Origin: Botryllus schlosseri | Taxonomy: Eukaryota | NCBI GenBank assembly: GCA_051294905.1 | Contig: CM119373.1 | Location: 3,102,001 to 3,166,000, forward strand | Direction: 5' to 3' | DNA length: 64,000 nucleotides | Shown here: positions 1-64,000 of the stretch, piece after piece | Layout: each line of letters starts with the position of its first letter | Numbering within the stretch: the stretch's first letter is position 1 | Made by a program: the position numbers and the translations under genes | The notes under the pieces: model-generated | Database searches by the model: none | The model's input: the letters and a program-made list of their open reading frames with translations, nothing else | What the model was told of the DNA's origin: nothing

Positions 1-1502
1 AGCAAAATTACGAATCGTTGAGTATCGAGCGATAGCCTCTATCATACTTGCGGAAAATAGGGATTTGGTACACGAGTATCAAATTAGAGTAAATAGAGTA
101 CACTTGGGAGGTTATTAGTGATTCTGCTGGAGTTTATATGAAGGGAAGTCCTGATAAAACCTTGATTATTTCAGAAAAGAATAGAGGGCTTCTTTCGATA
201 TTTTGATAGTCTTCGTCGTAATGTCGGATGTCGTGAAATTGTATACATGCCATCTAGTACTACGGAAAATGTCAAGGCTGGTACTCAATGGTTCTGTTAG
301 TAATTATATGGAATGTGTGGGAATCGAATTGGAGCGTAAAGTATGCTCCTATGGCATAGAGCCCTACGAAATGAGCCCACATACCCCGTAAAATTCCACT
401 CCAGGCGCTGCGGCTTAGCTCAAGCGAAAAAGTATTTCGTACTTTAGGTATCAAATCATCTTTCTTGTGATAAATAAGCATAGGGAGAATTAATCAGAAA
501 ATTTTGTAGAGTACCGTAGGCATCGATACATTGAGTGAAATGGGCTTCCTTATCTTAAATTGAAACAGACAGAATAAATCGAAACAATTTGCAGATTGGG
601 TAGGTATCGTATGTTTAGTGTCGTTGGTATTGTTAAACGTTGTCGCCGGTAGCCGTTGGTATACTATTACGAGTGTGAGAAGGATTTGCATGCCCTGTGC
701 AGAGTATCGCAGTAGTGAACATATTTTTCGCGTGATGAAACACGATCGCTGTTTAAATGTTAATGCATGCATTTCGATTACCGAGTTGCTATACAATAGA
801 GATGACTCTACATTAGATCGTGCAGTGCACTTCGATTAAAACCATAACACCACATGTAAATCTATTCGCACAACTCGATGATGTTGGTATAGTGTTACTA
901 AAATTAATTATTACCTATTTACACAACATAAAAATACCAATTCATGTCGTAGTAAGTAAGTTTATTGAACTCGTGCTTGATGAAAACGAATGGCGACAAG
1001 TATGCTGTTGTGTTTGAGTGAAAAATAATTATTTAGAGTAGTGACAGTTTGTGAGCAACGAATGCAAATCGATCATGATATTACAATATACGCTTTCGTA
1101 AACATAACGACTTGGCGCAGGAGAAACACTTTAACATTTTTTCAATAACTGGAATCTTGAAACTTGTTGCTTGTGAGATTTACAGCTGGTGCACAAAGAG
1201 GTTAGCGACCATTTTGTACGATAGTATGTTTTAGGTGTATTGTTGCGTGGATAATGATATGATGACTCAGCACTTTTCGTTAGCAAAGTAAATTGTTTTG
1301 CGCGTTAGATTTGTGGAAAGTAAGTTGAATACATACTATTTTGTGGAAGTAACTAGATTACCGCAATATCACTGGTAGGTCTCTCAAGCAGTCACCGCGG
1401 TTTCAATTTTGTAAGATGTCGCGTTGTCGGTATAATGTTTTCTAAAAGTCAAACTCGGCCGGATATCATGACTGTGTAGGACTTACGATAAACATGTATT
1501 GA

Positions 1503-2650
1503 TATTAAAGTTGACTATGTATAGGTACGCGCTACGGAAAAACAGATTTAGCCAAAAGCCTGTATAGAACTGCGTTGGTTTTGAAAGTGTTACATCATGA
1601 AATGCCTGACGAAATTTGGTATGGTGCATTGTTATTATGTCCTACAACTGGGTATCAACGTTCAAGGTGAGAATTTAAGGTTTAGCATGCTAATTCTGTT
1701 ATTAAAATTGACTATGTATGGGTATATGCTATGTTCACGAAAAACAGATATGTGTAAAAGTCGGTATTCGACTGCGATAGTTTCAAAGGTGTTCCATCAT
1801 TAGATGTGTGATGAAATTTAGCATGGTTCATTGCCATAATGTCCTACAACTACGTATCAAGTTTAGAGTTGGGATTCAATGTTAAGCATGGTAATTCCGT
1901 TATTAAAGTTAGCTATGTATGAGTACGTGCTATACGCCCCCCGCAAAACAGATATACGCAAAAAGTCGATGTAGAGCCGCGTTCGTTTTAAAGTTGTTCC
2001 ATCATGAAATGTGTGATTGGATTTGGTATGGTGCATTGTTATAGTGTCCTATAATCGCGTACCAACTTTCAGGGTGGGAATTCAATGTTTAACACGGTAA
2101 TTCTGCTATTAAAATTGACTATGCATAGGTATATGCTATGTTCACGCAAAACAGATATGCTTAAAAGTCGGTATTCGACTGCGTTAGTTTTAAAGGTGAT
2201 CCATCATTAGATGTGCGATGAAATTTAGCATGGTGCATTGCCACAATGTCCTACAACTACGAATCAAGTTTAGAGTTGGGATTCAATGTTAAGCATGGTA
2301 ATTCCGTTATTAAAGTTGACTATGTATAGGTACGTGCTATACGCTCCGCAAAACAGATGTACGCAAAAAAGTCGATGTAGAGCCGCGTTAGTTTTAAAGT
2401 TGTTCCATTATGAAATGCGTGAAGAAATTTGGTATGCTGCATAATCACAATGTCCTACAACTACGTACCAAGTTTCAAGGTGAGGAGTCACATATTAGCA
2501 TGGTAATTCTGTTATTAAATCTGACTATGGATATGTACATGCTACCGAAAACAGATTTAGGCAAAAGTTGCTATAGAACTGCGTTAGTTTTAAAGTTGTT
2601 CCATCATGAAATGTGTGATGAAATTTGGTATGCTGCATAATCACAATGAC
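1503..2650. repeat. Tandem satellite, ~202-bp monomer, ~5.7 copies, with dimeric higher-order structure
   Basis: Motif tattaaa(g/a)ttgactatgtat recurs at ~1503, 1700, 1901, 2107, 2308, 2513; units 2+3 closely resemble units 4+5. Confidence 0.9.
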
Positions 2651-3030
2651 CTGGAGCTCATTTAGATACGTTTTTAATGTAGTTACACACTCTAGTTATT
2701 TTGATGTAAAGAAAAAAATCATTCGATAACTCGATACAACTAGTTAACACGCGTTGATGTAACTTTCCTCATTTGTATGCATAGCCTACGCGAAATTGGT
2801 AACCGAATTTTTCGATTAGTTTATATTCCGTATTTTATTTAAAACTGAAACTGTTAAGTACTACTTAAAGTGTTATAAAGTGTGAAAAAGTGTACAAGTA
2901 GAATTATTATTATGTCATGAATAAGTAGTTTACAAATTCATACGATTTTTCTTGTTGCGTTCCGGGATAAAATGTAATTTTTTGCTCTTTTTATTTTTTA
3001 TTTTTTCAATAATATTAGTATTCATTTTAC

Positions 3031-3036
3031 AAAAAA
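3031..3036 (-). terminator. Putative Pol III terminator (T6) downstream of the tRNA-Leu
   Basis: A6 on plus strand about 10 nt 3' of the tRNA end. Confidence 0.4.
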
Positions 3037-3046
3037 CGTCGTGTAA

Positions 3047-3129
3047 AGCTGGGTGTGGGGTTCGAACCCACGTGAACACCTGTTCATTGAAACTTAAGTC
3101 CAATGCCTTAACCGCTCGCTCAACCCAGT
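3047..3129 (-). tRNA. tRNA-Leu(UAA)-like gene, possibly pseudogenised
   Basis: Minus strand ACTGGGTTGAGCGAGCGGTTAAGGCATTGGACTTAAGTTTCAATGAACAGGTGTTCACGTGGGTTCGAACCCCACACCCAGC. Anticodon loop CTTAAGT, paired long variable arm, perfect T arm; D stem and first acceptor pair mismatched. Confidence 0.75.
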
Positions 3130-3250
3130 TCCATTGTAACGATATCTGAGAAACCTTTTAAATTAGGGTAGAAGTAACTATTTGCAAGTAAGTTTCATGA
3201 AGTCTCGATACCATATACTTGACTCCGAAAATATTAATCCCCATAAAACG

Positions 3251-3270
3251 TACTGGGTGTGGGGTTCGAA
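3251..3270 (-). pseudogene. 3' fragment of the same tRNA-Leu
   Basis: tactgggtgtggggttcgaa repeats the T arm and acceptor 3' strand of the tRNA at 3047-3129. Confidence 0.65.
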
Positions 3271-4034
3271 GCCTAGACAAATAAGAGGATCGTGATTGAA
3301 AATAGATGGAGAATCACTGGATTGAACTTTACTGAATACTCCGCAATGTAAAATTAGTATACACCATACAAAATCCGGGTTGTTTAAGTCTTTAGTGTAG
3401 CGGAATAGTGTAGTTTTCTAACTACTTTACAAATTCATACGGTTTTTCTTGGTGCGTTCCAGGATAAATGCAATTTTTTCACGCTTTTTTATTTTTATTT
3501 TTTCATTAAAATTGGAGCTACTGTATATTATTTATCGCCTATATTTAAATTCGGTGTGCTAATGCGTTGAGGTTGAAGCTAAAACATCCTATTTCATGCG
3601 GCCAAGAAGTCTAGCAGCGCGTAGCCGAATTTAGCATACCGAAAAATATCTATTTTACAAAATTTTCATTTCTTTATGTCCATTAGAGTCGCACCATCTA
3701 TTTATTTCACGGATAACAAATTACTCCTGCTTTTATCAGAGGATATACTTTCCTAGGGTTTGCCTACTAACAGTACTTAGTTTAGATTAATGAAAAATAT
3801 AGTGATTGAAAATAGATCACTGGATTATAGTTTACAGAAAACTCCACAATTCTATGTGACGTCCTTGCGTGCCAACAACCGTCGAACTATTCGCCACCTC
3901 ATAAACACTTGAGTAGGCCTACATTTGATGCGTGTGGGGAACACCTAGGTAAATTTTCATATGCGTTTAGTTTCCAGCTCTGAAAGCAAGCTTGGTCTAT
4001 GATCAATAGCAACTATTTCAACAAATATTACTTA

Positions 4035-4703
4035 CCTATTGACAGATAGCTAAGGCACCATGTCGACCCAAAATTATACCTTTTGCCGTCCATACTTTTA
4101 TAACCCTTGAAGGGGTAAAATTTGCATTACACTAACTTGCAATTGTGAGTCTGTAATGATGGTATTTACTACTATCCGCGTGCCTCGCACAAATCGAACA
4201 GTTATTACAAAAGTATGATGATTGTTTAGCGAAAGAAAGCATAAAGTCAATTTGACGTCATTTTTTCAGCCTGTCGCAGGCTCAGACTGGCTGATATACT
4301 GTATATGTCTGCCACTACACAAGCTTCCAAGCCAGGCCTTTGGTTACGTAATAATTAGAGTGCGAAAATATCAATTCACGACGGCTTGGGAGAGCTACGA
4401 TTAGTATGGTGGGTCGTAAGTTAAACAAGTTTTTACAATTGCGTCGCAACAACAAAAGTTACACTGCCCTTGAATTTCTAATTAGGTTTATTTGAAGTAT
4501 TCCAGGTCATAAAAATTAACAATTATTATTCACGATTTTCATTCTCACTCATCCGGGATTTTCATTCGCACCATTCGCACCACCTTCGTCATTCGCACTC
4601 ATCCGGGATTTTCATTCGTACCGTTCGCACCATCTTCGTCATTCGCACTGCATTTATTTTCATTCGCACGAGTGCGAACCGTCACACAGCTTGAAAAGCA
4701 CTG
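4035..4703 (-). mobile_element. Partial inverted copy of the hAT-type element at 28181-29985
   Basis: Ends ttgaaaagcactg; carries the same cattcgcac subterminal repeats; reverse complement matches ~28181-28890. Confidence 0.8.
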
Positions 4704-4904
4704 GTCTATTCGAATAATTCGATGTATAATTGAACTTTCCTCTACATGATCATTAGGGCTTCTATTTTTTGTTGCAGGGCAACTTTGTCGTAGCCGAATG
4801 CGGTATTATCTAGCAACAAGGTTTAAATGACTCGCCTCCGGCGTTTATTGACCGTATCACCCGTATTCTCGTCATGCAAAAATTATGCATGTATTAGTAT
4901 GAAG

Positions 4905-5110
4905 CTCAGATGCAGCAAAGTGTGTGAGACTACCTATAAAAATGATGCGAAGCAGCGACTCTAATTTCCCGGCTTATAGCAAACAACGACGCTGAAATTT
5001 TACTTCAGACGCAGCAAAGTGTGTGAGACCGCCTGTAAAAATTGCGCGAAGGTACATTTCTCGGCTTATAACAAATAACGACGCTGAAATTCTACTTCAG
5101 ATGCAGTAAA
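4905..5110. repeat. Local tandem duplication, ~80-95-bp units
   Basis: cttcaga(t/c)gcagcaaagt...cggcttata..aaa.aacgacgctgaaatt repeated. Confidence 0.7.
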
Positions 5111-5393
5111 GTTAATGCGTTTGGCTATGTAGTTGATAAATTACTTAGCGACATCTCGACTCATGGGGAATCAACATTTAGTGTGTTACGCGAGAATTCA
5201 TATTCTCAAAAACTGGTACGGAAAAATGTGGAGACAATAAGAAAATAGTTTACTTAAGAAAATCTCGACTCACGCGGATTAGTAATTTTTAAAAATTAAA
5301 ATATAGTGTATTATTGGAACTACGTCAATTTTTCGTAAAGATTAATACCTAAAAATAATTCACTTAACGGCATCTGGACTCGTGTTGTTATTT

Positions 5394-5660
5394 ATTTCTC
5401 GGAAGCAAGTTATTATCAATACATATTGCTAAATACACATGAAGAATCGGTATTGAAATTCACAAAACAATTTAGTATATCACGTTTACGCAATAGTTAG
5501 TTCAAATCCAACAAAGATCACTTCGACGTGCCATTTCTCGGAGGCAAGTTATTATCAATACATAGTGCTGAATACACATGGAGAATCGGTATTGAAATTC
5601 ACAAAACAGCTATTTCTCGGAAGCAAGTTATTATCAATACTTAATAGTGCTAAATACGCA
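5394..5660. repeat. Local tandem repeat (3 copies)
   Basis: atttctcgga(a/g)gcaagttattatcaatac at ~5394, ~5533 and ~5612. Confidence 0.75.
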
Positions 5661-6734
5661 ACGCGATAATCGAATGGTGGTGCACGATGAACGTAAATAG
5701 CCTCAGGCCGGGGATTGGCCTGCAACAAAAACGGATAACAACACTACTATTTTGGAATCTCCCAAACATACCAGAAACAAATTGCTTTCGTGAGGAGCGC
5801 ACGATTCGAAATTGTTATTTCTATATGGGGTGCATCATTTACTTCCGGTGTTCGCTCAGATTGCAAAGGGTGCTACGACTATATCAAAATCGAAAATGAT
5901 GTCGCATTGAATCGCGCCTATCGTGAAGAAAAATTCAAGATTAAATAAAATATCTTAAAAATTTGCGAGTCAAATCGTAAATTCAATTTTCATGTCGACG
6001 ACCGCCAACACATACTGATCTAATTACGCGTCCACTTCCGCGCAAATCTCCTACTACGGCCGCAGGTTGGCCACCACTTTACTAGAGAGTGAAATTTCGA
6101 GGGTTTTGTTCGTAATTAAATATTTTTATGATGGTATTCATTTGGTTTCACGGTAGAGTCTGCTGAGTGCTGAGTGCTGGGTCGAGGTAAATGGTCTTGC
6201 CCATATAATTACGGGCCAAAGGCCGTGGATTAATCAACCGCACAAACTGTAATAATATTATTCTCTTCGACATTGTCCAGAGATGAAGCGTTTTGGAGTA
6301 GGACTAAGCACCTTATCGAGCTACCTTGCTCATTTCCCACTACTATCAGTCGAAGCCTACTACGAGTACAATCCACCGCAGGATACCTGGACTGGACATC
6401 CACAAAATTAATGAATTGAGAACGAATGATCGTACGGATTGCGCGGTGTAGCGAGTCATCTCGTACTTAGCGAGTCGCTCGCATGTTGTCACCGGAGACA
6501 GATGGAACTTTAAGTCAAACCGAACATGGTTCCGGACGTAATCTTACATAACGAAGTTCTGCATCAGTCAAAAATTTGACGTTTAATTTATTTTACCAAT
6601 GGACATGCCTTCAACATCTTGCATCTTGAAATTAAGTTATAAAATCTCAATATACCTCGCGGACCGGCAGAAAAGTCGTCGCGGACCGGCACCGGTCCGC
6701 GGACCGGCGGTTGAGAACCACTGATGTAGACTCC

Positions 6735-7200
6735 ATTGCCAGACTGAAGCAACACGGTTTGTTACCAGCAGTGTAAGCACAACTTCAGTGTTGTCAGCCA
6801 AAAACTACTGCTGTTGAACATTCTTACTCCATTCTTGGCAAGCTATTTAGTAAGGGGACAGGCTCTTTCTAACCGCGAATGTATAAAAGTATCTTTCAGT
6901 ACCGTACTACAAATTATTTTTGATTATTTCTAACATGATGCGCAATGTAGGAATGTAACTATTGGAATTCTTCATAGGACCAATTTTCAATAAAATGAAG
7001 TTTTTTCATGTAAACATTTGTCAGTTTTTGAGGCAAAAAAGTTATGTTTCAGGCCAAACTACTTCGTAAGGACAGACAACTCCGACCAGAAAGTAAGACG
7101 AGTATTACAATTTTAATATTATGTGGGTAAACACCTATTTTGCATACACTAGCTCAAATCAGGTCAAAATCTTCCGTTTTTAAGGTAAAAGAAATCGCCC
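6735..7200 (+). repeat. Dispersed repeat, second copy at ~15790-16270 (inside a hAT-like element starting at 15526)
   Basis: Shared gaagcaaca..ggt, acttcagtgttgtcagcca, ggaattcttcatagg and ctacttcgtaagga blocks. Confidence 0.75.
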
Positions 7201-7299
7201 TAATCATAACATTTATTTAGTGGTGGTCAGGAACGAAGTATTTCTACATTTTCAAAGTAGCTACATAAGTAAACGTTTTGCCTATCTGCACTATTTATT

Positions 7300-7465
7300 C
7301 GTCCTCGCCACCTCATCCGTGTCAGCGGTGTCTTACAAAAGCCTAGAGGTGGGCCGTGCTATAAGTCGGAAGTTACGGAAAATAAGAAGAATATCGGCCT
7401 GGTGTAAATGACCATAGTTGTCGACAAACACCATTAATACCCCAAAAACAAACAAACAAACAAAC
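7300..7465 (+). mobile_element. SINE 3' portion with (aaac)n tail
   Basis: Shares aaaagcctaga.gtgg.ccgtgcta.aagtcgg...ggcctggtgtaaatgaccatag with 10992-11276, 21632-21790 and 57617-58968. Confidence 0.75.
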
Positions 7466-7761
7466 TATTTATTCAGGTGGCTATGGGGAGCAACCGTTTT
7501 GCTATTCACGGTCGTATTTCGATTACTTCAATAGCCTACGACCGCATCTCAAGTCATGTCCGCCAAATAGGCCTACCCATGTTTATGGCCGCCAGCACAT
7601 AGTAATAATTGAGTAACTGGCCGACGGCCGCATAAATTTCTCACTACGGCCGCAGGTTGGCCACCCCTGATTCGAAGGTATCATCTTGACTGAGGGAAAA
7701 ATGTGACCCCGAGCGAACCTCAACGATTCTAAAAAGGTTTCCAAAATAGCTTGCGACATAC

Positions 7762-7998
7762 CGTGAGAAAATGTGCATGGCCTCACAAAATACATCTTCC
7801 GAATAAGCCTCTCGCACAAAAACACGAAATTTCTGCTGGGCAATATATGATTCTGATGCCCGAATTATTCCACTTCCTCATGTAAGTGATCATAGAAGAT
7901 ATAAGGCTGAATTCTTTTAACTAACACACATCTGTCACCGCAGTAGCTCTTCAACAAATTCCTCAATTCCTCCAACTTTGTGATTCTTTTGTCTTTCA
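7762..7998 (-). pseudogene. Candidate decayed exon resembling the C-terminal half of a C-type lectin domain
   Basis: tacag acceptor and gtatgt donor, 237 bp, phase 1-1. Reads VKDKRITKLEELRNLLKSYCGDRCVLVKRIQPYIFYDHLHEEVE*FGHQNHILPSRNFVFLCERLIRKMYFVRPCTFSH with one in-frame TAA; CV...FVFLCE resembles a CTLD end. Confidence 0.35.
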
Positions 7999-8419
7999 CT
8001 GTACGAACAGGATTCTTGGTACCAGCCACAGGTCACATTTAAAAAAAATTATAGAATCGTCGGATATACTACTTGCTTGATATGATACAAAAGGCATGTT
8101 GGCGTACATATAGCTTGATAACGATAACATTAACAAGAGGGCTATGACAGGTCACTCCAGTTGCACTCCAGTCGATAACACTGTCTGAAAAACCTTACCA
8201 ACAGCAAAATTTGAGATCTTAGTATATATATTGATATCTCATCATCAAGAATTGCGCCCAGAAAACATACCGCGCTAACCAATTGACTTCCTACATCTGA
8301 TTAGAACGCAACTTTTCCCTATGCTCAAGCGGCAGAAAATGCATCTTGGCGACGGCCTTCCCAAACTGCCGAAGCGGAACGATCGCTAGTGTCTACACCA
8401 CCTTAGAACAATATGATTT

Positions 8420-8897
8420 GATTTTATGATACAATAAGTATATGAAGTCAAGATTGACCCCGTATTCCTGCTAGATTTTTTACATCAGACAACGATATCA
8501 AATTCATTGATTTGTTGAATAAGCATCATTCGTTGAAACTCTTGATGTTGTGTGATTGCAGTTCAAGCTCACAGCAGAGAGTCAATAAATATTCACAAAC
8601 GGGAAGCTGGATATTTCGAGCAAACTATTGTAACAAAGCAAGTAAATTTATTTAGATTGTATATGTGCATTCTCGTTTAGTGGTAATTTTTTATGCTACC
8701 ATCTCCATTTATAGAGTGGCCTGCTGTTCAAATGCAATAAATTCCGAGCAAAGATGTTAAGACATGAAAATTGTAATATATGAAAAAAGTTAAAAGTGCA
8801 GAGCCTATACCAAGGTTCGTTTGTGAACGTGAGCCTCTAAATATATGAGGTTCACACACAGAACGCAAACGTGTACCTCACGTTCGCACCATCCCAA
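8420..8897 (-). mobile_element. Truncated inverted copy of the hAT MITE at 61743-62752
   Basis: Ends cgttcgcaccatccc; reverse complement matches ~61743-62230. Confidence 0.75.
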
Positions 8898-8954
8898 GTA
8901 TTTAGTACTATCCTCGTGCCTCGCGCTAATCGAACAGTTATTACGAAAATATGA

Positions 8955-9500
8955 CGAAAGACATGGAATACATTTTCCGCTTTTAGAAATAGTATTTATA
9001 TTTGTCTTTCAATTCCCAGTATCATACTGTGAGTTCTAATTGGTTTCAGTTCATTTGTCTGGAGAACATACATGTTGAAGTAAAAATGCAAGTTTAGAAA
9101 TGCCTCAAATTTCCAGAAATAAACTACACAATATGGCAATTTCACGATCCACCTTATTTTTTATTAATCGCGCAAAGTCTTTACACCGTATAAGATACAG
9201 CTTCTCCGTATTGCTATTCGACTAAACTACGGGCCTTATAATATGGGGGAGGGCGCCATACCATGATATTTTCTAAAACTAGATATTTGAGTAAGCAGAG
9301 GATTAGAATCGCATTTTCATATCAATATTATCATTTTCATCCCTTGATGCGGACGAATGCTTATGTCGTCGAAAATTGGATAGGCCTACCTCCTGGTATG
9401 CATCAAAATGAATCATGCTCTGCACGTTTTGCGTAGCTTAATTTTCAGATTTTGAAAATCCATGCGAACGAATCACGATCGTTTTCACAACTCAGGCATA
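8955..9500 (-). mobile_element. Internal fragment of the 'AGTAGA' hAT family (full copy at 23020-24381)
   Basis: Shares cgactaaactacgggccttataatatggggg and flanking blocks with the copies at 47440-48112 and 54140-54844. Confidence 0.8.
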
Positions 9501-9668
9501 TCTAGAACTACGTGGTGCGTCACTCTATCAAATTCACTCGCGGCGCCACCCAAGAGAAGGCTCACTTAGTTAGTCTCGCTCAGCTCTTGTGTTGGTTGGT
9601 CGCTGTTTAGTAGATGCTGCTGCGTTTATTCTACGAGCTATTTTTCCTAGATTTAAATTAGTATAAAG

Positions 9669-10792
9669 CAGAGGTATCAAACACGCGGCCCGCCAGAGCA
9701 TTTTGTGCGGCCCGCGACGACATTTTAGATTTTTATTAATTTTACAATATATAAGTGTCACATATATATTTTCAGGTCATAAAGTGAAAATTCCCTCTTA
9801 AATTGCTCCGATAGCCTCAAACTATTCATCAAACCTCACTATCACATCAATTACAAACGCTACCATGCAGTGGAAGATTCACTATTTATCCACATTTCCA
9901 ATTCATGATGACAAAACCTGACCCTTAGACGCTTCGTGACTGGAATTTGAAAGTTGGACTTGGACGCGACCTTTCTTAGAATTACTCAGACTCGGGCTAA
10001 CTCGATGGCAAAATGAAAATGACTCGGGTGGACTCGGAGTGACTCGCAATGCCGTGAACGCAACAAACTAATCGCGTAGCTTGGTATTTCGCTAACTAAG
10101 CAAGTAGTTATTGCAATCATTGGCAATCTGTTAGTTACATCTTTGGTCGCTAAATCATATTATTAAGGCCACTTAAAAGTACCAAGTACCGTAGTGGTAC
10201 GCTTCAAATATGTAACAACAATGGGCCGTTCGGCGTTTCGACATTTCACTCACTAGGACACATTCATTAATATATTTATAATATATTTATACTTGTTTCT
10301 GCTCCTATATATGAAGATATTTGGCCATGAGATTAATAGCCTACTTATCAGAAGTATACCCGAATCCTAACCTAAAAATGTTTTGATTTCAGATCAGTCG
10401 CTATTATCAATCTGTTAAATCCAAAATATTCACAGTAGCTGCAAAATTAAAACCCGATAGCTTTTATGGTGGCATCATACATTTGTCCGCCCATATGATG
10501 CCTATATCTTATAATTAATATATATCAAGTGGAACAACAATTCTATTCAAATAGTTATAAATGTGATGATTCTTTTCGTGCAAGGCCTAAATTGATACAA
10601 GAGTGAATCATATTTTGACGATATATGTTTACTGTCAGTCTGCTTGATCGTATCACTTTCAATAGGACAATTCATTCCCGCCAAATATGGCCTACTTGAA
10701 AAGACATAGAATGCCCCTATAAATGCTGGGGCCCGCGGCGTCGTCAAAACTGGGAAACTGGCCCGCGAGCACATTTCAGTTTGAGACCCCTG
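9669..10792. mobile_element. hAT (Charlie-like) non-autonomous element
   Basis: Ends cagaggtatcaaac / gtttgagacccctg; identical 8-bp flanks gtataaag (9661-9668, 10793-10800). Confidence 0.65.
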
Positions 10793-10991
10793 GTATAAAG
10801 TATGTAGACTAATATGTGGTAATTGAAAAGAGATGATACGCTCAGACCAATCCTTCTGCTCCCCGACTTGGACTCGGACTTCCTCGGTGGTGACCTGAAA
10901 AGGACTTGACTTGACTGGATTCAAATATATTAAAGTAATTTTGACTTGCGATCGGAACCTTTGACTTGGTTACAACCCTAATTGCCAGTAT

Positions 10992-11276
10992 TGCGAGATA
11001 GCGTAGTGGTATAATCCACTGTTGCAATACCAATGGGTTGCGGATTTCAGTCCGACAGAGGTCGACTCCAGAAGTCCTACTCAAGTGTTGGATGTTTATC
11101 TAGGCTCCTCGCCGCCATCTCATCTCATCCTGGTAAGCAGTATCTTATAAAAGCCTAGAAGTGGACCGTGCTACAAGTCGGCAGCTACGGAATAAAAATG
11201 AAGAAACAATTGGCCTGGTGTAAATGACCATAGTAGTCGACGAACACCATGAATATCACAAAACAACAACAACAAC
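10992..11276 (+). mobile_element. Near full-length tRNA-derived SINE with (aac)n tail
   Basis: A-box-like tagcgtagtggt head, degenerate B box, shared body, caacaacaacaac tail. Confidence 0.75.
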
Positions 11277-12673
11277 CTTGGTCGCCACTGCTGAAACTGA
11301 CTACCTATTCATTTATTTATCTTCTTATTTTTAGTCAAAAGATGTTTGCGCTGTAAAACGACTTTTGTTAGTCACCGGGCTGCTTTTCTTAACGGGGATC
11401 CTGGCCCAGATATTGACCGAAGCGGGGGGCGAGACGAAAAAAATTGGGAACCACTGCACAAACCCGACACTCGTTATTTTGACACTGGCTACGCTGAATA
11501 TCTCGCTCTTTCAAAAGCCTCAATAAAAATACACTCGCTGTTTCGAAGTCACTGTTTTGACGCCGGATGCGCGATACCCTGAATATATTGGTTAATTAAT
11601 ATCAGCTCATAAGCCGTATCTGATTCATAAAGCTTGAACTACATTCCCCTTCCTACTATTTTCCTTGATGATCCAGTTTCAGTGTTAACTTCTCCTATAA
11701 ACTTCTGGATAATTTTTGCAGACGTCGAGCTCTCGTAAATCGGCCGTATACTTTATTCGTGTGCAAATAATGACTAATCGTATCAAGGATATGCAATTTA
11801 AACCTGAAATCTACAATAGCAATGAAGCAAAACCTAGATATAGTTCCATTTAAATTTTAAAATATCACAAACAATCAATCCCACAATTACAACTGACATT
11901 GTGTTCGTTTTCAATACGTTAAGTCGTTGTAGAAACAGCATATTTAAAAATTAGGCACTTCTTCATACTTTTTTTTATATATTTCACCCAGTAATTGCTA
12001 AGATTAAGGCAACACAACATACGCATTCACCAGAGTGTTCAATGTGAATTCCAAATATTGCGCTACAGCGATATCATATCGCATGCGTATATTGTATGAA
12101 ACTCCGTATTTAAGTTGCTACCCAATTGGTTAGTTACAATAACTTGCTTGAATAGGCTGTGGTGTGTCATCGGTATCCAGTCTACAAAGTGTGTAATTGA
12201 AGAGAAAGTAATAATCTATAGTCAAATATAGCAATAAATGAAATAGAAGTGTCCTTATGTAGCATGGTGCAAGTCCTACACTTCACACTAGAAAGTATTG
12301 CCAGTTTCTCCGGATTGCACGTTGCAACGTTACATTGAATCAGATTTACTTTGCACCTCGAAACCAGACAATCTTTGTCGCAAATCACGCTCCAGTCAGA
12401 GTTGATTCTCCGCCCCATGTTACGCATTTTGAGCTAAATGTTCGCCACCTAGTCAAGAATGCGATGAAAACGACCGCTCAATAGCATGTACTATATCTTG
12501 AGTCGATGTGTGTACTGTACACAATACAAAATAATTTTGCAGTCCAGAAGACTGGCCGAATTTCTATTCGTGAAATTAACGGTGTCTATCATATTGAGGC
12601 GTACCCATTTCGCTGTTCGGTTTCATAGAGTCTGGCACAACACTCCATTCGCCGTTCGCCAATTCGAATTTAC

Positions 12674-12766
12674 CTCTGTCCAACAACGAACCGTACATAT
12701 TATCTCATCCATTTTAACTTGGCACTTCATGTAAATTGCATTTTCTTCGCCACCATCGTCACTGGT
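12674..12766 (-). CDS. Candidate internal exon (93 bp, phase 0-0), product unknown
   Basis: ttttcag acceptor and gtaaat donor; open frame TSDDGGEENAIYMKCQVKMDEIICTVRCWTE. Confidence 0.25.
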
Positions 12767-14369
12767 CTGAAAACATACACATGAAAAGCTGATAGAATGG
12801 TAGTGCAGCTCAATATCCTAATAGTCATATTTTACTAAAGTCGCGACATTTTCTTCAAGTTGTTCTAGTAGTCTCATATCGGTTCGCAGACACTCAACCT
12901 TCGCAGGTCTTGCAATAGGCTACACATAATTGTGACCAGACGATTTCAAAATGAAGATATTTAAAAATCAACGCGACATGCTGACACCGGGAAAAACTTT
13001 AACCGCGTGCTGTGAGGATACTGGCGTAACCAGGAGGGGGTGAAAGGGGCCATGCCTCCTATATATTCAACATGAAATTGTCTCGCGCTTAGCGCGATAT
13101 ATACTTTCAGTAGTTTATTTTGCCAACACGAAGTGTGATCCCAGAAAGATTCCCGGCGATAATATCTTATCGGAGATAGCGCCGTATGGCCCTGTCCGTG
13201 CAACCTGGGTCCCACGGTGCGAATGCGACGAAGAAATGAAATAATAATGAATGATATGAATTTGAATAATGATGAATAAATGAAAATTGGTAATCGTGCG
13301 CATCTCACCAAAGACATCTCTCTTCAAATTCGTTGCAGTACGTGTAAGCGATCTTTTAATTGACGACAACTTTTTCCGGAGGTCAGGAAATGACAACATG
13401 CTTCAACTAAGTAATTACAAGTGGCCCGCCCGACCTCACCCTCCTAAAACCCATGAATAGTCTTACCGCGTCGTATGAACATATAGCTCAAAATGAATGC
13501 ATAATTTCGTGTCTAATAAATCTTTGAATCTTCTATCAGCTCTATCGTTAATCTTTTAATGATAACGTATATAAGCAGAACCGTAACAGAGTCGCACCCC
13601 AAACCCCAATTGAGGAGGACGAGCTCGAATGAGGCCCAAAATTGTTTTGTAAATAAAAATAAATTTATGGAGTATTTTAGGCTAGATTCATTAAACTTGA
13701 ATTTTTTCTTCAGGCTTCGCTCAATTTATTGTCGCGCTACATGTCATGATTTTAATATGAATACCCCATCCCCCAGAAAAAAGTAATTTGGTTTGATGTA
13801 TAAAAATAGGTATTATTGCGCCGTTGGTATATATATGTTCAATTGCCAGTTGTTCGACAGTGAATAGTCCTGTCATGGCAATCTGAGAAAATGTCGCCCC
13901 CCGCGATGAAGTGTCAACTTGGGGTCGTATGTGGCACACGAAATTCGTTCTTCTTTCTGTTTAGTCCGGTATATTTGTGCTTTTTCAATATCTTGTAACT
14001 TGTAACCATATAGCAGCCGGTAGGTCACGAAATAATAATATGCAGCATAATAATTATTAACAAATCCCGTTCCTTCGTAGACGGATAATTAATTAGTTGT
14101 GTATCATTAACGTTCCCTAAACTTTCGAAGGCACCACCTCACCTCCCTTAGCTCTACCGATAAATGTGATCACATCGGCGATTATATGATGTGCAATTAT
14201 AATTATTATTGACAAAATTCAGGCATGTATTAGGACATCTATTTGCTCTTCGCGTCACAATAGATATACAGGGTGTGCCTGCATGACAATGAAGTCGGAC
14301 TTTCGATTAGCCGTGAGATGTAAGGTCTATGGGACGAAGCCTCCGGGAGTTTGGTTGATCACTTTATGG

Positions 14370-14665
14370 CGAGGGTTCTCAAACTGGGGGCGTGAAAGCA
14401 TCGGAAGGGGGCGCGAAGCTGTGGTCAAGTGATTTTTTTTCGCACTTAACGCGACTGACCTCCAATTCAGAGTTTCTGCTCTGTGCGTAGTCAAAATTTC
14501 AGATTGGAAAATTACCTCATAAGCAGTCATAACCTTTCATGCCATCAAACTATCCGTTGGGGTTGCTAGCATTCTGCGGATGCATTTTGTGATATGACGA
14601 TAAGGGGCGCGAAATTTTTCACTGTGATAAAGGGGGGCGTGTCAAAAAAAGTTTGAGAACCACTG
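14370..14665. mobile_element. hAT MITE
   Basis: Ends ggttctcaaac / gtttgagaaccactg; TSD ctttatgg / ctctatgg (7/8). Confidence 0.75.
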
Positions 14666-16452
14666 CTCTATGGGGTGCCCAAGACCAGTGCAAGTAACAA
14701 TATTATTGACCAAATTCAAATATTAACTTAAAAAAAAATTTCCGATTCGCGCGGAAGTTTAGTAACGCTGATCTTCCACGACAATATGTCTATGGGTGAA
14801 AGATCACACTAAAAGTTGTTAATCACCCAATAAGCGCCCAAAACCATAGATTTTACCATATTTCCCATATCTTTAAAATGGATCGTCATTTACCTGATAA
14901 ATTTTTTAGGCTATGCCATTGCGTGAGGATAGACACTGGTTTCAATAAGCACTACCATATTTTCATGTGTCTGAGATTTATCTGGGATCCCCACTACAAT
15001 CCCGTCTCTACATTAACAAAAGAAAGAGTTCACTGCGCGTTAAGATTTCGGTGCAAATAGACAGCAAGATGGGGGCATTGAATGCAAAGAGAATGAATAG
15101 CGAGATATGGAAATAAGCTATTAACCGTAGAGCAATAACATCTGAAATCCATGAACATGCCGATATGACTATTGTGAAGCGGGAAGCAATATTGGTGAAA
15201 TACCATCGAGCCAATATTTTAGCGATAAAATCGCATAAAATCCTTTTAGCGTCCACCTATTTCTCCATACAGTATACGTCGTCTATTTCGTGGAAAGAGT
15301 GAATATACCACAAAAGAGCTCCTAGCTAAGGCTCCATAGAGCCCTTGGTGGTCCGCTGAGCAGTTTTAATGGGTCCATCAGTTCCAATGTTGGGACTACA
15401 AGTATAAAACTATATTGTCCTTATATATATAGGCCTATATAGATCACATATGTCTTTTTTCTTGACTTATGTTCCTATTTTGGCCTATTCAGTGCTCACA
15501 GCAGGCAATGATAGCCACACTAAAACAGTGGTTTTCAAACTCGGTTGAGCGCCCCCCTTGGGGTCGTGAAAGCATACTTTTGATATTTTACAGCTTGTAG
15601 CCTACTTTTATAGGCCTACCGTTGTAGACGGCTCATTTTCTGCTCATTGCGAATCATAAACGGTCATATGAAACAAACAGGTTGACATGGTGTTATGCTC
15701 AACGTACAGCAATATCCTAGCTGAAGCAAGACTGCTTACGGGCATTGCATGGTTCTTATATCAAAAAGTTCATGGCGAAAAATTGTAATATTGAAAACAT
15801 TGTCAAGATGAAGCAACAAGGTGTGTCACTAGCAGTATAAGCACGACTTCAGTGTTGTCAGCCAGCAACTGCTGCTGTTGAACGTTATTTCTCGAGTCCT
15901 GGCAAGCTACTTAGTAATGACAGACACTTTCTACCCGAGAATGTAGGAAAGTAACTTTCGTTGCACTACAAGAAATTTTAATTATTTCTACCATAATACT
16001 ACTGAAACTACTGGAATTCTTCATAGGGCCAGAATTCGATAAAATACTAGTTTTTACATGTAAAAATTTATCAGTTTTTAGTCAAAAATGTTTTTGCACG
16101 CCAACCTACTTCGTAAGGAATGAAGATGAGTAGAACAATTTTAACATTATGTGCGAAAACACCTAACTTGCATGCGTGAGGTAAAAATTTGGTCAAAACT
16201 AAGTATTTTTAGGTCGAAAAATATCTAAAATTTGATTTTTTAAGATCTGCCACTTTTTAGTAAAAAATCGCCCCAGTAAGAGACCTTTTGTCAGTCACCA
16301 GCTCCTCGTAACACCCAAAGACATCAGGGACCAGCACTACAGAACTATTGAGAACACCTGACTACACCAACTAGTTTATAATTATCACGACTGATTCATA
16401 GGGTACTTGTCCAAACTACCCATTATTTAGTTGACCAACAACTAACTAACGT

Positions 16453-16710
16453 AGTACTAGTTCTAGTTGCGGATTTGAAAAGTGATTAGTTCTAGTTGCG
16501 GATTTTGAAAATTTATTAGTTGTAGTTCTAGTTGTAGTTGCGGATTTTGAAAAGTGAGTAGTTCTATAGTTGTAGTTATAGTTGCGAGATTGAAAATTGA
16601 GCAGTTCTATAGTTCTAATTATAGTTTCGGATTTCGGAGAGTTAGTAGTTCTAGTTCTAGTTATATAGTTGCTAGATTTAAAAATTGAGTAGTTATAGTT
16701 GCGATTTTTG
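16453..16710. repeat. Minisatellite built from tagttc/tagttg hexamers and gcggattttgaaaa
   Basis: Repeated tagttctagttgcggattttgaaaa units. Confidence 0.8.
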
Positions 16711-17120
16711 AGAATCCAATAGCTTTTACAAGTGTGAACTGATTCTTTTGGCATAAATGAATCCGTTCTACTGACCATTAGCCTACTACCGTAGTTCATA
16801 AAGTTAGCCGATCGAAGAGACTGCTAATCATATGATTGAAAACTGCTCATCGGAACGCATTTTACGCGGAGATCATAACATTAGCTGATTCGGAAGAACG
16901 CTAATCGTCTAATTAATATCTGCTATCGCGACTAATAAAGTTGGGTAAGGTAGGTTACGCGCGATGATTACTCGAGGTCGAGGTGTCCCGAGTGTTCAAT
17001 CAAATGGTGTTATCTGTTGCATCATCATGGGAAAACGCGTTATTTCCGGTCATTTGTCAATTTGTTGACTAAAACGGCAGCCTGCTGATGAAGATACTTC
17101 GACTTTGACAGTTAGGATTA

Positions 17121-17715
17121 TCGGCACTTCTTAACTATTCCCGACACATCGAGAAGTCATCCCCATGAAACCAATAAATGTTTCCCATGTACATGTGAAA
17201 ATTTATAAACTTCAATTTTTTTGCGTTGGGATTAAGGGGAGACGGATATTAAGGATGGGGTGGGGGATAATACGGTCGGGGAGGGATATATTTGGGTGGG
17301 TTAGGATATCCTAAGATTAGGGTTGGGATGAGTAATACAATACACCCAACCCTAATCTTGGGATAACCTGACCCCAACTTTAACCCTAACCCACCTACAA
17401 CCCCAATATTACGATATTACGAACCCTAATCTTGGGATATCCTACCTACCCCAACCTGGACCCTAATATACCTTTCCCCCACCCGACCCTAATATCTCCC
17501 ACGCTAACCCTAATATCTCCCACCGATCCTAATATTCCCTTCCCTCAACTCTAATTTCTCCCACCCAATCTCTAATGTCCGTCTCCCCAACCCTAATCCC
17601 AACGCGAAAATCAATTTATTTTGACGTTTATAAATTTTCAGTTCTTCATGGGAAACATTTATTTGTTTCATGGGGATCACTTCTCCATGTGTGAGGAATG
17701 GCCAAGAAGTGCCGA
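17121..17715. mobile_element. Foldback/MITE with ~150-bp or longer imperfect TIRs and internal accctaat repeats
   Basis: tcggcacttctt..ccccatgaaac..aaatttataaac..gggagacgga is mirrored by tccgtctcccc..gtttataaattt..gtttcatgggg..aagaagtgccga. Confidence 0.8.
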
Positions 17716-18081
17716 ATTATCATCATCGCAAAATGAGAGACGTGCGTAATCAGTACGGTACAGCGAAGGTATATAGCTCTGCAACGTTGCGTACGTAATT
17801 CGTTGATTGTCTGATTGTTCAGTGAAGCCATTACCTTGGAGACAATTCACCGTCATTATCGGAAGTATTTGCGCGTAGGAATGTTACGCAGTGCACGCAG
17901 TTTTTATATTAGTTTGTTCCGGTTTGTTAAATCATGAGATTAAAACTAATTTTATGCGGTGCAAACAACCGTCTTCCTTAATCCTGGCTTGTTGAATCCT
18001 GATGAACGCAATAATCGACTTTATCGATAGTCCAATTTGATGAAGTCCACCCTTAGACTATTTCAAATTATTCAAACTCGC

Positions 18082-18278
18082 CCTTGAGGTCCATATTCCA
18101 ATATGTGGCGACCCATTGAAATCCCAGTTCCTCTCGGCCAAAACCGTGCACATCCAATCTAAAGCACCGTCATTGAGCTCATCAGTTGAAAATGTAGATA
18201 TTATTGAGTTTTTTTCTTCGCAAATTTTCTTCGCTTGCTCGAAATTCTTGTCTTCCATGTTCCATAGTTCTAATCGCA
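18082..18278 (-). CDS. Exon encoding the N-terminal half of a C-type lectin-like domain
   Basis: tttttcag acceptor (phase 1); RLELWNMEDKNFEQAKKICEEKNSIISTFSTDELNDGALDWMCTVLAERNWDFNGSPHIGIWTSR. KNFEQAKKIC..IWT matches the CTLD pattern; putative donor is gcgagt. Confidence 0.6.
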
Positions 18279-19211
18279 CTGAAAAATTGTCGTAAATTTA
18301 TGAGTACCTCTTTTATAATGAATTACACTGGTCTACACAATTTTTGCGGCAGATTGTGTTCGAGTCTTTTATACCTAATTTACGGACGCTGAATCCAAAA
18401 CTGTAGTTATTATTCTTTTGCCAAGTCGAATTTTTAAGATAATACATATGTTACTTGCATTACCATTAAAATAAAATAATAAGATATTTATTAAATCGTC
18501 TTGAAATGTAGTTTTATTCAATCACAACTCGAAAATTCTCGTTTTGATGGCCTTAGTTCGTAGGCATAGTAGCGTAAATCAATGTTGGGATTACCTAGGT
18601 TTACCTACACACAAAAAAATCTGGTAGATTTACAAAGAAATTTCTGTAAATTCTACAACGAATTACCCGTCGCAGCCAATAGCAGCGTGTAGCTTGTCAT
18701 TTTACATTTTGATATGTAATATTACATTAATTTAGCTGCTAAGTGAAGTTACCAGAATTTCTTCGCAAGGTTACTGACAGTTACTCGCTACGGCATTTTA
18801 CCAAGCTATTGGCAAAATTGATTAGCTTCCAAGCCCCAGCAACCAGTGGATACGTGGAAGTGCATGTCACTGTGATATCATTCTCGCTGCGATTTGACCT
18901 GATTCAACCTCGTTCGCGAGACAGGATTAGGTCACACGGAACTGGTTGACCCTAGTACCAATTTCGGTATAGTGCATAGTTGGGTGCAAGAAGCAGCTGA
19001 CAATCCAGTTACACCGTAGACATTATATTATATGGCTATGGCTACACGGTCGGTCTCGGCGGTTAGATTTGTTGTAACAGATAGGGCTAATGAGTTACAA
19101 AAATCAGTTTAGGATATGTAATCTTATTCCTGAAACTAGAAATATCAGCACATCAAGCTCAGTTGACCATTTCTTAATGGCGGACACGGAGACCTATAAT
19201 AGGTTACCTTA

Positions 19212-20182
19212 AGGCTGCTGCACACTGGCTTTGCGACACGACTAAAACAGGTAATTCCCCGATCATGTCGCGCTCACGATCGCTGTAGTTGCGTTATGCT
19301 GCACACTGGGACACCGAGTCGTAACGTATCTGTTCTGTACTAACTTGATGATTTCGTAACGGTATAGGTTCTTGGTTATTACTATTGAAGAACACATCAA
19401 GATAATTCCTACACATAAGTGTTTTCTATGTGTACTGACATCATTTTGCTGATGCTCCGAATTTTGATAAGTACACCATAACGCCACTAAGATATTCACA
19501 AATTCGAAAACTCAGTTTATTATTTCAACTCAAGACGCAGATGCACAATATACAGTACCCAAGATACAAAGAATATAAACAACAAGGTGTCCAATCGTTG
19601 AAACGCCCTGACAAAGTCCATCAATCAAGATATCTTTATAATATATATATACCGGTCGGCCTACTCGTCTTGGCCTACCGGTACTTTCGTAATGTCGAGC
19701 ATACCAGTTGCATTGGCGGGTTAGCGGTCATGTTCTCTGTTATTCATCTTGTATTGTGAACATATAGTAATCTAATTATCAAATATATCCAAATTTCGTT
19801 CTTTCAACTTTAAGTTATCAACTTGAAGTTGAATCATTCTTTTTCTGGGCTTGTTGGATACAGTACCATACAGCGCACAGCCTTCACCGTGTAACCCAAG
19901 ATAAATTACGCATCTGGTACACAAGAATGTTAAATTAGGAAGTTGAACGATTAGAAAAGATTGCAACAGCACCGTCGAAATAAGAGCGCGTGCTTATTTT
20001 CTACTGCGACTGAGCCCGCAACTCGCGACAAAGTTGAAAATTTTCAACTTTGTCGGCGAGTTGCGCAGCCCTCTCGCCGACGCTTTGTTGCGTAGTCTGG
20101 CGACGCGGTGTGCATCGTTTTGTCACAGACCGTCGCGATTCTCTCGTTTTGTCGTGTCGCGAGAGGCAGTGTGCAGCAGCCT
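19212..20182. mobile_element. PIF/Harbinger-type non-autonomous element
   Basis: 16-bp perfect TIR aggctgctgcacactg plus subterminal similarity; 3-bp TSD TTA (19209-19211, 20183-20185). Confidence 0.85.
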
Positions 20183-20329
20183 TTAGGTTGCGCGTTGCGG
20201 GTTTTTCTGAGATTCGTAGTAAACAACCAACAATCAACTGTGACATCACAAATGGCGTCCGGTTAGGTAAGTAAGTAGGGAACCACACGTGGAGCAATAA
20301 ATATCAATATATACGAAATTAGATGCAAA

Positions 20330-20522
20330 AGAAAGGGACTATAGGTGTTGATAGATGTTTCTGTATGAAAAACCACCCTGGATTGAACAATATAACGTGG
20401 ACAGTAAATATTATTGGTGGCATATGTGAGCGGATGAATATCACTTATTTCAAAGTCGTCTGCGTGTCGAGCCGAGTAGCCGACTCGTCGGCCATTAATA
20501 TTGAGCTTTGGGCATGCAACGG
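20330..20522 (-). pseudogene. Possible sushi/CCP-like exon, 3' boundary unclear
   Basis: gtcag acceptor, phase 1; VACPKLNINGRRVGYS...TYATNNIYCPRY resembles the first half of a CCP module; second half not recognisable. Confidence 0.25.
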
Positions 20523-21631
20523 CTGACGGTGCGAAGCTTGTGACTTGTGATTGAAGAAAGTAGAGACTTTCGTTGAAGATTCCCAGGACTGATGAATGGG
20601 ATGCGCATCGTAAAAGGTACAGAAGCCTACTGTATAGCATTAGTTAGCGTGAATATCTACGCCTGTGCACACCATCCGGATGACTTTGGTTTCATGATTT
20701 AAATATTTCAGTCGCCCCATTCTCAGCTCTATTTTGGGATATAAGTCGACTTGTATAATGACCTGCGAGACCACATACTCTGCCGCGCATAGCTTAGATA
20801 TGTTGTCATCCACTGGTCGATATGTTTGGCTCACATGCCGCATCAAATGAGGCACCTTTTCTTTAAATACATTGATCATTCAAGTCATGAATCTCTGCTA
20901 TATCATGTCAAATGAGGAGTCGTCAACTCACAATGTACCTGTACCGGTACTTCAAAACTTGTTCTATTTTTGTTAATCTGTCTTGGTCTTTATAAGTCAT
21001 GTCTAGGTTAGCAACTTGGCTTAGTATAGCGACTTACGAATGAATTATATTTAGTGGAACTGCAAGATACTAGTCACACAGAAGGAATGAAGACGAGGAA
21101 AAGAAACAATTGGAAGTTTATCCGGCGTTGGAATTAATTCACCTTTTCTTGGGACCACTCGTGCTATATTTGCATGCCTCCTAAACAAGAATTATACCTT
21201 CAGCAGCAATACTTTTTCATCGTGAATCATGAATGAATATACAGTTGTCCTAATGTCGTCTTGAGAGCGTGAAGAAACTTGCGGTATTTTGGCATCGCGT
21301 TGCTTTGGGATAGGTATGGATGTAGGCTGAGACGTGAATTTACAAGCTGGCATGTAATCTGATTTACAAGGACAGCATGTAGGGTTGTAGGTAGGTAGGT
21401 AGGTAGGTAAGGCGGTAAAATTACAGTCTCGGTGGTAAATGTACAGAAGAAAATGTAGATTGAATATACCAGAGGTGACTGTAACATTACAGTGTGGCAT
21501 GTAATGTTAGATCACCGGACGGGTGTAAGTTAAATTTACATTGAGTGACGGTAATGTTATATTACTGCCAAGTGGCTGGCCACCCTGCTTCCAGACATTT
21601 CGCGGTAAATCGGGGTAAATTTTTTTTTCAG

Positions 21632-21790
21632 TGTAGGCTCCTCCTCGCCACCTCATCCGCGTCAGCGGTGTCTTACAAAAAGCCTAGAGGTGGGCCGTGC
21701 TATAAGTCGGCAGTTACGGAAAATAAGAAGAATACCGGCCTGATGTAAATGACCATAGTAGTCGACAAACACCATGAATACCCCCAAAAA
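21632..21790 (+). mobile_element. SINE 3' portion
   Basis: Nearly identical to 7300-7445. Confidence 0.75.
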
Positions 21791-22674
21791 AGTGTTGGGA
21801 TGACTCGAGTCATGACTTGACTCGAGTCACCTTTTTCGTATGACTTGATTTGGCTCGAGTCACTTTGCTAAAATGACTTGACTTGACTTGACTCGGCCTA
21901 TCAGAAATGTGAATTGACTCGTGACTCGGAGCAAAATTCACGAGTCAATTTCTAGTCATCAAGTAATCGGCTTTGATCAAAATCACTGCAACTTGCATAT
22001 GTTCGGATTGTTCGCCAAACGCTGGTGTAACCCGTGAGAGCGACCAGTCATTTAATGATCGTGCGTTTTACTGAGCCTGCAGTGTTCTCTCACAAATGAA
22101 TCGACCGCAAACCAAGTGATCGAAGCTTACAGCTTACTTACGTTGTCGTAAACTAGTATAGTGAAGTAAATTCTGTTCTCTATTTTTACCTTTATAACCA
22201 AACCTATTGTTTTATTGAAACTGAATTCTAATATAGTTTATATAGTCCTCAACCATTGGCGCTGACTCGAATTGCATCCTCTCGATTTGTAAATGCGCAA
22301 TCTAATGCATCTTATCAATTCGCATCTATTCTCTATCTTGGCTGGTAACTATAAACTGAGGATTAGCAGTTCTATACTTATATGTGATCGATGCAGCGCC
22401 TTCTTCCGTGTTTATTTAACTCTATATTCGTTCATCGGTTAAAAATCAATGATCACTCAATCTGTATTTCAGGTAGCTAGCAAAATGAAATGACGGTATC
22501 ATGCCTCATACTTCGAAAAGGCAACTTGACTTGAATTGTGACTTGACTCGTGACTTGACTTGACTTGACTCGGGTCAGCTCCAAAAATCGATTGACTTGA
22601 CTTGACTCGAGTCAAAATGTGCAATGACTCGAAATGACTCGTGGCTCGAGGGTAGTGACTTGATCCCAACACTG
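21791..22674. mobile_element. hAT-type MITE with (gactt/gactc)n subterminal repeats
   Basis: TIR (c)agtgttgggat / atcccaacactg; same family as 52726-54133. Confidence 0.8.
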
Positions 22675-23019
22675 GTGTAAATTTCTCTATTCAACGTAAA
22701 AATCCGTTGTAAAGATAGCGCGCGAACATCAGTTATATTGGAACTCAATTTTGTCTTGTTAATGTTCATGATCGAAAACGCCTGCTCGAAAATGTATGTA
22801 GATGTGGGCCACATTATCACGTAAGACCGGAAACTGTCTGAGGGCCGTGCACAATCCAGTCGCGGGCCGTATGCTACTCGTCCCTGGTCCAAATGAAGAA
22901 ATTCGACTTAGCACCGATGCACGTCCGGAGCAACCGGTAGCCCGTCGCATCAATATCCGAGAAGTAGCTCTTGGTTTCAAAAAGTTTGGAGACCCCTGCC
23001 CTAGAGGATGTATAACGGC

Positions 23020-24381
23020 CAGAGGTGGTCAAAGTAGTCCAGGAAGCTACTCAAGTAGAAGTAGAAGTAGCGACGAAAAAAAATCTACTCAAGTACAAGT
23101 AGAAGTACTTCTTTCATGAGCAACCTAAAACTACTTGAAGTAGAAGTAGAATTGACTGACTTTAAAAGTACTCAAGTACAAGTAGAAGTACTTCTTTCAT
23201 GAGCAACCTAAAACTACTTGAAGTAGAAGTAGAATTGACTGACTTTAAAAGTACTCAAGTAAGTAAGTAGTTGTGAAAACGATCCTAATTCGTGTTCCCG
23301 TGGATTGTAAAAAGGTGCAAATTGAGCTATACGAAAGGTCACGAGCTTGATTCCTATTGATGCATACCAGCAGGTATTAAATTTTCGATAGCATAAGCAT
23401 TCGTCCACATCATGGGATGAAAATGATAGTATTAATTGATATGGAAATGCGATACTAATCCTGTTTTCTCGAACAGCACGTTTTAGAAAATAGCATGGTA
23501 TGGCGCCATCCCCCATATTATAAGGCCCGTAGTTTAGTCGAAGAGAAATACGCAGAAGTTTTATACTGTGTAAACACTTTGCGCGATTAGTAAATGTTAA
23601 TATAAAATATGTTGGACCATAAAAATGCCATATTGTGTAGCTTTATTTCCGGAAATTAAAGGCATTGCTACACTTGCTTGTATACTTCAACATGTCTGTT
23701 ATTCAGACAAAAGAACTGATATTAATTATAACTCAAAGTATTTGATACTGGGAATTGAATGTGAAACATAAATACATGTATTTCATTCCTTTGGTCCAGA
23801 AAGCTTCAAATGGTGGTATGCTAAAACAGCCCTAAAACTAACAAAAAAGTCAGAGTTCACTTTTCCAGGTTAGGACGCGCTATGGACATGCTATATAGAT
23901 TATGATATGACAAGTAAATGTTAGATTGCTAAACATCAGTTTCAAGCGTTATGATGAGCAATATATACTGTGATGAATTATTTCATATGGACGAAGGGCT
24001 ACAATATGGTGTGAGCGGAACCACGCCAACCCGCTACATAAATTATATTCCTCGATACCTTCGTGATATCATACTGGTCATTCCGTATCCACTGCGCGCG
24101 AAGCGCGAGGAAATTTCGGGGCTTTATGCAACTTTTTTGAAAATTAAATGTTGATACTCCGTGAAAACAGCCCCGACATTCGTCAGGCTATCTTCCTGAT
24201 TACAAGATTGAACTACTTCTACTTGACAAACTGAAAATAGCGAAAAGTAAGTAAGTAGATCACAAAATATTACGAAGTAGAAGTAGCGAAAATCAGATCT
24301 ACTTGAGTAAGTACCAGAAGTAGAGGAAAACTACTTGAGTACTTCGAAAAAGTAGAAGTACTTCGTTACTGACCACCTCTG
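23020..24381 (+). mobile_element. Intact non-autonomous hAT element ('AGTAGA' family, 1362 bp)
   Basis: TIR cagaggtggtca / tgaccacctctg; perfect 8-bp TSD ataacggc; agtaga/tactcaagta subterminal repeats. Confidence 0.92.
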
Positions 24382-24561
24382 ATAACGGCACACTCGGTTG
24401 AAAAAGCCCTGCAATGGAGTACCTGCAGTAGGTCTACAATCTACATCAGTGGTCCGTAACATTTGGCTCGCGAGCCATATATGGCTCTTTTGGGGATAAG
24501 TTATGGCTATTTGACAACTTTTTCATTTTGTACTTAATTTATCAATATTGCGGAAATGTGT

Positions 24562-25120
24562 TAGCGAGATAGTGTAATGGTAATACGTCCGGCTTCTCGA
24601 ACGGTAGGTTGTGGGTTCTATCCCCGGTAAGATCAGACCAAAGACTCAAAACTGGTATCCACAGCTATCCTGCTAGGCGTTGAGCATCCTAGGATAGAAT
24701 GGAGGAGAAAGAGGGCGGGCGCAGACTCGGTCAGTGACCTTACGGCAGGGTTACCATATTCTGGAATCGGGAAAGAGGACACTTTTTCAAAATTTTCAAA
24801 CTAGAATACCGGCGGAAAATCCTGAAAAAATGGTAAATTTTTTCCACTTCGTAGTCGGTTGACTAAAAATAAGGTCAACTTACGGCCAGCTTCCGAAATA
24901 CCAGTCTGAGCGTTAGTTCCGTGCTATTTTATGGTATTTTTGCCCTGTGTTTACCCAAATTCTAAAAAAGAGGGCGAAATCTCGAAAAGGAGTTCATTTA
25001 GGCGTCCTCGGAGGACATTTTCAAAAGCCCGAAAAAGGAATACAAATCCTCCTAAGGAGGACGTATGGTAACCCTACCTTACGGTTGTATCGCATCTCCC
25101 TCCTCAAAGCATCTCGATGG
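24562..25120 (+). mobile_element. tRNA-derived SINE (second family), interrupted by the hAT MITE at 24746-25076
   Basis: A box tagtgtaatggt, B box ggttctatcc, then ccaaagact..aaactggtatccacagct.cctgct.ggcgttgagca central domain. Confidence 0.65.
24746..25076. mobile_element. hAT MITE
   Basis: TIR cagggttaccata / tatggtaacccta; perfect TSD ccttacgg. Confidence 0.9.
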
Positions 25121-26725
25121 TTCCAGCGAACAAGAGTATCATATATATCTCCCTCTGTTAGTAAATTTTCCTATCACCCAGAATAGATATTTTCTTGCCA
25201 GCATAAACATGTCTTCGAGAGGTCATACAGTGGCATATGGGGCTCGGACCCTTTTTTCGAAATCCTAAAATTTATATTGCTGCCGTGCCGGTGACCAACA
25301 TCACTCACGAATTCGATACACCTAACACCGTGCGCCTCGAAATCATGGATTGCACGATATGTTGATTGATCAAACAGCAGACATGGCGACGCCTGCTTGA
25401 CAATGCAGTTGTCAACTAAACATTGTCTTTCTGATCGACGGCGAGAAATGAACAGCGCCATAGCTATCCCTGCTATAGAATGGTAAGTACCGTTTTAGTA
25501 CCGCCGTTAAAATTTGGTCATGTAGAGCAATGTTATGTTAAAGGCGAATACTTCGAAAATTGAGAAGTCGTTCAATATTTAGATTTTCGGAATCAGTGTG
25601 ACGATCACATTCGTTTAATATCAGTTATGTACGATCAATTACGTTATCACAGGTAAGACTTGGCCAGTGTGCGGCTTACCTGTGTCTTACCTATCCTTCG
25701 CGACAATTGCGTGATTTTGAGAGCAGAATGTTAAAAGTTTACTTCTTCATGAACATCGATAGTAAATAGCAATCAACCAGACTACAAAGCCATCAGTAAT
25801 ACCACACAGCACCAAAAGACGCGTTAACCTAAAAGATAGTGTGAATAGTAGATTCAAACTTCTACTGTTGTCTACATATGTTGGAAATCTGAATGTTTAT
25901 CGTCTTAATCTTCGAAAAGTAGAATATGGCTCTCAATGAAATAAAATTAAAAAGATGAAGCCTAACTTGAAAAAGATCAGTGTAACTTCCGTTTCGCATG
26001 CTCAAATAAGGCAACCCGCATGATTAGTACAAGTTTCTACATGTCAAATGCGGCGCACACGACAAATCCTATGTGGTGTAAAAATTGTAAACTGGCTTCA
26101 AATTGGTGCTACAATGACGTCACGAAATTTCAATAGTGACATTATAGTTGATTAACGCGTATGGCTCTTCGGCAGTTACAATAGAAAATATTGCGCCAAT
26201 ATGGCTCTTTGGACGAAAAAGGTTCACTACCCCTGACCAACATAGTAGGGTATACATAAGAAACATTGACAGTAGTAGCTGATGTGGTTTCACCATCGCC
26301 ATTATAAGGCTATGGCCATACACGACTGGTCTCGCATGTTCCACTAATTGTCCCGTTTAGGGCTGATAAGTTCGAAAATCAGCTTAGGATATATAATCTT
26401 GTACCGGAAATTAAAAATGATCGCATGCGCAGTTGAGCAATGAGCATTCGTTAATGGCGCACACGGCGACTTGCAACGAAGGACGTTACGCGTTACTGTT
26501 TTCTATCCGACTTGCTCATACATCCCTCGGTTACAATGATATGGAAGACCTCTACATTTGTGGGGATAAATAGCCAGGCTATAATAGAATAATGCAAATT
26601 GTGAATACACAGGTACGACCAGAGGGTTTCAGAGCAAGTCGTTTAGCTTCGATAGTTCGGGTAGTCTTTGATCGCAACGAAGTGATCACAATTTTGCATT
26701 CGAGTCGGGGAGATATGGTTCAGAT

Positions 26726-27284
26726 CAGTGGTTCTCAACCTGTTTGACCTTGCGGACCGTAAAAAATCAAGATAAATGCTACGGAACGGCGAACCTTCAA
26801 TGATCCAAATTAATCCAAATTCCAACTACGACTTGTATACAACTAAATCGTAAATATTGGAAACTTCATTAATGCATCTTTTTGATATTAATGCATCATT
26901 CATGCATCTTTTTGATATTAGATGTGTTATACGGGGTTTTATTGAAGTTTCACGGAAGTGCTGTTTTAAACCATTAAATAAAGTTTGATTCTTCGGTTTG
27001 CTATAGGCTCTGTTCAACTGCTAAATGTCGCTAAATTGTAGTCGAGATTTGACGAACTCTGTTTGAATGTAATATTTCTTAAAACGTCCACATAGAACTA
27101 TTCCTAAACATGTTGCATGTCATATTTAAACAGTTTCTTTCAACATCTGCAAATTTGATGTTTCATTCTTTAATTACCAGAAAAGCGACCTTCTTCTTGC
27201 ATTTTTGAATTGAGATTTAAAAAGTCTAATATATGTGGCGGACTGGCAGGAAACTTGCTGCCACAGACCGGTTGAGAATTCCTG
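26726..27284. mobile_element. hAT (Charlie-like) MITE
   Basis: cagtggttctcaacc / ggttgagaattcctg; perfect TSD gttcagat. Confidence 0.88.
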
Positions 27285-27747
27285 GTTCAGATGGCACAGT
27301 AGGACGGTGGTAGTTTTTTTATGATCATGCAATCATTTCACTCGACTTGATTGTCTATAATTGCATACTAAATATGGCTGATATATGCTGTACTCGCAGG
27401 CAATCAACTTCGCATGGCAACAGTCATGGGATCTGTGAAAGAGATTTCCTTTTTTTCAGCGGGTGTACCGAATACATGGGTTGACATTAGCATTTTTGTT
27501 CGCGTCCGTCATGCCGAGGAAACTGGCAATCATTTATAAGTGCAGCCTGTATAATTTATGTGAGGCTGCAATCGTGCTAGATGATGACTATGGTCATTTT
27601 CTATACTCAGAACCGGAAGATTTCGACCTAAAATGTAAATTGTGACATTCCATGACTTTCCTGACATTCTGCCCTCGCGTATGTGAATTAGGCGTTTTCG
27701 CATATTATGTTAGAATTTCATTATTATATTCATGACAGAGATATATT

Positions 27748-27790
27748 GAAACCCGAAGCTTTTCGAGCTGACACTCTTCAGGGGCAATCA
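27748..27790 (-). ncRNA. Degenerate minimal hammerhead-ribozyme motif (Penelope pLTR-like)
   Basis: Minus strand gccc-CTGAAGA-gtgtcagctc-GAAA-agct-TC-ggg: core motifs present with a palindromic stem III; stem II weak. Confidence 0.4.
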
Positions 27791-28180
27791 GCAAATGGAG
27801 AATTTGAAAAACATGCATACATTGCATACATTGCATACAACCAATTAATGCAGCCATAACTCATCTACGATTACTAGAACACAATCAGGCCATGGCTATG
27901 AACTCTGCAATCGGCAAGCACTTGCCTGAGAATACAACTTGCGCTAAAAACTATCGCGACGAGAGATTCTCTATATTAGGTACAAACCAGGGCTTTGGAG
28001 CCGGAGCCCCGGAGCTCTATATAAAATTCAGCCGGAGATGGAGCCCGTTATTTGAGGAGTAGGTCCGGCTCCGACGTATTTTATAAGATGCTATTATATA
28101 TGCAACAACCACATCTGCTGATTTATCATTGTTGAACAGCAGGCCTGAATTTTAATGCTGCGCACAGCAATGGCATTGAG

Positions 28181-29985
28181 CAGTGCTTTTCAACCTGTGT
28201 GACTGTTCGCACTTGTGCGAATGAAAAAAATGGCAGTGCGAATGACGAAGGTGGTGCGAATAGTGCGAATGAAAATCCGGATCGAGTGCGAATGACGAAG
28301 GTAGTGCGAATGGTGCGAATGAAAATCCGGATCAAGTGCGAATGAAAACCGTGATTAATTGGTAACTTTTCTGACGTGGAATAATTCAAATAAACCTAAT
28401 AGGAAATTTAAGATCAGTGTAACTTTTGTAGTTGCGACGCAATTGTAAAACTTAATACGACGCACCACTCATCGTAGCCCTCACAAGCCGTAGTGAATTA
28501 ATATCCCCGCACTCTAATTATTACGTAGTGAATTAATATTCCCGCACTGTAATTATTACGTAACCAAAAGCCTGGTTTGAAGCTGGTGTAGTGGCAGTAT
28601 AAAGATCTCTACAATCTCTATATTATATTGGCAGACGTTACAGTACATCATCTGAGCCCGCGACAGGCTGAAAAAATGACGTCAAATTGACTTTCTGCTT
28701 TCTTACGCTAATCAATCATCATATTTTCGTAATAACTGTTCGATTTGCGCGAGGCACGAGGATAGCAATAAATACCATCATTACAGACTCACATTTGCAA
28801 GTTACTGTAACGCAAATTTTTACCCCTTCAAGGGTTATTACAGTATGGACCGCAAAGGGTATAATTTTGGGTCTACACGGTGCCAGAGCTATCTGTTCAT
28901 ATGTATGTTATATTTCTTGAATTTATTGCAAAAAAATCCCGCGATCGTTTACATATCCAAGGTCACTGTGTTGGGTACTGTAGCCAATAAGCGAGACACG
29001 CAAAAATATGGTTTTATAATGAGAATTCACGATAAGATTGTCCGATTGTTTTTTTCTGGAAAACGTGGTAGAAGATCGCTGGGATGAGCTATATAGTGTA
29101 GGCTGTAGAACGAGCGAGTTCAGGCATATGAGACTCATTCCTTTCGAGGCCAATCCCCTTTGCGTCCGGACACATGAAGACGTAAAGTTTTGGCCAATAA
29201 ACCGCTGATAAAATGAGTTGTCAAAAACATAAGCGGTAACAAAACCTTGGTTAAAAATGACCGATGCTGGATGGCTAAACCTTACGATATGGATGTGCGT
29301 CATACATGTTTTGTAGAGCTGTGTAGGGTAGAATTGCGGTGCGCGCGTTCTGTATGTCATACATGTCGGTATAATCGTAGCACACCACTGTAATAATAAA
29401 AATGAATTTCTTTTCATGGGTGAGGCTCAGGTCGCGAGACGCCACAAAACACAGATCTTGGTGTTAGTCTAAAAGCTGCTTTGGCATTATTAAACTGGTA
29501 TGATATACTCTCCTTGATCGTTTTGCACCTTATGTTCCAAGACATAAGACAACATCCTCAACACAAACATGTTGATTTTGTACCCTTTCGACAAACTGGA
29601 GCCTCCGGCACCTTTGTGTCAGCTCTCAAAAACGATTTCTGCAAGCAAGCATTTTGCACTCTGTATTTTGGATAGAAGTGCAGAACAGATTTTAAGTCCT
29701 TGCCATTCAAGCACTAGTAGACGTTCTCATACAAAACCCAACAACTTGTTTCGCTGAGAAGGGTTTTAGTGAAATAGTTGAAATCAAAACGAGCGAAAAA
29801 AGTTGCCTTTTTATTGAGACAAGTGATATTTTAAGCTACATAGTAACCAATTTTTTTGCACATCTGTACAAAATGTTAAGTATCTTCATCTTCTTTTTGT
29901 ATAACAATTTTCGATTAGTTTGTGCGAATGAAATGTATTTCACAAAAAAAGTGCGAACGGAGCTCAAAAAGGTTGAAAAGCAGTG
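28181..29985. mobile_element. Nested hAT-type element with gtgcgaat repeats
   Basis: TIR cagtgcttttcaacc / ggttgaaaagcagtg; TSD degraded; fragments of the family at 4035-4703 and ~33435-33702. Confidence 0.8.
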
Positions 29986-30127
29986 GCATAGCGTAAAGTG
30001 CGTTCTAGTGCAACTATGATGTTATCGAGAATGGACAAGTATTCATCATGACGTCACACGCTGGCAAGGCGGCACCTATGTCTTCGTTGCTGCATTGGAT
30101 GTTACTGACGGCTGAGAGACTCTAGAT

Positions 30128-31255
30128 TACGGTTACCATATTTTTGTGAAGCAAATTTCTGACACTCTTTAGCGCCCACTAGCGGATTTGAAAATGAGGT
30201 ATTACACATTGAGTGTCAATATGACGTCGCACTAACAAAGCATTGCCAAACGACTGTATACAGGAATGTAGTTGAACATAGGTCATGAATTGGGCCCTCT
30301 GTAATGTGGGCTCTGGCGATTGCTACTTGCTATGGTGTGCAACAGTTTTTTTCTCCACTGGCCGGATGAAATCGTCTGGCGGGCCGTGTTTGGCCTGTCG
30401 GGATTGTCTTTGACAGCCCTGCTATACTGTTAGGTCGGTGCGGCTATCTGATTGTGTGTTTTTATTTTAATCAGGTCCGAAACAACTTTTTTTCTGCCCC
30501 CTTACGCCCAAAAAAAGCACAAATCTCTAACCTAACCTAACATAGGGTAATCGATGTAACTTCTTGGGCAATTACTATATGCATTTGGCTGTGAAATATT
30601 ATGAATAAATTCTTCAATAATATTGATTCTTCATTAGGCTACTGTAAAATGCACCAGCAGGTTGCAAACCCGGTGATTTCCAACCTTTAATACTCGCGAC
30701 CTCATTTCAAACTTAAAAATGTTCCTTGGCCCAGCTAAAAAGTTGATAAGCTGATTACTAAAAAAAATAACATGCCCAAACTTACTCCCGGCCTAGGACA
30801 GTGATTACGTCTAACATCATCGCGATCCCCAGATAAAAGTAAACGACCCCAAGATTTGGAATCACTATCTGTGACTAAAGCATCCAATCAGCCTTGACCA
30901 ACTCTACTACTATACCGTTTGCTTATAATTGCGATTACCATTGGACTTATTTCAGTAAATGATGGTAGTTTATTTTTATTTTTATTGCATTTTTTGGCGA
31001 ATGTGGTGCCCGGTGCCCATATTAATATCAATATACGTTGCATTACCTCGCGCGCAGCGCGAAGATGAATTTCGAATGTCATAAATCTGCTTGAAAAAAA
31101 ATATTGTTTATGTTGATTTACGAAAAACTTTTGAGCCTACTTCAACCCTTCAAAATTCCGGACATTTAGGAATATTTTAGAAATTCCTCCAGGACGCAGA
31201 TTTTTCAGTGAAATTCCGGACATGTCCGGGAAATTCCGGACGTATGGCAACCCTA
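30128..31255. mobile_element. Nested hAT element
   Basis: TIR tacggttaccata / tatggcaacccta; perfect TSD ctctagat; tccggaca subterminal repeats. Confidence 0.88.
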
Positions 31256-31308
31256 CTCTAGATTGCTATAGATAACTAACCCATAGGTAGATTAGTAATA
31301 TATATAGA

Positions 31309-32597
31309 CAGGGTTGCCATACCGTCCTTATTTCTAAGATTTGTCCTTATTTTTAGGGGCCACGTCTTAGAACACTCAACTGTCCTTATTTCCAAGAAAT
31401 GTCCTTATTTTCGACTCGCGTCTTTATTTTGTCTTATTTACAACCGCTACAGAACTTCAATCGTTTTCCTCTGGTATCTATGTTGCATAATATTGCAAAA
31501 TTATGCTTTTTCGTCGAGATTGTATGACATCATAAATGAAAGGAACTCTCGTGACGTACACCCCACAAGATTTGACTTCTAAGTTGTGAGATAGCTAGGG
31601 CAGTGAGTGGTGGTACAGCAGTTTCGGCTGTACCAAGCTACCGCAGCGGACGTCATTTTAGCGGTAAACAGCAATACCAGGTTACTGCTGTTTGGTCTAC
31701 AGCAGAATAAGCTCAAGCTGTTGGTAAGGCAGCATTTATTGTGTGTAGTGAAAAAAGCGCAGTGCATTCGACACATTGGTTGAAGTAGTAAAGCTATAAA
31801 TCATTGATAAATTTCTCTAAATTATATTGCACTTGCGCGTATAGTTTTAGCTACAAATAAGGCTAAATCTGATTAATTTAAATAAACAGGCGTAAAAACG
31901 TTTTTCGTGACGATTATGAGAGAGAAGTCAAAGGTATCTAGCGAAGATTGAAGGGCGAGTGTTTCGCACATAGCAGTATCTGCAATTGTGAAATTAACCT
32001 GGATGCCATAAGAAAAACCGCTACTTAACTTACATTGAGACCCCAAAATACAAGAAGTGTGTCATGATGATTATTTTGAGCCAATCGATGAATAAATAAT
32101 TTTTCCACTAGTCGATCAGCATCAACGACCTCAGACCTGGGGCATTCCATACCGTCAAACACAAGCAATCATTCCTCACCAACGATTGCACATCGCAATT
32201 GTTCAAAGCAATATTCCCCGATTCCAACATTACAAATAAGTTTTCTTCGGCCAGGACCAAGATCACAAGCATTAATACTGTAGTTATTGCTCCATACGCT
32301 CAAAACCGATCTTGTCTAAACTTGGTGTACGGCCTTTTTCCATCATTATTGGGGGAGGGGGGTTGACGAAGTGCTGTTTCGGGCCCAAGTAAAGGTAAAC
32401 CTAGAACTGAGCTGTCGCGAGATCCATGAAGCACTTTCTCATGCCAAAGAGTTGCTGGAGTATATTTTTCTGGTGAAAAGTATGGAATGTGATATGTCAC
32501 GGCTCGTATAAAGACAAAGTATGTACAAAAACGATTTTTCATGCTAATTTAATTTTTCCACTGTCCTTATTTTGGGTCCATGTCGATGGCAACCCTG
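31309..32597 (+). mobile_element. Nested internally deleted hAT transposon
   Basis: TIR cagggttgccat / atggcaaccctg; perfect TSD tatataga; tgtccttattt subterminal repeats. Confidence 0.92.
31885..32303 (+). pseudogene. hAT transposase N-terminal remnant (BED-like finger and following region)
   Basis: NRRKNVFRDDYEREVKGI*RRLKGECFAHSSICNCEINLDAIRK, then after a disrupted stretch AFHTVKHKQSFLTNDCTSQLFKAIFPDSNITNKFSSARTKITSINTVVIAPYAQ. Confidence 0.8.
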
Positions 32598-35274
32598 TAT
32601 ATAGACCAGGAATGGCCAACCTTTCCGGCTAAAGGGGCACATGAGATTGACGAACAAGCGCGCGGTCCACTAGCCGCGCCAAGCGGGTAAAATTTTCAAA
32701 GATTATAAATAAACTAGGTCAATAATATTATTACTTGAGTATATTGGGGTTCTACTGTATACCGCCCGCTAGGCTCAGTTTGCAAGGACACGACTATTCG
32801 GCGTCTGGCCACATCGATATCGAAGTTCTCCGAAAATATGCGACAATCATTTTGTGCCTACATATCACCATCGACGATCTTTATGCGAGCGCAAACGTGA
32901 AAAGACTTTCTCCCGTAATTGCGAATACAGTTAGACTCAATCGGGTAAATTAGGCGTTTTTTTTTCATTTTCAGTAAGGGGTAGGCTACCAAGCAAAAAA
33001 TCGTGTGACAATTAAACACGCGAAGCGTGAAGAAATATTTGACTACTATTTTACTTTATTGTAATGTGCGACGATTCACTAAAAATTTGACTGGACCCTG
33101 GATCTGCCAATGCGTCGGAACTGATAATTTATTCATCAACATCCTAAGTGTCGCAGCCAAACTTGTAATTTTTGGTTGGCATTGCAAGTTCACAATCTGA
33201 GCAATTCATTTTCGATAATATAATGGGGAATTACCTCGCGGCCACGAAAAATGCGGATCCCGAGCCGGAGCTAATGTATGATAGAAGAAAGCTCCGGAAC
33301 CGGAGATGGAGCAGTTTAAATTTACGGCTGCTCCAAAGCCCTGGTAGAAACCGCACTCATTCCCATCTGTCTTCACTGGAATCGACTTTTATCAAAATCC
33401 AACAGCCGCGCTTGTGTCAGCAGAAGGTATATTTTGGATAGGAGTGCGGAGCAGTTTCTAAGACTTGACTATCTAAGCACGAGTAGACATTCTTGTACAA
33501 AACCCAACAACTTCTTTGGCCGAGAATGGTTTTAGTGAAACAGTTAAAATCAAAACGATGAACAAGAGTTGTCGTTTTAATGAGCACATATTGTCAAATT
33601 TCGTAATCTTCTTTTTGTATAACAATTTTCGGTGGGTTTGTGCGAATGAGATTTATTTTCCAAAAAAGTGCGAATGGAGCTCAAAAAGGCTGAAAAGCAC
33701 TGGTGTATATTAATATAGGCCATCACTTCACTGAAATTTAGTGTTGGAATTAGCGACATGACGTCATGAGTGTCACGTTCGCGTTACACAGAACCTTTCA
33801 AAGATTCACGTTCACACGAAACTGTGCCTCTCAGAGGAACACACATCCTAATCGGATTGCACACCGAAGTTAATTCAAGCAAATTATCCAAATAGAGAAT
33901 TACCTAAAACAGATAAGCTGCATATGGAATTGACATGCGATACGTTATTGTTACGATGTATCATATTGAACAAATTGTGCAATCTGAGGGTATCCAAACA
34001 TTGATATGTCATGCACAAGTCTTGTAAATTAGGTTTGTAGTGTAACGTCCGTGGTTTATCACAGCAGTTCCGAGTTGTGTTGTACGCAAGAAGTTTCGAA
34101 GCAGTCAGCTGTAAAGTCGGTTGACTTTACCACCGACTCCAACTGCTGACAATTTCAATATACCCCAATTCCGACTGCAGAAGCTTGAAACAAACCAACT
34201 ACGACTCCTAATATTTTGTACACACAACTCCGACTCCCAGATTACTATAAATTTATGTAGTAAATCCATCGTTTATTGCATATTTAGCCATTATTTTTGC
34301 GATTCGAATCAACCTTTGTCTGATTTTAACCTAAATTTTGCTCTCATACAGAAGATAAGATTTTGAAAATGTGCTCACGTGAAATACTTATTAAACTGCA
34401 ATGACACTTTTGATTAACAATTCAGAAAATTATGTTCGATTTCGATACGAAGTAGTCGGGATCACAGCATTTTCATGAATTCCGAATCGGACTCCCGCGC
34501 TATAGTATGTTTCCACAACTCCGACTCCGATTCCAAAGAGTTACAAAATATCTATTAATCCGACTCCACAGCCCGGGAAGCAGTTCTTCATTTATTAAGC
34601 TACTTCTACTATGATTTAACGTTGATGTGCACAATCGATATTTTATTCCATGTGCCAATCGGAGTGCTCAGGGCTACGGTTTGTAAATGGGGTAAATGAG
34701 GTCGACATATAACAAAAATAAAGGAAACCAAATTGTTTCTGTGCTGTCAGTGATTATGTTATTTGTACCCGCTCAAGGACACACAATCTACAAGGAAATG
34801 TATTGCCCAAATAGGACGATATTGAAACGACCAAATGCGTTCTCCCAATATGCATCCCTCTCGGCCTGATTATAGATAACTAACTAACCTATCAATCTAT
34901 AGCCTAATGCTCGATGTAGCAGTCTGCGATTTTTTTTCTTTTTCGGGTTTTCTAGCTCTCGTTCATTCTCTTTCTTTAATTCGTCCTTAATCAGGCCGTA
35001 GTGGAACGTACCACTGGACTACTCGCCAGTCAAAGTACTCAAAGTGCTATAGGGTGCCACGAACTATTTCCGTCCTTTGAAAGGGTGTCTCGAGGTCAGA
35101 AAAGTTGAGAACCATTTCTTTATTACAATGTAATGGTAGCTTTCCGGCTTAACAAAGCAACTTTTTATATCTTCAATGTGTTTTTCGAAGTCACGTAGAT
35201 TTATGGATATGTCAAAGGGACGGTATATTACCTAAAACGAAGTCTTGAAAAACAAAAAGCGTTGCTTTACATAC

Positions 35275-35377
35275 TTGAAGGAGCGAGCATTTTCTATTTT
35301 CAGGCCGCACATCTGCCTTGGCCTACTACCCTGTGCATTCCTTTCCAAGTCAATTTGAAATGCTGCAACTATAGCTG
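35275..35377 (-). CDS. Candidate exon following the last EGF exon
   Basis: aatcag acceptor in phase 1, ~130 bp from the EGF donor; open frame AIVAAFQIDLERNAQGSRPRQMCGLKIENARSF; gtatgt donor. Confidence 0.3.
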
Positions 35378-35506
35378 CTGATTTTCATTCATCTCTCACA
35401 TAATTGTTCTTTTATAACTAGATGCACGTAAATGTGTTGGACATCTGCTAATCGTTAATTAACATTTAAAGGGTCATAGCACAGGAATCAACAGCGATAT
35501 ACTCAC

Positions 35507-35626
35507 GATCGCAGTCCTGTCCGTGGTATTCTGTTATGCATGTACACGTATAGTACGGTTGAATGTCATGGTCTAAGCAAGTTCCTCCATTTTTACAAGT
35601 ATTCAGGTGGTATTGACAGTATGTTT
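35507..35626 (-). CDS. EGF-like domain exon 8
   Basis: 120 bp, tacag / gtgagt, phase 1-1; TYCQYHLNTCKNGGTCLDHDIQPYYTCTCITEYHGQDCD. Not present in the ORF track. Confidence 0.9.
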
Positions 35627-35662
35627 CTGTATGGAAATCAAGTTATGACAAGAGGTGATCAG

Positions 35663-36079
35663 TAGGGCAAGTTTTTGTTGCAGTTAAATCCGTGGAAAGC
35701 TGCATTTAGTTTTGAAAAAAGTTGCAGATGTTGCATTTTGACCACATTTTGCTCGGTTGACTAAAAAAAGTGGTCAACTTCCGAAATTGACTAAAAAAAG
35801 GTCAATTTTCCGGCTCGGTTCCCGAAATACCCGTAAAAGTGTTACTTCGATGCTGATTTACGGTGTTTCAGTCGAATTCGGCCGTATATTTTACCAAAAT
35901 CGAAAATACTTTCATGAAAAATCGAGAAAGTTGCAAAGTGTTGCAAAGAGTTGCATGAAAAAATGGACAAAAGTTGCACTACAAGATTACTTCAAACAGC
36001 TTGAAACGGCATTCTACATATCTTACGAGTATTTAGGAAGCTGCCGGAAGCTGTAAGAAAAGTTGCAAAACTTGCCCCA
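35663..36079. mobile_element. hAT MITE inserted in the TIR of the host element
   Basis: TIR tagggcaagtttt / aaaacttgcccca; perfect TSD gtgatcag; aagttgca repeats; probable relative from ~63406. Confidence 0.88.
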
Positions 36080-36678
36080 GTGATCAGTAACGAAGTACTT
36101 GTACTTTTTTGAAGTACTCAAGTAGTTTTCGTCTACTTCTAGTATTCACTCAAACAAAACTCATTTTTGCTACTTCTACTTCTACTTCATAATATTTTGT
36201 GATCTAATTACTTACTTTTCGCTATTTTCAGTTTGTCAAGTAGAAATAGTTTAATCCTCCAATCAGCAAGATAGCCTAAAGAATTTCGGGGCTGAGTATC
36301 AACATTTAATTTTCAGAAAAGTTTAGTAAAGCCCAGAATTTTCGTCGCGCTTCGCGCACAGTGGATATGGAGTGGTCAATATGATTTCATGATAGTATCG
36401 GTGAATAAAATCTAGGTAGCGGGCTGCGTGGTTATGTTCACACCGCATTGTCGCCAATATGAAATACTTCATCACAGTATATATGGCCCATCATAACGTT
36501 TCAAACTGGTGTTTCGCAATCCACCTTTTACTTATCATATCGTAGTCTAGCAGTCCATGGCGTGTCCTAATCTGGAACAGTGGGCTCTGACTTTTTTAGC
36601 TTTAGACCTGTTTTAGCATACAACCTTTGAAACTTTCTGGACTAAAGTCATGAAATACATTTTCTGCTGTTATAAGTA

Positions 36679-38670
36679 AGTAGTATTATGCACACTCTTT
36701 TGACGCGCCCCAATCAGCGTCGAGTATTTGATCACGTGACATCTGTTAGCCAATCAGAACGCAGAACAATGTGGGTGTGGTTCTAATACGAGAGAGGTTT
36801 TGGTTGTGCGAGAGATGCCATAGTTCCAGTCCAGTAACGCTGAGATATTTATTATGTCATGTTTGCGTAAGTTGATTACCTTCATTACGATTGCGTATTG
36901 AAGCATATTCATGATTACGTCATATGCGTAGTTGATTACTTTAGTTATTTCGAGAGCGGCTTTGCATAGTTCCAGTAACGCTGAGATATTTATTTCGTCA
37001 TGTTTGCGTAAGTTGATTACCTTCATTATGATTGCGTATTGCAGCATGTCCAGTAATGATTACGTCATATGCGTAGTTGATTACTTTAGTTATTACGAGA
37101 GCGGCTTTGGTTTCAGTAACGCTGAGATATGATTACGTCATGATTGCGTCTAGTTCCAGTCCAATAACACCGAGAAATGTTTACGTCATTATGAATGTGC
37201 AGTTGAAGCATGTTCATGATTACGTCATATGCGTAGTTGATTACTTTAGTTATTACGAGAGCGTCTTTGCTTAGTTCCAGTAATGCTGAGATATAATTAC
37301 GTCATGATTGCGTCTCGTTCCAGTCCAATAACACTGAGAAATGTTTACGTCATTATGATTGTGTAGTTGAAGCATGTTCAGGAATGATTACGTCATATGC
37401 GTATTTGATTACGTTAGTAACGCCGAGATATGATTACGTCAATATTGCGTTGATCGCCTTTGTTATTGCAGTTTAAGAAAGTGCAAGGCAATATATAACG
37501 TGTAATATTTATTACATGATTATTCGCTGTTCGCTGTAGATTGAATATGTGTAATAATATAAAAATTGGCTAAAATTGTGAATATCTAATCATTGTGAAA
37601 ATAGCAATTATCTCATGTTGTTGATGAAAATGATCAGCTTACGTTATTATAAGCACCAAAGCATGATTTAAATATTTTCAAATATTCCACTTTTTAAATA
37701 TTATTACTTTGGTTCTAACTTCGAAACAACAATTATTAATAATATTTTTTTATTACTCATTGAAATCATTGTAGCTTATAACGGGTAAACTGAACATCTT
37801 TTTAATAATATTGTTGCTTTCTGAATATCTTATTGATTTTTAGTTAAATTATCGATTATCTTGTATAGTTGATAAATTAGTTTGTACAAAAGACGTTCAC
37901 TGTTATAATCTACATGATTTCAATGATTATTAAAAATAATTTTAATATTAAATCTAACAGAGTAATAATATAAAAAATTGGCTAATATTGTGAATATCTT
38001 ATCATTGTGAAATTAGCAATTATCTCGTGTTGTTGATGAAAATAATCATCTTACGTTGTATTAGGATTTATTTTACAAAACTGTAGTGTAAAGGTCTTTA
38101 GTACTTTGGAAAAAGTAGTTTCTATCTACTTTACTAAATTTGATGTAAAGTGTTCGACGATTTAAAAAATTGGTATTTATTTTACAAAATTCCCAGTATA
38201 AAAGTTTTTACAAAATCGACTTGAGTAAGTACTGTCACTAGGCAAACCCTAGCAGAGTGTACTCTGATAAATGTAGTAGTAGTAATCGATTATCACAAAA
38301 TAAATAGATAACATACAATATGTGCGTTGCTACGATGTCTCATAAATACTTTCATTTAATGTATACAAGTAGGTTATTTATACGTTAAGTCAAGAATAAA
38401 AAATTAAAGCTGTCTCCATAGAAAGATATGTAAATATACTAGAACGGTTACATATGGACGCCTGCAAGTAAGAACGCAAGCTGATCATTTTCATCAACAA
38501 CATGAGATAATTGCTAATTTCACGATGATTAGATAGTCACAATATAAGCCAATTTCTATATTATTACTGAATATCTTATCATTATGAGGTTTATTCAACT
38601 CTCATTAATTCAGGATTCTAGAACTACTGAAGTCTCATGGAATTATAAAATACCGTGCTTTGCAAACAAT
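36679..38670 (+). repeat. Left terminal inverted repeat (~2.0 kb)
   Basis: Reverse complement of 44992-47432; inner boundary ccgtgctttgcaaacaat. Confidence 0.95.
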
Positions 38671-39606
38671 GTAAAAATGATAGAAGCCAAGTTAGCTTGG
38701 TTCCCTGGGGACATCTATGCCTTTGTCAGGAATGTTCATCCATCGATTAGGTAATTGAATACGCACGCTTATCAATGCGTCTTGAAAAGCTAGTGGACGG
38801 GAAGTGAATACCCTAGACAAGTCCGAACCTGTATATATTGCAGGATTAGAGATAGCTTGTGCAATAGCCCTAAATACAACAAAATGCGGAGAGCTGATAT
38901 CGCAATAGGTGCGCGGTATTCGACAATAACAAAACGCAATTGTTCGAACTTAGTGGATCCCATACCGCATTGTTAGCTCTAAATACTTAACCGTTGAAAA
39001 ATCTATTCCCCAATGAGTTAGACAGCAATGCGTTAGTCGTAGCGATTCAATCATGTGCTCTATAATAACAAAAACACAAATGACTTAGTGGATATCACTG
39101 CTAGCACTAAATACCAGTCGCATAGCTGAGGCTAAATACCGTAAATAACTACTGAGTTGGCCGAATGGTGATTTACACGCTCGGAAATCGTCACTTCTTG
39201 CACTTTACTAAAAATTTGCTGCTACTAAAATGTTAAAATGTACTTTTTTCAATGGCCTTGATGAGCAGCGTCAGTTTCATCTATATCCTATCGTGCATTT
39301 TCGCACAGCAGAATGACTTATCGCATCGTAAAATAGCAAAAATACATCGAGAATCTGCAGACTTTCACTGCGAAATATTTGAGCTATACGAATTATCCTT
39401 CAAAGTGAGCTTACATATTGGATATCATCCAAACCCTCTCGATATCGAAATAATTGATTATTTGGAGTACTCAAGTATAGGTTTCGCCTGCTTGGGCTAT
39501 ACCTAATCAAGCGATTATCTGTTTAGACTAGAGTTTTCAGTTATCAGACAAATAATACCTTCAATACTTACTTTTTTCAGTCACTCGGAAATCAGCACAT
39601 CATGTA

Positions 39607-40566
39607 GGGGAGATGTGGTACCGATGGATCACTGGGACCGAAAATACTTTGAAAATTCTCTATGATAACTCTATGATTACACTCCGTGAACTTGTCTACA
39701 ATTGCATGCTGGCAAAATCTTTCCTCACATACAAAAAAATTCGACGTGCGCGAGCTATGGGGTCTCTCACAGATGATTTTTGTTTTGGGGGGTCTAAACT
39801 AAATTTAGATCGACATAAACAATTTTCTTTGTAACCTTCAACACGAACAAACCAGCAATCATTTTTATTGTGAAGTGTAGGGCTTGTATCAGGCTATATA
39901 ATGGCACCTATTATTTTTTCCGTACTTTCCTTGAGTGGACTTTATTTCGATTCATGTATAAAATTCGTAGGGTGGGGACCGATGATACAATCGCTAAATC
40001 AAGCAAAATAATCAAGCATACTAATCATGAAACAAATGAAACATGCCTACGTACAGAAAATCTTTATCTAATAATTGCATATGATGTTTTATCGCTATAA
40101 CGAGGTATTTGGAAGTCACATTGTCGATTTTCGGGCAATATGTATGTACCCACAAATTTATAAGTTCGAGCCTAAATCGAAACGTATTTTATCACAACAT
40201 TTGAGTTTATATTTATTCTATTTTTTGACAGTTGCGACCAAACATTCTTCTTTGGCTTGCTGCAGCTTAGATTATAATACTGAGCAAGACAAGTAGCCCC
40301 CTTTGAGTTTTTTAGGGTATATGTGCCATAGGTCCCCGGGTCGTGTGTCATTGGACCCACCGGGTGGGGACCGATGACACGTTCGAGCAACAAATTTTAA
40401 ACGTCCATAAATATTTTTTGAAAAGACGGATATTCATGTATATGTGCGCGATAGGTAGAGCTTGTATCAAAGTGCTGAGCCAGCAAAAGATCTGCTGTTT
40501 TCGGCTGAACATTTCGGGGCCAGCGATCATTTTCCAATTTTTGATCCATCGGTACCACATCTCCCC
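39607..40566. mobile_element. TA-flanked MITE (Tc1/mariner-like target) inside the Polinton-like element
   Basis: 25-bp perfect TIR ggggagatgtggtaccgatggatca, flanked by TA on both sides. Confidence 0.8.
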
Positions 40567-42249
40567 TACTTTGGAAGAAATTTACTGGTAATAGAATGTT
40601 GAAATGTACTTTTCCATTTGCCTTGATGAGCGGGCCCAGTTTCATCTATATCCTACCATGCATTTTCGCACTTCAGAATGACTTATCACAATGAAAAATA
40701 GCACAAATACATCGAGAATTTGCGGAGTCTCACTATACGACAATTGAGTTTTACAAATTACCCTTCGAAGTGAACCTACATGTTGGGTATTATCCAAAAC
40801 CTCGTAGAATGTCGCTCCGAGCGACAAATCTTTTGAATTAAGGTGGAAGCAGCTATTTCCGACTAAGTAAAATGTTAGTATTCTAGGTCTATTTCTGCTT
40901 AATTCTGAAACTATAATGGATTTGAAGCAGTACAATATCATAAACACTTTATAGTATTTGGTACATGTACACTAAAAGCTTACTTGAGTATACTCTGAAG
41001 AAGTCAACATTTACTTGTTTAGCCGCTCGGAAATCATCACTTCTTGTACTTTACTAGAAATTCACTGCTGATGAATGAGTAATCGACTTTAGTCGATATT
41101 CTCGTACTACGAAACTGAAGAATGAATAGACGCGTTTTCGAACTATAGAATGATATAGTCTCTACAAAATGTTTTGATATCAAAATAACTTTTTTACATG
41201 AATGGTCACGTATCTTAACATTCAAATAACCCAACACAGAACTAGTATTACAAGAATATCATAGTTCTTGTACCAAAGTTGTTTGTGCACAATATATGTT
41301 TAAGGTAAGTCCTACACATTCATGATTTCGTCCGAGTTTGTATTTTAGAAAATAATATACCGACATCGCGACATCTATCAAAAACAAAACCATGATCACT
41401 GCTTGAGAGACCTATCAATGTCATCACAGTAATCTTGTAACTTCCACAAAAGAGTAGATATGTATTTGACTTTCGTTCCACAAAGCTAACGCGCAAACAA
41501 TTTACTTTACTAACGAGAAGTATCGAGTTATCGAATGATTTTCCCTTACATCAAAACAAATAGAATGTAGATTGTAGAACTATATTTCTAACGTTCCTAA
41601 CCCTTTGCACACCGCAGTTGTAAATCACACAAGCAACAAGTTTCGAGAAACGAGTTATTGAATAACGTGAAAGTGTTTTTCCAGTGTCAAGTCGTTATGT
41701 TGATTAAAGCATCTAATGTAATACCATGAAGTGACACTTCGAAACTATCGTCAGTTCTCCGTGAGCAAATATCGTGTTCTACAAGTGTTAAGATATTGTA
41801 TTATGTAGCTAGTAATTGGTACACGTAATCTCGGGATCGAACCAACGTGTGTTAACTTGCGTTATTATGTACCTAGTAATTGGTGCGAGTAATGCCGCAA
41901 CTGCTGTTGTTCAATGCATTTACCATGTTCGTAGCAAGCATCTTAATAAGGATAGACAGCCCCAAGCAAATAATGTAAGTATGTATGTACGAATGATTGG
42001 TCTAATGGTGCTTAACGACAGAAGCTGGTCTTCTATTCTATATTCCGAAATAATCAAGTTCGTGGTTTACCAACACCTCGCCTCTTAGAAACGTGGTGGA
42101 ATCACTTATAAATCCTCACGTTCACTTAACTAAATCTAATTTGATACTCGAGTACTGAACCTTAATTTTCCAGCAGTGTGATAGACACCGTCAGATGGTA
42201 CTCAACATCGCATAATTCTGCTCGAATACAAGTAAAAGTACAGATTTCA

Positions 42250-42322
<73 letters not shown>

Positions 42323-42332
42323 GGTAAGTAAG
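42250..42332. repeat. (AAGT)n microsatellite
   Basis: About 20 tetranucleotide copies. Confidence 0.97.
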
Positions 42333-44991
42333 TGAGTAACTGGTTATGTTTGTAGACTATATCTCCACTTCTACCTTTCAGAGATGTTGAGCAGAGAAGT
42401 ACATGTGTTTCTTCAAAGTAGTCAAGTAGGTTTTTGGGTGCATGCACCAACTACTCAAGTGTTTATGATATAGGCCTGTTTCGAATTCGAGACAGTTTCA
42501 GTATTAAACAAAAAATGGACCTTGAATACTAACTTTTTATAATGTGAAATTTTAAATGCATAAACGAAGAAACGTCACTTTTACAATGCTTCGGTATGAT
42601 TTCTATATTATTCCACTCTCGTTATTGGACTGCGGTGTGACGGTGAGCTATATCTCGATGCCCGGGCTTCCGAATTAATTTTTTCGATTTATTCTACCCT
42701 ATGTAGATTTAACATAAGGAAGGTTATTTCACTCATAAAATTTGAAATACGTATTTGCTCGAGTTAAAGCCATAACGCTTGGAGTGAAATTTTACGTGGT
42801 TTTCGTTAATATCCAACTTGGCTAATTCCGAAATGTAAATAGAAAAACTCAAATATCGCATAGTAGGACTTCGCAAATTTTCGATATATTTTTGCTATAT
42901 TTTCATGGTGATAAGTCATTCGGGACGGTGAAATGCATTATAGGAAATAAATGAAACTGGTACAATTCATCAAGACCCCTGAAAAAAGTACATTACATTT
43001 CAACATTTTATTAGCAGGTAAGCGAAATACCACAAACTGTGCTAACCTTCGGAGTTGTTAAGTAAAGAAGTACTCGTACTTCTTCGGAGTACCCAAGTAG
43101 GATTTTTCTCCCACATGCACCAAATACTCTCAAATCCTTATGATATTGGAGTGCTTCAACTTCATGATAGTTATAGTATTAAGCAGAAATATACCTGGAG
43201 TACTAACGTTTTACTTACTCGGAAATGACTACTTCTATCTTATTTTAAAGGATTCCTCGCTCGACGCGAAATTTTATTAGGTTTTGAATAATATCCAACA
43301 TGTAGGTTCACTTTGAAGGGTACTTCGTAAAACTCAAATATTGCACAATGAGAGTTCGCTAATTCTCGATGTATTTTTTGGTATTTTTATTGCGGTAAGT
43401 CATTCTGCAGCGCGAAAATGCATCGTGGGATATAGATGAAACTGACAACGCTCACCAAGACCACTGGACCACTGAAAAAGTGCGTTTCAATATTTTAGTG
43501 GCAGTAAATTCCTAGTAAAGTACAAGAAGTGATGATTTCAGAGTGAGTTAAAAAGTAAGTATTGTAGGTATAGTTTGGCCGAAAACCGAAAACTCTGAAA
43601 TAGAAGTAGATGAAGTGTAAAAAAGTTAATCACTTGATTAAGTATAGCACAAGCAGACCAAACCTATACTTGAGTACTTCAAAATGTACAAGTACTTCGC
43701 TATGGACTCCCTCCACGTAAAAAGTGACTAGGTTTTAGACTACTTTATCGGTACTTGACAGTTTCAGTTTTAGATAAGATTTGGAATAAAAACTAGCTCA
43801 TTCATCCACTTAAATATCTCTTCTTTAACCTGTACTTGATCGTAACAAGTAAATCTCATTTTCTATTAATTCTACACGTACACTTGACCATATTTTATGA
43901 CTTACATAATTACTTTTCCATATATTTGAAGTCAAGTCTGTCAAATAGCAGTATATGTTACGATGAGCTTATATTCGTTCTGTTTGATTATCTTGACTAA
44001 TGATATTCACTCGGCGAGCTCTCCCGTGATAGCCTTGGGACTTGGAACAGTGGTATATGACATCATAGCGATACGAGGTTACGACAGTTTATAATTAGCT
44101 ACCTTACGACACCAAATTTCGTTAGTTCATCTCCACCTTCAAATATCGTGTTATACAAATATTGTGTATACGGAACAAATACATATATGGCTATGTTGTT
44201 GCAATCTGCAAAAAGTACCTCCCTCAGTAACTAATTTCTGGTAGGCTATGCATACAAATGAGGACAGTTACATCAACGAGTCGCAACTTGTTGTATTATG
44301 TAGTTAGTAATTAGTGCAGGTAAGTCCGCAACTACTGTTCAAGACCTTTTCCGCGTTTTTTTGTCAAGCATCCTCGTAAGGACAGACAGTCCCAATCAGC
44401 TAATGTAAGTGTGTATGTATGTATGAGGGGTCTTATGGCGGTTGACGAATGAAGTTGGTCGTCTAATCTATTCCGAAATAATCAAGTTAGTGGTTTTTAA
44501 CAGGACCTCACCTCATAGAAACTTCAGTAGAATAACTTATAACTCCTCACGTTTACTCAACTAAATCTAATTTGATAATCAAGTACTGGATCTTAATTTT
44601 CAAACGAGTTCAAATTTTACTCTAACTTATGAGATTACATATAAAAACTTTTCACGATGCAATGAATTTTACATCATGAGTCAAGTGATTTCGTAATTAA
44701 CACAAGATAATTAAATGAATTTCTAGAGGATTATAAGATATTCGTGTCATCCTCCTTCGTATATCATAAAAGAATATCTACTGCAGTCGGTTTGTAATTA
44801 TTTGCGCTGTGTTTGATTAACTCAATCATGTTGCAGTGTATTTTAATAACGAAACACTTTTACAGCATAAACCAAATAATTTCATAATAAACACAAGCTA
44901 ATTTCATAATAAACATAAAAAATATTTCCGCGCCCTCCTAAACCTAATTCCTCCTAAACCTATAACCTAATCCTGAGGCGCGCATTTTTAA

Positions 44992-47432
44992 ATTGTTTGC
45001 AAAGCACGGTATTTTATAATTCCATGAGACTTCAGTAGTTCTGGAATCCTGAATTAATGAGAGTTGAATAAACCTCACAATGATAAGATATTCAGTAATA
45101 ATATAGAAATTGGCTTATATTGTGACTATCTAATCATTGTGAAATTAGCAATTATCTCATGTTGTTGATGAAAATGATCAGCTTATGTTCTTACTTGCAG
45201 GCGTCTAGATGTATCCGTTCTAGTATATTTACATATCTTTCTATGGAGACAGCGGTAATTTTTTATTCTTGACTTAACGTATAAATAACCTACTTGTATA
45301 CATTAAATGAAAGTATTTATGAGACATCGTAGCAACGCACATATTGTATGTTATCTATTTATTTTGCGATAATCGATTACTACTACTACATTTATCAGAG
45401 TACACTCTGCTAGGGTTTGCCTAGTGACAGTACTTAATCAAGTCGATTTTGTAAAAACTTTTATACTGGGAATTTTGTAAAATAAATACCAATTTTTTAA
45501 ATCGTCGAACACTTTACATCAAATTTAGTAAAGTAGATAGAAACTACTTTTTCCAAAGTACTAAAGACCTTTACACTACAGTTTTGTAAAATAAATCCTA
45601 ATACAACGTAAGATGATTATTTTCATCATCAACACGAGATAATTGCTAATTTCACAATGATAAGATATTCACAATATTAGCTAATTTTTTATATTATTAC
45701 TTTGTTAGATTTAATATTAAAATTATTTTTAATAATCATTGAAATCATGTAGATTATAACAGTGAACGTCTTTTGTACAAACTAATTTATCAACTATACA
45801 AGATAATCGATAATTTATTTAAAAATCAATAAGATATTCAGAAAGCAACAATATTAATAAAAAGATGTTCAGTTTACCCGTTATAAGCTACAATGATTTC
45901 AATGAATAATGAAAAAATATTATTAATAATTGTTGTTTCAAAGTTAGAACCAAAGTAATAATATTTAAAAAGTGGAATATTTGAAAATATTTAAATCATG
46001 CTTTGGTGCTTATAATAACGTAAGCTGATCATTTTCATCAACAACATGAGATAATTGCTAATTTCACAATGATTTGATATTCATAATATTAGTCAATTTT
46101 TATATTATTACTGAATATGTTATCATTGTGAAATTAGCAATTATCTCGTGTAGTTGATGAAAATAATCAGCTTACGCTGTTATAAGCTCCAAAGCATGAT
46201 TTAAATATTTTTTAAATATTCCATTTAAAAAAAAATTACTTTGGTTCTAACTTTAGAATAATAATTATTGATAATATTTTTTCGTTATTAATTGAAATCA
46301 TTACAATAATATTTAAAAGATGTACACCGTTATAAGCTACAATGATTTCAATGAATAATGAAAATATTATCAATAATTATTATTCCAAAGTTAGAACCAA
46401 AGTAATATTATTTTTAAAAATGGAATAATTAAAAAATATTTAAATCATGCTTTGGAGCTTATAACAACGTAAGCTGATCATTTTCATCAACAACATGAGA
46501 TAATTGCTATTTTCACAATGATTAGATATTCACAATTTTAGCCAATTTTTATATTATTACACATATTCAATCTACAGCGAACAGCGAATAATCATGTAAT
46601 AAATATTACACGTTATATATTGCCTTGCACTTGCTTCAACTGCAATAACAAAGGCGATCAACGCAATATTGACGTAATCATATCTCAGCGTTACTAAAGT
46701 AATCAACTACGCATATGACGTAATCATTACTGAACATGCTTCAACTACACAATCATAATGACGTGAATATTTCTCAGTGTTATTGGACTGGAACGAGACG
46801 CAATCATGACGTAATTATATCTCAGCATTACTGGAACTAAGCAAAGACGCTCTCGTAATAACTAAAGTAATCAACTACGCATATGACGTAATCATGAACA
46901 TGCTTCAACTGCACATTCATAATGACGTAAACATTTCTCGGTGTTATTGGACTGGAACTAGACGCAATCATGACGTAATCATATCTCAGCGTTACTGAAA
47001 CCAAAGCCGCTCTCGTAATAACTAAAGTAATCAACTACGCATATGACGTAATCATTACTGGACATGCTGCAATACGCAATCATAATGAAGGTAATCAACG
47101 TACGCAAACATGACGAAATAAATATCTCAGCGTTGCTGGAACTAAGCAAAGCCGCTCTCGAAATAACTAAAGTAATCAACTACGCATATGACGTAATCAT
47201 GAATATGCTTCAATACGCAATCGTAATGAAGGTAATCAACTTACGCAAACATGACGTAATAAACATCTCAGCGTTACTGGATCGGAACTATGGCATCTCT
47301 CGCACAACCAAAACCTCTCTCGTATTGGAACCACACCCACATTGTTCTGCGTTCCGATTGGCTAACAGATGTCACGTGATCAAATACTCGACGCTGATTG
47401 GGGCGCGTCAAAAGACTGTGTATAATACTACT
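44992..47432 (-). repeat. Right terminal inverted repeat (~2.44 kb, with an extra internal duplication)
   Basis: Reverse complement of 36679-38670 plus ~450 bp extra at about 46060-46510. Confidence 0.95.
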
Positions 47433-48217
47433 CAAGTATTGGATTTATTTTTCACTTTCTATTACAAGTATCATACTTTGTGTTCTAATTAGTATCAGTT
47501 GTTTTGTCTAAAAACATACATGTTTAGGGATAAGTGGAAGTGTAGTAATGCCTTTAATTTCCTGAAATAAAGCGACATGACCATATACCATTTTTACGAT
47601 CCACCATATTTTATATTAGCGTTTACTAATCGCGCAAAGTGTTTACACCGTATCCGATACTACTTCTCCGTATTGCTCTTCGACTAAACTACGGGCCTCA
47701 TAATATGGGGGGAGGGTGCTATACCATGTTATTTCTGAAACGTGCTGTTCGAGTAAACAAAGGATTAGGATCGCATTTCCATGTCAATACTATCATTTTC
47801 ATCCCTTCATGCGGACTAACGCTTATGCTGTCGAAAATTGGATAACTCCTGGTATGCATAAATATGAATCAAGCTCTGCAGCTTTTGCATAGCTCAACTT
47901 GCAGGTTTTGACAATCAATGCGAACGAATTACGATCGTTTTCACAACCACTTACTTACTTGAGTAGATTTAAAGTCAGTTAATTCTACTTCTGCTTCAAG
48001 TAGTTTTAGGTTGCTTATGGAAGAAGTACTTCTACTCGTACTTGAGTACATTTTTTCGTTTCTACTTCTACTTCTACTTGAGTAGCTTTCTTGACTACTT
48101 TGACCACCCGTAGCTATTACTGGGTCACACAGAGTCAAATTGGACGCGCGCAAATATTGTGGCAGTGGGCGAATCTTTTCCTCGATATAGCTCAAGAATT
48201 TGAAGCTATATACTTAC

Positions 48218-48325
48218 GTTCGCAGTTACTTCCATAATATCCGTAGATGCAGTCACACTCAGAAAACGTATCCGCACATTCTTCATTATGATGACAGGTA
48301 TTCGGGTGGTGTTCACAGTAATTTA
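48218..48325 (-). CDS. EGF-like exon 7 (108 bp)
   Basis: tgcag / gtaagt; NYCEHHPNTCHHNEECADTFSECDCIYGYYGSNCE. Confidence 0.85.
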
Positions 48326-48441
48326 CTGCATGGAAGCAAAGTGATTTGTCAAACTTACTGACTCTATACGCAGTCAAGTATTGTTGCATTGAGCGTGTAC
48401 TATTCTGGTCACAGCTCAAGAATTAGAAACAATATACCCAC

Positions 48442-48561
48442 CGTTGCAGTTTATTCCATAATATCCGTCGGTGCAATCACACGTATAGTACGGACGAGTG
48501 TCATTATTAAGACATGTTCCTCCATGTTGACAGGGAATCTGGTGGTGTTCGCAAAATCTCT
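48442..48561 (-). CDS. EGF-like exon 6 (120 bp)
   Basis: cacag / gtgggt; RFCEHHQIPCQHGGTCLNNDTRPYYTCDCTDGYYGINCN. Confidence 0.85.
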
Positions 48562-48683
48562 CTGTGTGGAAGCGAAGCACTGTGTGAAGCCTACTCAATT
48601 TAGGCAGAACAAAATGTTGTGCTATTGAGCGAGTCTTTTTCTGAGCATAGCTTTAAATTTTAGAAGCGATATAGCCTGCTTAC

Positions 48684-48803
48684 GGCTGCAGTTTGTTCCA
48701 TAATATCCGTCGGTGCAATTGCACGCATGATACGTTTGAGAGTCATTCTTTAAACATGTCCCGTTGTGTTGACAAACATTGGGGTGGTGTTCACAGAAAT
48801 TGT
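48684..48803 (-). CDS. EGF-like exon 5 (120 bp)
   Basis: tatag / gtaagc; NFCEHHPNVCQHNGTCLKNDSQTYHACNCTDGYYGTNCS. Confidence 0.9.
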
Positions 48804-48919
48804 CTATATAGAAACGACGCGATGTGTCAATCGTATTTAATAAATACACAACCAAGTGTTGTGGCAGTGAGCGCGTCAAGTTCTGGGCATAGATCAATAA
48901 TTAGAAACGATATACTTAC

Positions 48920-49039
48920 CACTGCAGTTTTTTCCATAGTATCCGTCGGTGCAATCACACGTATAGTACGGGTGAGTGACATTATTCAGACATGTTCCGT
49001 TGTGTTGACAGGAATTCGGATGGTGTTCACAGTAATTTT
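48920..49039 (-). CDS. EGF-like exon 4 (120 bp)
   Basis: tatag / gtaagt; NYCEHHPNSCQHNGTCLNNVTHPYYTCDCTDGYYGKNCS. Confidence 0.9.
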
Positions 49040-49151
49040 CTATATAGAAACAACGCAGTGTGTCAAACGTACTGAATTACAGGGCAACCAAATGCTGTGG
49101 CAGTGAGCGAGTCTTCTTCTGGGCATAGCTCAAGAATTAGAAACGATGTAC

Positions 49152-49271
49152 TGCAATTTTTTCCATATCCGTCAGTGCAATCACACGTATAGTACGGATG
49201 AGTGGCATTAATAAGACATGTTCCGTTATGTTGACAGACATTAGAGTGGTGCTCAAGCTCAGAGCAATTTT
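49152..49271 (-). CDS. EGF-like exon 3 (120 bp, variant; ancestral donor deleted)
   Basis: tacag acceptor; NCSELEHHSNVCQHNGTCLINATHPYYTCDCTDGYGKNC; only a weak gtacat donor remains, still in phase 1. Confidence 0.6.
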
Positions 49272-49415
49272 CTGTAAGTAAACGAAGCGATATGACTTGC
49301 TTAGTTTAGTTATCTATAGTCAAACCAACTGGAAACCGACACAACTCAATGTTGTGGCAGTGTGATAGTCTTTTTGACGACATAGCTCAAGTTTTATAAT
49401 AAGCGATATACTTAC

Positions 49416-49535
49416 GGCTGCAGTTTTTTCCATAATATCCATCGGCGCAATTGCACGTATAGTACGGGTGAGTGACATTGTTCAGACATTTTCCATTATG
49501 TTGACAGACGTTCGGGTTATGTTTGCAGTAATTTT
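49416..49535 (-). CDS. EGF-like exon 2 (120 bp)
   Basis: tacag / gtaagt; NYCKHNPNVCQHNGKCLNNVTHPYYTCNCADGYYGKNCS. Confidence 0.9.
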
Positions 49536-49654
49536 CTGTACGGAAACAGGGTGATATGCCCAAACCAACTGAATTTAGAAACATCCCGGTGTTGTGGTAT
49601 AGTAAGCGAGTGTTTTCCTGTGAAAAGCTAAAAAATTGGAAACGATACACTCAC

Positions 49655-49774
49655 CACTGCAGTTTTTTCCATAATATCCATCGACGCAATTGCACGAATA
49701 GTACGGATGAGTGCCGTTATTCAGGCATGTTCCGTTATGTTGACAAACATTAGGGTGATGTTCACAGTAACTTT
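49655..49774 (-). CDS. EGF-like exon 1 (120 bp)
   Basis: tatag / gtgagt; SYCEHHPNVCQHNGTCLNNGTHPYYSCNCVDGYYGKNCS. Confidence 0.9.
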
Positions 49775-49836
49775 CTATATGGAAACGAAGCGTTGTGTCA
49801 ATTGTACTGAATTTATACACAGTCAAGTGTTTTGGC

Positions 49837-49870
49837 TGGTTGGTTGGTTGGTTGGTTGGTTGGTTGGTTG
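49837..49870. repeat. (TGGT)n microsatellite
   Basis: About 8 copies, at the edge of the EGF array. Confidence 0.9.
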
Positions 49871-50000
49871 ATTAGCAAGCGCTGATAGCTTCGCAAACAA
49901 GTTGAATTTATTTTCAAGCCACGAAACATATATGGAACGCAAGGTATGGGCCCATACAATCAGATCTCACCATATCCGTACCATTAGTATATTTTCTTAC

Positions 50001-50099
50001 CTGAGAAGTCATGAGTGGAATATATGGTAGTTTCAATTTTACAAAAGCCCTCAACACAGTTCGAAAATAAATCTTGGAGCTTCGCCATGTTACTCTGAC
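50001..50099 (-). CDS. Candidate exon upstream of the EGF array (99 bp, phase 1-1)
   Basis: ttcgcag acceptor and CAG|gtaaga donor; open frame QSNMAKLQDLFSNCVEGFCKIETTIYSTHDFS, in phase with EGF exon 1. Confidence 0.55.
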
Positions 50100-50465
50100 C
50101 TGCGAACGTGTAACATTTAATCATGTGATACCGTAATGAGCGCGAGCGTGTCGGATAATGTCACAGTCGCCTGTTCGGTATTACAGTAAACCGCTAGTGC
50201 CGTGCGAATGTAGTAACTATTCTCGTCATTGTTATTGTTACAGCAGAACGAGGTGGCGAAGTAAGGGACACCTATATAAAACAAGAATATTATATTAAAT
50301 TACCGAGAAAATAGAATATCAATGATAACGATTTATCAAACCTGTTATTGTAATATTAATCATGTTGATGCATATATAATCCTATATCTGACGCGAGGTA
50401 TATTAACACATTCTCATATCGTACTAATTTGACTTCTAGGATAGAATCAACCATTTGGAACTCAC

Positions 50466-50478
50466 CAAACATGTCGTC
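50466..50478 (-). CDS. Candidate 13-bp microexon
   Basis: atttcag|GACGACATGTTTG|gtgagt; ends in phase 1 when read DDMF. Confidence 0.3.
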
Positions 50479-51323
50479 CTGAAATATGGAAAAATGGAAT
50501 TAAGTGATATTTAAGTTCAGCATAGATATACATATATATCCAGAGGTAGTCAGTAACGAAGTACTTCTACTTTTTGGAAGTACTCAAGTAGTTTTACTCT
50601 ACTTCTGGTACTTACTCAAGTAGACCTGATTTTCTCTACTTCTACTTCTACTTCGTAATATTTTGTGCTCTACTTACTTACTTTTCGCTATTTTCAGTAT
50701 GTCAAGTAGAAGTAGTTTAAACCCCCCCCAATACGAAAGATAGTCTTAGGAATTTCGGGGCTGTTGTCACGGAGTACCAACATTTCATATTCATAAAAGT
50801 CGAGTAAAGCCCAGAAATTTTGCTGCGCTTAGCGCACAGTAGTTACGGAGTGGCAAATATGCTTTCAGGAAAGTATCAGTGAATATAATTTAGGTACGGG
50901 ATTGCTTGGTTCCGCTCACACCGCATTGTCGCCCATATCAAATATTTCATTACTGTAAATATGGCCCACCATCAGAGGTGGTCAGTAACGAAGTACTTCT
51001 ACTTTTTCGAAGTACTCAAGTAGTTTTCCTCTACTTCTGGTACTTACTCAAGTAGATCTGATTTTCACTGCTTCTACTTCTACTTCTTAATATTTTGTGA
51101 TCTACTTACTTACTTTTCGCTATTTTCAGTTTGTCAAGTAGAAGTAGTTCAATCTTCCAATCAGGAAGATAGCCTGGGGGATTTGGAGCTGTTTTTACGG
51201 AGTATTAACATTTAATTTTCATAAAAGTTTAGTAAAGCACAGAATTTTCGTCGCGCATCGCGCGCAGTGGATACGTAGTGACCAGTATGATTTCACGAAA
51301 GTATCGATGAATATAATTTAGGT

Positions 51324-52468
51324 CAGGGGTCACCAACACGCGGCCCACGGGCCGCATGCGGCCCGCCAGGTCATATTTTGCGGCCCGCGACCTGATTTGG
51401 AATTTCGGAAGAACGCTTAGTAAAGTGTTTTGAAATGCTGAAATTGATTTCAGTTTAAACATATTGTTGCTGTTGTTTAAAGTAAGCTATTCTCTCTTGC
51501 CCAATATCACTGTTCCTCACTGGCTGATAAGATTTTGTTGATATGACCATTCATATTGCCTTGATGTGCAATGGACCACCACTGCTGACACCGAGTCGCT
51601 TGGAAAACGACTTCGGGCTCTCCAAAAGATCGAGCTTTATGAGGAGATAGTTTTCCAGAAAGAACCGTGTCCAGGCCATCTGCAGTCAATCTGCGACAGT
51701 AGAAGGAAAATTATGCGGCCGTCGACACTTAATTCGATTAGGATGTGTTGGTAGATTTGAATTATTCTTGAAATTTTCTCCGCGCTGCGCGCAGTTCAAT
51801 GCGAGTTGGTTTTCGATTTTAATATAGTATAGTGTCTTTGTTATATGAGCCTCACAGTACAGACGCGAACAGCAGAGGAAATCAATGCGATAAATGAAGA
51901 AATACCAATTAGTACTCGTGTTCTCCTCATCACGAAGGAAATTTGTTTCTGGTAGGCCTACGTTGGGGCACATCCAATATATTTTCACTATACGGACAAT
52001 CCTGATGGGAGGTCAAGAAATAGCAGCATGTAACAAAAGGAATAAGAACAATTGGCCCACCCAAAGATTCAGCACAGTATTGATAACTAGCTAAATTTTT
52101 GAAGACACCACCTGCATCACCTCTGTCGATGAATCTGATAACATGGGCTAAAAAAGGATAAATATTTGATAACGATAGATGAAACTATACTGATATTTTT
52201 GACGAGATTTCTCGTGGTTATGAAAAATTTTCGCGCTTCGCGCGTCGAGAAAACGAATCCCCCTGCTATTCATAACATACTAACTCACGATTTGGGTGCG
52301 CATAGTAAGCCGATATGAGTAAATACATTAGTCTGGAGTTCATCGGCAATGGACAATGGCCATTAAACTACATTGCTTATTATGATCTCGATATTGAAGT
52401 CATGCGGCCCGCGGCCTCTAGGAATTTTGAAAAGTGGCCCGCGACCGATTTTGAGTTGGCGACCCCTG
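51324..52468. mobile_element. hAT (Charlie-like) element
   Basis: caggggtcaccaac / gttggcgacccctg; perfect TSD atttaggt; gcggccc subterminal motifs. Confidence 0.9.
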
Positions 52469-52725
52469 ATTTAGGTGGAGGGTTGGCGTGGTTCCGTTCA
52501 CACCACATTGTCGCCCTTCACCCATATGAAATAATTCATCACAGTATATATGTGGCTCATCATAACGTTTGAAACTGATGTTTCGCAATCTAGCATTGTC
52601 TTGTCATATCGTAATCTAGCATATATGTCCATGGCGTGTCCTAATCTGGACGAGTGTACTTCGACTTTTTTTTAGTTTTAGAGCTGTTTTAGCATACCAC
52701 CTTTGAAACTTTCTGGACTAAAAAC

Positions 52726-54133
52726 CAGTGTTGGGATGACTCGAGTCATGACTTGACTCGAGTCAGACTCGAGTCAACTTTTTCGTGGGACTTGACTTGA
52801 CTCGAGTCACTTTGCAAAAATGACTTGACTTGACTCGGTGCTTCAAAAATGTGGAATGACTCGTGACTCGGAGCAAAATTTTCGAGTCAATTTCAAGTCA
52901 TCAAGTAAACGGTGTCGATTAAATGACTATATCTTGTGCATGTTCGGATTATTCACGATACGCCAGCGTCATTTGTGAGAGCAACCAGTCATTCATTAAT
53001 TGTAAGTTTTACTGATCCTCCATTGTTACATCACAAATAAACTGACCGCAAACGAAATGATCACAGCTTGCGTTGTCGTTACAATAGTATCTCAGTAGAT
53101 TAAATCTAGTAGCAAGAGCAACGTATCGCTGTTCATTGGACGGCCCTGTCCTTACATTGCACAGCGCTCACCTTTACCAACCCTCTTGTATAATTTTAAT
53201 CGAACGAATATAGTTTATGCGTTTATACTCTCACGGATGTGTAGATAGTTAGTGGATTGAACGACATCATTTTTTTCAACTTCTCGAGGCTTCGTATTCG
53301 ACCCTCTATTTTGGCTGATAATAACAGAATGCAGCTTGTAGCTCGGAGTCGTCAAACTCAACTGACGTGGCGGGCCGGATTCGAATAGTCAGATCACTCG
53401 CGGGCCGCCGCACCAGTCAAATGATTCCAAAATATTACCAGCTCTTAACACAATATACGCACTTTTTCGCATTCTCAGTATCGGGTGTCAGTGTCAGCGA
53501 TTTGCTTCTGACGATGACTTGAAACCACACCTCCGCTGTCGGGTGGTTGTAATGTGGCCTATGAATATGAATATACTCGACATTTGCTATCTTGGAGGAA
53601 TATGTATTAGAAGTATTTCTTACTACAAATTCGACAAATGTGCTTGATAAAATACACGCATTTTTCAATCAATACTTAGACTTGCTTCGCGGGCCGGGTG
53701 AAATCATTTGGCCGGCCTTATGTTTGACACCCCTGATGTAGCTATACTGTTACTGACGTATTTTATTAGCAGTTATACGTGTGCGTGAGCGATACAACGC
53801 ATTTTTACATGTATATTTAACTTATATATTCGTTATTTGATAGATGATAAATGGCCAATAAATCTACCTTTATCACAGCTAGCAAAATGTAGTGACTGTA
53901 AATGATCAGTTGATCACTCATACTTCGAAAATTCAATTTGACTTGAATTGTGACTTGACTCGTGACTTGACTTGACTTGACTCGACTTGACTCGAGTCAC
54001 CTCCAAAAAACTAGTGACTTGACTTGACTCGAGTCACCTTCGAAAATCGATTGACTTGACTTGACTCGAGTCAAAATGTGCAATGACTCGAGATGACTCG
54101 TGACTCGAAGGTAGTGACTTGATCCCAACACTG
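52726..54133. mobile_element. (gactt)n-type hAT MITE
   Basis: cagtgttgggat / atcccaacactg; TSD ctaaaaac / caaaaac (1-bp deletion). Confidence 0.85.
53344..53735. mobile_element. hAT (Charlie-like) MITE
   Basis: cggagtcgtcaaac / gtttgacacccctg; TSD ttgtagct / atgtagct; absent from the sister copy at 21791-22674. Confidence 0.75.
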
Positions 54134-56700
54134 CAAAAACATGAAATACATATTCTGCTTTAAGAAGTAGTATTTATATTTCACTTTCAATTTCCAGTAT
54201 CATATACTTTGAGATATAATCAATATCAGTTCTTTTGTCCGAATAACATACATGTTGAAGTATAAAAGCAACTGCTGTAATGCCTTTAATTTCTCGAAAT
54301 AAAGCTACACAATATGGCATTTTTACGATCCACCATATTTTTCATTACCGTTTACTAATAGCGCAAAGAGTTTACACCGTATCCTATACAACTTCTCCAT
54401 AATGCTCTTCGACTAAACTACGGGCCTTATAATATGGGGGATGTCGCCATACCGCCATACCATGCTATTTTCCAAAACGTGTTGTTCGAGAAAACAGAGG
54501 ATTAGTATCGCATTTCCTTATCGATACTATTATGTTCATCCCATGATGTGGACGAATGCTTATGCTATCGAAAATTGGATACCTGCTGGAATGCATCAAT
54601 ATGAATCAAGCTCGTCACCTATCACATAGCTCAATTTGCAGCTTTTTATTATCCATCCAATCAGGATCGTTTTCACAACTACTTACTTACTTGAGTACTT
54701 TTAAAGTCAGTCAATTCTACTTCTACTTCAAGTAGTTTTAGATTGCTCATGAAATAAGTACTTCTACTTGTACTTGAGTAGATTTTTTCGTCGCTACTTC
54801 TACTTCTACTTGAGTAGCTTTCTTGACTACTTTGACCACCTCTGCCCACCATAACGTTTGAAACTACCATATCGCAATCTAGCAATTACCAATCATATCG
54901 TAATCTAGCAGCCCATTAAGTGTCTTGCTAATCTGGAAAACCCAGCTATTTCTAACGTTACACCTGTTGTAGCAGATCACCTTGGAAGCTTTATGGACAA
55001 AAGACATGAAATATAGTTTCCGCTTTTTAGAAGTGGTATTTCACTTTCAATTGCGAGTATCATACTTTGAGTTCTAATTAGTTGTAGTTCTTTTGTCTGC
55101 AGAACATACATGTCGAAGCATAAAAGCAAGTGTAGTAATGCCTCATTTTCCGAAAATAAAGCTACACTAAATATAACTTTTACGGTCCACAATATTTGTT
55201 ATTAACGTATACTAATCGCGCAAAGTGATGAAACCGTATTCGATAAAACTTCTCCGTATTGCTCTTCGCCTAAACTTGGGGCCTTATAATATGGGGTAGG
55301 GTGCAATGCCATGATATTCTTCCAGTAAACAAAGGGTTAGTATCGCATTTCCATATCGATACTATAATTTGCATCCCGTGATGCGAAAAAATGCTCATTC
55401 TGTCGAAAATTCGTGCCTCCTGGGATGCATCAATACGAATCAAGCTCTCTCCACCTTCCGCATAGCTCAATTCGCAGCTTTCGACAGTCCATGCGAACGA
55501 ATTAGGACTGTTTTCAAAACTACTTACTTCCTTGAGTAGATTTAAAGTCAGTCAAATCTACTTCTACTTCAAGTAGTTTTAGACGGCTTATTGAAGAAGT
55601 ACTTCTACTCGTACTTGAGTAGATTTTTTTCGTGGCTACTTCTACTTCTACTTGAGTAGCTTTCTTGACTACTTTGACCACCTCTGTATATAACTAACAT
55701 CACGTTACACGCAGACGAACTAGCAACGGCCTTATGATTTAATCCATCCGCTAATCAGCCTGCTATCTAATTTGTATTAGTCACCCAACCAATCTAATTT
55801 CGTGTGAGGTCGAGTTCGAACTGGCCTGGTGCACAAGACCATACAACAGCGACCGTTAAATCAGTGAATTCTGAATTTTGCTTCGATTGCTATTTTACAT
55901 TACCCTCTTCATTTGACCTTTTTAACAGGACTTTATTGTCATTTCTCTGGTAAGAGATACTTCGAAAACGACTCACTTGGGAATCAGGCCTATATATTTC
56001 TGTATCTAGCTGCTGATCATTTTATGTCCTCTTCGTGGTCGCAGATTTCAGTGGCACACTTGAAATATCATAAATCGCTCACATCAAAATTACATGAGTA
56101 GATAATTTGCTTCAAGTTTCGTCATTTTCACTCGTTGATGAGAGTATAAAAATGAGAACGAAATAATTATGCAATATGTGATAGTGCGTTCGGGGATCTT
56201 AACCACCGACCAACGCCAAGCGATTAGAATTGAATGCGAAAATTATAGGAAAGGATCCTACTTTTGAAGTGCCTGTGAGATTTGTTATGTGTAGAGCAGA
56301 GAATAGTCTGACAGTATTTTAACATAGGGTGTTCGGAATTTACAGGCTGAAACGGGGACGATCAGAACGTTGAACCGAAATCGAAGACAGTTGCTGGATC
56401 ACCCGAGGTAGGTCAGTATGGAGGGATACTGAATTTGTGGTGAGATTGAACCGAAAAATATCTTCCACGAAAATCAAAACTTCGGGAATTGATTGTATCC
56501 AAACTATAAAATGAATTAACGGCTCAACGTATGGAATTATCCTACTATTTTCATAAATCCTGACATACCGTCATTGTCACATCGACTTCTTTTTCGGGTA
56601 GACAATGGTGTTCCCCTGAAAACGAATGAGTAATCCTTAAATGGGTCCCTGAAAGAAATTACTGCTATTATTCAATTCGGCTTATATTTACGCTACTGCT

Positions 56701-57235
56701 CAGGGGTGGTCAACCTTTTTTTGCTATTCACGGCGGCATTGCGATTACTATTGTAGCCTACCGTCGCATTCCGGGACATAGTCGCAATGGACATCAAATA
56801 TCCATATTAAACTGCCCATGTCCATTTCGGGTGAACTCCGGACCAATCTACTTTTTCATATCGTCTTACTATACACATAGAAATATCGGTAATGGTCGTG
56901 TCATGAATAGGTACTGAAACTTGTTATGATCGCGCGAACCGCGAAAAATTTTTCAGATTCACGAATACATTTCGTCATTTAATCTGAGTAGTTTCACATA
57001 TCACTATCAAATATTTATCCTTTCTCAGCCCATGTGATCAGATTCACCGGTAGATCTGATGGAGGGAGTGTTTTCGAAAATTTAGGGCAAGTTATAAATG
57101 ATGATGCATATTCGGGTCGACCAGTCCAATTGTTATTATTCACTTATTCATGTTTCACAATTTACAAGTCAACAGGCCGCACAATTTCCTCCTATGGCCG
57201 CATGCAGCCGTACGGCCACGGGTTGCTCACCCCTG
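56701..57235. mobile_element. hAT-like MITE (related to ~7475-7669)
   Basis: caggggtggtcaacc / ggttgctcacccctg; no clear TSD. Confidence 0.6.
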
Positions 57236-57616
57236 AGCTAGATGATGGAGACATAACGCTATTGGTTTAAGATAAATGTCCCATTATTGGAGTGTTTCCA
57301 GTTTTAGACAAATACGTGCCTGTAAACTCAACTGACTATGATAAGTATTTTTTGAAAATCTTCGTTACTTATGCTGAATGAGTAGGTTGGACTGGATTGT
57401 TTGCAGATTTAAATTGTCAGAATCGATTGATAAGCATAGTCGCTGTTACATGAACACGGCATTGTGTCTCTATGGTTGTTAGATTAACACGGCGCACATG
57501 GTCTTTCGACATCTGCTCTGTCTGTTCCTTTCGTCACATTGTGTCTTGTGTATCGAATTGTTCGAGTGAACGGAAATAACAGCATCCCTGGATGCATATT
57601 CTTTCCGAAGTTGGCT

Positions 57617-58968
57617 CTTGTTTGTTTATGATGTTCATGGTGTTGGCCGACTACACGATGGTCATTTACACCAGGCCAATTTACATCATTTTTATTCCGT
57701 AGCTGCCGATTTGTAGCACGGTCCACTTCTAGGCTTTTTAATATATTGCTTGCACGGATGATATGGCGGAGAGGAGCCTAGATCAGTGGTTCCCAACGTG
57801 GGCGATATCGCCCCCTAGGGGGCGATTTGGCGGTCTAGGGGGGCGATGGCATGTTAAAACGACTATATTGGAGTCGGGACCGTAACTACCTCACCCCAAA
57901 CACCCCAATTGGGGGTGGGGGGCCTGAAATCGAAGGAAGTCCAAATGATAGCGTATTTTTTAGAAATGGATGCGACTTTTTCAAAAATTTCTCGCCTGTG
58001 CGCGATTTAATATTTCCATGTATCTTGATGTTGGGGTCCCCGTCACCCAACAAAAATACGCATGATTTAAGGAAATGGAAGAATTCGGCGTCGGCCATTA
58101 CTGCGCCACGACGCACCAAGACTTATGAAGTTTGATACCATGTAACACGCGGCTCCGAGAAGTGTGTCGGAACGATCAGCAGCGAGAAGACCTTGTCCGA
58201 AAAGGAATGCCCTTGTGCTGACAGAAAACTTCGATATAGATACATATATGTCTAATTGTCCATTGGCGCCTCAATGGCTGGCGTCGAATGTTCCTGTCCT
58301 GGTGACCTTAACCCTACAGGACAAATGCCATCCCGCAAGGAAAGAAATATTTGCCAGTAGAGAAATACCAATATGAAATCATGTGCATCTTTTAGTTTGG
58401 TACGTTTTGACGATTTCCATATCTTCTGACATAGCAGATATAGGATATAGGTCACGAAATAGCATCATGTTAAGAAGTCAATATAACAACGATTCCGCCC
58501 AAAGATGTTTAATTATTATTCAGGAGTCCTACCTTTACCAACATACCACATCGACGATATTGACTGATTCAAACATGAATTATATAAATTTGTCACGCTT
58601 CGCGCGTTTAGGCGGAGTACGGTGACTCACCAAACAGTATAGGAAATAGGGTATAGCTAATATGTAGCGACAAAAAGCCCACTGGCTGAGGGGGTCTGGG
58701 GTTTGGTTTATCACCCCATGGGGCCAAAGACCAACGTTTTTTGGGGGGAAGGGCTGACGAAGTGCTGTTTTTCGGTTCCCAATATTTGGGGGGCGATGAT
58801 CGGTGTGGAGCTTCAAAAGGGGGCGATGAGTCGAAAAAGGTCGGGAACCACTGGCCTAGATAAACCTCCAACACCTAGGTAGTAATTCTGGAGTCGACCT
58901 CGGTCGGACTTGAACCCGAAACCAATTGGTGTTGTAGCCGTGAATTATACCAGTAAGCTACCTCGACA
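57617..58968 (-). mobile_element. SINE (family of 10992-11276) split by a hAT MITE
   Basis: 57617-57783 and 58862-58968 rejoin into the reverse complement of 10992-11276. Confidence 0.8.
57784..58853. mobile_element. hAT MITE
   Basis: cagtggttccc / gggaaccactg; perfect TSD gcctagat; ggggcgat subterminal repeats. Confidence 0.92.
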
Positions 58969-59505
58969 TTATTCGACTCTTGATACTACACTACTGACTT
59001 AATGATCTTGTAGAAATACTCCACCTCTAATTCCAAGCGAGTTCATCCCGAAAAGCAAGAGAATGGACGATATCCAGTGGGCGAACATCGCGGATATCAT
59101 TAATTTCCTGTCTAAAGATAAACAATGAATTGATGAATATAATATAGGTTCATTCTGAAAATATCATAAGCATAGAATAAACGTAGTGGAGATTCCTTGT
59201 TTTAGTAATTAAGTCTGGGCAAAATCGAGTGACTCCGTGATTTGATTCTTAATCGAGTAGTATGCTTCGATTCGAGTATTTTAGTATCTCTTATTATGAC
59301 TTCATAGCAGTGTGGAAGATGTGGAGGCTCACACGAACACCTTTTACGCGACCACAAAGAATACAATGCCATTTCTAGATCACATTAAAGAATATTTGGT
59401 ATTTTTCAACCATGACTATTTCATTTCACTTTGCGAAAATGATGCACGTTAATCACGAATTTCTAGATATGTAATTACCACTAACGTACGTAGTGTGTAT
59501 TACAT

Positions 59506-60310
59506 CAGTGGTTCCCAACCTGTTCGTCTTCGCGGACCCCTTTGGGACTGTCGCGTATACCCCTGCGGACCCTCCAAAGTTTAAATTCGAATCTATCTCA
59601 ATTTTCGTGCAAACGTTATCTGTCTGGTGCAAATATTAACTGTAGGCTTAGTGATAACATCATATTATATGCAAAAATTTCGTGCACTTTTATTATTTCA
59701 CAGCGAATTCTGTAGCTCCATTTCCTGAAATACGTGATCGTGTCTTGAAGATCTTTGTCTTCAATTTGACATGAACGAGTGCTGCAAATCCATTTCCACA
59801 AAGATACGTGGTGGCGAAGTCAATAGCCGACGACACGTTTGGCTATGATCGCAACATATATCGCACCATATTTTTAATAAACATATAACGTCCAGCCTAT
59901 ATAGTCATTTCTATCTAGTAGCAGCCCATCTTGAAGTTATTCTGGAATGGTGGTTACGTATATCACAGGAAAAAGTGGATTTTCGCAAACATTTCGAAGT
60001 CATTCCACTTGACCTTACTACTTTTCCCCCCGTAAACCCCAACAGAACATTTATAAACAGCAATATAATATGTTTGTATCTGTAGGCTATTGGCAATTTG
60101 GCAATTGCGATCAATTTGCACGGTCGGATATTTCACCCCAGATGGCCATTCTATTGATGTGAGTCTTGAGGTTTCAGCAGTTATGAAGATAAACTGACTC
60201 GAGACTTCTCTAATTTAAATGAATGAAAATTAGGTTATCAAGCATTTTGCAAATTCAGAGGTTTAGCGACCCCCTGGAAATTCTTCGCGGGACCGGGTTG
60301 AGAACCCCTG
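59506..60310. mobile_element. hAT (Charlie-like) MITE
   Basis: cagtggttcccaacc / ggttgagaacccctg; TSD tattacat / tacgacat (6/8). Confidence 0.75.
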
Positions 60311-61742
60311 TACGACATGATTCGTATGCTTCGGTACGGCCAATCGATGTTTCAAATTTTCCACAGTAAACTGGTATTTCCAGCACCGAATCCTCATTAT
60401 TTCCGCATATATATATTTATACGCATATCCATATATCTGCACATACATTTTGCTAATCAGAGGTAGTGAGTGACGAAGTGCCTCTATACCTTTTGGGTGT
60501 GAATACACACTGTTTTCGCTAGGAATATAATACCGACATTGTGACAACACGGTCACTTCTGCTCTATTGACTCAGTATATTATGGTGACTCTGTGTACGA
60601 GGTAAAAAATTTATAATGTGTTCCGTATGAGTTGCTGAAACCAAATGAACCTAGATATCCTTGACGATAGACTGCACAATCTTAATAATTTTCAGTCACA
60701 TCGAATACTCATAGTTTTGTTTCTCTTTATCTGTGAGAGAAATTGCATAGATCTACCCTTATGCCCTGACACTAATACCAATACGCAACTATATACGCAA
60801 GCAGAATTTAGCATTGAACTGGGATAGTGCAAAATTTCTTATCTGCGTTATGGTACAAGCATAGTGGGATCTCTTTATAATTCTAAACACGATCAATCCA
60901 TGTTCTTTACCTTATTCCAAGATCTGCGTTAAATCTCAAACGAAACCGTGAATCAAATGCAAGTATTTTCAGCGTTGCATCTACGACAAGATACCGCTTC
61001 ACATAACAGTAGTTCTAACTGTGTTAAATTTGTTTTACATGTAAGTGGTAGTCTTAACTTCCGCGTTGTAATGACTAACGAGTATCCATGGTTGCACTGG
61101 TGACTTTATGTAAAGATGGTCATTGATAGATACGGATACGGCTTGAAAATGCGCTTACTTTCAATGCATAGGGGTATTGTATTCCACACTATACCACACG
61201 GGCGTTAATTAAGAGGCCTCCGGCGAGCATTCGTCGTTCAAGATTGAACTATCACGCGTTCGCCAGCAAGCTATCTCTGAATGAAATGGTGTGAATGCTG
61301 CTATATATTTAAAACAAATTCGATGTAATACCCAAAGCAAGTCATCGGTCGTCGCTAAGGAAATTAAGATCCCTCCCACATGCAATTCAAATGAACTTTG
61401 AGAGGCCAGTATGAGTTGTCTGATATGATACATGATACATGCGTTTGAATAAATTCAATAAATTCAAATTCAATAAATACAGTCCATCCTCAAGATTACC
61501 GGACCACGACTGACCTATCGATCTCGCTTCCCATGACATGCCGCCCTATTTCTTGTCGCATTCTTCTTCTATACTATCTTCCTTACTTTCATTCATTCAG
61601 TGTGCATGCCTCCTCTTTACATCGCCTAGGCCAAGGTGGGTGTCAGATTCCATAGACTACTCCTTGTCGCTTCGACATCTTCCTGTCTTTTCATTGTATC
61701 GCATTTTTGTGGTGTATTGAACTGATAAAATTGCTAATAAAC

Positions 61743-62752
61743 TAGGGATGGTGTGAACGTGAGGTTCACGTTCGCGTTATGTGTGTGAACTTCGGAAATT
61801 TAGAGGTTCGCGTTCACAACAGAACCTTGGTAGGTTCTGCACTGTGAACCTTTTGGTAAATTGTAATTTTCACTTCATTATAAGATCTTTGGCTCAAATT
61901 TATTGCATTTCAACTGCGGGTCACTCCATATGCATGGTGCTGGCAGCATAATAAATCAACGCTTAACGAGCATGCAACATGCACCTCGACAACCTTAAAA
62001 GTTTTAGTTGCTTTGTAGCAAAAATTTTCTCGAAATAACCAGCTTTCCGTTTGTGAATATTTAGTGACTCTCTGCTCTGAGCTTGACCCGCAATCATACA
62101 ACATCACGAGCGATATACGTAGTCAGCGAATGATGCTTATTCAACCAATCAATGACATTGATATCGTCTTCTGATGTAAAAAATCGAACGGGTGTACGGG
62201 GTCAATCTTGACTTCATATCTTTATACCGTATCATTAAAACCAAATCCGTGCGATTAAGGTGCTTGTTACTGCTGCATAACTTGTTGTTGTTTGTGGTAT
62301 CGGTAGCGAGTATAGAAACCCGTTGTACACTCTGCTCAATATCAATGTAGCAATACTCAGACTCAGAACACATTGTCCGGTCTGGCTAAGACCGTTAAGG
62401 CGTAAGCTTATATTCATTGGTAAGTCCTCGTTGAAATTGTTGGCAAAGCGACGGAATGTATTGATTTTACGCAATTATTATATCCTTTGATTACCGCTGT
62501 TGATACATTTAGCGACGTTGAAAATGCCGATATGTACTTCAGCATTGTGGCATTATGTGGACCGAGTCTTCGCTAGGTATCGTGTACATTAATATATATA
62601 TATAGGCTATCACTTCATTGGAAGATAGGGTTGGAATTAGCAATATGACGTCACGTGACGTCACGAGGTTCACGTTCGTGTTCACACAGAACCTTTCAAA
62701 AAGGTTCGCGTTCACACGAACCCGAACCTTTCAGAGGTTCACACCATCCCTA
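61743..62752. mobile_element. hAT MITE with gttcac subterminal repeats
   Basis: TIR tagggatggtgtgaac / gttcacaccatcccta; perfect TSD taataaac; fragments at 8420-8897 and ~33715-33850. Confidence 0.92.
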
Positions 62753-64000
62753 TAATAAACCAATGATGATGATGATGATGATGTGGGCAAGATGTGTACC
62801 AATGTGTACCAATATGATTACCGGCTGGCAACTATCTAAATTTTTCTCTCCCTTGAACGCGACGAGAGAGTGCAACAGTGAACAATGTGTGCCAGCAATC
62901 TCGAAAAGGGAAGAAGTGACACGTCACGTCGATTGACATGGATCGATGTATTGTTATATAGGTTACTTTTTCGTAAAAATATTTTATCTGCAATAGAAAT
63001 ACGGTGGACATTTTAGTGTAGCGGTCCAGATTCGACCAACTGACAAACAGCTACTCAAAGGTTTATGTCCTAGGATAGGAGAGATGAAAAAGTTAATATT
63101 TGCCCAAGTTCATGTATCAGTTCCATTGCCGCAGTCTCACAAACACCAATCTGCACCCCCGGTTGAGAACCACTGAATTGGACTGATTTGAGAAGTCGTT
63201 CCCAACGTGGGCAATTTTGAGAAACAAGAAGGCGAGAATAACAAAGTGGGTCACGGGACCGGATAACCCGAACATCCGCTTTAATCGGCCAATATGATTA
63301 TGAACGAAACAGAAGTAAAATTATGCGTAAATATATCCCTAGAATTCAGATAGTTTTTCGCTTAATTCGTACACAGACTGGTAATTCCTAACATTAAGTT
63401 ATGACTGGGGCCAGTTTTGACAACTTTTGCAACTTTTGTTTTACAGCTTCCCATATGCTATGTACTATGATGTTTTAAGCTTTTTGGGGGGTTTTATAGT
63501 GCAACTTTTTGCAACTTTTCTCTCTTTTTCACACCAATTTCTACTGCAACTTTGATCAAATATTGCGTAAAAATCTAAAGGGGGTTTAAAAGCATGCTAT
63601 AAGCTATTTCTAGTAGCCCATGGTTCTATTCTCTTTGATTTGCAAAACAAATACCTACATGATGGGTTAGCTGCATCTCACTGTGTAATCTATGACACAA
63701 TCGCTTGAAAACAAGAAGTTCAACTATCCCTGCCAAGCACCACCGTGTCCGAACAATACGAAAATAGATCGCTTTATAAATTCAATCGTTTGAGATAATT
63801 TCCCGTGTGACGAACGCCCATGCGAGAACGCCGAATTTACATATTCAGGCTGTTGATTTTGTTAAAGTCGCCAAGGGTGAGTGTTTCTGCAACGCCTTGG
63901 GTCAAGTTTACAGAGCTAGGGGGTTTAGGGTGTGTATTTTGACTTGTTTTAACGAGTGGGTTATCGCTATGCTTTTGGGCTTTTTTGGGGAAAATTATTC

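Follow-up and report, generated by a model that had tools for sequence, protein, structure and literature searches.

The window analysed here, a 64,000-nt stretch of the Botryllus schlosseri genome, contains a damaged member of a family of gene-less palindromes of 15-16 kb whose ends are those of an intact Polinton of the same genome; its protein-primed polymerase likely copied them, and its integrase likely inserted them. The copy in the window lacks approximately 5.3 kb. We assign this reading a probability of about 80%. The initial annotation had described a 10.75-kb unit with unusually long terminal inverted repeats (TIRs) and a unique interior, whereas the unit is a cut-back palindrome of approximately 15.5 kb.

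Anatomy and coding capacity of the window element

The element occupies positions 36679-47432 (10,754 bp), and the initial coordinates and AGTAGT...ACTACT termini proved exact. It starts with AGTAGTATTATGCAC and finishes with GTGTATAATACTACT, flanked by TAAGTA on the left and CAAGTA on the right. The available text of PMC8097293 defines the Polinton end motif as (AG)3 or (AGT)2, and the window element has the (AGT)2 form together with inverted repeats that are 97.95% identical. A 5-bp duplication (AAGTA) is another possible reading of this copy by itself; we took the duplication as 6 bp, as first proposed, because perfect 6-bp duplications are found in 22 of the 25 two-ended palindrome-family copies, and the window copy shows one mismatch.

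The flanks rejoin with the uninterrupted copies at 23127-24376 and 54140-54840, in agreement with the earlier view that the insertion interrupted a hAT MITE with an intact version at approximately 54145-54210. This host repeat has CAGAGGTGGTCA-type ends, and its copy at 50973-54844 bears the 8-bp duplication CCCACCAT on both sides. Short TIRs with an 8-bp duplication are the hallmark of a hAT MITE, and, judged from these features, the interrupted repeat is of the hAT type. The features of the region are as follows.

36080..36678, strand +: hAT-type host MITE, 5' part, interrupted by the element
36673..36678, no strand: left target-site duplication, TAAGTA (family duplications are also 6 bp)
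36679..47432, no strand: whole element, 10,754 bp, a gene-less palindromic Polinton satellite with a deletion at the apex
36679..44934, strand +: full left arm of the original palindrome, running from the end to the apex; identity to sister arms 95-97%
36679..37550, strand +: left end common to the helper Polinton, comprising the terminal repeat and 141/164-bp subterminal arrays
38785..39169, strand +: a pair of short helper fragments, both non-coding, at 38785-38869 and 38910-39169 (78%)
39607..40566, no strand: 960-bp MITE with 28-bp inverted ends and a TA duplication
42250..42339, strand +: (AAGT)n microsatellite
44928..44982, no strand: conserved apex, comprising the CCGCGCC stem, a 42-nt loop and 6 bp of the right stem
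44982..44983, no strand: deletion junction, approximately 5.3 kb of the right arm missing, no microhomology
44983..47432, strand -: right-arm remnant of 2,450 bp; identity to the left arm 97.95%
46112..46560, no strand: 449-bp hairpin-type repeat unit, kept in sister copies and the right arm, lost from the left arm
47433..47438, no strand: right target-site duplication, CAAGTA, one mismatch
47433..48110, strand +: hAT-type host MITE, 3' part

Alignment of 36679-38679 (2,001 bp) with 44983-47432 (2,450 bp) gave 1,960 matches, 41 substitutions (2.05%) and a single 449-bp gap, and 6,303 bp separate the two stretches. The repeats of about 2 kb are highly similar, as first noted, but they are not near-identical as also claimed, given sister arms that are 99.8-99.97% alike. 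The left arm is collinear with sister copies through the apex, in which the G-rich strand of the loop has four TTAGG. By sequence comparison, the 6.3-kb "interior" is the remainder of the left arm of a palindrome of approximately 15.5 kb, and the "2-kb TIRs" are the remnant of far longer arms. One entire arm and the loop are retained; approximately 5.3 kb of the other arm is absent from the loop base outward.

None of 19 helper Polinton ORFs matched the whole window by tblastn at E<=1e-3, and the best E value at word size 2 was only 0.054. Polymerase, rve integrase, ATPase, protease and capsid genes were not found in the element, and its longest stop-free interior frame (109 aa) shows no excess over shuffled sequences (mean 101, 95th percentile 136). 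These results bear out the initial annotation, which saw no recognisable Polinton genes, and the search for decayed ones that it called for, run on the interior by tblastn, found none. Decay in place of a coding Polinton was rejected, since the interior has neither a helper protein match nor a DNA match to the second helper lineage described below. A structured RNA gene in the element was likewise rejected, since Rfam returned nothing at threshold and one sub-threshold miRNA-type hairpin over a MITE; a tRNA search of the element returned none. At another locus, L073, tblastx matches fall on the palindrome part and not on the Polinton nested in it.

The palindrome family and its probable helper Polintons

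The sister copies are gene-less near-perfect palindromes: 15 symmetric gap-free copies measure 14,884-16,088 bp, and their arms are 99.76-99.97% alike. A census by subterminal motif gave 83 matches (control, 0), which form 37 facing pairs. The other copies with distinct 6-bp duplications that the first reading had predicted were found across the family. Left out of the size counts were five double-apex copies and the gap-broken copies C5_10.64, C9_5.20, C14_8.07 and C10_27.39. Searching for the apex gave 36 matches at 31 loci (control, 0), all within elements having these ends, and the helper copies have no conserved apex. The symmetric 15,565-bp copy C1_3.29 has a perfect duplication and lacks the conserved loop, which may therefore be non-essential.

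Ten Polintons of 17.2-17.9 kb have the same ends as the palindromes and a full set of genes (polymerase, integrase and ATPase, with candidate protease and capsid proteins), with ORFs that are open in all six copies checked. They are likely the helper of the palindromes and supply the autonomous partner of 15-25 kb that had been anticipated, encoding pPolB, INT, ATPase and a candidate capsid protein. Pfam identified rve and chromodomain regions in the integrase (PF00665, E 1.9e-13) and an A32 packaging ATPase (PF04665, E 1.1e-6). The polymerase is a 1,309-aa ORF assigned to the protein-primed family B by the Exo and Pol motif patterns used for this call (Exo I/II and Pol A/B/C), and PF03175 occurs in 17 of its 42 homologues. 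Searches of Pfam, PHROGs and PDB sequences gave no direct match for the polymerase or capsid ORFs. The predicted capsid protein is a 425-aa ORF with 29% identity to a "major capsid protein" of UniRef; in the Atlas clusters nearest to that homologue, PF21738 is found in 24-30% of the members. The penton and protease are putative and named by size, position and motifs only. A second helper lineage, with a polymerase 60% identical, has three palindromes of its own (14.8-15.8 kb) with a related apex, one of which ends at window position 5748.

The palindromes and the helper have their terminal 250-870 bp in common; the helper's own TIRs are just 236-331 bp. Both arms match helper positions 17872-17335, 16811-16731 and 14870-15107 and not the other subterminal region, so that, as in a snap-back molecule, both ends come from one parental end and are joined at the turn. 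In the window copy, 36679-37550 is 83-91% identical to this end, the polymerase/Death-domain end; the fragment at 38910-39169 adjoins the helper's tRNA-Leu, and both short fragments derive from the same end. The sequence is not essentially parental as in a simple snap-back, the apex being absent from the helpers. Of the 8,304 bp of the window's left arm, 1,225 bp match the helper (four helper copies compared), and 24% of the arm matches 164 kb of host background, which leaves most of it without a known source.

Helper gene pieces are carried in both arms by several subfamilies, some at 97-99% identity (the Death-domain ORF and the minor capsid/integrase junction), and C16_10.73 has a 667-bp helper piece at 99% in both arms. 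Relative to C3_33.64, seven of nine insertions of at least 80 bp are mirrored; the two unmirrored ones are MITEs with target duplications.

The palindromes have no coding capacity, share their ends with an intact element in the genome and show several recent insertions, which places them among the non-autonomous Polintons. Movement that would depend on helper proteins is suggested by the common ends and duplications, and the initial proposal of a satellite integrated by proteins in trans is the best reading, given the Polinton ends, the 6-bp duplications, the autonomous partner and the lack of decayed genes. The palindromes resemble the Polintons/Mavericks in the available text of PMC8097293, PMC4028283 and PMC6431247 in their (AGT)2 ends, 6-bp duplications and terminal sequence; however, they lack the polymerase, integrase, ATPase, protease and capsid genes, are palindromic over their full length rather than at short TIRs, and have a mostly non-helper interior. 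Our literature search, set outside Repbase and subscription journals, found no description of palindromic gene-less Polinton derivatives, and Repbase entries could hold an undescribed example. The non-autonomous Polintons of Kapitonov and Jurka (2006) are said to be gene-less, to have Polinton ends, to depend on an autonomous copy and to show internal deletions with two different inner ends, whereas here both arms come from one helper end and form a hairpin near helper length with a conserved apex. Palindromic satellites escape gene-based Polinton searches.

Copying and length of the palindromes

The mechanism that we propose is read in all its steps from inserted copies. Palindromes and helper agree in their ends and 6-bp duplications, and one helper end is represented by pieces in both arms. 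Once displaced, a single strand of a palindrome would fold on itself as a duplex, with its origin complete and its far end closed by a loop, and this form would be replicated efficiently from the terminal-protein end, by analogy with derivatives of phi29 and of yeast killer plasmids. The loop-and-stem apex may be the self-priming point for occasional re-copying and may also act as a spacer that prevents breakage of the inserted palindrome.

C1_21.49 repeats every one of the 16 arm differences of C11_14.12, in phase with the apex. Apex and arm markers are in phase in four of five sister pairs, and in the fifth the apex is flipped against the outer markers. Sister copies inherit arm differences in phase with the loop, so that each strand is copied end to end; symmetry is restored only now and then, with new captures appearing in both arms. 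Complete re-symmetrisation in each cycle was rejected on account of the arm differences common to sister copies, and an obligate apex flip, as in a parvovirus-like rolling hairpin, because the flip occurs in just one of five pairs. Five double-apex copies of 23.5-28 kb resembled rolling-hairpin concatemers, which were also rejected, each of the five having a 100-N gap at its middle turn. The inherited arm differences are a ready marker for how strands are copied.

Related molecules are known from several systems. Esteban (1997) reportedly described palindromic terminal-protein DNAs of phage phi29, and Kikuchi (1985) the pGKL1 hairpin plasmid and its inverted dimer. These share with our palindromes an inverted duplication of one end and, as we propose, replication through a hairpin intermediate by a protein-primed polymerase; however, they are short or simple parental deletions, whereas the palindromes are near helper length, with foreign filler and a conserved loop at the turn. 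For adenovirus 12 SYREC, a palindromic build and genome-length packaging were reportedly found by Deuring (1981). SYREC is helper-dependent and contains host DNA according to the available part of PMC2396429, and it resembles the palindromes in having a viral end duplicated around mostly non-viral DNA, in its helper dependence and in its protein-primed system, but it arose in culture, with no integrase insertion, whereas the palindromes are inherited chromosomal families. Adeno-associated virus (AAV) snapback genomes are likewise self-complementary with one viral end duplicated, and dependence on parental proteins is probably another likeness; in the available part of PMC8235507 they are made by Rep and a rolling hairpin anew in each infection from viral sequence, whereas the signs of a rolling hairpin tested in the palindrome family (obligate flip and concatemers) were not found.

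Twenty-three arms from seven subfamilies measure 7,438-8,046 bp, a spread within 8%, and arms of 7.4-8.0 kb put the palindromes at 84-91% of helper length across subfamilies with unrelated interiors; the window arm has no shared sequence at 88%/200 bp with six of the seven subfamilies. Constant length despite replaced interiors suggests selection on length. Packaging in the helper capsid may be what holds it, a proposal to which we give slightly less than even odds. The packaging window of adenovirus is 75-105%. Intact Mavericks, in the available text of PMC8097293, are approximately 17 kb with a 10% spread that is tied to a capsid constraint.

The length of these helper-dependent palindromes could instead be independent of the capsid and reflect a single ancestor or limits of replication or integration, with arm identity maintained by chromosomal gene conversion, a substantial possibility that we nevertheless lean against. 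One apex lineage is common to all, so that length may be a matter of descent; conversion between arms is possible in chromosomal palindromes, and the one apex flip shows that arm-to-arm recombination happens. However, interiors were almost wholly replaced between subfamilies while length stayed within 8%, one-arm insertions persist without conversion in inserted copies, and the 16 arm differences came through a transposition unchanged.

Packaging, if it occurs, raises the further possibility, which we hold tentatively and short of favouring it, of a self-maintaining Polinton-virus satellite lineage that has a conserved hairpin apex with telomere-like TTAGG repeats, takes on the ends of whichever helper is active, is padded with junk to 84-91% of helper length, is packaged in capsids and is re-inserted by the integrase. 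The palindromes would then amount to heritable "gutless" vectors of natural origin, and the window of lengths that they keep to would provide genetic evidence that animal-type Polintons form particles and pass through them before new insertions. Polinton replication and the need of particles for movement are mostly inferred from gene content, and a length set by the capsid would be evidence for a virion stage. Such a gene-less parasite also reveals the needs in cis: approximately 0.5 kb from one end, a strand able to fold, a loop of 35-45 nt and near-helper length.

The deletion in the window copy and the remaining alternatives

Four large one-arm deletions, including that of the window copy, all begin within approximately 100 bp of the loop and removed 0.9-5.3 kb. 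They may have arisen by breakage at the palindrome centre and end-joining, as in mouse palindromes. Centre deletions stabilised a 15.4-kb mouse palindrome 25-fold, and spacers of 35-52 bp blocked breakage (PMC8701086). The window copy likely shares this asymmetric, stabilising centre deletion of a 15-kb palindrome, but the mouse cases were transgene arrays with no spacer and mostly small deletions, whereas here 0.9-5.3 kb was lost beside a 42-nt loop. Because the junction sequence occurs once in the 495-Mb genome and the arms are 2% apart, the window copy is likely an old, stabilised and dead member of the family. The loss of approximately 5.3 kb likely came after insertion and would have stabilised and inactivated the copy. 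Contigs of three other DNA runs do not span the junction and are uninformative either way, so that the junction rests on this assembly. As a revised and probably dead member, the window copy would record how the host genome disarms such palindromes.

Were the deletion older than the insertion, the element would move in its 10.75-kb form, as an ordinary non-autonomous Polinton with 2-kb TIRs, in line with the initial annotation. Its two ends are intact, which makes it movable in principle, and butterfly polintons with 2-kb TIRs exist according to the available part of bioRxiv 2025.02.07.637071. We consider this unlikely: in addition to its unique junction, the window copy is the shortest of the 37 facing pairs (the next is 14,480 bp) and the most diverged copy of the family (2.05% between arms), with a mismatched duplication and a private 960-bp MITE (0 of 23 other arms have it), and the same apex is bordered by deletions in three other copies.

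It is similarly improbable that the host keeps the palindromes as silencers, whose mirrored helper fragments would yield long hairpin RNA and small RNAs against the helper. The mirrored pieces at 97-99% identity would suit such a role, and AAV snapback genomes can regulate the parent virus via double-stranded RNA in the available part of PMC8235507; however, the window's subfamily has no coding helper sequence, and the copies are young and scattered like parasites. In one RNA run, approximately 6% of it read, 28 reads fell on a 3.2-kb part of the interior, and 96% of them continued in a way that does not match it.

Very improbably, the giant palindromes could be folds made by the assembler, in which case the window copy would be an ordinary cluster of decayed repeats. 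A 100-N gap does mark the turn in all five double-apex copies and in several others. Against this reading, each gap-free copy comes with 6-bp duplications of its own and with different flanks, the differences between arms fall at sites common to separate loci, and the window copy is gap-free, with 2% arm divergence and the same apex. Hairpins of 15 kb do break assemblies, producing false double copies at gaps.

The window copy and its palindromic family

The gene-less relatives of the window copy are palindromic along their whole length, with two mirrored arms that meet at a central stem-loop turn, the apex. We ran three pattern censuses of the genome, for which the controls gave 4, 0 and 0 matches; the 83 matches of a subterminal motif formed 37 facing pairs, and a central motif had 36 matches at 31 loci. 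The symmetric, gap-free palindromes (n=15) measure 14,884-16,088 bp with an arm identity of 99.76-99.97%. A perfect 6-bp duplication flanks 22 of the 25 two-ended copies, the window copy and two others having 1-2 mismatches; three more rows lack one end. The apex consists of a GC stem and a loop of ~35-45 nt, one strand of which is G-rich with 2-4 TTAGG units, and this motif was found in 0/10 helpers, the intact Polintons of the same genome. Both arms contain fragments of a single helper end only. In the left arm of the window copy, 1,225 of 8,304 bp are helper-derived; 24% of the arm has counterparts in the surrounding host DNA (164 kb compared), and the remainder is without known source.

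A 100-N gap lies inside 7/37 pairs. Five copies with two apparent apices turn exactly at such a gap and were rejected as concatemers; because they are assembly artefacts, they were excluded from the size counts. These false doubled palindromes (L065-L070, L115-L124) are inflated to 23.5-28 kb. A palindrome of 99.45% identity beside a gap-broken copy (L084, G000:C9:5216010-5221500) carries distant Bcl-2 pieces in both arms and likely represents a further end family.

Sequence inspection confirmed the element of the initial annotation, with AGTAGT-type ends:
36679-47432, window copy; first bases AGTAGTATTATGCAC, last bases GTGTATAATACTACT, flanked by TAAGTA on the left and CAAGTA on the right
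50973-54844, copy of the host MITE with short inverted ends and an 8-bp duplication
48286-49813, tandem array of ~236-bp units (6.3 copies), immediately right of the host MITE

In the window copy the mirrored parts comprise 2,001 bp of its left side and 2,450 bp of its right side. They differ by 41 substitutions and a single 449-bp gap, and 6,303 bp separate them. Short inverted ends with an 8-bp duplication are a hallmark of hAT elements, and the annotated insertion into a hAT-type MITE agrees with the second MITE copy, which has grown to 3.9 kb through nested insertions with its 8-bp duplication intact. The interior was also correctly described as gene-less: the proposed check for decayed genes (tblastn of 19 helper ORFs against the window) gave 0 matches and no Polinton remnant, a more sensitive protein search with the helper ORFs found no match below E 0.05 in the window copy, and its open frames were not longer than in shuffled sequence. 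In one RNA run, ~6% of which was read, 28 reads mapped within a 3.2-kb part of the interior, and 96% of these reads continued unlike it; this weakly argues that the interior yields no transcript. Contig pieces of at most 387 bp from a run labelled as another species match the interior, mostly at 90-99%, and the palindrome family may be common to a related species.

Probable helper Polintons of two lineages

A genome search with the first 152 bp of the element gave 152 candidates, of which 40 were scored and all 40 matched; six of the first pairs fetched were 17.8-kb elements with open ORFs. The expected autonomous partner sharing these ends is present in ten copies of 17.2-17.9 kb with a full gene set and a mutual identity of 94-100% outside a variable accessory region. 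It encodes an rve integrase with a chromodomain, an A32 ATPase and a polymerase of 1,309 aa with exonuclease and polymerase motifs (PF03175 in 17/42 homologues). A 425-aa protein is the candidate capsid: one homologue bears the name major capsid protein, and its neighbours in one Atlas search were double jelly-roll. The protease and penton are putative, being assigned by size, position and motifs only. The TIRs of the helper are only 236-251 bp long in six copies and 331 bp in two.

The helper also carries three tRNA genes (Ala, Pro and Leu) and Bcl-2, BIR, Death-domain and E2 ubiquitin-conjugating genes (L033:506-2253, L034:5945-8194), which form a virus-typical kit for cell-death control. 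A 17,987-bp helper derivative, still of helper length (L063-L064, G000:C15:11059686-11077672), has both ends from the Bcl-2 end, which gives it perfect TIRs of 934 bp. A block of capsid genes is duplicated in it, and it is possibly an early step towards one-ended symmetry. A distant 16.6-kb Polinton, its polymerase 36% identical, is nested in one palindrome arm with its own 6-bp duplication (L071-L073, G000:C15:22387151-22419455).

A second Polinton lineage has two copies (L136-L139), of 18.6 kb (G000:C4:14444530-14463178) and 17.6 kb (C16:1715313-1732959). Its polymerase and capsid are 60% and 70% identical to those of the first helper and its ends differ; it shares them with three palindromes that have a related apex and measure ~14.8-15.8 kb. 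The end of one of these lies in the window:
1-5748, right arm and end of a gene-less second-lineage palindrome (element G000:C3:3085710-3107748)

This palindrome has ends AGTAGTGTTG, the duplication ATTTTG and an arm of 7,510 bp. It also contains a tRNA-Leu (3046-3130) and a 202-bp array, and its left arm carries an insertion of 7 kb. Positions 4112-4709 and 28175-28825, 23-24 kb apart, match in inverted orientation at 86-91%, contain 50-bp tandem units and are probably two copies of one repeat.

Copying, symmetry and loss of the arms

The ends and duplications that the palindromes have in common with the helper point to the helper as the source of polymerase and integrase in trans. Blocks of variation at terminal bases 8-40 are common to helpers and palindromes, suggesting that ends are exchanged between them on an ongoing basis. 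In several copies, belonging to unrelated subfamilies, the two ends are not identical at base 8 or 9 (TATT, TATA, TAGT); these bases fall in a very small GTAT-N-ATAC palindrome. The first AGT is missing from the copy C1_21.49.

All 16 arm differences of the copy C11_14.12 recur among the 19 of C1_21.49, in phase with the apex. Sister pairs were in phase in 4/5 cases, and in one pair the apex was flipped together with three adjacent markers. This inheritance in phase indicates that each palindrome strand is copied from one end to the other. A scheme in which one arm is fully re-copied from its partner was rejected since the differences are passed on, as was obligate hairpin transfer, given inherited differences and the four in-phase pairs. 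Both arms of the copy C16_10.73 contain a 667-bp helper fragment (99% identity), and 7/9 larger insertions relative to the copy C3_33.64 are mirrored, from which it appears that symmetry is restored at times. Replication would proceed from the protein-primed end through a snapped-back hairpin, and occasional self-primed fill-in from the apex would restore symmetry; the inheritance and the episodic mirroring fit this scheme, for which the phi29 and pGKL1 palindromes are a parallel. A symmetric 15,565-bp palindrome without the conserved loop (L131-L132, G000:C1:3286665-3302229), with a new turn ~150 bp inside the usual apex, weighs against the apex being essential.

The left 8.3 kb of the window copy is collinear with sister arms (95-97%) up to and across the apex; after the first six bases of the right stem it continues directly with the outer 2.45 kb of the right arm. 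The junction has no microhomology and occurs once in the genome; contigs from three other DNA runs neither support nor contradict it. With a private TA-flanked MITE of 960 bp and one lost 449-bp unit taken into account, the original length would be ~15.5 kb and the loss ~5.3 kb. None of the other 36 pairs is as short as the window copy (the next is 14,480 bp), and its arms show the highest divergence seen. We infer that the right-arm loss came after insertion. Deletions of 0.9-2.3 kb in one arm were also seen in three further gap-free copies, and in every case a breakpoint lies ~25-95 bp from the loop (chance ~1 in 40 each, assuming uniform breakpoints and counted post hoc); two smaller losses of ~0.4 kb lie away from the loop. 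A review describes a 15.4-kb mouse palindrome stabilised by centre deletions, and suppression of palindrome breakage by spacers of 35-52 bp (PMC8701086).

Element length and known relatives

The 23 arms from seven subfamilies measure 7,438-8,046 bp, and the arm of the window copy has no common 200-bp stretch at 88% with six subfamilies. Palindrome length is 84-91% of helper length, and no short two-ended derivatives were found among the 37 pairs. As read from inserted copies, packaging would be the simplest cause of this length; common ancestry or replication limits are possible causes. The narrow size of intact Mavericks has been linked to a capsid constraint (PMC8097293).

Non-autonomous Polintons are already known. 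Snap-back defective genomes of AAV (PMC8235507) and adenovirus SYREC (PMC2396429) are known defective-genome cases, and a study reports non-autonomous Polinton copies to be absent in a lizard (PMC3014272). Partial polintons with TIRs, and coding TIRs of 2 kb, appear in passages of two bioRxiv papers, which do not mention palindromes. Searches of the openly accessible literature (main texts) turned up no account of Polinton satellites that are size-matched and palindromic over their whole length.
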